From contig JAJYWK010000008.1 of assembly GCA_021791515.1 (NCBI GenBank), forward strand, positions 1 through 41,050: DNA of 41,050 nt, written 5' to 3'. The position numbers were made by a program, and so were the translations under genes. Source of the DNA: a bacterium (GTDB lineage Bacteria > Patescibacteriota > Doudnabacteria > UBA920). The notes under the pieces were generated by a model. The model searched no databases, had not been told where the DNA came from, and saw nothing but the letters and a program-made list of their open reading frames with translations. Of this stretch, positions 1 through 41,050 are shown piece by piece. The first letter of the stretch is position 1. Every line of letters starts with the position of its first letter.

Positions 1-2
1 AG

Positions 3-227
3 CCCGAAGCGGTCCAGGTGGACAGAAACGTGGACGAGATGGGCGTTTTGCTTTCCGTGAAAGTCGGAGACGGAGATGCGGGCATCGTAATCGGAAAAGA
101 AGGCCGCGGCATCCAGGCGCTCCGGACAATCATGAATACTGTCGGCCGCCGGGTCAATGCCAGGGTTAATATAAAACTTTTGGTACCGGAACTGGCGGGC
201 CATACCCGTCACAGCGAAATTGATTAA
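3..227 (+). CDS. khpA: KH-domain RNA-binding protein (KhpA/YlqC family), 5' truncated by window edge
   Basis: PEAVQVDRNVDEMGVLLSVKV..DAGIVIGKEGRGIQALRT..ARVNIKL contains the GxxG KH motif; the frame is open back to position 3. Confidence 0.85.
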   Translation, partial: PEAVQVDRNVDEMGVLLSVKVGDGDAGIVIGKEGRGIQALRTIMNTVGRRVNARVNIKLLVPELAGHTRHSEID

Positions 228-237
228 CAAGTAAAGA

Positions 238-266
238 CAGTCCGGCGGCCAACTACCGCCGGACTG
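238..266 (+). other. Perfect 11-bp stem-loop after khpA (no U-tract)
   Basis: cagtccggcgg-ccaacta-ccgccggactg. Confidence 0.6.
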
Positions 267-279
267 CCTACAGACTAAC

Positions 280-585
280 ATGAACACATACAAGGCAGGC
301 AATGAGATAGAAAAGAAAGCCTACGACCGTTTACTCGCCCAGCGCTACTGGGTCGAGAAAACCAGACGGGCGAAATTCCAGCCGCAGGACTTTTTTTACT
401 GCTGGGATTTTATAGCAGTAAATGAAAAACACATTAGATTTATCCAAGTTAGCGGCAAGCCGTTCACCCAAAGGTCGAGGGCCGACAAAGAACGGATGCT
501 GGCCTTCCCAAAACCGCAGGGAACCATAAAAGAATACTGGTATTGGGACGAAAAAAATGAAAGATTCGAAATTCAAACCATATGA
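280..585 (+). CDS. PD-(D/E)xK nuclease, Holliday-junction-resolvase-like
   Basis: GNEIEKKAYDRL..DFFYCWDFIAV..FIQVS fits the Hjc-like E..D..(E/Q)xK pattern, with the final Lys replaced by Ser. Confidence 0.6.
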   Translation: MNTYKAGNEIEKKAYDRLLAQRYWVEKTRRAKFQPQDFFYCWDFIAVNEKHIRFIQVSGKPFTQRSRADKERMLAFPKPQGTIKEYWYWDEKNERFEIQTI

Positions 586-851
586 TTAAAACCAGGCTTG
601 AAACTTTGGAAGACCTGCACAATATGGCTCAGGAAGATCTTATTCGGGGACAAATAAAAATCAGGAACTTGCATGAACTAAAAGATGATGACGTGGTGGA
701 GGGTTTCCAGAAGAAGGGTCTTTATGGGGATTACACGCAGGCGACCAAATGGGATGTGATGGATCAGGAAAAGAAAGAAATCAACCGCATTACCAAAGTT
801 TTGAGAACAATAGAAACCATGATTGAGCAGGAGAAAAAACACCCTAACTAA
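582..851 (+). CDS. Hypothetical phage protein (helical)
   Basis: ATGA overlap with the previous gene; 89 aa. Confidence 0.6.
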   Translation: MIKTRLETLEDLHNMAQEDLIRGQIKIRNLHELKDDDVVEGFQKKGLYGDYTQATKWDVMDQEKKEINRITKVLRTIETMIEQEKKHPN

Positions 852-865
852 ATTGTAAAAAACAC

Positions 866-2140
866 ATGGACAAAAACATAAAGGGAATAAAAATAAGCGG
901 ACTTAAACACCCCAAATACAATCCGCGGGAAATAAACCGGGAAGACCTGGACGCCCTGAAGCGCTCCATCGAAAAATTCGGGCTGCGCGGACTGATAACC
1001 ATCAACACCCACAAAGGCCGTGAGAACATTATTGTAGGCGGCAACCTTACAATAATGGCTTTGAAGGAACTAGACTGGGAGATGCTGCCCGAAAAAAATG
1101 CCGACTTCATAGACCTGAAATTAGAAGACGAGCAGGCGCTTAATGTTGCCCTAAACAAGCTGGCACAGAATCGGGAATGGAACGACGAAAGACTGGCAGA
1201 AATTATGTGGAATTTAAACCACAGTGGGTACGATACCAGCTACACCGGATTCGGCGAAGTGGAAATCAGCAACTTGCTGGACAGCCAAATATTAAACGAG
1301 CCGGATGAGGAAGAAGAAAAGACTCCTGAGGAAGAATACCAGGATATTAAAAAGCCGGAATCAAAATACGGTGAAATTTACCAGCTCGGGCGGCACCGGC
1401 TTATGTGCGGCGATGCGACAAAGATTGAAGACATAAAAAAACTTTTGGGATCAGCCAAGGCGGATATGGTATTTACCGACCCGCCATATAACGTCGCCCA
1501 CGTCAGTCATGAAAAGAAAGGAAAATTTCCGACAGAGCAGGGAAAAATTCTTGGCGACCAGCAGAGCCAGGAAGAGTTCCAAGGCTTCAGCCAAAAGGTC
1601 TTTGCCAACTACTACGAAATTATGAAACCTGGAGCGGTTATTTATGCCTGCACGGGGTATTCAAGTTACCCGCTATGGTATTACGAAATGCTGAATGCGG
1701 GCTTTGAATTTTCCTCCACGATCGTTTGGGTAAAGCCTTCCTTCGCCATTGGCTGGGGTGATTACAAAAAGCAGTACGAGCAGGTAATGAAAGCCAGGCG
1801 GAGCAAGGGCAAAACCAAAGCCCAGCCGATTATGTATGGCTGGAAAAAAGGTGAACGCCATTTTTACTACGGCGACAACAACGAAAGTGACGTGTGGGAC
1901 ATGCCCCGAAAGGCCATCACCAAAATGGCTCACCCCACCGAAAAGCCGGAATGGCTGATTATGCGGGCCATTAAAAATTCCAGCCGGGTAAGCCAAATGG
2001 TGGTCGATTTCTTCGGCGGATCAGGCAGTACCCTGTTCGCCGCAAACAAGCTGGAACGCACCTGCTACTTGTTGGAACTGGACCCCCGCTGGTGCGACGT
2101 TATCCGGAAACGCTGGGAGAAAGTTAAGCTAAAAGAATAA
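866..2140 (+). CDS. ParB-like N-terminal domain plus DNA N6/N4 methyltransferase (beta class)
   Basis: YNPR..LKRSIEKFG (ParB); GRHRLMCGDAT, VFTDPPYN, HPTEKP, VVDFFGGSGST, ELDPRWCDVI. Typical phage gene upstream of terminase. Confidence 0.92.
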   Translation: MDKNIKGIKISGLKHPKYNPREINREDLDALKRSIEKFGLRGLITINTHKGRENIIVGGNLTIMALKELDWEMLPEKNADFIDLKLEDEQALNVALNKLAQNREWNDERLAEIMWNLNHSGYDTSYTGFGEVEISNLLDSQILNEPDEEEEKTPEEEYQDIKKPESKYGEIYQLGRHRLMCGDATKIEDIKKLLGSAKADMVFTDPPYNVAHVSHEKKGKFPTEQGKILGDQQSQEEFQGFSQKVFANYYEIMKPGAVIYACTGYSSYPLWYYEMLNAGFEFSSTIVWVKPSFAIGWGDYKKQYEQVMKARRSKGKTKAQPIMYGWKKGERHFYYGDNNESDVWDMPRKAITKMAHPTEKPEWLIMRAIKNSSRVSQMVVDFFGGSGSTLFAANKLERTCYLLELDPRWCDVIRKRWEKVKLKE

Positions 2141-2142
2141 AT

Positions 2143-2760
2143 ATGTCCCTGCCAACCCTTACGACATCCAAGATGCCTAACGAAACCGAACAGCAGTATT
2201 CTGCTTGGCTTTTGTATTGCGAAGCAGGAAGCATTGATAAGCTCATTAGGCAATGGAACGCCCTCAACCAAAACCCAACCAAAACCCAACCAGAATTTGA
2301 GCCGTTTCTTCATAAACTAGCCGAACTTCCTAATCGCTGGTCAATCGTACAATGGTCAAAAAAATATCGCTGGGTCCAGCGCACCGATTTAAAATTGACT
2401 GAAGATGTTGAGGCTATCCGGGAAAAGATAAAGAAAATTACATCGGCCAAAAAACATAAAATAGCAGAAAACTTTGAACGAATCATAAACAGAAGGCTTA
2501 AACAGTTGCGCGATGGTGAAATAGTAACAGGTAATGACCTAAAACAGGCATGGGAGATGTTACGCACCGAACTTGGCGAGACCATCGGCAAACATGAACT
2601 CGATATCCGGGAAGAAGATCAAAAACCGCCGACCGAAGAAGAAATGGCCGGAATTGGAGACATCAGTCAAGCATTCAAGGCATTTTATGAACAACAATGG
2701 AAACGACCCGGAAAAGAAACTGGTCACCTATTGGGTAACAAAAAACAAGATAAAAAATGA
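2143..2760 (+). CDS. terS: Terminase small subunit (putative)
   Basis: ETEQQYSAWLLY..WSKKYRWVQR HTH-like N-terminus; lies directly before and overlaps terL. Confidence 0.65.
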   Translation: MSLPTLTTSKMPNETEQQYSAWLLYCEAGSIDKLIRQWNALNQNPTKTQPEFEPFLHKLAELPNRWSIVQWSKKYRWVQRTDLKLTEDVEAIREKIKKITSAKKHKIAENFERIINRRLKQLRDGEIVTGNDLKQAWEMLRTELGETIGKHELDIREEDQKPPTEEEMAGIGDISQAFKAFYEQQWKRPGKETGHLLGNKKQDKK

Positions 2761-4234
2761 GAGCGGCGAATTGATAGAATTCGGCGACCACCGTTTCCTT
2801 TGGGAAATTTATGACGACCAAAACCCGGTGCTCGTACTGCGCAAAGGGTCGCAAATCGGCGCCAGCACAATGGAAGTCCTGAAAACTTTTCACGCAGCCC
2901 GCTTCTGGGGAATTAACCAGATTTATACCTTACCGACCGTGGATGACGTAGCCGAGTTCGTAAAAAGCAAAGTTAACCGCATCCTGAAAGTTAATCCCTG
3001 CATCAGGCAAGGCGTGAGTTCAAAGGACGTAGATTCCGTTGAGCAAAAACAAATTGGCAAAGCCTTCCTGTTTTTCAAAGGTACCTACACGGAAAAGGAA
3101 GCGATAATGCTGACTTCCGACCGCAACATCCATGACGAGCTGGACAAATCCAAGCCGGAAGTTATTCGGGATTACATGAGCCGCATCGGCTTCTCCAAAA
3201 TACGCAGCCAGCATTACTTCTCCACCCCGACAATCCCAGATGTAGGCGTAGATAAACTATTCGCACAATCAGACCAAAAATACTGGCGCTTTAACTGTCC
3301 GCATTGCAGATACCGCCAGCACATGGAATGGGATAAAAATCTCGACCGGGAACGAAAAATATATGTCTGCCAGAAATGCCGCAAGGAAATTACATCAAGA
3401 CAGGTTTGCGACCTGGGAGAATGGGAAGCAAAATTCCCAAGCGAATCAATAAGCGGTTACTGGATAAACCAGATGATGTGCCCGTGGAGAACTGCGGCCG
3501 ACTTAATCAAGGAAGAGTCCCTGGCAGAAGACACCCAGTATTTTTATAACTTCGTCCTGGGCCTGCCTTACCTCTCAGCCGACCTCCGCATTCCGGCCAG
3601 CCTGTTCCTGAAAAATCTTACTGAAATCAACGCAGCATCCGAAGGAGACAACGTTATGGGAGCGGACACCGGCAACGAAAACCACGTGGTGATAGGAAAC
3701 AAGAAAGGTATATTCTGGATGGGTAAACTTAAAGACCGGCCCAACCGGACCCGCTGGCAACAGATGGCGGAACTCATCCAATTTTACGACATCAGGACTT
3801 GCGTGGTGGATGCCATGCCCTGGACCGAAGAAGCTTTGCTTCTTGCCAAAAAATTCCCTTACCGGGTCTTTGTAAATTTTTATAAGGAAGATCCGAAGAT
3901 GCTGGAAGTCGTCCGCTGGAACGATGATAAAGAAGGCGAAGAAAAAGAATTTGAAGAAGAGGTCAAAGTGCTGACTTCCCGAAACAGAATTATTGACGAC
4001 ACCATATCCTCCTTAAGGCGCGGGGAAATAAAATTCGACATAGAAAAAGACTACCCCGCTTTCCGCTTGCTCATTGATCACGCCCAGACAATGTACTCGC
4101 GCACAGTAACCGACAAACTTGGACAGGAAAAGCGCGAATGGGAATCCACCACCGGCGAAGACCACCTGTGGCACGCATTAATCTATTGGCACATTGCATT
4201 AAAAAAGCGAAATAAATATGAACCCAACCGTTAA
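2687..4234 (+). CDS. terL: Terminase large subunit, lambda gpA-like
   Basis: RKGSQIGAS (gpA-type Walker A), IHDELD (Walker B), FSTPT, CPHC..CQKC zinc finger, MGADTG nuclease Asp, DHLWHA. ATG 2687 preferred over the ORF-track start at 2573. Confidence 0.88.
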   Translation: MNNNGNDPEKKLVTYWVTKNKIKNESGELIEFGDHRFLWEIYDDQNPVLVLRKGSQIGASTMEVLKTFHAARFWGINQIYTLPTVDDVAEFVKSKVNRILKVNPCIRQGVSSKDVDSVEQKQIGKAFLFFKGTYTEKEAIMLTSDRNIHDELDKSKPEVIRDYMSRIGFSKIRSQHYFSTPTIPDVGVDKLFAQSDQKYWRFNCPHCRYRQHMEWDKNLDRERKIYVCQKCRKEITSRQVCDLGEWEAKFPSESISGYWINQMMCPWRTAADLIKEESLAEDTQYFYNFVLGLPYLSADLRIPASLFLKNLTEINAASEGDNVMGADTGNENHVVIGNKKGIFWMGKLKDRPNRTRWQQMAELIQFYDIRTCVVDAMPWTEEALLLAKKFPYRVFVNFYKEDPKMLEVVRWNDDKEGEEKEFEEEVKVLTSRNRIIDDTISSLRRGEIKFDIEKDYPAFRLLIDHAQTMYSRTVTDKLGQEKREWESTTGEDHLWHALIYWHIALKKRNKYEPNR

Positions 4235-4475
4235 AAATTCAACCGGCAGCAACACAAAAAGGTCAAAATTAGTTGAAAAAGAGGTAAGAAAAAAGTTAAG
4301 TCAGGAAGATGAAACCCTGACCCTTGTAGATATTGCAGCTGGCATAGACGAAGTAAAAAAACATGGCTTCGGACGTGTCGTAATTTTTGTGCAAAATGGC
4401 TACATTTACCATTGGGAGTGGACTAAATCCAAGACCAGGAGGAAAGCAAAACGTCATTTGACTTCTTTCCGATAA
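4218..4475 (+). CDS. Small DUF2292/YezD-like protein
   Basis: IDEVKKHGFGRVVIFVQNGYIYHWEWTKS resembles the family pattern G(F/Y)GxVxIxVxxGxIxxxExT. Confidence 0.55.
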   Translation: MNPTVKNSTGSNTKRSKLVEKEVRKKLSQEDETLTLVDIAAGIDEVKKHGFGRVVIFVQNGYIYHWEWTKSKTRRKAKRHLTSFR

Positions 4476-4705
4476 TGGTCAATGCTTTAGACAGGAGCAT
4501 AAAATAATCTTTAACTACGCCGGATTTTGACTAAATGACGGATATATAGTCTGATTAAACTTTAAAAAATTTTAAAGCCATGAAGCCCGCAAATCAAACA
4601 ATTTGGTTTTGCTTAACTACGCCCCGCCAATATTTTACTGCCCATTTAAATTCAGGCCTTTTCGAGGATTCGACAAAGGTCTTTAATTTTTAAAAGAACA
4701 AATTT

Positions 4706-5809
4706 ATGATGGACAACATCCCAAAACGAAAACTTTTTATAGGAGGAGGAATAACCGCAGCCGGAATAATTCTACTCGGAATTGTGTACTGGCTGGGTTT
4801 TACAGCCCCGCAAAAAAACTCCGGTACGGAAAATTTTATCGTGCCTCTCAAGACATCGCAGCAGGATGCAATCAAAATTTTACGGGACAAAGGATTTATA
4901 AAACAGGAGTGGGCATTCAAAATTGTCTGGGATTTGCAAGGCCTTGATGATCGGACTATCCAGCCTGGCGGATATAAAATTTCCAAAAGCGATTCGCCTT
5001 GGAAGATCGCACAGACCCTCGCTTATAAACAAAGCATGAAGTGGGTGGTAATACCCGAAGGCTGGCGCAAGGAGCAGATCGCGGAACTGCTGGCTTCCAC
5101 CTTTGGCTGGGAGAATAAAGTTAAAAATACCTGGGTCAACACTTTAACTTCCATGAAGTATGACTATGTAGAAGGAGTCTACTTCCCGGACACCTATCTG
5201 ATTCCCGTGGACGAAACCCCGCAGCAGATAGCCGAACGAATGCGTCGGAGATTCGATGAACAGTTCGCGCCCTACGCCAAAGAAGCCTTAGACCAGAACA
5301 TTAAATGGACCACAGCCCTAAAGCTTGCCTCAATTGTTCAAAGGGAAGCCGGAGGCAAACAGGACATGCCAATTATTGCCGGCATCTTATGGAACCGCCT
5401 GCTTAAGGACATGAAACTGGAAGTGGACGCTACCGTGCAGTACGCCAGGGATTCCAAGCTGGCTTATGCCGCCGACCCCTGCGAAGATTCCAACAGCGTC
5501 CAGCGCCAGAACGGAAACTGCTACAATCCCGAACTCATGCAAATGTCCGTGCCATATACCGGAATCCAGGACTGGTGGAAACCCATTACTCCGGCCGACA
5601 AAGACCTTGGATCGCTTTACAATACTTACCTTTACAAAGGCCTGCCCCCACACCCCATTGATAATCCCGGCATTGATGCTATTGATGCCGTCCTTCATCC
5701 TGCCCAAACGGAATGCCTTTACTACCTGCACGACAGCAACCGCCAGATTCACTGCGCCAAGACTTACGAAGAACACCAGCAGAATATCAATCAATATTTA
5801 AAAAATTAA
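4706..5809 (+). CDS. mltG: Endolytic transglycosylase MltG (YceG-like)
   Basis: N-terminal TM; VVIPEGW, EGVYFPDTY, LASIVQREA (catalytic Glu), LEVDATVQY, YNTYLYKGLPPHPIDNPG, LYYLHD, TYEEH. Confidence 0.95.
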   Translation: MMDNIPKRKLFIGGGITAAGIILLGIVYWLGFTAPQKNSGTENFIVPLKTSQQDAIKILRDKGFIKQEWAFKIVWDLQGLDDRTIQPGGYKISKSDSPWKIAQTLAYKQSMKWVVIPEGWRKEQIAELLASTFGWENKVKNTWVNTLTSMKYDYVEGVYFPDTYLIPVDETPQQIAERMRRRFDEQFAPYAKEALDQNIKWTTALKLASIVQREAGGKQDMPIIAGILWNRLLKDMKLEVDATVQYARDSKLAYAADPCEDSNSVQRQNGNCYNPELMQMSVPYTGIQDWWKPITPADKDLGSLYNTYLYKGLPPHPIDNPGIDAIDAVLHPAQTECLYYLHDSNRQIHCAKTYEEHQQNINQYLKN

Positions 5810-5833
5810 ATGCCTTGGAGGGGGAAGGAAAAT

Positions 5834-7042
5834 ATGAATAAAAAAATTATCATTCCCGCCATAATCGTTGTGGTTGCTACCGGAGCCGTGGCTTACGCTA
5901 CGCTTTCAAACAAAAACCAATGCGACAAAAATACAATTACCAGCCCAATACACGGGATTCAAACGATGTCAGAACGGGTTCAAAATACGGAAGGAATTGT
6001 CATCGGTACCATTACAGATATCAAACCGACAGCCTGCCGGAAAGATAAAACCGGTGACTACCATATGTACACTGATTATACCCTTTCTATTGAACAAGGG
6101 ATCAAAGGAAGTATTGACCACGATGTTAATCTTCGTCTACCGGGAGGCAGTATGGGTAGCGGAATAAACAAAATATCTGAGATGGTTGAAGATACCCCGG
6201 AACTTGTCAAAGGAGAAAAACTCCTTGCCTTCCTTTCTAAAAACTCTTCAATAGATTTGCCAAATAACAGCTATTCAATCTACGGCGGTGACTTAGGCTC
6301 GTACCAAATCAAAGACGGACAAGCTATTAACTTTGAAGGGTCTGTGGCCTTGGGAGAGCTAATAAACCAGATACAAGCGCCCATGCAGCTGGTAAAGCCA
6401 ACCGCTGAAAAAATGGAAACCGAGAAAGCATCAATCAGGAAATTTATGGGCGACCCGAACCTCGACCTGATTTACAGGACCACCGATAAGAACGCCACCA
6501 ACCTGACCGTAGGCAAAGTCACCAAGCTAAACAGCGGAGGCTGGCAGATGGATACGCCTAAGGAATGGGAACGGCCGGTGGACATTTACCAGCAGACCGC
6601 TTACATGGACAATCGCTGCGAGATTTACGAATACGAATTGGATTCCAGGAACGCCCAGGTTGTGGAAGTTAGAATTATGTATCCGCAGGAACTCCAAGGA
6701 CAGGACTTAATGGCGGCCGAAATTGGAACTAAGTGCGGGTCGCTCCCGTCCCTGGAAACTCCCTTAAAGACCAAAGACCAGATTGAACAGGAAGCCTTTA
6801 AATACTTAGGCCGGGATAATGGCGACATTCTGATTAAATCGAACATCCAGTTTGTCTATACGCCAAGCATGAAGAACCCCAAGAACGCTCCGGCCTTTAA
6901 CGAATGGAAATGGCAGGATAAAAGCTACAAGCTGCCGGAGGGCTTAACCGCGGACGTAGAACCCTATCCGACCGTAAGAATTATCATGAGCAGTAATGGC
7001 AGGCTGGTAAATTATTTTAACTCAAGAGGATTGTTTAACTAA
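5834..7042 (+). CDS. Exported two-domain protein: TIMP/OB-fold-like N-domain plus PepSY-like C-domain
   Basis: Signal/TM MNKKIIIPAIIVVVA. N-half aligns by eye to 10698-11288 and C-half to 8693-9334. Confidence 0.6.
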   Translation: MNKKIIIPAIIVVVATGAVAYATLSNKNQCDKNTITSPIHGIQTMSERVQNTEGIVIGTITDIKPTACRKDKTGDYHMYTDYTLSIEQGIKGSIDHDVNLRLPGGSMGSGINKISEMVEDTPELVKGEKLLAFLSKNSSIDLPNNSYSIYGGDLGSYQIKDGQAINFEGSVALGELINQIQAPMQLVKPTAEKMETEKASIRKFMGDPNLDLIYRTTDKNATNLTVGKVTKLNSGGWQMDTPKEWERPVDIYQQTAYMDNRCEIYEYELDSRNAQVVEVRIMYPQELQGQDLMAAEIGTKCGSLPSLETPLKTKDQIEQEAFKYLGRDNGDILIKSNIQFVYTPSMKNPKNAPAFNEWKWQDKSYKLPEGLTADVEPYPTVRIIMSSNGRLVNYFNSRGLFN

Positions 7043-7052
7043 CGAAAATACC

Positions 7053-8195
7053 ATGAACAAAACAATACCAATTTGGATTAAAATAGGGTTGCCTGTTATC
7101 GTGCTGTCCGTAGCCTCGGGCCTGGCTGCATGGAAATATAACTCAGCTAAAAGCGTGAGCGGCAATCCCATAGCACAAAAGGCTTACGCCGCCCTGGCCG
7201 ACAAAGACAACACAATTGAGCGGGTTAAAATCATCATGCAGGACAGCACGCTTGAAACCTGGCATGATCCGGCAACTGGCTATTCACGTTCGGAGAGCAA
7301 AGACCTTCAGGGCAATATTCAGAATATAACGATTGTAAAGGGAGATACAGTTGTGCATCTGGCACCGGCTGAAAAGAAAGCTTCCATAACCCATTTAAGT
7401 CCCAGGATTGTAAAGATGAACGAATACCTCTATTACTCCAAACAGTTTGACCTGATTAAGGTGGATTTAAATTCAGCCGACTGGACAAGGCTTCCCGATG
7501 CTACTATTCATGGCACAAAGACTTACGTGATTGAACACTTGGCCAAAGGGACTATCGACAGTCGAGTGGTCATGAGGCTCTACCTGGACCAGAATTCTCT
7601 AATGCCAATCCGCGATGAGCTTTATTCGGAAGACCACAAAAAATTATTGAACAGCGATGACCGGGAATATAAGCTAGTGTCGTCTGCTGAAGAACCATCA
7701 CTTTTTGACACCACTATCCCCCAAGGATATAGCGTAACCGAAACTTACAGCAATGACATAGTTACATCAAACGAATGGGCCAACTACAACTCCAGTATTT
7801 ACCCTATATCATTTAGCGTCCCGCCTAAGTCTGCCGTCATTATTGAAAACAATGGCTCGCCCGCTCAATTTATCGAAGTGCGGGGGCAGGCAATAAACGA
7901 CACCTACTGGCCATGGATAGAGATACAAGCCTTGATGTTTACTCCCTCGAAAAATTTAAGACAATGGGTTGAGAATCAATTTACAAATGCCTATTCCAAA
8001 GTGAAAGACACTAAGGTAGCCGGATTACCTGCTGTGCATGGTGTGCATGACCGAAGTGAACAAAGCTATGGTAGCGAAGACTACTATATGGTTTACAAAG
8101 GCAAGCTGTATAAAATCACGTTTCTGAATTCCACCGGCAAAGATTCGGACTGGATGCTGTATAACAAATTTTTAGAAAGCATAAAATTTCAATAA
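7053..8195 (+). CDS. Exported protein: LolA/RseB-like N-domain plus PsbP-like C-domain
   Basis: TM anchor; ETWHDP..G..R.E, ATIHGTKTYVI, RLYLDQNSLMPIR, FDTTIPQG; then WANYNSSIYPISFSVP..VAGLPA..YKGKLYKITF..FLESIKF. Confidence 0.55.
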   Translation: MNKTIPIWIKIGLPVIVLSVASGLAAWKYNSAKSVSGNPIAQKAYAALADKDNTIERVKIIMQDSTLETWHDPATGYSRSESKDLQGNIQNITIVKGDTVVHLAPAEKKASITHLSPRIVKMNEYLYYSKQFDLIKVDLNSADWTRLPDATIHGTKTYVIEHLAKGTIDSRVVMRLYLDQNSLMPIRDELYSEDHKKLLNSDDREYKLVSSAEEPSLFDTTIPQGYSVTETYSNDIVTSNEWANYNSSIYPISFSVPPKSAVIIENNGSPAQFIEVRGQAINDTYWPWIEIQALMFTPSKNLRQWVENQFTNAYSKVKDTKVAGLPAVHGVHDRSEQSYGSEDYYMVYKGKLYKITFLNSTGKDSDWMLYNKFLESIKFQ

Positions 8196-8200
8196 AATAT

Positions 8201-8578
8201 ATGAAAAAGACACTTTTGATATCAGTTGGGTTTTCCATACTTTTTGTGATGTTAAATACTTTTCTATTCTGGGGTGATTGGTTTTGGGGCGACTGGCACT
8301 TCATATTATATTACGGCCTGTTACCAGGATTTTGTCTTGCCTATATTCAGAAGTATGAAACAAGCTTGCAGATTATAAAACCGACCCTTATAGGTTCAAT
8401 AATATGGAGCTTTTTAGGAATGCTGTTAGTGGTATTTATATCTGTACTAAAGTCCGGCACTCCGTTTGACTGGCAAGCAATACTGCAAGGAGGGCTGATT
8501 TACGCAATCATATCATTCATAGGTGGACTTGTGGAAATTGTTATCAAAGGCTTCATAGCCTTAGCTAAGAGAGTCTAA
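8201..8578 (+). CDS. Small integral membrane protein (about 4 TM)
   Basis: Four hydrophobic stretches in 125 aa. Confidence 0.7.
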   Translation: MKKTLLISVGFSILFVMLNTFLFWGDWFWGDWHFILYYGLLPGFCLAYIQKYETSLQIIKPTLIGSIIWSFLGMLLVVFISVLKSGTPFDWQAILQGGLIYAIISFIGGLVEIVIKGFIALAKRV

Positions 8579-8692
8579 ATTTACTATCGGCAGTCCCGCT
8601 CCTGTTGCGAGTTGGTTGGAACACGCAACGTTAAGGAGTGGCCGACGGGGCGGAGAAATAAAATAAAATTAAACAGAAACAAAGAGCAAGTT

Positions 8693-9334
8693 ATGAACAA
8701 AAAACTTCTATTCGGAACATTGGCTCTCGGTCTAATCTTTGGTTCAGTATTTGGCTTCCAAGCAATTCGCAAAATCCAGTCCGCAGATGCCGCAGTAGCC
8801 GGACAAACGCAAATGATAGACGCACAAGGAAAGCTTATGCAGGCGACACAGTCCAATATTGATAATGGCCTGGCCTCTGTACGGACGTTCAAAAAAAGTC
8901 CGGCTGTGAATGTGACCTACCAAAATACAATTTGGAATCCTTATTACAGCGCGGACCCAACCGGAAGACCTGAATCCCAAGCTCTAAACTTTGTCGATGA
9001 CGAAGGCTGGCTGTACACGGTAGCGGCTGATACCAACAAAATTATCCAAGTTGGTCCGGCCCCGCGTACGTCATTAGACCAACCGACTCCCACGCTGGAC
9101 TTTACTGCACGCTATTCCAAAAATGAACTCCAACAATATGCCATCAAATGGCTTAAGGATCAGGGTGCCAATGTCGATGAAGCGACCAAGGGTCTTGAAT
9201 TCTCGGTAACCACGAAAGATGAAAAGGGTTATTTTTTCCGTTGGACTGATAAAAATTCAACGGACAAAATGCGCTTCCTGCAAGTCGGATTTACGATAGG
9301 TGGAAGCTTGCTCAGCTATACAAACTCCCTCTGA
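8693..9334 (+). CDS. Exported PepSY/YcdB-like protein
   Basis: Signal MNKKLLFGTLALGLIFG (ATG 8693); YTVAADTNKIIQV, YSKNELQQYAIKWL, YFFRW, LQVGFTIGGSLLSY. Confidence 0.5.
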   Translation: MNKKLLFGTLALGLIFGSVFGFQAIRKIQSADAAVAGQTQMIDAQGKLMQATQSNIDNGLASVRTFKKSPAVNVTYQNTIWNPYYSADPTGRPESQALNFVDDEGWLYTVAADTNKIIQVGPAPRTSLDQPTPTLDFTARYSKNELQQYAIKWLKDQGANVDEATKGLEFSVTTKDEKGYFFRWTDKNSTDKMRFLQVGFTIGGSLLSYTNSL

Positions 9335-9335
9335 T

Positions 9336-9932
9336 ATGAAAATATTCAGAATAAATTCGCTCGCGGCTTTTTTAGTTGCGGTGATGGGATTAGTGTCGGC
9401 TGGCACGGCTTTCGCTTCTTCCCCCCATGTGCTGGACCAGAGTGACACCTATGTCTATTCCGGTGGGTCATTTACCTACGCCTCCAGTTGCGGTGGCCGC
9501 GGGGATTGTCTGTATGGGCTGAACGTCAGCGAGACAGCCGGTTGCTACGACAAGAGTACGCCTGGATCGGGTTGTGATTCCAGCCGTACCAGGTGGCGTC
9601 AGTGGAGTTTTTGGGACCAATACAACGCTGTCCATGGCTATTATGACTACCATGCCTGGGACCCCTCAATTGCGTATGTATTCATCCCATCAAACCACGC
9701 CACGGCGGACGGAAGGTATATCGAGAACTTTTACTACTACGACGCCCAGCTTTGTTCCCAGCTTTGCACTGTGCAACAATATACCTATATTAACCAGTAC
9801 TCGTATTCTGATGCATGGGTGCCGACGCCTTGGAACTCGCGGCAAGTTAACTGGATATACCTAAGTAACGCCAATGACCAGACCAGCAACTGGTACAATA
9901 CCGGCTGGGAAGCCGCAAAAATAGTGTACTAA
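9336..9932 (+). CDS. Secreted Cys/Tyr/Trp-rich protein, golvesin/Xly-CBD-like beta-sandwich
   Basis: Signal peptide ending in AFA; YVFIPSNHATADGRY..YINQYSYSDAWV..IYLSN..GWEAAKI; six Cys. Confidence 0.5.
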   Translation: MKIFRINSLAAFLVAVMGLVSAGTAFASSPHVLDQSDTYVYSGGSFTYASSCGGRGDCLYGLNVSETAGCYDKSTPGSGCDSSRTRWRQWSFWDQYNAVHGYYDYHAWDPSIAYVFIPSNHATADGRYIENFYYYDAQLCSQLCTVQQYTYINQYSYSDAWVPTPWNSRQVNWIYLSNANDQTSNWYNTGWEAAKIVY

Positions 9933-9948
9933 TTTTGTCTTTCTGACA

Positions 9949-9991
9949 AAAAAGAAGAGGCCTTTTCCAATCAAAGGGCCTCCCCCGTAAC
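9949..9991. repeat. Hairpin repeat copy 1 (partner at 11327-11370)
   Basis: aaaaagaagaggcc-ttttccaatcaaag-ggcctcccccgtaac. Confidence 0.85.
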
Positions 9992-10093
9992 GCTTGGGTT
10001 ATAACCCACAGCACACTAAGGTCTTTGAGCATAAATAAAAAACCTTGGTCACAGTTAGTAACTGCAAAACTTAAAATTAAAAGTCATAAATAT

Positions 10094-10657
10094 ATGCGAA
10101 AATTACTGAGCATCAAAAAATCTTTCGCTCTCTTCGCATTGACACTGGCAATAGCCTTGGCCTCACAATCCGTTCCAACCGTTTCGCGTGCTTATGTGTA
10201 TAACGGATACCACTGGCCAAGTTATCCTGTTAGTGTCGATGTAAGCGATGCGAGCTTACCCTTTTCCTGGATATCTCCCATCTCCAGCGCAATGAGCGCA
10301 TGGAATGGGGCTTCCTCGCCATTTTATTTCAACTCCGGACAATCCGGTCATAAAATGTTGACTGCCAATAAGGGAGCAAACAATACGCCCGGCATCACAC
10401 GTACAGACGCTACAGGATATAATATTACCGACAATGACACAACGTTCAATACGTACTATTCCTGGGCGACAAACGGCGATCCATATTCTTACGATATCCA
10501 AAGCGTAGCTACCCACGAGCTTGGCCATTGGCTAAACTTGGCAGATAAAGATAGTGGTTATTATGACACTATGTATGGTGGAGTATCTACCGGAGAAACT
10601 TGGAAGCGTACCCTAGAGTCAGATGACCTTGCGGGAATCAATTACATCTACCCGTAA
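10094..10657 (+). CDS. Secreted matrixin-family (M10-like metzincin) zinc metalloprotease
   Basis: Signal peptide; AMSAWNG, YDIQSVATHELGHWLNLAD, Met-turn DTMYG, LESDDLAGINYIYP. Confidence 0.85.
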   Translation: MRKLLSIKKSFALFALTLAIALASQSVPTVSRAYVYNGYHWPSYPVSVDVSDASLPFSWISPISSAMSAWNGASSPFYFNSGQSGHKMLTANKGANNTPGITRTDATGYNITDNDTTFNTYYSWATNGDPYSYDIQSVATHELGHWLNLADKDSGYYDTMYGGVSTGETWKRTLESDDLAGINYIYP

Positions 10658-10697
10658 GGCGTCTGGTGGCATAAAATTAATTAACTAAGAAAAGACT

Positions 10698-11288
10698 ATG
10701 AACAAGAAAATTGCATTATTTGCACTTGCCGTTGTAGTCGCCGGATCTGCGGGATCATTCTTCTGGTCGCGTAACCATGTTAATGGGAATCAGGAAAGAA
10801 CTGTTACTACCCTGCATTCCATTTATGGCAAGACGACTCCTGAAGAATTGTTTCAGCTTACGGACGGCATAGTGCTTGGCACAGTAGAGAATCTACAAGT
10901 TGCCAAAATTCCATCCAGGCTTGCCGATGGGAAACAAGATATCGTGACTAACGCCAGCATCCGCGTTGAAAAATATCTAAAAAATCCCAAAAATCTGACG
11001 GCTCCGGAAATTACCGTACAAACCGTTGGTGGAACCCTGGGCAACCAAACTATGTTTTCTGACGACTCTCCCTCCTTTGAGAAAGGCCAGCGCGTCGTAG
11101 TATTCTTGCATCAGGAGCCTGACGGCGTCTTCACTATTTTCAGATGGGGGCAAGGCAAGTACACAGTAAGCGACGACGGCCAAGTCGGCACAGGAAAACA
11201 AGAAACCTCATTCTTCAATAATGTCTTTGGCAAAGACATGACCATTAGCCAGCTTGAAACAGAGATTGCTTCGGCTTCTGCGAAGTAA
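10698..11288 (+). CDS. Membrane-anchored TIMP-like OB-fold protein
   Basis: TM anchor; ELFQLTDGIVLGTV..IRVEKYLK..ITVQTVGG..PSFEKGQRVVVFL..QGKYTV resembles the sdxVfxGxV..vxVxxxxKG..fxxGxxYlvf pattern. Confidence 0.55.
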   Translation: MNKKIALFALAVVVAGSAGSFFWSRNHVNGNQERTVTTLHSIYGKTTPEELFQLTDGIVLGTVENLQVAKIPSRLADGKQDIVTNASIRVEKYLKNPKNLTAPEITVQTVGGTLGNQTMFSDDSPSFEKGQRVVVFLHQEPDGVFTIFRWGQGKYTVSDDGQVGTGKQETSFFNNVFGKDMTISQLETEIASASAK

Positions 11289-11326
11289 AAAAGTCAAATT
11301 GGTTATGGTTACGGGAAAAGACTAAT

Positions 11327-11370
11327 AAAAAGAAGAGGCCTCTTCAAACCGAAGGGGCCTCCCCCGTAAC
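11327..11370. repeat. Hairpin repeat copy 2
   Basis: aaaaagaagaggcc-tcttcaaaccgaagg-ggcctcccccgtaac. Confidence 0.85.
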
Positions 11371-11395
11371 ACCATTATACATCTTCAACAAATCT

Positions 11396-11677
11396 ATGCA
11401 AAACCAACCTTTTGTTAAAGTCCCACTGGATAAAACCCAGACATTTCTAAAAAAGTTTTTGGATCAAACGGATTTTTATTGCCCATTTTGTGGTCAAATA
11501 CTGAAGGAATACAAATCCAATTCCGACAAAGAAACCTGCAAATGTAAAAATTGCAAATCCATTTTTAAAAGCCCCGAAATCTGGTTTACGGAAGAGTTCG
11601 TTAAAAGATATAAGGAACAGATGGAAATTACTTTCTTTAAAAAGACCACCGTAACCATAACGCCGATTGAGGAATAG
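11396..11677 (+). CDS. Small zinc-ribbon protein
   Basis: YCPFCG..CKCKNCK. Confidence 0.6.
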   Translation: MQNQPFVKVPLDKTQTFLKKFLDQTDFYCPFCGQILKEYKSNSDKETCKCKNCKSIFKSPEIWFTEEFVKRYKEQMEITFFKKTTVTITPIEE

Positions 11678-11681
11678 CAAT

Positions 11682-11990
11682 ATGCAAATCCACACAAACC
11701 CGGAGGTGGAAAAATTTATATACTCCCTTGAAAAACAGACCATAGCCAAAACCCTAAGGACAATAGATTTGCTGGAAAGGTTTGGTTTTAATCTTTCCAT
11801 GCCCCATAGCAAAAAGGTAACTGATAATATTTTTGAATTAAGGGTAAGGGGCCAGCAGGAAGTCAGGATATTTTATTGTTTCTACAAAGACCAGATACAT
11901 TTGCTATCGGGTTTTGTTAAAAAATCCCAGAAGACTCCCCCAAAAGAACTCCTAAAGGCCGGTAATAAATACAAGGCTTTAACGTCTTGA
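11682..11990 (+). CDS. higB: RelE/ParE-family toxin (HigB/Gp49-like)
   Basis: LSMPHSKKV..IFELRVRG..RIFY..LLSGFVKKSQKTPPKEL; toxin precedes antitoxin. Confidence 0.88.
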   Translation: MQIHTNPEVEKFIYSLEKQTIAKTLRTIDLLERFGFNLSMPHSKKVTDNIFELRVRGQQEVRIFYCFYKDQIHLLSGFVKKSQKTPPKELLKAGNKYKALTS

Positions 11991-12015
11991 CAGAATATAA
12001 CCTATAGAGTATATT
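11987..12015 (+). promoter_or_regulatory. Internal antitoxin promoter with palindromic operator
   Basis: TTGACA-17 nt-TATATT; near-palindrome aatataac-ctatag-agtatatt overlaps the spacer. Confidence 0.6.
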
Positions 12016-12050
12016 ATATTTAGGCAGATATTAACCCTAAAGGAGCATTT

Positions 12051-12323
12051 ATGAGCAGCTATAAAAACTTTAAAAAGAAACTTTTAAAAGACAAGGAAAT
12101 TAAAAAGGTCTACAAAGACCTGGGGCCGGAATTTGCAGTAGTCGAAATGATTATTGAAAAGCGACTCAAGGAAGGATTGACCCAGAAAGAACTCGCCGTA
12201 AAAGCCAACACTAAACAACCGGTAATCTCCCGCCTGGAGCGCGGCGACTTTAGCCCTTCCCTGCAATTCCTTTATCGGCTGACTGAAGCACTGGGGGCAA
12301 AACTTGAAGTCTCTATTTCTTAG
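12051..12323 (+). CDS. higA: XRE-HTH antitoxin (HigA-like)
   Basis: RLKEGLTQKELAVKANTKQPVISRLERG..PSLQFLYRLTEALG; SD aaggag upstream. Confidence 0.88.
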   Translation: MSSYKNFKKKLLKDKEIKKVYKDLGPEFAVVEMIIEKRLKEGLTQKELAVKANTKQPVISRLERGDFSPSLQFLYRLTEALGAKLEVSIS

Positions 12324-12331
12324 CAACACAT

Positions 12332-12365
12332 AAAAAGAAGCTAACATTACTGATAGCTTCTTTTT
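12332..12365. terminator. Bidirectional intrinsic terminator
   Basis: aaaaagaagcta-N10-tagcttcttttt. Confidence 0.75.
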
Positions 12366-12491
12366 ATAAGCCTACTTTAAGTAGGATGTAAAAATTGGGA
12401 GTATATTCCTAATTTTTACATTTTTCCAAATTAAGGCTAAAGTAAGCTATAATTTTTTGGTAAAATTTCACGACCTTTTCTGCTTAAATAG

Positions 12492-12545
12492 GCTAACTTT
12501 ATAAAGTTAGCAACTTTTGACAAACTTTATAAAGTTTGATAATAT
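12492..12545 (+). promoter_or_regulatory. fic promoter with two palindromic operators
   Basis: gctaactttataaagttagc (12492-12511) and caaactttataaagtttg (12521-12538) share core aactttataaagtt; TTGACA at 12517-12522. Confidence 0.75.
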
Positions 12546-12577
12546 GCCGTTATAGGCTTATAAAACGTTAAAATATT

Positions 12578-13510
12578 ATGACAACGCGCCAAAAACTTGA
12601 AATTATCCAAAAGTCCTCTGGCCTGACCCAGACCCAGCTGGCCGGGCGTTTTGGCGTATCCTTTGTGGCTTTTAACGGTTGGTGGACAGGAAAAGCTACT
12701 CCAAGGCCAAAGATGCAGGCCGCCATTGACGAGCTATTTTTGGAAGTCACCGGCCAAAAAGTTATTCCTGCTGATTTCCTTACTGCCAAAAAACAGTCCT
12801 TAAAAGAAAAGGCCAAAAGCCACAAGAGTATTGTTACCGAAATTATCCAAAACCCCGACATCCGCGACCAGTTCATGCTTAAGCTTACCTACAACTCCAA
12901 TCGTATGGAAGGTAGTACGCTTAGTGAGCCGGACACTGCCGCCATTCTTTTTGACAATGTTGCCCTCCCGAATAAAAGCCTGACCGAACAACTGGAAGCC
13001 AAAAACCACCAGACCGCCCTGCAATACTTGTTTGACTATGTATCTAAAAACGAACCTCTTAACGAAGATTTGATCCTGAAACTTCACAGCATTCTGATGA
13101 ACGGCGTATATCCTGAAGCCGGATTTTACCGCAGGCATGGCGTCAGGATTACCGGTGTTAATTTAGCTACGGCTAACTATTTAAAATTGCCGGATCTTAT
13201 GCCAGCTCTTGCCAAAGATTTAGGTAAGCCAAATAAAGATATTGTCGCTGCCGCGGCTTCCATCCATGCCCGCTTTGAACACATCCACCCCTTCCCCGAT
13301 GGCAACGGGCGCGTTGGCCGCCTGCTCATGAACGCCATGCTGCTTAAAGACAACTTCCCGCCTGCGGTTATTCGCCAGGAACACAAACGCCTGTACAATA
13401 CCTACCTCTATAAGGCCCAAACCAAAGACGACAACAGCCAGCTGGAAGACTTTATCTGCGACGCGATTTCAGACGGCTTCCGGATATTGGAACGTCAGGA
13501 ACTTAAATAA
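12578..13510 (+). CDS. fic: HTH-Fic family AMPylase with internal inhibitory helix
   Basis: N-terminal HTH (LTQTQLAGRFGVSF); SNRMEG fits (S/T)xxxE(G/N); catalytic HPFPDGNGRVGR. Confidence 0.92.
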   Translation: MTTRQKLEIIQKSSGLTQTQLAGRFGVSFVAFNGWWTGKATPRPKMQAAIDELFLEVTGQKVIPADFLTAKKQSLKEKAKSHKSIVTEIIQNPDIRDQFMLKLTYNSNRMEGSTLSEPDTAAILFDNVALPNKSLTEQLEAKNHQTALQYLFDYVSKNEPLNEDLILKLHSILMNGVYPEAGFYRRHGVRITGVNLATANYLKLPDLMPALAKDLGKPNKDIVAAAASIHARFEHIHPFPDGNGRVGRLLMNAMLLKDNFPPAVIRQEHKRLYNTYLYKAQTKDDNSQLEDFICDAISDGFRILERQELK

Positions 13511-13520
13511 GGCTCGAGCT

Positions 13521-13566
13521 TGTAGCCTAAACATGTGAACATTTAACATGTTTAGGCTACATTTTT
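13521..13566 (+). terminator. 16-bp perfect inverted repeat plus U-tract after fic
   Basis: tgtagcctaaacatgt-N9-acatgtttaggctaca-ttttt. Confidence 0.7.
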
Positions 13567-13595
13567 GGGATATCTCTCCAATCGTAAAGTTACAT

Positions 13596-13635
13596 AAAAA
13601 GCCGGGAACCTCTAGCTTGAGCTCCCGGCTTTTTT
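13596..13635. terminator. Bidirectional terminator between convergent genes
   Basis: aaaaagccggga-N15-tcccggctttttt. Confidence 0.75.
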
Positions 13636-13644
13636 GTTGATAAC

Positions 13645-14097
13645 TTATCTTTCGCCGTTTAACAATCTCTCAAAGGCTTCGAGATTGCCCAAAGCGTCAT
13701 GAACAGGATTGTGGTCATGCTCGGTAACCCGCAACTTCTTCCAGCTTTGGGTATCCGTAAAATTCCCTACCAAGCCAGCATAGAAGTCGCTAATCCGCCG
13801 CGCGGAATGACCGAAAGGATTAGCTCCTAAAAATAAATGAAAGTAGTAGTTTATGAACTGCCAGTCATAGGCTGGATTGTCGCTCATAAACAGCGGCCGC
13901 CAGCCGGGTACACAGACTTGCTTAATCCAATTGTCAAACTTTGTAAATGTTTCCTTAGTCGCTCCGACCCCGTGAAAAGTAGCCCGACCAGGATAACTCA
14001 CCGCGCCAAATTCAAATAGCTTGTCGTCGTTAAGGGTGGGCGCTGGCCCATGACCTTCGCAGTCAACAAAGATTAAATTTTTTAAATCAGTCTCCAT
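13645..14097 (-). CDS. DEDDh 3'-5' exoribonuclease (Rv2179c/RNase AS-like)
   Basis: IFVDCEGHGP, SDNPAYDWQFINYYF, NPFGHSARRI, HDHNPVHDALGN. Confidence 0.8.
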   Translation of the reverse strand: METDLKNLIFVDCEGHGPAPTLNDDKLFEFGAVSYPGRATFHGVGATKETFTKFDNWIKQVCVPGWRPLFMSDNPAYDWQFINYYFHLFLGANPFGHSARRISDFYAGLVGNFTDTQSWKKLRVTEHDHNPVHDALGNLEAFERLLNGER

Positions 14098-14308
14098 AAA
14101 AATTAAAACCTCCGGGTCCTGTTACAGCAGCCGGAGGGGGTTAGCAGTTTTAGCTCACAAGAATAAAGACGGCTTATCTCCAGCCTTTGTTACAATAGCA
14201 TCCTGTCAAAATATTCACAACTTCAGCTTGCAGGGCCAAACTAGTTTTTATTTTGAAATATTATCCCTATTGTATAAAACCATTTTATAAATTCCGCTTA
14301 AAATGACC

Positions 14309-14338
14309 TTGCCAGCTTATAACACGGCAAGATATAAT
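14309..14338 (+). promoter_or_regulatory. Sigma70-type promoter for the portal/structural operon
   Basis: TTGCCA-18 nt-TATAAT. Confidence 0.6.
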
Positions 14339-14391
14339 ATGGACAAGTTGATAGTCTAGCCTGACGGCGTTCCATTTTAGGAACTAAAAGT

Positions 14392-14463
14392 ACGGGGCTG
14401 CAATTTTTGTTCTCAACCATTTTTGTATTTGGTTTGAGGGCTAAAATTGCAGCCCTGTTTTTT
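14392..14463 (+). terminator. Long hairpin plus U-tract in the portal leader (attenuator-like)
   Basis: gggctgcaatttt (14395-14407) pairs with aaaattgcagccc (14443-14455); inner gttctcaa/ttgagggc; followed by tttttt. Confidence 0.65.
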
Positions 14464-14477
14464 GTTTGTCTTTTTTT

Positions 14478-16373
14478 ATGGCGGAATCAAATCCCGAAAA
14501 AGAATCATCAAAGGAAAAAAATTCGGAAGCATTAATCTCCGGACAATATTCGCCGTCCGCGGACGAACAAGCGCTCATTGAAAAATGGAAAAAACGATTT
14601 AACCGCGCCGATGAATTCCTGCGCCCCTACCGCGCCAAGTGGCTGAGAATGTACAAGCTCTACCGCGCATACCAGGAAAAATCCAATTATGCCTACCAGA
14701 CGAGGCTGATGCCGCCCATAGCGTTTCAGATTGTGGAAACCGTAGTGTCCAGAATCGCGGTGGCCAAGCGCAAGACGCGAGTGCTGCCGAGGGACAGGAA
14801 AGACGCGGAGTCCAAAGCTATCCAGTCCTGGGACGATTTGGTCAATTACGACTTCGACGCCATACGCTTGCAGAAAAAAATGCCGAGGTGGTTGAGATCG
14901 ACATCGACCTACGGCAACGGCATAGCCAAAATTACGTGGTGCGTGGACGAGACGGCCGGATACGACGACCCATTCATGGTCATTTGCGATCTGTGGGACA
15001 TCCTCCCCGCTCCGGAAACCGAAGACTTGCAGGAGGACTGCCCGTGGTTAATTCACCGCATTACCAAATTAAAGGATCAGCTTGAGCGGGAGGAAAAAGC
15101 GCGGGGCGATAATCCGATTTACAAGAATCTGGAATTTGTCCAGCCGACGCAGGTGGAAGACTGGAAAAAAGAACGGTATGAAATCAACCAGAAAAAGATT
15201 GGCCAGATCCAGACTACAAAATCTAAAGAAACTTCAGGCGGCACGATTAAAGTGGTCGGTGAAAAATACGAAAAAGAAAAGCAACTGGAGCTGTGGGAAT
15301 GCTGGGACTTTGAAGAAGGAAAACTCGTAACCATCGCCAACCGCGAAGTCCTGATTCGCAACGACGCCAACCCATACCAGAAAGTCAACAACGGCCGCAT
15401 CTTCATAAACCTTCCCGATCACGAACTGAACTGGGAATTCTGGGCCGTAGGGCATATTGAGCCGGTGGAAACGGTAATTGTGGAAATCGCCGATCTGCGC
15501 AACCAGCGCATGGACGACGTGATCCTGATGCTGGACCCGGTAATCAAAATTCGTAAGGACGCGGGTATTTCCAAAAACGACATCGTATTCGCCCCAGGTG
15601 CCAAGTGGGAACTTCGCAAAATGGACGACGTGGTGGTGGAAAAACTTCCCGACGTAAACTTCTCCGGTATCAACGAGGAAAAAATGCTCAGGGATGAAAT
15701 AGAACGGACGCTGGCAATTTCCGAATACAGCCAGGGCATGCCAAAGTCGGCAACCGAACCATTGGGCAAAGTAGCCATGCTCATAAGCCAGGGCAACCTA
15801 AGACTTAGCTCGCTGGCGCAAAATCTGGCAGACGCCTTAAGCCAGCTCGCCAACATCCTCATAGACATGAACCGGGAATTCCTGGGAGAAGACAAACTGT
15901 ACCGCGTTGTGGGCGACCAGGTCAGCTTTAGGGAATTTAAAGCCTCGGACAAGGAAGTAAAAGTGGACGCCATAGTCGAGGTTGAACCTGTGGTTCCGCC
16001 GGACCAGGACACCAGGCTTAACCAGGCCATGCTGCTGTATACCAAGTTCGTGGCCGAAGACAAACCTGACGGCAGCGACCAAGCCGAAGTAACGGCGTGG
16101 AAAAGACGCAAGCGGTTTATACAGGAACTGATGCTGGATGAACTGGGAAAGTCCGCCTATAAAAATATTCTGCTCGGCGGCGATGAGCCTGCTGTGGAAA
16201 AGCCGCAAACCTCGCCCACTCCCCCAAAGTCACCAGAGCCGTTGCCCGTGCCCGTTCCACAGCTGGCTGCGGAAACCACTCCGGCCCAGGCACCAGGATT
16301 TTTCCAAAAATTACTTTCAAAACTTCCAGTTATCGGAAATAAATTTAAATCTAACAAGCAGGTAAAAAAATAA
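14478..16373 (+). CDS. Portal protein (P22-like)
   Basis: RAKWLRMYKLY, YGNGIAKITW, IADLRNQRMDDV, LAISEYSQG, ATE pattern; about 630 aa; first gene of the head operon. Confidence 0.85.
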   Translation: MAESNPEKESSKEKNSEALISGQYSPSADEQALIEKWKKRFNRADEFLRPYRAKWLRMYKLYRAYQEKSNYAYQTRLMPPIAFQIVETVVSRIAVAKRKTRVLPRDRKDAESKAIQSWDDLVNYDFDAIRLQKKMPRWLRSTSTYGNGIAKITWCVDETAGYDDPFMVICDLWDILPAPETEDLQEDCPWLIHRITKLKDQLEREEKARGDNPIYKNLEFVQPTQVEDWKKERYEINQKKIGQIQTTKSKETSGGTIKVVGEKYEKEKQLELWECWDFEEGKLVTIANREVLIRNDANPYQKVNNGRIFINLPDHELNWEFWAVGHIEPVETVIVEIADLRNQRMDDVILMLDPVIKIRKDAGISKNDIVFAPGAKWELRKMDDVVVEKLPDVNFSGINEEKMLRDEIERTLAISEYSQGMPKSATEPLGKVAMLISQGNLRLSSLAQNLADALSQLANILIDMNREFLGEDKLYRVVGDQVSFREFKASDKEVKVDAIVEVEPVVPPDQDTRLNQAMLLYTKFVAEDKPDGSDQAEVTAWKRRKRFIQELMLDELGKSAYKNILLGGDEPAVEKPQTSPTPPKSPEPLPVPVPQLAAETTPAQAPGFFQKLLSKLPVIGNKFKSNKQVKK

Positions 16374-16375
16374 CT

Positions 16376-16570
16376 ATGCCAAAAAATACTGAAAATCAAA
16401 TTACTCCCAAAACAGCCACGGTGATAAGCAAGACCATGAGCGGCAACGACTTCCTGGTCACCTGCCAGGAAAGCCAGGGCTGCGTCCATACCTTCCAGCT
16501 GAAAAAAGAAGATTCCACGCAGCTCGATCTGGGCAACAAAATCAAAATAATCATTCAAAAGGTCGATTAA
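16376..16570 (+). CDS. Hypothetical protein
   Basis: 64 aa in operon spacing. Confidence 0.55.
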   Translation: MPKNTENQITPKTATVISKTMSGNDFLVTCQESQGCVHTFQLKKEDSTQLDLGNKIKIIIQKVD

Positions 16571-16590
16571 CAAATAATCAAATAATTTTT

Positions 16591-16971
16591 ATGACAAAAA
16601 AGAAACCAGAAATAAAGCAGCCGGCAGACCAGCAGCCTGATGACGCGAACGATCAAAACGACCAGACTGGCAAAATAGGACTCAAACAGCAAAAAGAAAA
16701 AGAAACCGACGTGAAAAAGCAGGCTAGATGGCAAAAAGTTGTGGCAATATTCGACGAAGCCCAGGCGGCGTACATGGCGGGCAGCGGTTTTGGAGAAGTA
16801 ATCGCAACCCTGCTGGAAACTCTAAAAAACCTGGGTAAGAGTGAAGTTCCGCAGGCTTTAGGAGGCTTAGGCATTAACGACGGACCGGAAATGGATTTGC
16901 CCGCCCAGGAGCCTCCGGCCGACGATCAGGCGGGCGAACCCGCTCCCGAAGACCAAGGAGGACAGCAGTAA
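16591..16971 (+). CDS. Hypothetical phage protein
   Basis: 126 aa with low-complexity termini. Confidence 0.6.
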   Translation: MTKKKPEIKQPADQQPDDANDQNDQTGKIGLKQQKEKETDVKKQARWQKVVAIFDEAQAAYMAGSGFGEVIATLLETLKNLGKSEVPQALGGLGINDGPEMDLPAQEPPADDQAGEPAPEDQGGQQ

Positions 16972-16973
16972 TC

Positions 16974-17252
16974 ATGGATGGGAATGATGAGGAAAAATTC
17001 AGTGCCGGACTTTCCGTATTGGAAATGACCAGAACCGCCGGTTGGCACTGGCTGGAAGCAGAAATCCGCAAGGAATTGGATATTGAGCTTAACGATCTTC
17101 AAAATTTCAGCCTAGAGAATTTGGGAACCGAACAGATCGCTGCCGCATACCTAGAACACCGGGCCAACGCGGCAGCTTATCAAAAAATTCTAAACATGGT
17201 CCGGTCTGCCATTGACGAAAAAGACTCGGTGGCCGGTGTCATGAATCATTAA
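16974..17252 (+). CDS. Small head-region protein (Bbp19-like)
   Basis: MTRTAGWHWLEAEI; lies between portal and scaffold. Confidence 0.55.
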   Translation: MDGNDEEKFSAGLSVLEMTRTAGWHWLEAEIRKELDIELNDLQNFSLENLGTEQIAAAYLEHRANAAAYQKILNMVRSAIDEKDSVAGVMNH

Positions 17253-17280
17253 ATAAAAATATTAATTCAATTTTTTACTT

Positions 17281-18195
17281 ATGGACGAAAGAACCAAAGA
17301 GCTTGGCAGCCAGCTCAATTCCGCTGCCGATGACGAAACGGAAACAACCGAAGAGGACGATGGCAAGGAAGAAAAAATCGAGAACCAGGAAGAAGAGGAA
17401 GATAAAGAAAAAACCGAAGAAAAAGATCAAAAAGAAAATAAAGAAGACGGGGAAAAAGAAGATGCTTCGGACAATCAGAAAAAAGAAGAAGACGAGGCGG
17501 ATGAAGAAGATCCGGATAAAAACAAAAAGAAGGATAAAACCAAAGAACCTTCCAAAACCGAAAAACAGGACCGCTGGCATGGCAAGAGCCGCGAAGAAGT
17601 AATTAAATCCTACGAAGAACTGGAAAAGCAGGCGCAGGACTCGAAAGAAAAAAAGTCCGAAAGCGCGAACGACACGGAAAAACCCCAGGATCAAAAACAG
17701 AAAAAGGCCGGCGAAGAACTGGAAATTCCGACCGATGAAGAACTGGCCAAAATGACTCCCAAAGGCTTTGCGGAATGGATGATAAATACGGTCGGCAAGA
17801 TGGTGGAAAAAACTTACGACACCAGGGGCAAGGTTAAGGAAGCCGTGTCGGCGGAAATCAGGGAAGCTCAAAAAGAACACCCCCTCCTGAAGACCAACCA
17901 GGAATACCGGGAAATGATACTGGCCCTGGTCGATGCCGCCGCCCAAAAAGGCACGGTCATGCCTCTCAAAGACGCCTGCGCAAAAGTCGACACCATGATT
18001 GGCAGGGTCAAGGGAGACGATAACAAAATTACCGATGAAGACAAAGCCCGCCTGAAAAAGGCGAAGGCTCAAGTCGAGAGAGGAGCGGGCGCTCCGGCCT
18101 CAACTGGCGAAGAGAAAGGGGCGGAACAAAAACGCCTCGAAAATATCTTCGGAACCGGCAGGTCAAAAAGTCCCTTTGGAGGCTTAGGGGTTTAA
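17281..18195 (+). CDS. Capsid scaffolding protein
   Basis: Acidic low-complexity N-half, WHGKSREEVIKSYEELEK motif, directly before the capsid gene. Confidence 0.75.
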   Translation: MDERTKELGSQLNSAADDETETTEEDDGKEEKIENQEEEEDKEKTEEKDQKENKEDGEKEDASDNQKKEEDEADEEDPDKNKKKDKTKEPSKTEKQDRWHGKSREEVIKSYEELEKQAQDSKEKKSESANDTEKPQDQKQKKAGEELEIPTDEELAKMTPKGFAEWMINTVGKMVEKTYDTRGKVKEAVSAEIREAQKEHPLLKTNQEYREMILALVDAAAQKGTVMPLKDACAKVDTMIGRVKGDDNKITDEDKARLKKAKAQVERGAGAPASTGEEKGAEQKRLENIFGTGRSKSPFGGLGV

Positions 18196-18244
18196 CACCC
18201 TTAAAGGTCGGCCTCCGATAATAATTAATTAAAGGAATTTTACA

Positions 18245-19426
18245 ATGCCTTCAGCAAATGGAATTAGAGATGCGGCAAGCCTGGGAGTTACGCGCAAGTA
18301 CGACGTAGCCGACGTAATATCGCTGCTTGATGCCGAGCGCTACCCCCTCCTGGCGATTTTAACCAATGCCGGCAAAGATCCGGCCACCAAACAGGGCAAG
18401 GCCCTAAAGAAAAAAGAAGTGACTGACCCGGAATTCAAATGGTTTGAGGACAAGTTCGGAGCGCGCGAGGACATAGTAGCGGCCAACCAGGCCGGCGCGA
18501 CTTCCCTGCAAGTCACCAACGGCGGCTACTTCAGCATCGGCGACGTGCTGCTTTGCGTCAAAACCGCCCAAGCGACCAACAACCCTATAGGCGAAGTCAT
18601 GCTGGTTACCAACATTAACGTCAACGTCCTGACTATCCAGCGCCAAATTGGCGACGGCACCTCGGGCGGCGGCCTGCTCCAGCAGAACGACGTGATTTGG
18701 ATTATCGGCAACGCCAACGAGGAAGGCGCGAGCGTCCGCGACATCAAAGCTACGGCCGTGGCCGAAGTTATAAACTTCTGCCAGATTTTCCGCACTCCGA
18801 TTGGCCTGACCGAAACGGCCAGAAACACCAAAGGATGGGTAAAGGAAAGCGACTTCGACTACCAGACCAGAAAGAAAGCCATTGAACACCTGGTGGACGT
18901 AGAACGCGCGTTCATGTTCGGCAAGAAAGAAATACTGACTTCAGGACTGACCCACCCCAAGCGTTTTACCGGCGGGATTTTCCCGCGCATTTCCCAGGTA
19001 GTCAGCAATGTTGCCACGAGAGCCGATTTCAACAACTTCCTCCAGGTACTGTTCGCGCACGGCAATTCTGAAAAGTATTTAATGGCCTCGCCATATGCGG
19101 TCAGCAAGATAAATGAATTCGCGATGGACAAACTGCAAGTCTTGCAGGGCGAAAACACTTTCGGCCTGACCGTGATCAAATACCTGTCCCCTTACGGCAC
19201 CCTGAACATCATCAAGCACGATTTGATCACCGGCGACTTGTACGGCAAGAGCGCGGCCGGAATGGATTTGGAGTGCCTGACTTACTGCTATCTGACAAAC
19301 CGCGACACCAAGCTCCTGACCAACCGGCAAAACCCGGGCGAAGATGCCCGCGTGGACGAATACCTTACCGAGTGCGGCCTGCAATTCGAGCAGCCCGAGC
19401 GCCATGCGGTAGTCAAGTTTTCCTGA
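18245..19426 (+). CDS. Major capsid protein (SU10-MCP/DUF5309-like)
   Basis: EFKWFED, GNANEEG, NFCQIFR, HLVDVERAFMFG, RFTGG, YLSPYGTLNII, LTECGLQ. Confidence 0.88.
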   Translation: MPSANGIRDAASLGVTRKYDVADVISLLDAERYPLLAILTNAGKDPATKQGKALKKKEVTDPEFKWFEDKFGAREDIVAANQAGATSLQVTNGGYFSIGDVLLCVKTAQATNNPIGEVMLVTNINVNVLTIQRQIGDGTSGGGLLQQNDVIWIIGNANEEGASVRDIKATAVAEVINFCQIFRTPIGLTETARNTKGWVKESDFDYQTRKKAIEHLVDVERAFMFGKKEILTSGLTHPKRFTGGIFPRISQVVSNVATRADFNNFLQVLFAHGNSEKYLMASPYAVSKINEFAMDKLQVLQGENTFGLTVIKYLSPYGTLNIIKHDLITGDLYGKSAAGMDLECLTYCYLTNRDTKLLTNRQNPGEDARVDEYLTECGLQFEQPERHAVVKFS

Positions 19427-19448
19427 TCGAATTTAATCCGAAGGCCTG

Positions 19449-19484
19449 AGGCCGGGCAGATATATAAGAAGTATTAAGCCCGGC
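19449..19484 (+). other. Stem-loop after the capsid gene
   Basis: ggccgggc-N20-gcccggcc, no U-tract. Confidence 0.45.
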
Positions 19485-19537
19485 CAGGGCTGGACAGCGG
19501 GGCCGGTCGAGCTTCGCCATTAAAGAAACTATTTTTT

Positions 19538-19984
19538 ATGGGACAAAAAAACAACTCCAAAACCCAAGACCCATCCAAAACAAATACAAAAAACACAGAC
19601 AAAAGCAAACGCTACGCCACCCGCTTCGGCCAGCACTACAGCATTGTCAGGGTTCCCAGCGTAACCGAGGTGATTAACGGCATCCCCGTGGTCAAGCCGG
19701 GAAAAACGATTGAGTTCAAAAACGGCATTTATGAAACCAGCGATCCCGCCGAACAGGAATTCCTCGCGACCTCGCCCTACGCCGGCGTGGACTATATGGA
19801 AGTGACCAAAGAGGTAGACAGCGCCTTAAAAGCAAAACTGCTGGCCGAGAAAGAAGCGGAACTGAAAGCGAAGGAAGACGACCTGCGCAGGCGGGAACTG
19901 GAAATTCAAAACCAGGAAGACGGCGGCGATGCGGCAGAAAATAAAAATCAAAGTAAAACCAAAAATAAACAGCCAAAATTTTAA
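19538..19984 (+). CDS. Hypothetical head-associated protein
   Basis: IEFKNGIYETSDPAEQEFL; follows the capsid gene. Confidence 0.6.
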   Translation: MGQKNNSKTQDPSKTNTKNTDKSKRYATRFGQHYSIVRVPSVTEVINGIPVVKPGKTIEFKNGIYETSDPAEQEFLATSPYAGVDYMEVTKEVDSALKAKLLAEKEAELKAKEDDLRRRELEIQNQEDGGDAAENKNQSKTKNKQPKF

Positions 19985-20031
19985 AACAAAAATTTAAAGG
20001 TCGAAAAACCAACCAATAAAGCACAAACGAT

Positions 20032-20325
20032 ATGGCGGTAGAAAGCAGGCCCGCATTTGCCGTAGGCGAAGCGACCGTAGCCGCGGCCGGTACTCCAGTC
20101 CAGCTTCCCGACACCAAAATAGGCCAGGGATGCGAGCTGGTAGTAAAAGCCAAAAAGACCAATCAGGGAAGCCTTAAAGTCGGACAGTCCTCAGCCGAGG
20201 CACTGGCTGGAAAGTTTCTGCTTGATCCGAACGAAGCGGTAAAACTCCGGATAGACAATGCCAGCAAGGTCTGGGTTGACGCGGAAGTCAGCGGGGACAA
20301 GGCCAGCCTGATTGTAGAGCAATAA
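20032..20325 (+). CDS. Small beta-rich virion protein
   Basis: VVKAKKTNQGSLKVG..FLLDPNEAV..KVWVDA. Confidence 0.55.
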   Translation: MAVESRPAFAVGEATVAAAGTPVQLPDTKIGQGCELVVKAKKTNQGSLKVGQSSAEALAGKFLLDPNEAVKLRIDNASKVWVDAEVSGDKASLIVEQ

Positions 20326-20329
20326 CCAT

Positions 20330-20908
20330 ATGGCCGATTTTATTCCAAGTCAGGGGGACTTTAGCTTCCTCCGATTCAAAAAGAGCGGCCGGTACTACGG
20401 TTCGTTCTTTACCGGCGGCGCACAAACTACCCAGTCGATAGCAACGGCGAACTCGTTGCGGGCTTTTCCGTTTTTCGTTCCGAGGCTCGCAAAGTTTGAC
20501 CGCATTGCCATGAGGGTAACCGCAGCCGGAACGGGAACGACTCCGAAATCCCGCTTGGGAATTTACGACGATAACGGCGGCATTTATCCCGGCAAACTGG
20601 TACTGGACGCGGGAGAAGTCAGCGTAAGCGCGACCGGTATAAAAGAACTGGTTATCGACCTGGCATTAAAGACCGGAAAACTTTACTGGCTGGTGCAGAT
20701 CGGCCAGGACACCACATCCCTCACGGTCGGCGCAATTGCGGTTACCGATGTGTTGGCGACAATCCTGGGTTGGGACTCCTCCCTGTCCGGCACTCCTCCG
20801 CTGGGATACGCGGTCAACCAGGCCTACGGCGCACTACCCGCAACCTATCCGGCCGGAGCGGCGGACTGGAACCTGCCGGTGCCCTTCATTGCGCTTCGCA
20901 AAGCCTGA
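20330..20908 (+). CDS. Virion structural protein (beta-sandwich)
   Basis: RLGIYDDNGGIYPGKLVLDAG..LKTGKLYWL. Confidence 0.55.
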   Translation: MADFIPSQGDFSFLRFKKSGRYYGSFFTGGAQTTQSIATANSLRAFPFFVPRLAKFDRIAMRVTAAGTGTTPKSRLGIYDDNGGIYPGKLVLDAGEVSVSATGIKELVIDLALKTGKLYWLVQIGQDTTSLTVGAIAVTDVLATILGWDSSLSGTPPLGYAVNQAYGALPATYPAGAADWNLPVPFIALRKA

Positions 20909-20917
20909 AATTTCTTC

Positions 20918-22558
20918 ATGAACTACATCTCGGAAATTCATACTGCGATTAGCGAAACTGGCGACGATGGCAGAGAGCAGGACAATACGACCTGGAATTC
21001 CAAAGGCAACGCCGGAAACGTGATCACCGTTGGCAACTTAAGCGGCTCGATTTATTCGGCGGGGCTAAGGTTCAGGAATGTTCCAATTCCCAAAGACGCA
21101 AAAATAGTTTTGGCCCGCCTAAGGATCCGCCCCGCTGTAACCGACTCAGCCGATCCGGACATAAAGCTGGTCATTAAGGGAATCAAAGAACCCGACACCA
21201 GACCTTTCACTCAAGCCTCAAGACCGAGCCAGCGGGCCAAGACCGTAAACGTTACTGCCTGGCACATTATAAAAAAATGGGAAGTCCACGAATGGGCGCA
21301 AACGCCGAACATCGCTCTAATTATAGAGGAGATGGTCGCGCAGGACGGCTGGAAAGCAGGCAACTCATTAGGTTTTGAGATTAAGGATAATGGGTCCGCT
21401 TCCGGACAGGCGGAATCGTTATGGGATAAAAGCAAAGGCGACGGCTACCAGGCTGAACTGGACGTATGGTACACAAACAAAGCTGTGGCGATCGGCACCC
21501 TTGCCGGAACCGACCGCGACGGCGTGGAAATTAACAAAGGCATATGGCAATCAAACCCCGCGGGAAACGTGATCGCTTTGGGCAACGATGGCGCATCAAT
21601 AAACGAAGGCGGGTTTATATTCAGCGCCTTAAACATCCCCCGCTACGCAAGCATATTAGGAGCCTGGCTTCTGCTTACCGAAGCCGACCAGAATAACCGG
21701 TTTCCTAATTTGCTCATAAAAGGCTTCGCCGAAGACGATGCTACCCCCTTTGCCTCGGACGGATCAAACCGCCCATCAACGCGTTCAAAAACAAACGCCC
21801 AAATTGAATGGACGATTGGCCATACCGAAGACGGCGTATTCGTGGGCGAGCATTGGTCGGCCAACAGCGTCTATGAATCACCGGACATAAAAGAAATCAT
21901 TCAGGAAATTATTGACCGGGAGGGCTGGACAACATCAAGTAAATTGGGACTGGTTCTGGAAAATTTATCCTCATGGTCGGGCCAGTATAAGCTCCCCTGG
22001 GATTGGATAAAAAATAACGGCGAATTCGCGGCCAAGCTCGTTGTGGCTTGGGACTACATACGGACGGTTGATTCCTCCCAAAAGGACGTGCCCAAATACG
22101 AAAAGGGCAATTATCCGGAATATATAATAGTCCACCACTCGGCGACTCCGCGGGACGGTACCCGTTTTGCCACCATTAAAAATAACCACATAGGCATCGG
22201 CTGGGGCGATATAGCCTACCACCACTGGATAGCGGGCGCTATGGACGGCGATGGAACGCATATGCCGGGCAGGCCGGAAAATAAAATCGGCGCACACACG
22301 GACACCCAAAAAATGAATTATCGTTCCATCGGCATTGCGGTATGCGGCGACTTCCATCCGGCAAGCGGCAACGAACAACCCACGCCCGAGCAACTGGCGA
22401 CCCTGCAAACGCTTCTTGATACGGTCAGGAAAGCAAGAGGTATTCCGAAAGAGCGCGTACTCGGCCACCGGGAAACGCCGGACACGACCAACTGTCCCGG
22501 CGACAACCTGCTTTCTTATATCCAGCAATACCGTGCCACGGGAAAACTTCAACCTTGA
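20918..22558 (+). CDS. Virion protein with two tandem beta-sandwich domains and a C-terminal N-acetylmuramoyl-L-alanine amidase (Amidase_2)
   Basis: Duplicated GLRFxNVxIP..TPNI..EEMV..GW domain; YIIVHHSA, GWGDIAYH, GAH, SIGIAVCG, GHRE, TNCPG. Confidence 0.8.
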   Translation: MNYISEIHTAISETGDDGREQDNTTWNSKGNAGNVITVGNLSGSIYSAGLRFRNVPIPKDAKIVLARLRIRPAVTDSADPDIKLVIKGIKEPDTRPFTQASRPSQRAKTVNVTAWHIIKKWEVHEWAQTPNIALIIEEMVAQDGWKAGNSLGFEIKDNGSASGQAESLWDKSKGDGYQAELDVWYTNKAVAIGTLAGTDRDGVEINKGIWQSNPAGNVIALGNDGASINEGGFIFSALNIPRYASILGAWLLLTEADQNNRFPNLLIKGFAEDDATPFASDGSNRPSTRSKTNAQIEWTIGHTEDGVFVGEHWSANSVYESPDIKEIIQEIIDREGWTTSSKLGLVLENLSSWSGQYKLPWDWIKNNGEFAAKLVVAWDYIRTVDSSQKDVPKYEKGNYPEYIIVHHSATPRDGTRFATIKNNHIGIGWGDIAYHHWIAGAMDGDGTHMPGRPENKIGAHTDTQKMNYRSIGIAVCGDFHPASGNEQPTPEQLATLQTLLDTVRKARGIPKERVLGHRETPDTTNCPGDNLLSYIQQYRATGKLQP

Positions 22559-22562
22559 AACT

Positions 22563-23207
22563 ATGCAACTACAGGAATTCTTACAGGATTTAAACGCCCG
22601 CATGTCGGCTGCCAAAACCACCGGCTTGTGGAGCGAGGCGGATAAAACCAGATGGATCAACAAAGCCGTAGTCCGCGTCTGCAATTTTGCCAAATGGACG
22701 TTCCTCGGACACCACTCCAGCCAGCTTACAGAAAAAGACAAGGAAGCTTATTTTCTACCCTTTGACTACAGGCCGGGAGGAATGATGTTTATAAAAGTCG
22801 GCGGCACGGAATATGGCAAGGTCGGCGTGGAAAATTACCAAAGCGGCAACCACATACTGGATAACGTATTCACCATAATCGGCGACGAGTACCTGCTTGA
22901 CCCGGCTCCCCAGGAGGACGGAAAAATCATTGACCTCTACTACCGCCGCAGGCCGGTGCCTCTAGTAAACCCTACTGACGAACCGATAACGCCGGAAGAA
23001 ATGGACGAGCCTGTAGTAAAAATCGCTCTGGGCGTCTGCCTGAAAAAAGAACCGAACAAAAGCAATGACGGCGACAAGGAAATAATTGAAGCCACCGCCA
23101 TGCTACAGCAAATAAAAGACAGGCAGGACGAAGAAATCGGCGAAGCGGGCTTTACGGGGCAGGCAAACAGTACGCGGTTCATTTATCGAAACAGCAACGA
23201 GCAATAG
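22563..23207 (+). CDS. Head-tail adaptor (putative)
   Basis: TRWINKAVVRVC..W.FL..YFLPFDY..LDPAP..YYRRRP; ATG 22563 follows the previous stop. Confidence 0.65.
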   Translation: MQLQEFLQDLNARMSAAKTTGLWSEADKTRWINKAVVRVCNFAKWTFLGHHSSQLTEKDKEAYFLPFDYRPGGMMFIKVGGTEYGKVGVENYQSGNHILDNVFTIIGDEYLLDPAPQEDGKIIDLYYRRRPVPLVNPTDEPITPEEMDEPVVKIALGVCLKKEPNKSNDGDKEIIEATAMLQQIKDRQDEEIGEAGFTGQANSTRFIYRNSNEQ

Positions 23208-23209
23208 CA

Positions 23210-24652
23210 ATGGCATTAAACGCATACAAGCTGCAAGGTTTTAAATCAGGACTGGCCGATGACGCATACAAGGGCGTGGCTGGATCGTTCCGGTTTGGCT
23301 ACTGCTTGGACATAAGAAGCGGGTCCGACACCTTAAAGTGCAATCAGGCGCTGAAGAAAGATTCCGGCAATGTTGTTACTGATCTAATTTTATTTTTCGT
23401 TCCGGCCGGCAACGGCAAGCTGTATGGCTTTGGAGACACTGGCAGAATTTATCGCAAGGCTTCCATAGCCGACCCGTGGGAACTTGTTTATACGGATCCC
23501 AACGGCAAAATTACCGGCGCGGGCGAATATACGAATAACAACGGATCAGGCAACTATCAACCATACCTTTACTGGGCGACAGAAACTACGCTGAAAAGAA
23601 TTCCTCTCTCCGGCAACTGGAACTCCGACGTCCAGGTCTTCGGCGCGTTAAACGGCGACCCGTCATGGCACACAATGAGCATTGCCGTAGGAGTACTGAT
23701 GATATGCGATGGCGGCTACTTGGGGCTGGTGGACTACGAGGGCAACTTCAACAACCGGGCGCTGGACATTATTCCCGGCAACCGCACCAAATGCCTGCTG
23801 CCTCTGGACCAGACGGCTGTCATAGGCTCGACCAAAGGCGACAAGGTTGAAGAAGGCTGGCTATGGACGTGGGATAAACAACAGCCTTCGTGGATACTAA
23901 AACGCTTGATCGCGGAAAAAGGAGTGAACTGCCTGACTCAGGGAGAATTTATAATCATCCAGGCCGGAATAAATGGAGGAATATATTACTGGGACACCAC
24001 CAACCTGCTGAGGATAAAACAATTTCCCGGCGGCGGCTGGGTAAATCCGGGAGCGGTAACAAACTTTAAAGGACTGCCCCTGCTCGGAGTAACCGGATCG
24101 GACAAGTGCGGAGTGTATTCCTACGGCAGGCTGAATAAAAACGATCCGTATGCCCTAAACCTCGAATACATACCATCGCATGGCAAACTGGATGGAGCTG
24201 AAATCGGGGCGCTGTGCATGTACTGCGACAAACCTTTTGTATCCTGGCGGGACGGCGCAACCTGCGGGATTGACATTTTAGACGACTCGAGCAAAGCGCC
24301 CGCAAGGTACGAAGGACTGGTCTTCGACGGCGGAGAGCCGTTCACGCAAAAAGGCTTCAGGTACATAAAGCTGCTAACCAAGCCGCTTCCGGCCGAATGC
24401 TCCATAGAAGCCTACTACCGGCTGAACGAACAAGGCGACTGGAAACAAGCCTTTATGGAAGACGGCAGCGAAAGCTTTGACAAGGAAGGAAATACCAAGG
24501 CGGTATTCACCATAGAAACCGGCGACGAGGAAGGAGAAGAAAAAGGCAAGGGCGAAACTTATGAGATGGCTTTAAGCTTAAATCCTTCCGGAAACGAAAC
24601 GCCGGAAATCGTGGCCGCCATGACTTATTTTGAAGCGGTGGGAATTTTCTAA
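23210..24652 (+). CDS. Tail nozzle / DNA stabilisation protein (beta-propeller-like, putative)
   Basis: Beta-rich 480 aa after the adaptor; FKSGL N-terminus and QKGFRYIKL near the C-terminus. Confidence 0.55.
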   Translation: MALNAYKLQGFKSGLADDAYKGVAGSFRFGYCLDIRSGSDTLKCNQALKKDSGNVVTDLILFFVPAGNGKLYGFGDTGRIYRKASIADPWELVYTDPNGKITGAGEYTNNNGSGNYQPYLYWATETTLKRIPLSGNWNSDVQVFGALNGDPSWHTMSIAVGVLMICDGGYLGLVDYEGNFNNRALDIIPGNRTKCLLPLDQTAVIGSTKGDKVEEGWLWTWDKQQPSWILKRLIAEKGVNCLTQGEFIIIQAGINGGIYYWDTTNLLRIKQFPGGGWVNPGAVTNFKGLPLLGVTGSDKCGVYSYGRLNKNDPYALNLEYIPSHGKLDGAEIGALCMYCDKPFVSWRDGATCGIDILDDSSKAPARYEGLVFDGGEPFTQKGFRYIKLLTKPLPAECSIEAYYRLNEQGDWKQAFMEDGSESFDKEGNTKAVFTIETGDEEGEEKGKGETYEMALSLNPSGNETPEIVAAMTYFEAVGIF

Positions 24653-24655
24653 AAT

Positions 24656-25885
24656 ATGGTGGAATTAATTAAAAAAATATTTTCCAACAGCGAAATACCC
24701 GACATCCCCTTTCCGGAAATTCCTCCTCATGACCACAACGGGGAGAATTCACCCATGCTCGCACCCTCTTCCGTAGATTCGGCGCAGATAAAAGCGGGCG
24801 CGGTAGTCACAGCATCGCTGGCCGACGACTCGGTAAATTCCGAGAAAATAATCGACGACGCCATACTGACCGAACATATAAACGCGCTGGCGGTAACCCA
24901 GCAAAAACTCGCTGACGCTTCGGTGGCTACCGCAAAAATTCAGAACGGGGCGGTTAATGCAACCAAACTGATCCAAAGCGAAGCCGTCATTACCCTCTCG
25001 GCCCAAATAGCCAGCGCCGTAATCATCTCCGCCCACATCGGCACCGGCGTAATCCAGAACGCGCACCTGGGCAATGCGATTATCTCTACCGCCAAAATTA
25101 TAGACGGGGCTATAGTGAACGCCAAAATTGGCAACGCGGAAATCACCTCCGCAAAAATCGGTGCAGCGGAAGTTAAGAACGGCAATATTGAGAACCTGGC
25201 AGTGACTACTTCCAAAATTGACGAACTGGCAGTGGAGTGGGCAAAGATCGGTGCCTTAGCGGTCGGCAACAGCAAAATAATGGATGCGGCCATAAGCACG
25301 GCCAAAATCCAGGATGAGGCCGTCGGCACGGCGCAAATAGCCAATGCGTCAATCACTAACGCCAAAATAGACAACCTGGCGGTAACAGATGCAAAAATAT
25401 CCTCTCTGACGGCGACCAAGATTACGGCCGGACAATTCAACCTGACAACCACTGGGTACCTGTCCTGCCCTTACGGCGGCATAAAGATCGGCTACCTCCG
25501 CAACATCGGTGGAGTGTCAATTTATGGAATTCAGGCAGGAGCAGGCCACGGACTAATGCTGGATGACGGCGCGAACGGCTACGCCAGAATGTGGATAGAT
25601 ACTTCAGCCAACCGGCCGCTCTGCATAGACACCACGGCCAACGACCGCATATTCTTTAAAGCTTCCAGTGGCAACGACATTATGCGTCTGTACGGAACCA
25701 ATGCCTGGGCGGGCGGGCATGTGGACATTCAGACATCGCTGCGCATCGGTTCGACCCAGCCAAGCAATCCGGTGTCGGGACAAATGTATTACGATCCGGC
25801 GCCAGGAGGCATGGGTTCGGGCGGCAGGCTGATGATTTATAACGGTTACAGCTGGCACGCCACGGCGTGGTTTGATGAAATTTAA
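24656..25885 (+). CDS. Tail fibre with long decapeptide repeat tract
   Basis: HDHNGENS, then about 20 repeats of AI/VxxAKIxxx; distinct C-terminal tip (GQMYYD..LMIYNGYSW). Confidence 0.7.
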   Translation: MVELIKKIFSNSEIPDIPFPEIPPHDHNGENSPMLAPSSVDSAQIKAGAVVTASLADDSVNSEKIIDDAILTEHINALAVTQQKLADASVATAKIQNGAVNATKLIQSEAVITLSAQIASAVIISAHIGTGVIQNAHLGNAIISTAKIIDGAIVNAKIGNAEITSAKIGAAEVKNGNIENLAVTTSKIDELAVEWAKIGALAVGNSKIMDAAISTAKIQDEAVGTAQIANASITNAKIDNLAVTDAKISSLTATKITAGQFNLTTTGYLSCPYGGIKIGYLRNIGGVSIYGIQAGAGHGLMLDDGANGYARMWIDTSANRPLCIDTTANDRIFFKASSGNDIMRLYGTNAWAGGHVDIQTSLRIGSTQPSNPVSGQMYYDPAPGGMGSGGRLMIYNGYSWHATAWFDEI

Positions 25886-25900
25886 AATAAACAAAAACCC

Positions 25901-27043
25901 TTGACCAGGAACAAAACAAAAACTTTTAAATATTTTAGCGCGTTCAGCGGCATCGGGGGTTTTGAAGTCGGGGTACAACAAGCCTATGGAACGATGGGAC
26001 AACTACAACAAAAGGTTCAGCAAACCGCTAGTTGCCGGAACGCTGAAAGCAAGCGGAGCAGATCCCAATGTATTGGTTTTTCGGAAATTGACAAGTATGC
26101 AATCCAAATCTACCGATCGCATTTCCCCACTCATAAAAATTATGGCGACATTACCAAAATTAAAGCCGAAGAACTGCCGGACTTTGAATTCTTCTGCGGC
26201 GGATTCCCGTGCCAGTCTTTTTCGATTGCTGGAAAACGTGCGGGATTTAACGATACCCGAGGTACGCTCTTTTTTGACCTCGCGCGGATTGCTAAAGAAA
26301 AAAGACCGAAATATCTTTTATTTGAAAATGTTAAAGGACTGTTATCTCACGACCGCGGACGAACTTTTAAAACCATACTGTCCGCCCTTACGGAACTTGG
26401 TTATAACCTCCAAGCGATGGTACTTAACAGCAAGAATTTCGGAGTCCCACAGAATCGGGAAAGAGTGTTCATTGTCGGAAATCTTGGAACGGCGGCCAGA
26501 CCGGAAGTATTTCCTTTCACCGGAAAAAACCAGGACGATAATGAAGCAGCTGCGGCTAACGCCATTGACGCCAACTATTTCAAAGGCGCAGACAACCACG
26601 GCCAGCGTACGCAAATTGCCCATACGCCGGCGCTCCGGGCTTCGGACGCAAAGCGCGGTGATAATCAAACGCTAGTGGTGGAAGACTTTTATCCCGGCAG
26701 AATCAGGACATTCAGCAAGGCGCCGACACTGCGAAGCGGCAGGGCGGGAATAAAAATCGGCACGCTAAGGAGCTATAAACACGGACGGGGTTTTCGCGAA
26801 ATCAAGCAGGGCATATCGCCAACGCTGCCCGCCCGCGCGCGGAATGACGGCACAGGCTCGCCCGTGCTTTACCACAAACTGGCCGTTCGCCGCCTGACGC
26901 CCGTAGAGTGCGAAAGGTTGCAGGGCTTCCCGGACGGCTGGACCGGAAACGTAAGCGATACCCAGCGCTACAAAACTTTGGGTAATGCAGTTACGGTTAA
27001 CGTCATAAGAGAAATTATTAAAAGGATAAAGCATTATGTTTAG
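25901..27043 (+). CDS. dcm: DNA (cytosine-5)-methyltransferase
   Basis: FSGIGG, GGFPCQSFS, FENVKG, PQNRERVFIVG, RRLTPVECERLQGFPD, LGNAV. Confidence 0.93.
   Translation: MTRNKTKTFKYFSAFSGIGGFEVGVQQAYGTMGQLQQKVQQTASCRNAESKRSRSQCIGFSEIDKYAIQIYRSHFPTHKNYGDITKIKAEELPDFEFFCGGFPCQSFSIAGKRAGFNDTRGTLFFDLARIAKEKRPKYLLFENVKGLLSHDRGRTFKTILSALTELGYNLQAMVLNSKNFGVPQNRERVFIVGNLGTAARPEVFPFTGKNQDDNEAAAANAIDANYFKGADNHGQRTQIAHTPALRASDAKRGDNQTLVVEDFYPGRIRTFSKAPTLRSGRAGIKIGTLRSYKHGRGFREIKQGISPTLPARARNDGTGSPVLYHKLAVRRLTPVECERLQGFPDGWTGNVSDTQRYKTLGNAVTVNVIREIIKRIKHYV
25962..26675 (+). CDS. Alternative-frame ORF nested in dcm (possible M.EcoHK31I-beta-like subunit); true start uncertain
   Basis: 237 codons open in the +1 frame, containing LTARISESHRIGKECSLSEILERRPDRKYFLSPEK. 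Confidence 0.45.
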   Translation: MKSGYNKPMERWDNYNKRFSKPLVAGTLKASGADPNVLVFRKLTSMQSKSTDRISPLIKIMATLPKLKPKNCRTLNSSAADSRASLFRLLENVRDLTIPEVRSFLTSRGLLKKKDRNIFYLKMLKDCYLTTADELLKPYCPPLRNLVITSKRWYLTARISESHRIGKECSLSEILERRPDRKYFLSPEKTRTIMKQLRLTPLTPTISKAQTTTASVRKLPIRRRSGLRTQSAVIIKR

Positions 27044-27257
27044 TAAAAAAATAGATAAAACCGACCTGGAAGAGCTGAGAAAAAGGGAGGAACTGATTAA
27101 CCAGCACATACTGATTACCCAGGCCCTGCAAACGCAAAGACAGTCTTTTCTCTTAAGCCGGTTTTCCAAATACGGTCTGGACATTTCCAAAGAATACAAC
27201 ATTGATTTAAAAACCGGCAGGGTCACGGAAAATAAACAACCACAAGTTCGTAAATAA
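27036..27257 (+). CDS. Hypothetical protein
   Basis: 73 aa; overlaps the dcm stop. Confidence 0.6.
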   Translation: MFSKKIDKTDLEELRKREELINQHILITQALQTQRQSFLLSRFSKYGLDISKEYNIDLKTGRVTENKQPQVRK

Positions 27258-27263
27258 ATTTTT

Positions 27264-28346
27264 ATGGCGGTTATAAATTGGGAAGAATTTAAAAAACAAT
27301 TTCAGGACTTGCGCGACAGCATTACGCCTCAGGATGGATCAACCGGCGATTTGTCGGCGACCACTTTTGATTTGCCGACCCTGCAAAAACAAATAACAGA
27401 CAATACCACGGCCCTTAAAACCGCGCAGGACAGCCTGAAAAATTTCCAGGCCGATACTTACAACAAGTATTACAACGAATCCGGTTTAAATTCCATGAAG
27501 GACCAAATTGCGGCAAAGGATGCAGAAATTACCTCGGCAAAACAGACGCGGGACACATCCATTAGCAAAACCCGGCAAAATCCTTACTACTCGGCCGCCA
27601 ATATTACCGGCGAATCGTCCGAAATAGCCAACGCGGCCAATGCGGACATTAACAACCTAATCGAAGAACGAAACGGTCTCGCCAGCCAGTACAATTCCGG
27701 ACTGGACGACATCTCGAAAAAAGTGGCGCGTGAAGCCTCGGACAAACAGCAGGAAATAGACGACTACAAATATAACCTCGGCAACCTTCAGCAACAGGTC
27801 GCCAATTACCAGAATGTCCGCAGCCAGGAATTACAGAAAAAAACCACGGATGAACAGTGGGCCGCCGAATTCGGATTAAAGCTCCAGGAACTGGAAAGCC
27901 AGGCTAAACAAAACAACGCCGGGACTTCCACCGAATGGGAACGCTTCAGCTCCAGAGTTGCGACCGGCGCGGAGCCTGATCCGGCACTTAGGGCCACGGC
28001 TCAAAGATTGATCGATCAGGGCATAGACGATCCGGCCCGTACCGGCTACACGGGTGAAACCGCGGCCAGGATAGAATCGGAACTGGGCTGGCTAAAACAG
28101 CAGCAACCGGCCGACCAGCAGAACAAGGCAAAGAGCATGACCACCAGCGAAAGTACTTTCCGGAGGGAAATAAGGGACGCCTGGAAAGAAGGATACGACC
28201 CTGACCAGCTAAAGCAGGCGTACGGCAGCGTACAGTTTACCGATTCCACCAAATCCCCCCAGGATATTATTGACGACGAATGGAACATTAAAACACGCGG
28301 CGGCGTCAGGGGATGGCTTGGCAGGCTTTTCAGGGCAGGAGTCTAG
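27264..28346 (+). CDS. Coiled-coil internal virion/ejection protein (putative)
   Basis: Q/N/A-rich heptads; precedes the large ejection protein. Confidence 0.55.
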   Translation: MAVINWEEFKKQFQDLRDSITPQDGSTGDLSATTFDLPTLQKQITDNTTALKTAQDSLKNFQADTYNKYYNESGLNSMKDQIAAKDAEITSAKQTRDTSISKTRQNPYYSAANITGESSEIANAANADINNLIEERNGLASQYNSGLDDISKKVAREASDKQQEIDDYKYNLGNLQQQVANYQNVRSQELQKKTTDEQWAAEFGLKLQELESQAKQNNAGTSTEWERFSSRVATGAEPDPALRATAQRLIDQGIDDPARTGYTGETAARIESELGWLKQQQPADQQNKAKSMTTSESTFRREIRDAWKEGYDPDQLKQAYGSVQFTDSTKSPQDIIDDEWNIKTRGGVRGWLGRLFRAGV

Positions 28347-28429
28347 CCGTTTGCCGGAACGGTGACGCGAAAATATCGATTGTGTGGGGCTTTTTGCCCC
28401 CGGCCGGAGCTTTACAGCAATAAACAACT

Positions 28430-31400
28430 ATGGGCAATTTTTGGAAAAAAATTACAGCGCCTTTCAAAAAGGCAGGCAATGCGGTTAAAAAAACCGTTGG
28501 CGACTTTTTTGCGCCTGTCGCCGGCCAAGTCCGCGTGCGAGACTTCGCCCGCGAAGTGCCGGGAGCGGCAGAAACTGTCGGCAAGAAAGTTTTAGAATTC
28601 GGCAAGGACATTCTCCGTGCGGGTCCTCGCGCTGCGGCATCGGCAACGCTTTCGGTACAAGGCCGTAAGGAAGCCGTGCCGGAAACTCCTATGGAAAAAT
28701 TCCTTTGGGGAGATAAACCAATCAAGGACATACGCGGCACAGGCGAGGAAACTATAAAAGATTTTGGGGGCGGACAGCAGGCTCAAAAAAAGTATGGCCT
28801 GCCATTGGGGGTTGCTTTGACGGCGCTCGATATTATTCCGGTAGTGCCGGAAGAAAAAGCCGGTAAGCAGGTGGTGGAAGAACTTGCTAAAAAATACGGA
28901 GACGACATTGCGCTGGCGATTGTAAAAAAAGGTGGGAAGAAACTGGCAGAACAGGCCTTAAAGGAAGGCGGTGAAAAGTTGGTAGAAAACGCCGGCATAA
29001 AACTTTTGAAATCCGAGCCTGTTATGGAAACTGCAGCCAAGGATATAAAAGATTTAGCGCCTGCCATTGCGGAAGAGGCAGGCAAAATGCAAATCACAGG
29101 TTTGGACCAAGCTGCGGAACAACTCGATAAAACCGGCTCGGCCATTATTGCTGAAGATAAATCCAAACGACTGCGGCTCGTGGTAAAAGATGAGGGTGAT
29201 TTTATCAAGGTCGGGATGGACTCGGGAACAGGTAAGCTGTTACCGACCGATGTTAAACTTCCCGAAAAAAACTTTAAGACAAAACAAGAAGCTTTCGATT
29301 TTATTAAATCGCTGGCCAACCCTGCACAGGATAAAGAGGCGGCTGATACTTTATACCACGGCACTTCAGCTCCGGACTTTAATAAATTCGGTACTAACCT
29401 GGTATACCTTGCCCAGAATGCGGACGAAGCCAAGGCGTTTGCCGAAAATCCGATAATGGGTGGCGGACGCGGATCAGGCATTGCAAGAATTTTGGATGTT
29501 AAAGCTCCGAAAGGAAAAATTAAGGACATCGATGAAGCAGTACAGGCAGCAATAAATGACGGAGAGGATCTTGATGCAGTGATTGCAAAGCAGGCGGCTG
29601 ACGCAAAAAAAGCCGGATATAATTATCTTTCGTTTAACCACCCCAGTGCCGTCGGCGACGGAGATTTTAAAGCAATCGTTTCCATTAATCCCGGCGAACT
29701 TTCAATAGCAAGAGTCGAAAAACTTCCCCCAAACCTCACAACTAAAGCGGAGGAAGCCCTAAATGCCGTTAATGAAAACCGCAATCTGGCGGCAGAGGCG
29801 GGAGATGAAACTGCTCCGGAAGCATTGAGGGCCGACCAAATGAAACCCTCTCCTCCAGGGCAGCCCCTTGCCCCTGCCGAAACCCCGCTGGCCAGCGCGC
29901 CGGCATCCACTCCGGCAAGCGCGCTTGATGCCATAGATAATATGGTCGGTAAAACCAGCACAACGCAAAGTATTAAAGACTGGTTTAAGGGACTGCCACA
30001 GAAATTTACCCAGGCATTCTCCGACCGTTTTGCCGGGATGAAAACTTTCGAGGATAACCTGAGCAAAATGGCGGGCAAGGCCATAGACATTGAATCCAGC
30101 CCGTACGTGGGAGCCAGAATGTATGCGGGCAGGACGGGAATTATAGAGTCAGGCCTTGAGGACTTGCAAAAAATACTCAGCCCGATCAGATCCGAAAGGC
30201 CGGATTTTACCAGATTTATCCTTGCCAAACGTGCGGCGGAACGCGCTGAGCGCGGCTTCAGCAATCCGGCCAGCGTAACCGGACAGGATGCGTTAAAGGC
30301 CCTGGAAGAATTGAAAAATAAGGTCGGCGAAAAAACTTATCAGCTGTTTGAAAAAGCCGAAAGCTCCATGCAGGACTGGGCTGACAGAACCATCCTGAAG
30401 CCGGCCGCGGACGCTGGCATCATTGCCAAAAACACTTACGACTCCATTTTAAACAAGAATAAACACTGGGTTCCGTTCCAGGTGCTGGATTATCTGCCTG
30501 ACCAAAAGCAGGCCGACATGATGAAAACCGGCAATGAAATATTTTCTGTCAGCAAACAGGGAATCATCAAAGGGCTGGAGAGCACCGAAAAAACCATCCG
30601 TGATCCGTTTGAAGCCCTTATAGACAAAGTCAGCAGCGCGGTCAGCCTGATTAAGCGGAACGAGGTGGCGGACAAATTGATAAAACTGCGTGACGCACTG
30701 CCGGAAGGCAAAGACCTTATCCAGCCGCTTGAAAAAACAGCGACCGCTCCCAAAGGCTGGGGTTCCATAAGCGTATTTATAGACGGCAAAAACACCAAAT
30801 GGGCGGTGCCGGAAGAACTGTCTATGGCCATGCACCAGATGAACAACGCCGATGCCGGTATACTGGGGAATTTTCTCAGGTTCACTTCATCCGCTTTCAG
30901 AAAAGGGGCAACCAACCTTTACATTCCATTTTCGCTTTCCAACGCTTTCCGCGACGCGCAGATGGCGGTCATGACTTCCAAGTATGGCTTTAACGCGGCT
31001 AACTGGGTAAAAGGATTTTACGAAGGACTAAAAGGATCGTTTGGCTGGAATTCCAAACTGCTGGATGAATTCAACAAGAGCGGCGGCGGATTCGGCGGCT
31101 TCCTGCAAAGCGCCCGCGACATTGGCGGGATAAAAAATAAATTGTTTGAGCCAAGCTGGTGGAGAAAGACGAAAGCGGTGATTAATCCATTTAATCTCGT
31201 AAGCAATTTTGCCGAAGCCACGGAACTCGCACCGAGGCTTGGCGTGTTTAACAAAGCCTTAAAAAAAGGTGCGTCTACTCTGGAGGCCGCGTACGAGGCC
31301 AGAAATTCTACCATAGATTTTGCCAAAGCCGGACAGGAAATGAGGATCATTAACATGTGGATTCCGTTCGTCAACGCGCGCTGGCAGGCTTTGTTGAATA

Positions 31401-32443
31401 CGGCCCGGGTATTTAAAGACCGGCCAATCCGTTCGGCCGCCAAGGCGAGCGCCCTTATAGTCATCCCCGGAGTAACCACGTATCTTTGGAACACTATTAA
31501 TTATCCCGACCTTTACGATGACATCCCCCAATGGATCAAGGATACCTATTTCCCGATTATTGTTGGCGAAGAAAAAGACAGCAACGGCAACAGAACCCCC
31601 AAAACAGTCATGATCCCCAAAGGCGACGTAGGCCAGATCTTTTACAACCCTCTTGAATATACGATGGAATACATCCGGCGCGGAGAGCCTTCAAACTTTA
31701 CCAGGCTTGCATTGGAATGGATGAGCCAGCTGGCTCCAATGCCATTTACGAGGGACGGCAAAATATCTACCACGCAAATACTTTCCAGCACGCTGCCTCC
31801 CCTGATTAAGACCCCCATAGAGATTGCCACAAATAAATCGTTCTTTACGGACAGTCCGATTGTACCCGGCAGTCTGGAAAACGTTAATCCTACGGAACAA
31901 TACAATGAGAAAACTCCCGGCATTGCTGTAACTGCCGGACGCGCGCTCGGCCTGTCGCCGATGAAACTGGCTTACGGAGTTGAAGGCCTATTGGGAGGAT
32001 TCGGGCGGGAAATTGTTGACCCTACAAAGATTTTGGAATCTTCAATGAATAGGTTCTACCGCTCAACCGGTGGCGCAAAGACTGAAGAAGCCTGGAATAT
32101 AAGGGACGAGGCCGTAACCGGCTACAACACCGCCCGGCAACAGGCCAAAAGAGCCATCCAGGCCAATGACGTAAACGCGGCTTTAAAAATTATTGACAGC
32201 TGGAACGTGGCGGTCGAAAAAATGCTTCCGGATGTCCTGCCGTACCTGGCGCAGGACGATCCAGAAGAGGCAAATAAAATTCGCAATTCGGTTACGTTCA
32301 GCCCCCAGGATATCTCCAAACTCCAAAAGTCCGTCTATAACGACGCAATGGGAAAATCACAGCGGCTTGGCACGAAACCCCAGCTAAACACAACCGATGA
32401 AAGCTCCAGTTTAAAAAAGATGCGGGAATCACTTAAGCGGTAA
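28430..32443 (+). CDS. Large polyvalent ejection protein: ART-PolyVal-like domain plus LPD38
   Basis: LYHGTSAPDFNKF..VYLAQNADEAKAFA; TIDFAKAG..WIPFVNARWQ; YDDIPQWIKD..IPKG..PPLIKTPIEIATNKSFFTDSPIVP. Confidence 0.8.
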   Translation: MGNFWKKITAPFKKAGNAVKKTVGDFFAPVAGQVRVRDFAREVPGAAETVGKKVLEFGKDILRAGPRAAASATLSVQGRKEAVPETPMEKFLWGDKPIKDIRGTGEETIKDFGGGQQAQKKYGLPLGVALTALDIIPVVPEEKAGKQVVEELAKKYGDDIALAIVKKGGKKLAEQALKEGGEKLVENAGIKLLKSEPVMETAAKDIKDLAPAIAEEAGKMQITGLDQAAEQLDKTGSAIIAEDKSKRLRLVVKDEGDFIKVGMDSGTGKLLPTDVKLPEKNFKTKQEAFDFIKSLANPAQDKEAADTLYHGTSAPDFNKFGTNLVYLAQNADEAKAFAENPIMGGGRGSGIARILDVKAPKGKIKDIDEAVQAAINDGEDLDAVIAKQAADAKKAGYNYLSFNHPSAVGDGDFKAIVSINPGELSIARVEKLPPNLTTKAEEALNAVNENRNLAAEAGDETAPEALRADQMKPSPPGQPLAPAETPLASAPASTPASALDAIDNMVGKTSTTQSIKDWFKGLPQKFTQAFSDRFAGMKTFEDNLSKMAGKAIDIESSPYVGARMYAGRTGIIESGLEDLQKILSPIRSERPDFTRFILAKRAAERAERGFSNPASVTGQDALKALEELKNKVGEKTYQLFEKAESSMQDWADRTILKPAADAGIIAKNTYDSILNKNKHWVPFQVLDYLPDQKQADMMKTGNEIFSVSKQGIIKGLESTEKTIRDPFEALIDKVSSAVSLIKRNEVADKLIKLRDALPEGKDLIQPLEKTATAPKGWGSISVFIDGKNTKWAVPEELSMAMHQMNNADAGILGNFLRFTSSAFRKGATNLYIPFSLSNAFRDAQMAVMTSKYGFNAANWVKGFYEGLKGSFGWNSKLLDEFNKSGGGFGGFLQSARDIGGIKNKLFEPSWWRKTKAVINPFNLVSNFAEATELAPRLGVFNKALKKGASTLEAAYEARNSTIDFAKAGQEMRIINMWIPFVNARWQALLNTARVFKDRPIRSAAKASALIVIPGVTTYLWNTINYPDLYDDIPQWIKDTYFPIIVGEEKDSNGNRTPKTVMIPKGDVGQIFYNPLEYTMEYIRRGEPSNFTRLALEWMSQLAPMPFTRDGKISTTQILSSTLPPLIKTPIEIATNKSFFTDSPIVPGSLENVNPTEQYNEKTPGIAVTAGRALGLSPMKLAYGVEGLLGGFGREIVDPTKILESSMNRFYRSTGGAKTEEAWNIRDEAVTGYNTARQQAKRAIQANDVNAALKIIDSWNVAVEKMLPDVLPYLAQDDPEEANKIRNSVTFSPQDISKLQKSVYNDAMGKSQRLGTKPQLNTTDESSSLKKMRESLKR

Positions 32444-32494
32444 AGGCCTGCGCCCTGACCGGAGGCTGTAAGAATCCAGGGAGTCATTAACGTA

Positions 32495-32677
32495 ATGCCG
32501 AAAATTCCAAAGTATGAACAGGGTGGCAAACAGATTTATCAGCAGGCAAAAAAATGCCGTAATTATAAGGATTTTGAGAAATTTATTCATAGCGTTCGTA
32601 TGTTAACTTCAATTAAAATTAGTTGCAACTCCGACTTGTCCACTGACGCATTAGTAATCCATGTCAACGGATTTTAA
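32495..32677 (+). CDS. Hypothetical small protein
   Basis: 60 aa; overlaps the next gene's start. Confidence 0.35.
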   Translation: MPKIPKYEQGGKQIYQQAKKCRNYKDFEKFIHSVRMLTSIKISCNSDLSTDALVIHVNGF

Positions 32678-33968
32678 AAACAAAATACTTTTGGGTGATG
32701 CCAGAGATTTGTTAAAACAACTGCCGGACGAAAGCATAGACTGCTGCATTACTTCGCCACCTTACTGGGGACTTCGCGATTACGGAACCAAGCCGCTGGT
32801 ATGGGACGGCGATCCGTCCTGCCCGCATGAATGGCAAACCGGAAAACAAAAATGGCATTCAGACCGCGGGTCAAACAAAAGAAAAGAAATATTCGACAGA
32901 AGCTTCCAGACAAAAGGTACCTTATCTGACCGCTGTAAAAAATGCGGCGCCTGGCGCGGATCGCTTGGGCAGGAACCCAATATGGATCTGTTTATAAAGC
33001 ACCTGTGCGGCATTTTTGATGAAATAAAAAGGGTTTTAAAAAAGACGGGAACCTGTTGGGTCAATCTTGGCGACACTTACCAGGGCAGTCCGGTCAGCGG
33101 TAAAGAAGGCGGATTCTCCGGCCGGGCGGCAAGAAATAATCCCGATTATGCCAAAGCCATAATCGTAAAGAACAGGCCAAAAAGCGGACTGCCGGACAAG
33201 TGTCTGTGCCAGATCCCCTCAAAGTTCGCCCTTGAAATGGTCGCACGCGGCTGGATACTCCGGAACGAAATAATCTGGCGCAAGCCCAATGCCATGCCGT
33301 CCAGCGCCAGGGACAGGTTTACGGTGGACTTTGAAAAAATGTTCTTTTTCGTAAAATCCGGCCGGTATTATTTTGAACAACAGCTGGAAGATGCGAACAC
33401 CGGTGAAAATATTTACCGCCAGAAGCTTCGTTCCGGCAAAACCTACAACATAAAATATCCGGGCTACCAAAATAATTTTCCGATTCCGCGGCCAGACGGC
33501 AAAAGGAATATGCGATCAGTCTGGTCCATAACTACCAAGCCCTGCAAGGAAGCCCACTTCGCCGTGTTTCCCGAGAACTTGGCCAAGATACCCATACAGT
33601 CCGGGTGTCCGGAATTCATTTGCCGGTCTTGTGGCAGACCAAGAACTAAATTGTTTAAAAAAATAGAAATCGGTAAAGAATATAGTTGCACAAAATACAA
33701 CACTAAAAAATCAACGGCCGGCAGTCTCGCACAAAAACGCCAGGCATACCGGAAAATGGGTTTTGAAAATCCGCCTGCGCCGGAGTTTGTTGGCTACAGC
33801 GACTGCGGGTGCGGCGCGGAATTCAATCGCGGCATAGTTCTGGACCCGTTCATGGGAGCCGGTACGACCGCACTGGTCGCCAAAAAACTCGGCCGCGATT
33901 ACCTCGGAATGGAATTGAACCCGGCTTACGTTAAAATCGCCGAAAAGAGAATAAAAACTCATCATTAA
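32661..33968 (+). CDS. DNA N4-cytosine/N6 methyltransferase (beta class) with Cys-rich insertions
   Basis: ITSPPYWGLRDY, IIWRKPNAMP, HFAVFP, VLDPFMGAGTT, ELNPAY; CPH..CKKC and CRSC..CGC inserts. Confidence 0.92.
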   Translation: MSTDFKNKILLGDARDLLKQLPDESIDCCITSPPYWGLRDYGTKPLVWDGDPSCPHEWQTGKQKWHSDRGSNKRKEIFDRSFQTKGTLSDRCKKCGAWRGSLGQEPNMDLFIKHLCGIFDEIKRVLKKTGTCWVNLGDTYQGSPVSGKEGGFSGRAARNNPDYAKAIIVKNRPKSGLPDKCLCQIPSKFALEMVARGWILRNEIIWRKPNAMPSSARDRFTVDFEKMFFFVKSGRYYFEQQLEDANTGENIYRQKLRSGKTYNIKYPGYQNNFPIPRPDGKRNMRSVWSITTKPCKEAHFAVFPENLAKIPIQSGCPEFICRSCGRPRTKLFKKIEIGKEYSCTKYNTKKSTAGSLAQKRQAYRKMGFENPPAPEFVGYSDCGCGAEFNRGIVLDPFMGAGTTALVAKKLGRDYLGMELNPAYVKIAEKRIKTHH

Positions 33969-33978
33969 TCATATCGGC

Positions 33979-34206
33979 ATGGACAACAAGGAATACCAAA
34001 ATTGCATGCAGGACAAAAGACTGGACGGACTGGAACAATCCGTCAATGAGATAAAAAATAACCACCTGCCGCACCTGCTGCAAAAACTTACCAAAACCAG
34101 CACTGACGTTGACTGGCTAAAACGGTTTTTCTGGATCGTGGCTACGGCTAGCATTGGCGGGCTGATTACGGCATTACTTAATCTATTAATATCAATTAAC
34201 AAATAA
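33979..34206 (+). CDS. Holin-like protein (XhlA-like, one C-terminal TM)
   Basis: IKNNHLPHL..DVDWLKRFFWIVATASIGGLI; precedes the endolysin. Confidence 0.6.
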   Translation: MDNKEYQNCMQDKRLDGLEQSVNEIKNNHLPHLLQKLTKTSTDVDWLKRFFWIVATASIGGLITALLNLLISINK

Positions 34207-34209
34207 ACT

Positions 34210-34788
34210 ATGCCAAACTCTATTTGGAAAGGCTCGCCGAACTTCTGGGCCGGACGGGAGGGTCACAAACCGCAGGGAATCGTTATCCATATTATGGCCG
34301 GAACGCTGATCGGCACTGACAGCTGGTTTAACAACCCTAAATCACAAGTAAGCGCTCACTATGGTATTGGGAAAAACGGCGAAATTCACCAGTACGTAAA
34401 AGAAGAAGATTCGGCCTGGCAGGCAGGGACTGTTTCAAACCCCAGTACTCTGCTGGTTAAACCCGGCATTAATCCCAATCTGTATACCATTGGCATTGAA
34501 CACGAAGGGTCGGAAAGTGATGTCTGGACCGAAGAAATGAAAAACGCAAGCGCAGCCTTGATCAAAGACATTTGCATGCGTTGGAGTATTCCGATTGATC
34601 GCAACCACATAATCGGCCACTACCAGATCACCAGCAAAAAACCCAACTGTCCGGCAATAAACAAAAGCATCATAGACGAACTGGTAGCCAGGGCGGCTTT
34701 GCAGCAGGCACCCTCTCCTTCGCTGGTCGAGGAAGGAATAAAGAAAATTGAGGAAGGGCTTGCAATAATTAAGAACAACATTAAATAA
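34210..34788 (+). CDS. Endolysin, N-acetylmuramoyl-L-alanine amidase
   Basis: IVIHIMAG, VSAHYGI, AWQAG, TIGIEHEG, IIGHYQI, NCP. Confidence 0.9.
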   Translation: MPNSIWKGSPNFWAGREGHKPQGIVIHIMAGTLIGTDSWFNNPKSQVSAHYGIGKNGEIHQYVKEEDSAWQAGTVSNPSTLLVKPGINPNLYTIGIEHEGSESDVWTEEMKNASAALIKDICMRWSIPIDRNHIIGHYQITSKKPNCPAINKSIIDELVARAALQQAPSPSLVEEGIKKIEEGLAIIKNNIK

Positions 34789-34789
34789 T

Positions 34790-34966
34790 ATGACCATATT
34801 CAAATCAGCCAGCAAAATAGTGTTCATCTTGATGGCCTTGGCTACCGTAGGCGCGCTATTTGTCGGTAAAATTACCGGCGAACAATTCCTTGTCCTGACC
34901 GGCATGGCGTTCTCGTTCTACTTTTCCAGCAAAGGCGATGCCACTCAACCATACGCAGGAAAATAA
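34790..34966 (+). CDS. Small two-TM holin (58 aa, absent from the ORF track)
   Basis: MTIFKSASKIVFILMALATVGALFVGKITGEQFLVLTGMAFSFYFSSKGDATQPYAGK; starts 1 nt after the endolysin stop. Confidence 0.75.
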   Translation: MTIFKSASKIVFILMALATVGALFVGKITGEQFLVLTGMAFSFYFSSKGDATQPYAGK

Positions 34967-35033
34967 TAAACGCGCTGGTATACATGAGGAAAAAGTGTTA
35001 AAATAAAGGCAAATTAGAGTCATCCATAATACC

Positions 35034-36674
35034 ATGACTGACGTATTAACAGTCGCCCAACGATCATATAATATGTCTAAAATCCGGTCTACCGAAACCG
35101 GGCCGGAAATTCTGCTTCGGAACCTGCTTATTTCAAGAGGTCTGTCCGATTTTGAAACTCAACCGAAAACGATTTTTGGTAAACCGGATTTTTATTTCTA
35201 TAACCGGAAATCAGCTATTTTTGTTGACGGCTGTTTTTGGCACGGTTGCAAAACCTGCTTTCATGCACCGCAGACAAATAAAAAATTTTGGAGTTCAAAA
35301 ATAAAATCAAACATTATACGGGATAATAATGTTAATAAAACTTTGGCAAATGGCGGAATAGAAGTCATCAGGGTTAAGGAGCATGAACTGAAACAGAATC
35401 CGGATGATGTCGTAAAAAAAATTGAAGGCAAATTACCACCCGATAATCGTCCAAAAGTATTGGATCTGTTCGCCGGAGCGGGAGGACTTTCAGAGGGCTT
35501 TATTCAGGCTGGTTGCGAAATCGTCAGTCACATAGAAGCCGACAAAAAAGCCTGTAGCACTCTTGTAACGCGCATGGTATACCATGCGCTTAAAAAGAAA
35601 AATCGGCTTGACGATTATAAAAATTACGTTCTTGGCAAAACCACACGCGATGCGATTATTAAAAAGCACGGGCTTCAAAACGCGGAGAGTTCTGTAATAT
35701 ACGAAAAGATTGGCGAAAATAACTATCAGGATCTGATTACAAAGGTAAAAGAACGCCTGAACGGGGCAAGGCTCGACATTATCGTCGGCGGCCCTCCCTG
35801 CCAGGCCTACTCTCATATAGGCCGGGCCCGTGACGATCAGAACATGCGCCGGGATGAGCGTAACTTTCTTTACCGGTATTATGTTGAATTCCTTAAAGCC
35901 CTGCAACCAAAAGTATTTGTTTTTGAAAATGTACCCGGTCTTGAAGATGCTGGTAAAGGTAAGTACCTGCGGGATATGCGTGGCCTTATGAAGAAAGCGG
36001 GCTACACTACTGACTATAAAATTTTGAATGCCGTTAACTATGGCGTTCCCCAGAACAGAAAAAGAATTATTCTGGTAGGATGGAATAAAGATTCCGGCCT
36101 CAGTGGCTATCCTGATTTCCCGGAAGTCAAACGCGAATATCTTGTTAAAGATTTTTTTACCGGATTGCCAAATATTAAAGCGGGTAAGGACAGGCCAGCC
36201 GGAGTATTTTCCGTGCAAAATGACCTTTTGGAAAAACTTGGTATTACTAATCCGCAGGTTGGTATCCTTATGGATCATGTTTCCCGGCCTCATATAAAAA
36301 GAGATTTGGCAATTTACAGACGTGCCGTGTTGTTAAAGCAGCAAGGAAAAAATTTGAAATACAATAACCTTCCAAAATATTTAAAAACACACACCAATGA
36401 GGAAGGGTTTTTGGACAGATTTAAAGTGGTTGATGCCGATGCCCGGGGTTCTCATACTGTTGTTGCACACATAGCAAAAGACGGTCATTATTATATTCAT
36501 CCGGACATCAGGCAAAACCGGTCTTTGACTGTCAGGGAGGCTGCTAGGCTGCAAACATTCCCCGATGACTATAAATTTGAAGGGGAAATAGGCCCCCGGT
36601 TTAAACAGATCGGCAACGCCGTGCCGCCATTATTCGCAAAAATAATTGCTTCAACAATACTCCAGTATTTTTAA
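35034..36674 (+). CDS. dcm: Vsr very-short-patch endonuclease fused to DNA (cytosine-5)-methyltransferase
   Basis: QRSYNMSKIRS..PE..GKPDF..FVDGCFWHGC..FWSSKI..N..RD (Vsr), then DLFAGAGG, GGPPCQ, FENVPG, PQNRKR, TVREAARLQTFPD, GNAVPP in one frame. Confidence 0.92.
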   Translation: MTDVLTVAQRSYNMSKIRSTETGPEILLRNLLISRGLSDFETQPKTIFGKPDFYFYNRKSAIFVDGCFWHGCKTCFHAPQTNKKFWSSKIKSNIIRDNNVNKTLANGGIEVIRVKEHELKQNPDDVVKKIEGKLPPDNRPKVLDLFAGAGGLSEGFIQAGCEIVSHIEADKKACSTLVTRMVYHALKKKNRLDDYKNYVLGKTTRDAIIKKHGLQNAESSVIYEKIGENNYQDLITKVKERLNGARLDIIVGGPPCQAYSHIGRARDDQNMRRDERNFLYRYYVEFLKALQPKVFVFENVPGLEDAGKGKYLRDMRGLMKKAGYTTDYKILNAVNYGVPQNRKRIILVGWNKDSGLSGYPDFPEVKREYLVKDFFTGLPNIKAGKDRPAGVFSVQNDLLEKLGITNPQVGILMDHVSRPHIKRDLAIYRRAVLLKQQGKNLKYNNLPKYLKTHTNEEGFLDRFKVVDADARGSHTVVAHIAKDGHYYIHPDIRQNRSLTVREAARLQTFPDDYKFEGEIGPRFKQIGNAVPPLFAKIIASTILQYF

Positions 36675-36681
36675 TAACCAT

Positions 36682-38436
36682 ATGCGCAATCCTCAGGATC
36701 AAAAAAATTTACAGGAAACCAGCATAGAGCCGCTACGTTTTGACGTCAGCGGTAACTTAATCAGAAAATTTGGCCGCGAGTCTATCTCCAATAAAAATGT
36801 AGCCATACTGGAGCTTATCAAAAATTCTTACGATGCTGGAGCGGCAAAGATGGAGATAGATTTTTCTTCTGTCAACACAAAAGACGCTTTAATTTCTGTA
36901 TCTGACAATGGGGACGGAATGGATTATCAGGATCTGAAAAATAAATGGATGCGCATTGCAAGTCAGTTTAAATCGAAAAAACTTAAAAATGGCGACAGAA
37001 CTTTTATCGGGGAAAAAGGCATTGGGAGGCTCTCGGCCGAAAGTCTGGGTAAAATAGCAACTCTATTTTCTTTCCCGAAAGGAAAGGATACGGGATATAA
37101 GGTCATTTTTGACTGGAATAAATACCAGGATGAGAACGTGCTGGTCAATGATGTTGATAATCCAACTTCACAAATAAAAAAGAAAAAATCCGATCACGGA
37201 TTAAGGCTGGAAATTAAAGACCTTAATCATGACTGGAATATGCAGGAAGCTCAAATCGAACTTCTGGCGGATGTTGGTATTCTTAATCCACCCAATAAAC
37301 CAGTCAGGGATTTTAAAGTATCGGCTAAATTCACGCCTTCTCTGATGGCCGCCCCGAAAATAAAAAAGGAGTTTCTAGGAAAGGCCGTATACAGCCTTAA
37401 AACCAGACTTACTGGAGGCAGTCTGATACGTTATGAATTTTCTTCAATTAAAGGAAAAAAGAAAGAAGGGAACCGTACAACAGATCGTAAACTTAAATGC
37501 GGGGATGCGGTTTTTGAACTTTATTTCTATTATAAGTCCCCAAAGTATTTTGAGCAGGCTGTCGGGAAAAAAATCAGTGCGATTGATTCAAAAGAAATTT
37601 CAAAAACGCTTGAACATTTTAGCGGCATCAAACTCTACAGAGATAATTTTAGGGTCAAACCGTATGGCGACCCCAAAAGTGACTGGATCGGCTTGGACAT
37701 TGCGGCCCACAATAACAGTATGTATCCGAGAAATGACGCTATTTTTGGAATGGTTCACATAAGCAAGTCAAAAAATCCGGCGATTGTTGATACCACCACA
37801 AGGGAAGGAGTTATATTCACTGACGAATTTCAGGACCTGATTGCATTTGTCCAGACTTCTATTTTTGGAATATTTGCGGACTTGCGGAGCGAATTTGAGT
37901 CGCATAAAACCAAAGCCAGAAAAAAGAAAAACGGTGCAAAAAACAAGACCCCGATTCACGTGGTAGTTCCAGTGCCTACAGCAAGCCCCCAGCCTCCCGA
38001 CACACTGGTTGAAATTGGCGGTAAGTATCCAGAAAACTTTTATAATCAGCTTCAGGATGAAATAAATATTTGTTTTGAACACAACCATCCAAACGCGGCT
38101 TTTTTCCTCTGTCGGAAGATGATAGAAAACCTTGTGTTTAATATTCTTGAAAAGAAATTTTCCACCCATGTGGATCTGTGGTATGACCAAAAAAGAAAAA
38201 TACGCCACAAGTTTAGTGTTTTAATCCAGAATCTCTATGCGGAGAGGACTAATTTTGGTAAGCCAAACATTAAAACCTATATAGAAAAGTTTAACAATGA
38301 GGTCGGACCGTTCAGGAAAGAGGCTAACACCAAGGCCCATTATGTATTTGAATATCTGGCCGACAAAAAAGAACTTGGCAAATTTAAAATCAAGGACTTG
38401 GTGCAGCTACTGGCAAAAATTTATGACAACATTTAA
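36682..38436 (+). CDS. GHKL (MORC/HATPase_c_3-like) ATPase with C-terminal DUF4145/HEPN-like domain
   Basis: ELIKNSYDAGA, DNGDGM, GEKGIGRL, GIKLYRDNFRVKPYG..DWIGLD, TTREG; C-terminal NAAFFLCRKMIE..FRKEANTKAH. Confidence 0.8.
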   Translation: MRNPQDQKNLQETSIEPLRFDVSGNLIRKFGRESISNKNVAILELIKNSYDAGAAKMEIDFSSVNTKDALISVSDNGDGMDYQDLKNKWMRIASQFKSKKLKNGDRTFIGEKGIGRLSAESLGKIATLFSFPKGKDTGYKVIFDWNKYQDENVLVNDVDNPTSQIKKKKSDHGLRLEIKDLNHDWNMQEAQIELLADVGILNPPNKPVRDFKVSAKFTPSLMAAPKIKKEFLGKAVYSLKTRLTGGSLIRYEFSSIKGKKKEGNRTTDRKLKCGDAVFELYFYYKSPKYFEQAVGKKISAIDSKEISKTLEHFSGIKLYRDNFRVKPYGDPKSDWIGLDIAAHNNSMYPRNDAIFGMVHISKSKNPAIVDTTTREGVIFTDEFQDLIAFVQTSIFGIFADLRSEFESHKTKARKKKNGAKNKTPIHVVVPVPTASPQPPDTLVEIGGKYPENFYNQLQDEINICFEHNHPNAAFFLCRKMIENLVFNILEKKFSTHVDLWYDQKRKIRHKFSVLIQNLYAERTNFGKPNIKTYIEKFNNEVGPFRKEANTKAHYVFEYLADKKELGKFKIKDLVQLLAKIYDNI

Positions 38437-38453
38437 ATATTTTTACTTTGCCG

Positions 38454-39107
38454 TTACCTCCAGGGATCAAACGCCAGTCCCAACCTGACCCTAATAAAGC
38501 CAATAAGGTTCAAAGAATTTTTTATTAAACTATACAGCCAGTCTGATCTCAACCCAAATAAATGAATGTGAATATAGTTGTTCGGAAATGGTTGTATGTT
38601 GTGTTCCTTTAAAAACAAAACTTCTTTTGCTCGTTTTGGATTACCGCTTGAAGCCATAACACCCGTAGCGATAGCACGCTCCGGAATACCAACAAAATTC
38701 AAACCGTAGAATGAATAATTTGTTTCTTTTAAAGGATGTGGGTCAATAGTGATATAAAAGTTTTTTCCTCCTACCACCATTGAACCGTCAGGTTGCCATT
38801 GACCGTAAAAATACCCAACCCCCAACAAGGAATCACTTTCGTATTGATCCAAGTTAAAATATTTACGAAAAAATTTAAACAGGCCACCGGAGGGTACATA
38901 GCCAATTTTTTTTAGTTCCGCGCTCATGTATTCCTTTTTACCGGCATCAATAATCAGATCAAAATCACCTAGCTTCCGATGTAATTTCCTATTCATCGAA
39001 GCCATAACCACCGAACCTAAAATTCTGTATTTAACTCCCCCGGATTTTAAAATATTTAGAAGCTGTTTTAAAGTTGCCAAAACGACTTCGTTATTAAAGT
39101 CAGACAT
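38454..39107 (-). CDS. Nucleotidyltransferase-fold protein
   Basis: YRILGSVVMAS..HRKLGDFDLIID (GS..DxD, Pol-beta superfamily). Confidence 0.65.
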   Translation of the reverse strand: MSDFNNEVVLATLKQLLNILKSGGVKYRILGSVVMASMNRKLHRKLGDFDLIIDAGKKEYMSAELKKIGYVPSGGLFKFFRKYFNLDQYESDSLLGVGYFYGQWQPDGSMVVGGKNFYITIDPHPLKETNYSFYGLNFVGIPERAIATGVMASSGNPKRAKEVLFLKEHNIQPFPNNYIHIHLFGLRSDWLYSLIKNSLNLIGFIRVRLGLAFDPWR

Positions 39108-39182
39108 GTTTTGTTAAATTAATGTTCTTTCCGACTAATCTAAATTGTTTTTTTAGCTTGCTCTATAAATGTTGCTTTATTA

Positions 39183-39533
39183 TTATTTTCCTGTGACGGA
39201 AAATTTGCCGGATAGTGCAGCGCCGTCTTCCACGCGCAGAACGGAACAGTTAATTTCGCCGGAAATTTTAGCCGTGCTTTGCAGAATTAAAAGGCCTAAG
39301 ACATTCAACTTACCCTGGACTTCGCCGGCAACAGTGACTTCATTGGCTTCTACGTCCGCAGCCAGCTTGGCATTCTGCTCTATAAATACCTTTTTAAGAG
39401 AATTAACTTTGCCGGTAATTTGCCCCTCAATCCGGACATCGTCCTCACTGTTCAAATCACCCTTAATTTTTACCGACGGTCCGATCACCGTTTCCGACTG
39501 TTTTGCTACACTTTTGTCCAAAATTTGTTCCAT
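39183..39533 (-). CDS. Bactofilin (polymer-forming cytoskeletal protein)
   Basis: ETVIGPSVKIKGDL..VRIEGQITG..VTVAGEVQG..ISGEI..LRVEDGAALSG. Confidence 0.92.
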   Translation of the reverse strand: MEQILDKSVAKQSETVIGPSVKIKGDLNSEDDVRIEGQITGKVNSLKKVFIEQNAKLAADVEANEVTVAGEVQGKLNVLGLLILQSTAKISGEINCSVLRVEDGAALSGKFSVTGK

Positions 39534-39610
39534 AAACCAGCCTTTCTGTATGTATTTTACACGATTGGATTTTTTCCCGCCACAGAGTATAATTCAAACA
39601 AGGCTTGAGC

Positions 39611-39641
39611 AAAGCCGTCATTAAAACTGGCGGCTTTTATT
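39611..39641 (+). terminator. Intrinsic terminator-like hairpin
   Basis: aaagccgtca-ttaaaac-tggcggcttt-tatt. Confidence 0.55.
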
Positions 39642-39676
39642 TATGATGGTTTTTTGCTAAAATAAAGGTACAATTT

Positions 39677-39833
39677 ACGCCTAAACTCGCGGGCAACCAC
39701 GGGCATGGCAATAGCTACTCCGGTAGCAAACCAAGAAAGGTAATAAAACCCTCGTCAGGGTTCCTTTCTTGGTCGTGCGGGGAAACTCGCGCGTTTGGCT
39801 CGAAAGGGCCAAGCTCCTGGCGGGGGCCTTTTT
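39677..39833 (+). ncRNA. Candidate structured ncRNA or leader (six helices, GNRA/UNCG loops)
   Basis: Back-to-back hairpins with GCAA, UCCG, GAAA and GAAA loops; G-U pairs favour the + strand; terminal hairpin plus U5. Confidence 0.6.
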
Positions 39834-39868
39834 GCGTCCTGCCACAAAAACCAATTAATTTTTATTTA

Positions 39869-40024
39869 ATGACAAAGTTTAAGGTAGATATTTGGTTTAA
39901 CCAAAAACCGGAAAAATTACACTTGGGATCGGTTGTTGTGGAAGCAGAGACCGAAGAAAAAGCTTACCAAATCGCCTGCAACAACACCGAACTTTGGGTT
40001 ATTGGGGAAATTGAAGATACTTAA
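39869..40024 (+). CDS. Small hypothetical protein (51 aa, absent from the ORF track)
   Basis: MTKFKVDIWFNQKPEKLHLGSVVVEAETEEKAYQIACNNTELWVIGEIEDT; VxAxxEExA pattern of small mobile-element proteins. Confidence 0.55.
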   Translation: MTKFKVDIWFNQKPEKLHLGSVVVEAETEEKAYQIACNNTELWVIGEIEDT

Positions 40025-40176
40025 ATACCAAATTTCCAAAACTCATGTCTGCAAACACAGTCGATTTTAATTAATTATGATGTCGTTTGTATGGTTTTGT
40101 CATCCAATTTATAGTACTAATACTACGCGCAACAACGTCTTGTTATAATGACAAAAGATAATTAGCCTTAGTTACT

Positions 40177-40800
40177 ATGAATAAAAATAACACTCTAATC
40201 TTGATAGGGGGCATAGTAATCGGTGTTTTGATTACCGCCGTTATCACAAGCAATGCCGTTAACAACCAAAGTTACGGCATGATGCGCATGATGGGTATAA
40301 GGCAACAGACATCCATGATGGGCAGTAATATTGACCAGCATTTTATAGAGCAGATGATCCTTCACCATGATGATGCCATCACCATGGCTAACATCGCATT
40401 GCAAAAAGCCGAGCATCCTGAAACTAAACAACTTGCCCAAAACATAATTCAAGCCCAGACTTCGGAAATAAACCAAATGCGCCAATGGTATAAAAGCTGG
40501 TACGGGCAAGACGTTCCGGATACCTTTGCAAGCATGGGGCACGGAATGGGTTCTGGTACTATGCACATGGGCATGATGGGTAACACTACTGACACGGCAA
40601 GTCTGGAATCAGCCAAACCCTTCGAAAAGGCTTTTATCGAGGAAATGATCCCGCACCACCAGATGGCAGTCATGATGGCGCAAATGCTTAAGAACTCAAC
40701 CCAGCGTCCGGAAATGAGGAATCTCGCCGACAACATTATCAACACCCAAACCAAAGAAATAGACCAGATGAGCAATTGGTATAGCCAGTGGTATCAATAA
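40177..40800 (+). CDS. DUF305 (CopM-like, ferritin-fold) exported protein
   Basis: Two DxxFIExMIxHHxxAxxMA repeats; Met/His-rich linkers. Confidence 0.9.
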   Translation: MNKNNTLILIGGIVIGVLITAVITSNAVNNQSYGMMRMMGIRQQTSMMGSNIDQHFIEQMILHHDDAITMANIALQKAEHPETKQLAQNIIQAQTSEINQMRQWYKSWYGQDVPDTFASMGHGMGSGTMHMGMMGNTTDTASLESAKPFEKAFIEEMIPHHQMAVMMAQMLKNSTQRPEMRNLADNIINTQTKEIDQMSNWYSQWYQ

Positions 40801-40831
40801 CTATCTCAAACAATGTTTTAAGAGCGTTGTT

Positions 40832-40859
40832 TTGAAATCCTGCCATAAAATGGTATAAT
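40832..40859 (+). promoter_or_regulatory. Sigma70 promoter
   Basis: TTGAAA-16 nt-TATAAT with TGn extension. Confidence 0.55.
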
Positions 40860-40865
40860 GCCAGC

Positions 40866-41050
40866 ATGACAACTGGCAAATTTGCATTAAAACCAAAGAA
40901 AGTTATATTTATCTTTTTAGTGCTGATTGCTTTTTTAACCGTAGGGTTTACGGTTTTCTGCCGGATGCCTGGCGACACCCACAGCTATAACTTGCTGGTT
41001 GGGAAAGACGAGTGCCAGTCAGAACAGGCTACCCGAGACTGCGGGTCCAT
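40866..41050 (+). CDS. Membrane-anchored protein, 3' truncated by window edge
   Basis: MTTGKFALKPKKVIFIFLVLIAFLTVGFTVFC.. open to the end of the window. Confidence 0.5.
   Translation, partial: MTTGKFALKPKKVIFIFLVLIAFLTVGFTVFCRMPGDTHSYNLLVGKDECQSEQATRDCGS

Follow-up and report, generated by a model that had tools for sequence, protein, structure and literature searches.

A prophage of a small uncultured bacterium has at its end two coupled open reading frames, a methylase gene and an ATPase gene; our preferred though tentative reading is that they form a methylation-gated sensor-effector, in which an ATPase clamp would sense unmethylated DNA and turn on a HEPN RNase. The first gene, an intact Vsr-C5 methyltransferase fusion of 546 aa, lies on the forward strand at positions 35034-36674 of the window (the whole stretch of DNA analyzed, 41,050 nucleotides), and the second, a MORC-type ATPase-HEPN gene of 584 aa counted from its ATG, follows on the same strand at 36682-38436. 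Both domain profiles matched within the first frame, in agreement with an initial annotation made from the letters alone, which had described Vsr and Dcm in one uninterrupted frame and a gap of 7 nt before the next gene. The fusion stops at a TAA (36672-36674), the ATG of the ATPase gene is at 36682, and the spacer read from the sequence between them is TAACCAT (forward strand, 36675..36681). An alternative TTG start at 36646 would add 12 residues to the ATPase; an ATG start is present in all 31 homologues of alignment A1. We read the Vsr-Dcm gene and the ATPase-HEPN gene as a single operon, and a promoter and terminator scan returned sites in a number not above that of shuffled sequence.

The module directly follows the lysis end of the prophage (forward strand, 34210..34966), as had been proposed. 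Pfam searches placed an Amidase_2 lysin (34210-34788; E 7e-28) upstream, where there are also two small ORFs of membrane type, one of them at 34790-34966, and in a second contig (L082) lysis genes and module are collinear with 79% nucleotide identity, indicating that they travel together. Three further DNA methylase genes are carried by the prophage (866-2140, 25901-27043 and 32661-33968); no tRNA genes were found in the window, and a direct-repeat search for attachment sites yielded short imperfect repeats only. Consistent with the earlier observation that no such gene is adjacent, Pfam and PADLOC detected no restriction endonuclease, receiver, second histidine-kinase domain or Z1 gene in the neighbors or among the 42 window ORFs. 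A type II restriction-modification system was rejected as an identity for the module, a cognate restriction endonuclease accompanying the methylase being undetected by Pfam or PADLOC in the window and unconserved in relatives.

The methylase protein combines a Vsr (very-short-patch T:G mismatch endonuclease) domain (aa 1-135; forward strand, 35034..35438) with a C5 cytosine DNA methyltransferase domain (aa 136-546 and stop; forward strand, 35439..36674). The Vsr domain matched PF03852 (E 7.5e-25) and, with 112.7 bits, exceeded the TIGR00632 cut-off of 97.85 (aa 1-118, profile length 119), and we take its PD...VDGCFWHGC...C region to hold the Vsr catalytic and zinc residues. The methyltransferase matched PF00145 (E 7e-62) and passed TIGR00675 (188.6 bits against a cut-off of 100.65), and its motifs F146/G148/G150, P255-C256, E298-N299-V300, Q340/R342/R344 and G527-N528 are invariant among the 29 sequences of alignment A5. 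In PADLOC, this domain matched DrmMII (PDLC02649; E 8.7e-158) and MTase_II models; a DISARM identity was rejected, since the match was confined to DrmMII and the other Drm models matched none of the 42 window ORFs.

The first 405 residues of the second protein (forward strand, 36682..37896) form a MORC/paraMORC-type ATPase with a GHKL Bergerat fold and an S5-like transducer, as indicated by PF13589, an AF2 model, VIA-align and Foldseek. The GHKL domain (PF13589, E 6.9e-22, aa 39-162) retains the Bergerat motifs ExxxNxxD, DxGxG and GxxGxG, with E44, N48, D51, D75, G77, G79, G110, G113 and R116 invariant in 38 sequences, G115 invariant in the 32 sequences of A1, and K112 likewise invariant in the alignments. 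The AF2 model (pLDDT 85.6) superposed best on MORC3 in VIA-align (5ix1; Z 20.5; residues 23-403, 294 aligned residues), followed by SMCHD1 (Z 19.3), MORC2 (Z 18.7), GRP94, Topo VI-B and MutL (Z 16.5), and Foldseek also matched MORC3 (E 2.6e-13). The protein is the MORC-like GHKL ATPase suggested beforehand, with its motifs intact, and the S5-fold transducer after the GHKL domain was evident from the superposition of residues 23-403. Because these N-terminal 405 aa make up a complete MORC-like GHKL and S5 module, they offer no space for a concealed nuclease; a hidden nuclease in the middle region was ruled out, as residues 23-403 in their entirety align structurally with MORC/MutL ATPase modules. 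Pfam and structural matches revealed no PD-(D/E)xK, HNH or similar domain in the ATPase-HEPN protein, and DUF4263 was not detected by Pfam. None of the PADLOC models matching this protein extended past its GHKL part, which counts against the sensor-effector reading. The Lys/Pro-rich linker expected before the helical domain was located at aa 406-440 (forward strand, 37897..38001; HKTKARKKKNGAKNKTPIHVVVPVPTASPQPPDT) and is gapped, variable and poorly conserved in A1.

Beyond the linker, aa 441-584 with the stop (forward strand, 38002..38436) encode a helical domain of approximately 145 aa that has a HEPN fold in a confident AF2 model (pLDDT 90.5; H1 16-29, H2 33-55, insert 56-90, H3 91-116, H4 125-145). 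In VIA-align, HEPN proteins, identified by PDB title or through PMC3710099, accounted for 20 of the top 29 rows at Z 7.1-10.9, where Z 7-11 is, by the tool's own caveat, a range that helical bundles can reach through chance. Foldseek gave no match at E<=1e-3 for this model in the PDB or among viral predicted structures, and a PDB sequence search with the C-terminal profile returned chance-level matches only (best E 0.04). Most of the remaining rows among the VIA-align top 29 are presumably HEPN proteins too. Of the DUF4145/HEPN-like C terminus put forward in the initial annotation, the HEPN fold was retained on AF2 and VIA-align and DUF4145 was not; the structural comparison that it called for was similarly divided, with VIA-align dominated by HEPN entries and Foldseek empty at that threshold. 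Neither DUF4145 (PF13643) nor Hypoth_Ymh (PF09509) appeared among the first 25 of the 38 families listed for 45 C-terminal domains at E<=1, and DUF5677 (PF18928), matched at E<=1 by 16 of the 45 family members, scored below its GA of 27.1 in the window protein (26.8 bits for the domain alone, 23.9 bits for the whole protein).

The conserved residues of this domain define a signature of its own. AAFFLCRKMIE (aa 472-482) and RKEANTKAH (aa 545-553), both C-terminal of the linker, contain invariant R478, K479 and E482 in helix 2, where a nearly invariant N483 comes next, and [R/K]545-x3-N549-x3-H553 at the end of helix 3. The RxxxNxxxH pattern singled out earlier proved to be part of the family signature, RKxxEN plus [RK]x3Nx3H, conserved across 146 representatives: the His is present in 145 of them (one gap), preceded by N or D at -4 and by R or K at -8, and E482, invariant in A1 and A2, is conserved in 141. 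Helix 3 closes with an invariant His, where HEPN RNases have the canonical Rx4-6H motif, but the Arg of that motif is missing: five residues before the His, 146 of 146 relatives have A, V, G, S, T or I and none has R, the window protein having Ala. According to the excerpted text of the HEPN survey (PMC3710099), the catalytic His and an acidic residue of HEPN domains sit at positions of the H553 and E482 type, and some accepted HEPN families are without the Arg. Since such families exist, the fold call holds while canonical catalytic status fails, and the missing Arg makes a predicted RNase activity less secure than in Ymh-type sister proteins. The window-type C-terminal family comprises 579 cluster representatives; a sizeable HEPN-fold family largely missed by Pfam is defined here, whose shifted active-site signature is relevant to how well HEPN catalysis can withstand losing the canonical arginine. 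Among 42 sampled relatives outside GHKL proteins, an AbiJ N-terminal domain 5 above the Pfam cut-off precedes the domain in two, and a third matches AbiJ_NTD3 below threshold. As judged from sequence, an AbiJ N-terminal domain joined to a window-type C-terminal domain is a putative abortive-infection architecture, which favors the sensor-effector reading. A stand-alone DUF5677 gene tested in Enterococcus counts against it, falling outside the five ORFs reported as protective in the excerpted source (PMC12632615).

The pairing of Dcm with the ATPase-HEPN gene is real. Among 43 non-redundant relatives with the window-type C-terminal domain, 37 were assessable, and Dcm lay directly upstream on the same strand in 27, directly downstream on the same strand in three and within 3 kb in another arrangement in five; the co-occurrence survey suggested by the initial annotation therefore found the pairing kept, with Dcm adjacent on the same strand in 30/37 and any Dcm in 35/37. 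Hosts of the relatives included Patescibacteria, DPANN and Thaumarchaeota archaea, Ignavibacteria, Zixibacteria, Saccharibacteria, Muribaculaceae and Aminicenantes. Because ATPase relatives are numerous (1160 matches to the ATPase-HEPN protein at E<=1e-3) and the pairing recurs across phyla, the gene pair is beyond chance. The gene sits within defense islands, the relatives' neighborhoods holding variable defense genes (HinP1I RM, type III RM, SIR2-TPR and RR-PglZ) and no conserved restriction endonuclease. In one relative (L081), the nearby Dcm belongs to a complete operon with a glycosylase and its own EcoRII-C-type endonuclease, so that a backup role beside ordinary restriction-modification is also possible.

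Sister proteins carry different C termini on the same chassis. The Hypoth_Ymh sisters (L090, L115 and the P0046 group) have the canonical R-D-x3-H, the DUF4145 sisters (L016, L018) match the DUF4145 profile, and L021-L026 have a histidine-kinase domain followed by a receiver gene; all adjoin Dcm and Vsr. Since one chassis carries Ymh, DUF4145 or histidine kinase, the C terminus behaves as an exchangeable output. The window domain showed no profile similarity to Ymh (hhalign against the Ymh sisters, probability 0.2; no similarity past the junction). The novelty implied by the initial annotation did not hold: fusions of a GHKL/paraMORC ATPase to a C-terminal HEPN (Hypoth_Ymh), encoded beside Dcm/Vsr, had been reported in 2008 (Orlowski & Bujnicki) and 2013 (Anantharaman et al.). 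For paraMORC ATPases neighboring cytosine methylases, the prediction made in 2008 was that they belong to restriction-modification systems, with mechanism proposals only in the excerpted text. PADLOC gave no system model beyond the GHKL and methyltransferase parts; in view of the literature precedent, this does not make the module novel as a kind, and it is a new variation on a predicted kind of methylation-linked defense module. Our literature searches found no experiments on paraMORC-Ymh fusions or on any member of the window family.

The closest described relatives, the paraMORC-Ymh fusions (R.NmeAIP type), share the GHKL and S5 chassis (sisters 58-63% identical over the first three quarters, and those with a Ymh domain behind a Vsr-Dcm fusion 60-63% identical over the ATPase part), Dcm or Vsr-Dcm directly upstream and a HEPN-superfamily domain at the same junction, whereas the window domain lacks the canonical R-[DN]-x3-H and has its own signature and a sub-threshold DUF5677 match. 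The HEF_HK/Response_reg_2 systems (Bellieny-Rabelo et al., 2021) likewise neighbor Dcm and Vsr and use a chassis related at 27-36% identity (L021-L026), but carry a second kinase-type HATPase_c and a separate receiver gene where the window has a fused HEPN and no receiver. VcSduA, formerly paraMORC3, for which phage defense by a chassis driving a fused nuclease was shown by experiment (PMC12137116, excerpted text), is a precedent that favors the sensor-effector reading and shares a paraMORC-type ATPase whose clamp-like middle domain is proposed to control the C-terminal nuclease; such Shedu proteins differ in having a PD-(D/E)xK DNase (DUF4263) effector instead of a HEPN fold, in a single gene and without an obligate methylase. 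The sole experimentally tested paraMORC member that we found is of this nuclease-fused paraMORC3/Shedu type. R.HgiDII/BbrUII resembles the module in its N-terminal GHKL domain and C5-methylase partner, but the match is confined to the GHKL region and the C-terminal parts are unrelated. In E. coli, Dcm, Vsr and the MutL-family ATPase likewise act on the same lesions, but as three genes and not one module, and with a MutL lacking HEPN; in the window, a Vsr-Dcm fusion is paired with a MORC-like ATPase.

Under the methylation-gated sensor-effector reading, Dcm would place 5-methylcytosine on DNA, and the fused Vsr would repair T:G mismatches arising from its deamination. The ATPase, by analogy with MORC, MutL and Hsp90 clamps, would dimerize and close round DNA in an ATP-dependent manner, loading onto DNA without the cognate mark, that is, incoming phage or plasmid DNA, or the host chromosome once the module is lost. 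The HEPN-fold C terminus would be the output of this clamp: an ATP-driven change may pair two HEPN domains into an active dimer cleaving tRNA, rRNA or mRNA, so that translation stops and infection is aborted, and the same logic could render the prophage addictive. This scheme builds on the observed domain identities, intact ATPase and methyltransferase motifs, conserved pairing, output swapping and absence of a DNase or restriction endonuclease, together with the modeled HEPN fold and its conserved polar site. From these we infer DNA clamping, methylation reading, RNase activity and defense. In the mechanism put forward by the initial annotation, the sensed state would be unmodified DNA or methyltransferase inhibition and the output an RNase. 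The more specific proposal that a MORC-like clamp itself reads cytosine methylation directly, passing the signal of unmethylated DNA to an RNA-cleaving HEPN output, or to a histidine-kinase/receiver relay in sister clades, is possible but doubtful.

Among the alternatives, a guard of the PrrC kind is unlikely, though the best placed. Binding by the methyltransferase (or a restriction-modification complex) would silence the ATPase-HEPN protein, and a phage anti-restriction protein that inhibits or displaces the methyltransferase would fire the RNase, the sensed object being a protein and not DNA. The excerpted HEPN survey itself proposes paraMORC-Ymh fusions to be PrrC-like (PMC3710099), coupling of the genes is tight (7 nt apart in the window, direct adjacency in 30/37 relatives), and in L081 the gene neighbors an entire operon of Dcm, glycosylase and EcoRII-C. 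However, the window and most relatives lack a restriction enzyme for a phage inhibitor to target, and MORC-type clamps are DNA-handling machines. PrrC/RloC anticodon nucleases also combine an ATPase with a C-terminal HEPN nuclease tied genetically to DNA modification genes, but their ATPase is of the ABC type and their partner is type I R-M, in place of GHKL/MORC and a lone C5 methylase, and the likeness is an analogy of possible working, not family membership.

It is improbable that the ATPase is a repair helper, stimulating the fused Vsr as a surrogate MutL with the HEPN fold as a constitutive dimerization domain only. MutL and Vsr interact functionally in E. coli (cited in the excerpted PMC2292703, reference B18), HEPN domains act as dimers according to the excerpted Tiamat preprint, and no gene of the host genome (97.7% complete) passes the TIGR00585 cut-off for MutL, the weak matches being the ATPase-HEPN gene and one other GHKL gene only. 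Yet Vsr was unseen in the fetched flanks of 14/37 relatives while Dcm was found in 35/37, the invariant set of R, K, E, N and H exceeds the needs of a dimer interface, sisters have in its place a Ymh of the canonical RNase type or a kinase output, and the gene is patchy and located in defense islands. We give equally little credence to an unorthodox ATP-dependent restriction enzyme, in which the GHKL protein would cut unmethylated DNA, with either its own C-terminal domain or the Vsr of its partner as the nuclease. DNA cutting is implied by the names that GHKL "restriction enzymes" bear in REBASE style (HgiDII/BbrUII, NmeAIP), NCBIfam BbrUII/HgiDII and PADLOC REase_II models match the N-terminal part, and R.HgiDII is a GHKL protein with an unassigned C terminus in the excerpted PMC2441816; but the NF050001 match is GHKL-only, spanning positions 2-176 of the 659 in the profile and reaching 68.8 bits where the cut-off is 550, and the remainder is an S5 transducer and a HEPN fold with no detected PD-(D/E)xK, HNH or similar domain, characterized HEPN nucleases being metal-independent RNases in the excerpted survey (PMC3710099). 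That Vsr-Dcm is one more phage anti-restriction methylase beside an unrelated ATPase gene, as the three other methylases of the prophage might suggest, is disfavored and very improbable given the 7-nt coupling and an adjacency kept across bacterial and archaeal phyla (30/37 directly adjacent).

If the clamp does read cytosine methylation directly, the module would represent a minimal epigenetic sensor of prokaryotes whose outputs can be exchanged, restricting by translation arrest without a DNA endonuclease. One methylase gene and one ATPase-effector gene come close to the smallest possible version, and because there are two genes only and no endonuclease, the module is a clean system for studying methylation reading by MORC clamps and effector switching. 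Eukaryotic MORCs are thought to have descended from this ATPase chassis. In favor of the sensor-effector reading, the distribution is patchy, the ATPase-HEPN protein not being found in 40 relatives searched. A tblastn search of cultured-phage and plasmid records gave partial matches only (2 phage and 103 plasmid records; 59-67% of the query), none reaching the C-terminal domain, and a scan of viral contigs returned a single locus.

The Vsr-Dcm/ATPase-HEPN module is real, intact and conserved. Its first gene (35034-36674, plus strand), read as one ORF, encodes a 546-aa fusion of a Vsr part (PF03852, E = 7.5e-25; TIGR00632, 112.7 bits against a cut-off of 97.85, aa 1-118) with a C5 cytosine methyltransferase (MTase) part (PF00145, E = 7e-62; TIGR00675, 188.6 bits against a cut-off of 100.65); none of the classical MTase motifs varies among 29 aligned partner methylases. 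The stop codon of the fusion (36672-36674) is followed, after 7 bases, by the ATG of the ATPase gene (36682-38436, plus strand); a TTG at 36646 is a possible upstream start, and the ATG position is the start in all 31 aligned ATPase homologues. Both frames lie exactly where the initial annotation had placed them, and its statement that no restriction endonuclease, receiver or Z1 gene adjoins them held in Pfam and PADLOC scans of 42 ORFs of the window, which likewise contained no further DISARM component.

In the second protein (584 aa), a HATPase_c_3 domain (PF13589, E = 6.9e-22) is followed by a long middle region that is conserved and, after a variable Lys/Pro-rich linker, by a C-terminal domain of about 145 aa, also conserved. 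The AlphaFold2 model for residues 1-415 (input alignment, 38 sequences; pLDDT 85.6) superposed over residues 23-403 on GHKL+S5 modules, with MORC3 as the best match (Z 20.5, 294 aligned residues), followed by SMCHD1 (19.3), MORC2 (18.7), GRP94 (18.1), Topo VI-B (16.7) and MutL (16.5). Foldseek agreed (MORC3, E = 2.6e-13), and the Bergerat-fold residues are invariant in the homologue alignments. The MORC-like GHKL ATPase read from the DNA was confirmed by the MORC3 match, and the modelled fold is that of a paraMORC-type ATPase in the sense set out in passages of Iyer et al. 2008 (PMC2292703). Models named for restriction enzymes matched the GHKL part only, with 68.8 bits against a 550-bit cut-off for NCBIfam BbrUII/HgiDII and alignments of the PADLOC REase_II models confined to aa 27-140. 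A nuclease hidden in the middle region was considered and ruled out, as the superposition over residues 23-403 makes this region the transducer domain.

For the C-terminal domain (aa 441-584), Pfam gave a sub-threshold match to DUF5677 (26.8 bits against 27.1), which 16 of 45 window-type C-terminal domains matched at E ≤ 1; neither DUF4145 nor Ymh was among the families listed for these 45 domains at that threshold, and a search of PDB sequences gave no significant match. Exhaustive structural comparison of a model built from the 45 sequences (pLDDT 90.5) was headed by Roquin (Z 10.9), the AF_0298 HEPN protein (10.2), Csm6 (9.3) and the sacsin HEPN domain (9.2), values of a size that helical bundles easily reach by the comparison tool's own warning, and continued with GlnE, YutE, RnlA, HEPN-MNT toxins, HI0074, AbiA, MtlR, HepS, LsoA and DrrA. 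Of the 29 matches with Z ≥ 7.1, the PDB title or the 2013 HEPN survey identifies 20 as HEPN proteins. From rank 30 on, the matches were rhodopsins and other bundles. Most of the other entries among the 29 are presumably HEPN proteins as well. [quoted passage not shown] The canonical HEPN arginine is missing: position -5 from the histidine holds A, V, G, S, T or I in each of the 146 representatives, position -4 N or D and position -8 R or K, which yields the signature RKxxEN + [RK]x3Nx3H. The HEPN-like C-terminus proposed in the initial annotation therefore stood as to its fold, by model and residue placement, though the canonical arginine is lacking (0/146), and its RxxxNxxxH pattern proved to be part of the family signature; Foldseek, suggested there as a check, returned nothing at E ≤ 1e-3, while HEPN proteins topped the exhaustive comparison. 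Judging by their spacing of one helical turn, R545, N549 and H553 should share a helix face. We have filed the domain as a predicted HEPN fold whose polar site is strongly conserved but non-canonical; RNase activity is plausible for it.

By sequence matches, the family of this domain extends beyond GHKL proteins. When 1.84 billion representatives were searched with a profile, 579 proteins matched at E ≤ 1e-3, the best 150 of which are mostly 200-350 aa long, with the domain at the C-terminus and an unannotated N-terminal part. Among 42 of these proteins scanned with Pfam, 35 had no family at E ≤ 1e-3, two carried AbiJ N-terminal domain 5 above the cut-off, one had a sub-threshold AbiJ_NTD3 match and in one a single stretch was weakly matched by DUF4145 and DUF5677, which overlap there. 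According to passages of PMC3710099, HEPN effectors of abortive-infection proteins classically have AbiJ-type N-terminal domains as partners.

Loci were sought through the ATPase protein only (80 genome, one viral-contig and 80 metagenome loci); the middle domain was present in 160 and the window-type C-terminal domain in 56. These 56 formed 43 clusters at 95% identity, of which six with less than 900 nt upstream were set aside, leaving 37 to assess. The pairing proposed from the single locus was borne out: Dcm lies immediately upstream of the ATPase gene on the same strand in 27 clusters, immediately downstream on the same strand in three and within 3 kb in another arrangement in five, and none was seen nearby in two (L004, with a truncated gene, and L014). 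Vsr was fused to Dcm in nine clusters, separate in 14 and not seen in 14, where flanks are short and not seen does not mean absent. At four loci (L013, L017, L021 and L081) an HhH-GPD glycosylase gene stands where others have Vsr, adjoining Dcm in L013 and just downstream of the ATPase gene in L017, which suggests an alternative repair of m5C deamination in these modules. There is no third conserved gene beside Dcm and the ATPase; neighbours differ between loci and include a HinP1I R-M system, a type III R-M system, SIR2-TPR, a receiver-PglZ protein and a Pycsar-type effector. At the viral-contig locus, L081, an ordinary R-M system, an operon of Dcm, HhH-GPD glycosylase and EcoRII-C-type endonuclease (3457-5844, minus strand), adjoins the window-type ATPase-HEPN gene convergently.

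The output domain is exchangeable. Sister proteins whose first three quarters are 58-63% identical end instead in Hypoth_Ymh (68.8 bits in L090, 65.5 in L115) with the canonical R-D-x3-H, and have a Vsr-Dcm fusion directly upstream; past the junction, window-type and Ymh-type C-termini have no detectable likeness. DUF4145 exceeded its threshold in the more distant L016 and L018, and in L021-L026 the output is another HATPase_c domain, of kinase type, with a receiver gene after it, as in the two-component-like systems of PMC8011034. One Dcm-linked ATPase chassis is thus combined with three HEPN-superfamily outputs or a phosphorelay output, a pattern that fits a sensor with modular effectors and fits poorly a repair factor or a dimerisation-only domain. 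The kinase-type gene of L024 has Dcm and Vsr nearby, and about 400 nt upstream of it is a stand-alone DUF5677 protein gene (2676-3482, plus strand; 31.5 bits, above threshold).

We favour a methylation-gated sensor-effector, to which we give slightly less than an even chance. Dcm would mark self DNA and Vsr would limit the mutagenic cost; a MORC-like dimer would engage DNA lacking the Dcm mark, and its ATP-driven closure would activate the paired HEPN domains, which would cut RNA, with abortive infection or post-segregational arrest as the outcome. What the data establish is the set of parts, their intactness, the gene pairing and the modularity; each step of the mechanism is inferred. That the ATPase-HEPN protein is a PrrC-like guard of the methylase is unlikely; passages of PMC3710099 propose Ymh-paraMORC fusions, the sisters described here, as PrrC/RloC analogues. 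We consider it improbable that the ATPase is a MutL surrogate for Vsr. In favour of the idea, no bona fide MutL (above the TIGR00585 cut-off) was found in the 97.7%-complete source genome; relatives in which no Vsr was seen and the swapping of effectors speak against such a role. Equally doubtful is an unorthodox restriction enzyme that cuts DNA, as no DNase fold was found, and a methylase and an ATPase gene paired in most clusters without any functional link would be very surprising.

The novelty implied by the initial annotation did not survive, as the architecture class is already published: passages of PMC2441816 list R.NmeAIP, a GHKL protein with a Hypoth_Ymh C-terminus, among putative restriction endonucleases, those of PMC2292703 report paraMORCs in Dcm/Vsr operons, and PMC3710099 treats the Ymh fusions. 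Defence by VcSduA, a paraMORC3-nuclease fusion, is reported as experimentally shown in parts of PMC12137116. Full-text searches found neither an experiment on any paraMORC-HEPN protein nor a description of this C-terminal family on this chassis, members of which supplementary files could list. The module is of value mainly for asking, in a minimal system, what it is that prokaryotic MORC-type ATPases sense.

The window is an entire contig of a 1.17-Mb genome, and close relatives of the ATPase-HEPN protein are labelled Patescibacteria. Positions 1 to about 34966 belong to a phage, with genes for terminase, portal, a 1337-aa protein, amidase and several methylases, and the right end is assigned to the host by a DUF305 gene found in 13 of 40 relatives; the ATPase-HEPN gene was found in none of the 40, which gave only three weak GHKL-only matches, and attachment repeats for the prophage were not found. 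G+C drops from 0.46-0.51 (28-35 kb) to 0.40-0.42 in the module. Metagenome contig L082 (5786 nt) is collinear with window positions 34192-38439 at 79% nucleotide identity across lysin, small membrane ORF, Vsr-Dcm (apparently in two separate frames, 858-1151 and 1167-2498) and ATPase (90% amino acid identity). The bactofilin gene comes next, so that the gene order of window positions 34192-39575 is repeated, with only 72% nucleotide identity at bactofilin and no counterpart of the window's 217-aa ORF (38454-39107, minus strand), which has no family match. The module thus appears to move with the phage lysis end, in support of its earlier description as a moron. Counting the Vsr-Dcm fusion, this 35-kb phage carries four methylases, the others being a ParB-fused N6/N4-type MTase (866-2140, plus strand), a second C5 MTase amid structural genes (25901-27043, plus strand; PF00145, E = 6e-85) and an N6_N4 MTase immediately preceding the lysis genes (32661-33968, plus strand).

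Ahead of the methylase and lysis genes lies the gene for the 1337-aa protein (28430-32443, plus strand), for which all matches are to PHROGs without assigned function (phrog_9854, E = 3.5e-58). A 310-aa HTH and Fic-like protein (12578-13510, plus strand), hit by the candidate-defence models PDC-S04 (PADLOC, E = 5.6e-40) and SoFic (E = 4.3e-29), adjoins a 150-aa ORF (13645-14097, minus strand) matching an "Exonuclease" effector model (E = 7.5e-21), and the pair may be additional defence cargo of the phage. Another contig of the source genome, C55, encodes another GHKL (HATPase_c_3) protein, 525 aa long (L175, 1420-2997, plus strand) downstream of a TrmB-type regulator.

Follow-up and report, generated by a model that had tools for sequence, protein, structure and literature searches.

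In the transcriptional riboswitches of the ZTP, fluoride and preQ1 types, a strand of the pseudoknot overlaps the terminator. The c-di-GMP-I (GEMM-I) riboswitch presents a tetraloop-receptor feature, and the phage 'moron' cassettes and the HK022 put antiterminator RNAs are cis-acting cassettes or leader RNAs of mobile elements. LOOT (RF03000) is an orphan structured RNA of the candidate phyla radiation, which Rfam types as 'Gene; sRNA'. The passages on this family in the Rfam papers state that it was taken into Rfam 14 as a 'metagenomic-based RNA', its source being the ZWD alignments of Weinberg and Breaker (PMC7779021), and that its structure was refined in Rfam 15, with a gain of two covarying pairs (PMC11701678). 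It is cited by Rivas with approximately 43 base pairs, six helices and 28 cross-covariations (PMC7657543). The main text of the 2017 discovery paper (PMC5737381) does not describe LOOT, which occurs there only as an author name in the references, and does not contain the word 'tetraloop'. No functional study of LOOT was found in the literature searched, where the text on it is limited to database and method papers.

The window analysed in this work is a whole contig of 41,050 nucleotides (41 kb) from a Patescibacteria-type genome of 1.17 Mb. A cmscan search against Rfam 15 at gathering thresholds gave a single match in the entire window, RF03000 LOOT, on the plus strand at 39678–39813, with 56.0 bits against a gathering score of 46.4 and an E-value of 4.9e-08; the match covers model positions 1–121 of 121 and is not truncated. 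The same match was returned by a rescan of the local region 39560–39900, and a permissive rescan of this region at E <= 1 presented, besides LOOT, two sub-threshold chance matches to snoRNAs and no riboswitch or ribozyme family. The hairpin-rich stretch is the gene for a LOOT RNA, a catalogued family of small candidate-phyla bacteria. A sequence-only reading of this DNA could not assign the stretch to tRNA, SRP, 6S, tmRNA, RNase P or c-di-GMP-I, and had named a cmscan search against Rfam as the check, the lack of a match to support novelty and a confident match to refute it; the search gave a full-length match above threshold, and the idea that no known family fits is refuted. The same reading had suggested a ribozyme or a riboswitch. 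Ribozyme membership was rejected, as no ribozyme family was matched at E <= 1 on 39560–39900, and riboswitch families were equally absent from these matches, although the two-state anatomy described below is riboswitch-like.

LOOT is present in four copies in the genome of the window, in 27 of 41 related genomes, with a maximum of 10 copies in one genome, and in 30 of the 151 genomes of a phylum-wide sample; it was found in none of 14 well-known control genomes. Small genomes with several copies each are its setting, as elsewhere in the family. The relatives of the DUF305 gene that neighbours the window copy bear titles mostly from the Patescibacteria group or Microgenomates-type candidate phyla.

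The window copy shares with LOOT the full-length model match, a first hairpin with the CCUAAA/CAUGG block, a long central hairpin followed by two hairpins capped by GNRA loops, and the occurrence in small candidate-phyla genomes. Its six helices correspond to those counted by Rivas in the part of that paper which treats LOOT (PMC7657543). The Rfam model, in contrast, has no UCCG hairpin, an insertion also found in L004, located on contig C22 of the same genome, and in L049, of genome G018. In addition, the model ends at 39813 and is without the long-range helix, the U run and the downstream elements listed below. The window copy is a LOOT member with one extra hairpin, in a family already catalogued. 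A GNRA tetraloop with a receptor-like loop, and several copies per genome before diverse, often envelope-related genes, are features in common with c-di-GMP-I; the helix layout differs, and no match to that family was obtained at E <= 1 on 39560–39900. Membership in it was rejected on these grounds, as the sequence-only reading had anticipated. The features of the window copy are the following, in the order of the sequence.

39655–39663, plus strand: extended -10 element TGcTAAAAT (TGCTAAAAT), with the hexamer TAAAAT at 39658–39663, read in the sequence; putative promoter element
39670–39677, plus strand: conserved leader ACAATTTA, likely the 5' end of the transcript, from the comparison of flanks
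39678–39813, plus strand: LOOT core, RF03000, from cmscan
39679–39709, plus strand: P1 (H1) hairpin, outer stem GCC/GGC, GCAA loop at 39693–39696
39680–39685 opposite 39704–39708, plus strand: receptor-like internal loop of P1, CCUAAA facing CAUGG, read in the sequence
39714–39727, plus strand: H2, extra hairpin GCUAC-UCCG-GUAGC, an insert relative to the Rfam model
39730–39773, plus strand: P3 (H3) long hairpin, basal stem 39730–39740 / 39763–39773
39747–39762, plus strand: apical hairpin of P3, loop CGUC, read in the sequence
39749–39759, plus strand: 5' strand of the long-range helix, CCCTCGTCAGG, formed by the apical loop plus the 3' arm of P3
39774–39793, plus strand: P4 (H4) hairpin of 8 pairs, GAAA loop at 39782–39785
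39795–39812, plus strand: P5 (H5) hairpin of 7 pairs, GAAA loop at 39802–39805
39813–39827, plus strand: H6, local G/C hairpin, followed by C and then U5, from the terminator scan
39816–39826, plus strand: 3' strand of the long-range helix, CCTGGCGGGGG, G-rich, outside the Rfam model
39829–39833, plus strand: U run TTTTT, from the scan; putative point of intrinsic termination
39834–39845, plus strand: downstream complement GCGTCCTGCCAC of the element 39816–39828, forming the hairpin 39816–39846
39869–40024, plus strand: ORF of 51 aa, stop codon included, from ORF calling

Every hairpin described by the sequence-only reading, as well as the GAAA loops, the CCUAAA/CAUGG loop, the TGcTAAAAT box and the 51-aa ORF, can be read directly in the DNA. 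Its description of a tertiary-folded non-coding RNA agrees with the compact non-coding RNA found here, which presents hairpins with GNRA loops, a receptor-like internal loop, its own -10 box and an end at a U run. The length that it gave, approximately 155 nt, becomes about 164 nt if the RNA begins near 39670 and extends to the U run. The predicted minimum free energy of 39670–39845 is −82.9 kcal/mol, compared with −57.2 ± 4.1 kcal/mol for shuffled sequences (z = −6.3), and none of 200 dinucleotide shuffles was as good; the fold is well beyond chance. P3 alone contributes a hairpin of −21.1 kcal/mol, and the inner stem of P1 has seven positions with one C.A mismatch. The terminator scan describes H6 as six pairs, four of them G-C, with a loop of three, and a G/C-rich stem directly before the U run, as predicted for an intrinsic terminator, is offered both by H6 and by the stem of the long-range helix. 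The U run is 36 nt from the start of the ORF, on the same strand. A sigma-70 scan, which needs a -35 hexamer, listed no promoter at LOOT. An antisense ORF of 57 aa (39681–39854) was rejected as a gene, since it overlaps the RNA and has no support.

The above-threshold LOOT matches in the related genomes were extracted with their flanks and oriented, giving 52 copies. In 50 of them, LOOT is preceded at a distance of 8–30 nt by a TAnnnT hexamer, which in many has a TGn before it, and an ACAAyUnAAU-like leader separates the -10 box from P1 in most copies. The box is supported by this conservation, which suggests that it acts as a promoter. Among the 50 aligned copies, CCUAAA occurs in 43 and the exact pair of CCUAAA and CAUGG in 36. 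No part of the family is better conserved than this block, the GAAA-receptor-like motif proposed from the sequence, and the invariant positions are those of the receptor block and the GNRA loops. The aligned copies show no evident conserved ligand pocket and no visible conserved single-stranded 'seed', the conserved bases being structural.

Contigs of other metagenomes offered natural variation. A variant among them differs at 23 positions and by three indels over 39634–39838. The inner stem of P1 is rewritten there with its pairing kept, and the basal stem of P3 carries two double compensatory changes, 39735 with 39768 and 39736 with 39767; apart from these, 39744–39838 is unchanged, and the flanks diverge on both sides of the RNA. 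In one metagenome, the 3' part of the RNA, 39769–39838, presents a summed contig depth of approximately 200, compared with 6.5–8 for the flanks, which indicates that this part is common to many loci or strains. Contigs of other metagenomes were also observed to break at 39634 and 39838. A listing of RNA runs had no entry for 39560–40160, and the contigs of one metatranscriptome aligned nowhere on the stretch, results that carry no weight for or against expression.

Further structure was found in the segment that follows the catalogued core. Its 11–16 nt are rich in G and can pair with the apical loop of P3 and with its 3' arm, through a complementarity in which G.U pairs are frequent. In the window copy, 39749–39759 pairs with 39816–39826 through 11 pairs, including two G.U, and the isolated duplex has a predicted energy of −22.9 kcal/mol. 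A rule-based search for a G/C-rich element with a U-rich run behind it succeeded in 50 of the 52 copies. The flanks pair with their own LOOT at −23.9 kcal/mol and with the LOOTs of other copies at −16.4 kcal/mol, a difference not reached in any of 2000 permutations, and z for the pairing of a flank with its own LOOT, relative to shuffled flanks, was below −2 in 45 of 50 copies; the value for the window copy is also −23.9 kcal/mol.

A MAFFT alignment of 50 copies (A1), from which L038 and L047 were left out as they have no rule-defined U run, presented the helix in two registers and was split into A2 (28 copies) and A3 (22 copies). The helix has 12 pairs in A2, which are 90.4% paired against 77.4% in shuffles (0/500), and 15 pairs in A3, with 92.9% against 87.5% (0/500), percentages that are flattered by a split which follows the helix register and are compared with shuffles that related sequences can beat even without structure. 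Eight pairs have changed on both sides in A2 (2/500 shuffles) and five in A3 (29/500), and slid registers in A2 reach 36–54% pairing. For P4, taken as the benchmark helix, the pairing is 95.4% in A2, where all eight pairs have changed on both sides, and 91.2% in A3. The apical hairpin that competes for the same nucleotides is paired to 76.8% in A2 (4/500) and 89.3% in A3 (45/500).

Three checks are free of the register. RNAalifold on A2 predicted the long-range helix unprompted. Twenty out-of-sample copies from other families, drawn from as many further genomes in the phylum sample, presented the G/C-rich element and U run by rule in 18 cases and z < −2 in 17, with new compensatory variants of the helix. 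Finally, the alignments hold 103 G.U cells and 16 A.C cells, which indicates selection on the RNA strand and not on the DNA. The long-range helix is conserved and covarying across the LOOT family, and it is absent from the Rfam model.

The stability of this helix contrasts with that of the local alternative. Local hairpins that precede the U run have little stability, with a median of −4.5 kcal/mol and −6 kcal/mol or lower in 22 of 68 copies, whereas the long-range duplex has a median of −23.7 kcal/mol and reaches −15 kcal/mol or lower in 67 of 68. All 68 copies also fold the nucleotides of the apical strand into a local hairpin, which at least six basal pairs enclose in 53 of the 68, so the long-range helix competes with the tip of P3 and is knotted with its basal stem. 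Nested minimum-free-energy folding of the 50 copies up to the U run, in which such a knot is not representable, gave a mixture of local and long-range pairings, 20 of the 50 being long-range, and is not counted here as evidence.

For the window copy, the two states can be compared in energy. For an RNA that ends with the U run, the predicted energies are nearly equal, −73.6 kcal/mol for the native fold including the local hairpin 39813–39827 (−7.3 kcal/mol) and −70.8 kcal/mol when the long-range helix is enforced. After read-through to the ATG, the native fold together with the hairpin 39816–39846 (−14.4 kcal/mol) would be ahead by 10 kcal/mol. Elements of this kind recur in the family: 39 of 65 copies have a complement of the G-rich element in the interval that separates the U run from the ATG, and a Shine-Dalgarno-like motif occurs there in 28 of 65. 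The start region can pair with the 3' side of the P3 basal stem, whose 5' strand it repeats, in 12 of 69 copies (z < −2.5), and the two change together when L040/L043 are compared with L051; the window copy does not have this repeat.

The genes behind LOOT share a position and an orientation. An ORF of at least 30 aa on the same strand, with its ATG 20–160 nt after the core, follows 49 of the 52 copies, the exceptions being L008 and L041, cut by contig ends, and L046; a downstream ORF on the same strand was also found in 20 of 20 out-of-sample copies. The distance from the U run to the ATG is 18–60 nt in most copies. Considering the longest ORF over +60 to +360 of the 52 copies, 46 are on the same strand, four on the opposite strand and two copies have none; for the upstream neighbours, the corresponding numbers are 22, 27 and three. 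The products have little in common. The 49 downstream proteins form 37 BLAST clusters, 29 of them singletons, 32 of the 49 match no Pfam family, and the families found in the others are unrelated. Among the products are DNA methylases, HU, bacterial PH-domain proteins, DUF2726 and DUF4352, as well as GtrA, PMT and zinc-ribbon membrane proteins. The genes of a single pathway or function, which would be expected downstream of a riboswitch, are not seen here, and this diversity argues against a classical metabolite riboswitch.

In the window, the gene behind LOOT is the 51-aa ORF. Homologues of it follow two other LOOT copies, L004 of the same genome and L049 of genome G018. The comparison between the window and contig C22 gave 25 nonsynonymous differences over 110.7 sites and 20 synonymous differences over 27.3 sites, with a dN/dS of about 0.1 at saturated synonymous sites; this pattern of substitutions indicates a real gene under purifying selection. 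The family occurs in seven of the 41 genomes, all of one genus, and forms four clusters among 5.8 billion proteins. AlphaFold models the protein with a mean pLDDT of 93.9, as a predicted beta-hairpin of two strands plus a helix. It matches no Pfam family and no PHROG, and the modelled fold has no match in the PDB at E <= 0.001 (0 of 442 rows). At six loci of distant homologues, one of them cut by a contig end, no Rfam match was found upstream at E <= 0.1, which shows that the 51-aa gene does not need LOOT.

The surroundings of the window copy are those of mobile DNA. Up to approximately 38.4 kb, the window carries phage and mobile genes, encoding the terminase gpA, an SU10 capsid protein and adaptor, two amidases, several DNA methylases, LPD38 and Vsr; no tRNA was found in the 41 kb. 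After the phage genes come a gene for a 217-aa protein and a bactofilin gene, both on the minus strand, then LOOT, the 51-aa ORF and the DUF305 gene. The order of the ORF and the DUF305 gene is kept only in G013. None of the 20 best DUF305 loci of other genomes presented an Rfam match to LOOT, and the idea of LOOT as a fixed neighbour of DUF305 was rejected. The copies on contigs C15 and C17 of the same genome adjoin large serine recombinases, amid methylases and defence-type genes. In a set of 10 LOOT loci from 10 genomes, a recombinase with a Resolvase domain lies within 6 kb on either side in seven, and the other three have phage or element markers instead; control regions located 60 kb away on the same contigs presented it in 0 of 10. 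LOOT is associated with recombinase-bearing mobile DNA.

From these results, we propose that LOOT is a cis-acting leader or attenuator of the cargo gene behind it, typically in integrated mobile DNA, a proposal for which we judge the chances to be evenly balanced. Transcription would start about 7–8 nt after the TGcTAAAAT box, near 39670. In a first state, the native LOOT fold would keep P3 intact, with the G-rich tail free or captured by 39834–39845, and the polymerase would read into the ORF. In a second state, the tail would invade the tip of P3, and the resulting helix with the U run would end the transcript and release an RNA of approximately 160 nt. The balance between the two states could depend on the tertiary folding of the GAAA loops and their receptor, or on a protein, an ion or temperature, and in some copies the choice of fold may also set the access to the start codon. 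In favour of a role in cis are the ORF behind 49 of 52 and 20 of 20 copies, its strand in 46 of 52, the short distance of 18–60 nt between U run and ATG in most copies, the -10 box in 50 of 52, and the P3-strand repeat where it occurs. In the opposite direction, this repeat is limited to 12 of 69 copies, the complement downstream to 39 of 65 and the Shine-Dalgarno-like motif to 28 of 65; the type given by Rfam is 'Gene; sRNA', no conserved ligand pocket is evident, and the distant homologues of the 51-aa gene are without LOOT. Moreover, the local hairpin 39813–39827 of the window copy could terminate transcription without the long-range helix, and this ordinary local terminator weakens the logic of a switch for the window copy.

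In a more specific form of this proposal, LOOT would be no sRNA but a portable control module with two states, belonging to the integrative elements and prophages of Patescibacteria; we advance this tentatively and with less than even confidence. The promoter-proximal scaffold would be held by tetraloop-receptor contacts, and the tip of P3 together with the 3' tail would form a knotted, split intrinsic terminator. The opening of P3 would also free a strand that masks the start codon in some copies, so that a single fold may gate both transcription and translation of the cargo, in answer to a signal of the state of the cell or of the element.

The strongest rival is a stand-alone sRNA acting in trans, in which the long-range helix would be the mature fold and terminator, and the ORF would be reached by incidental read-through or be unrelated. 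The type given by Rfam is in accordance with this, and its own -10 box with a helix and U run after the core (50 of 52 and 18 of 20 copies) would lead one to expect a discrete RNA of approximately 160 nt. The lack of a common function among the downstream genes, the distant 51-aa homologues without LOOT, and the depth of approximately 200 at 39769–39838 against 6.5–8 for the flanks in one metagenome, a 3' part common to many loci or strains, point the same way. Against it, the downstream gene is on the same strand in 46 of 52 copies and the upstream gene in only 22 of 52, and ORF starts 20–160 nt away (49 of 52 and 20 of 20) leave little room for a second promoter. A downstream complement of the 3' strand of the terminator is present in 39 of 65 copies and a repeat of the P3 strand at the start codon in 12 of 69, and the conserved bases are structural, with no conserved single-stranded 'seed' visible. 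We consider this explanation rather unlikely, though one to be taken seriously.

Two other explanations keep the association with mobile DNA and give up the switch. LOOT could be a constitutive 5' module, a stable leader that protects the mRNA of horizontally acquired genes from degradation or insulates them from outside transcription. The very stable fold (z = −6.3), the position always proximal to the promoter, the unrelated cargo genes in mobile DNA and the absence of an evident ligand pocket would suit such a leader, yet mere stability does not require a U run after a covarying helix, or alternative partners for its strands, and we regard it as improbable. Another explanation is that the inverted repeats act in the DNA itself, as a site of recombination or attachment for the neighbouring serine recombinases, and not as RNA, and here the Resolvase-domain recombinase genes within 6 kb in seven of 10 loci and the breaks of contigs from other metagenomes at 39634 and 39838 could be cited. 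Nevertheless, the 103 G.U cells exceed the 16 A.C cells that the other strand would need, the GNRA loops are specific to one strand, the helices keep their pairing through double changes, and the -10 box and the U run flank the element in one orientation. A DNA-level site was rejected by the G.U count and the strand-specific loops, and it would be the least credible reading by far.

The cis-acting leader that we propose resembles the ZTP, fluoride and preQ1-type riboswitches, as these are generally described, in that a 3' segment has a choice between the loop of a domain already folded and a second partner, and this choice is coupled to an intrinsic terminator. In those riboswitches the pseudoknot protects against the terminator; the pseudoknot-like helix of LOOT, in contrast, supplies the very stem that precedes the U run. 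LOOT also differs from them in having no conserved pocket seen, unrelated genes downstream and no match at E <= 1 on 39560–39900. With the moron cassettes and the put RNAs it has in common an own promoter, a structured RNA directly behind it, a single accessory gene and a location in prophage or integrative-element DNA; the put RNAs act to suppress terminators further downstream, and LOOT, by contrast, seems to form a terminator; the likeness concerns the general features of these systems.

The filing of the locus as LOOT removes a false claim of novelty. The covarying helix before the U run, the ORF on the same strand and the link to recombinases make the role of LOOT directly testable. As a hypothesis, LOOT may serve horizontally moved genes as a generic cis-regulatory cassette, in bacteria with few known regulators. 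If this is true, a terminator made from a pseudoknot-like contact would be an unusual coupling of RNA tertiary folding to transcription.

The 3' part of the LOOT element (Rfam RF03000), which comprises the P4 and P5 hairpins, the G-rich tail and the U run (window 39769–39838), was present on a short contig in the metagenome runs X3, X4 and X8. In one metagenome, this short contig reached a summed depth of about 200, versus 6.5–8 for the flanks. Metagenome contigs broke at positions 39634 and 39838 of the window. The element is common to many loci or strains and behaves as an assembly repeat.

Between LOOT and the divergent bactofilin gene, directly 5' of the LOOT −10 box, there is a second terminator-like hairpin (39611–39637, forward strand), with 10 pairs followed by TATTTAT. 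Variant contigs from other metagenomes carry a GGCGGC-T7 element at this site.

Phage or mobile genes predominate over positions 1–38436 of the window, which makes up the whole of contig C11 of genome G000, and the following were annotated:

866–2137, N6/N4 methylase
2573–4231, terminase gpA ATPase
18245–19423, SU10 major capsid protein
22335–23204, SU10 adaptor
28430–32440, LPD38 polyvalent protein
35034–36671, Vsr-Dcm
36646–38433, HATPase_c_3 protein
within 1–38436, two amidases
within 1–38436, further C5 and N6/N4 methylases

Neither an integrase nor a tRNA was seen on this contig, which may represent a prophage or may derive from a phage and have been binned together with the genome.

A DUF305 gene (40177–40800) lies 3' of the small ORF that follows LOOT. 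Its nearest relatives are in records titled as Patescibacteria or Microgenomates-type phyla, and near-equal matches are found in many TPA records bearing the title "uncultured Gammaproteobacteria", which are probably automatic mislabels. In another genome (G013, contig C38), the match is limited to the C-terminal 54 residues, with 94% identity, and the homologue of the small ORF precedes it by about 2.6 kb.

Elsewhere, ten LOOT copies occur in one genome of the same genus (G017, contigs C1 and C4), four of them inside about 51 kb (C1:511230–562273). Copy L082, in the same genome as the window (G000:C15:1–19000), is surrounded by genes for a serine recombinase, an EcoRI-type methylase, GmrSD/HNH, an SF1 helicase, a ParB-methylase, a LexA-like repressor, a ThsB-type TIR protein and a HEPN protein, and this region looks like a defence-rich integrated element. 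Copy L089 (G020:C1:41714–53833) has within 6 kb a PcfJ-like protein and a reverse transcriptase accompanied by a bAvd-like accessory gene, an arrangement of the diversity-generating retroelement type.

In copies L040, L043, L051, L062, L065, L029 and L070, the 5' strand of the P3 basal stem is repeated in the 10–12 nt immediately before or across the ATG. Since these repeats change between copies in concert with P3, their sequences suggest that a freed P3 3' strand would mask the start codon.
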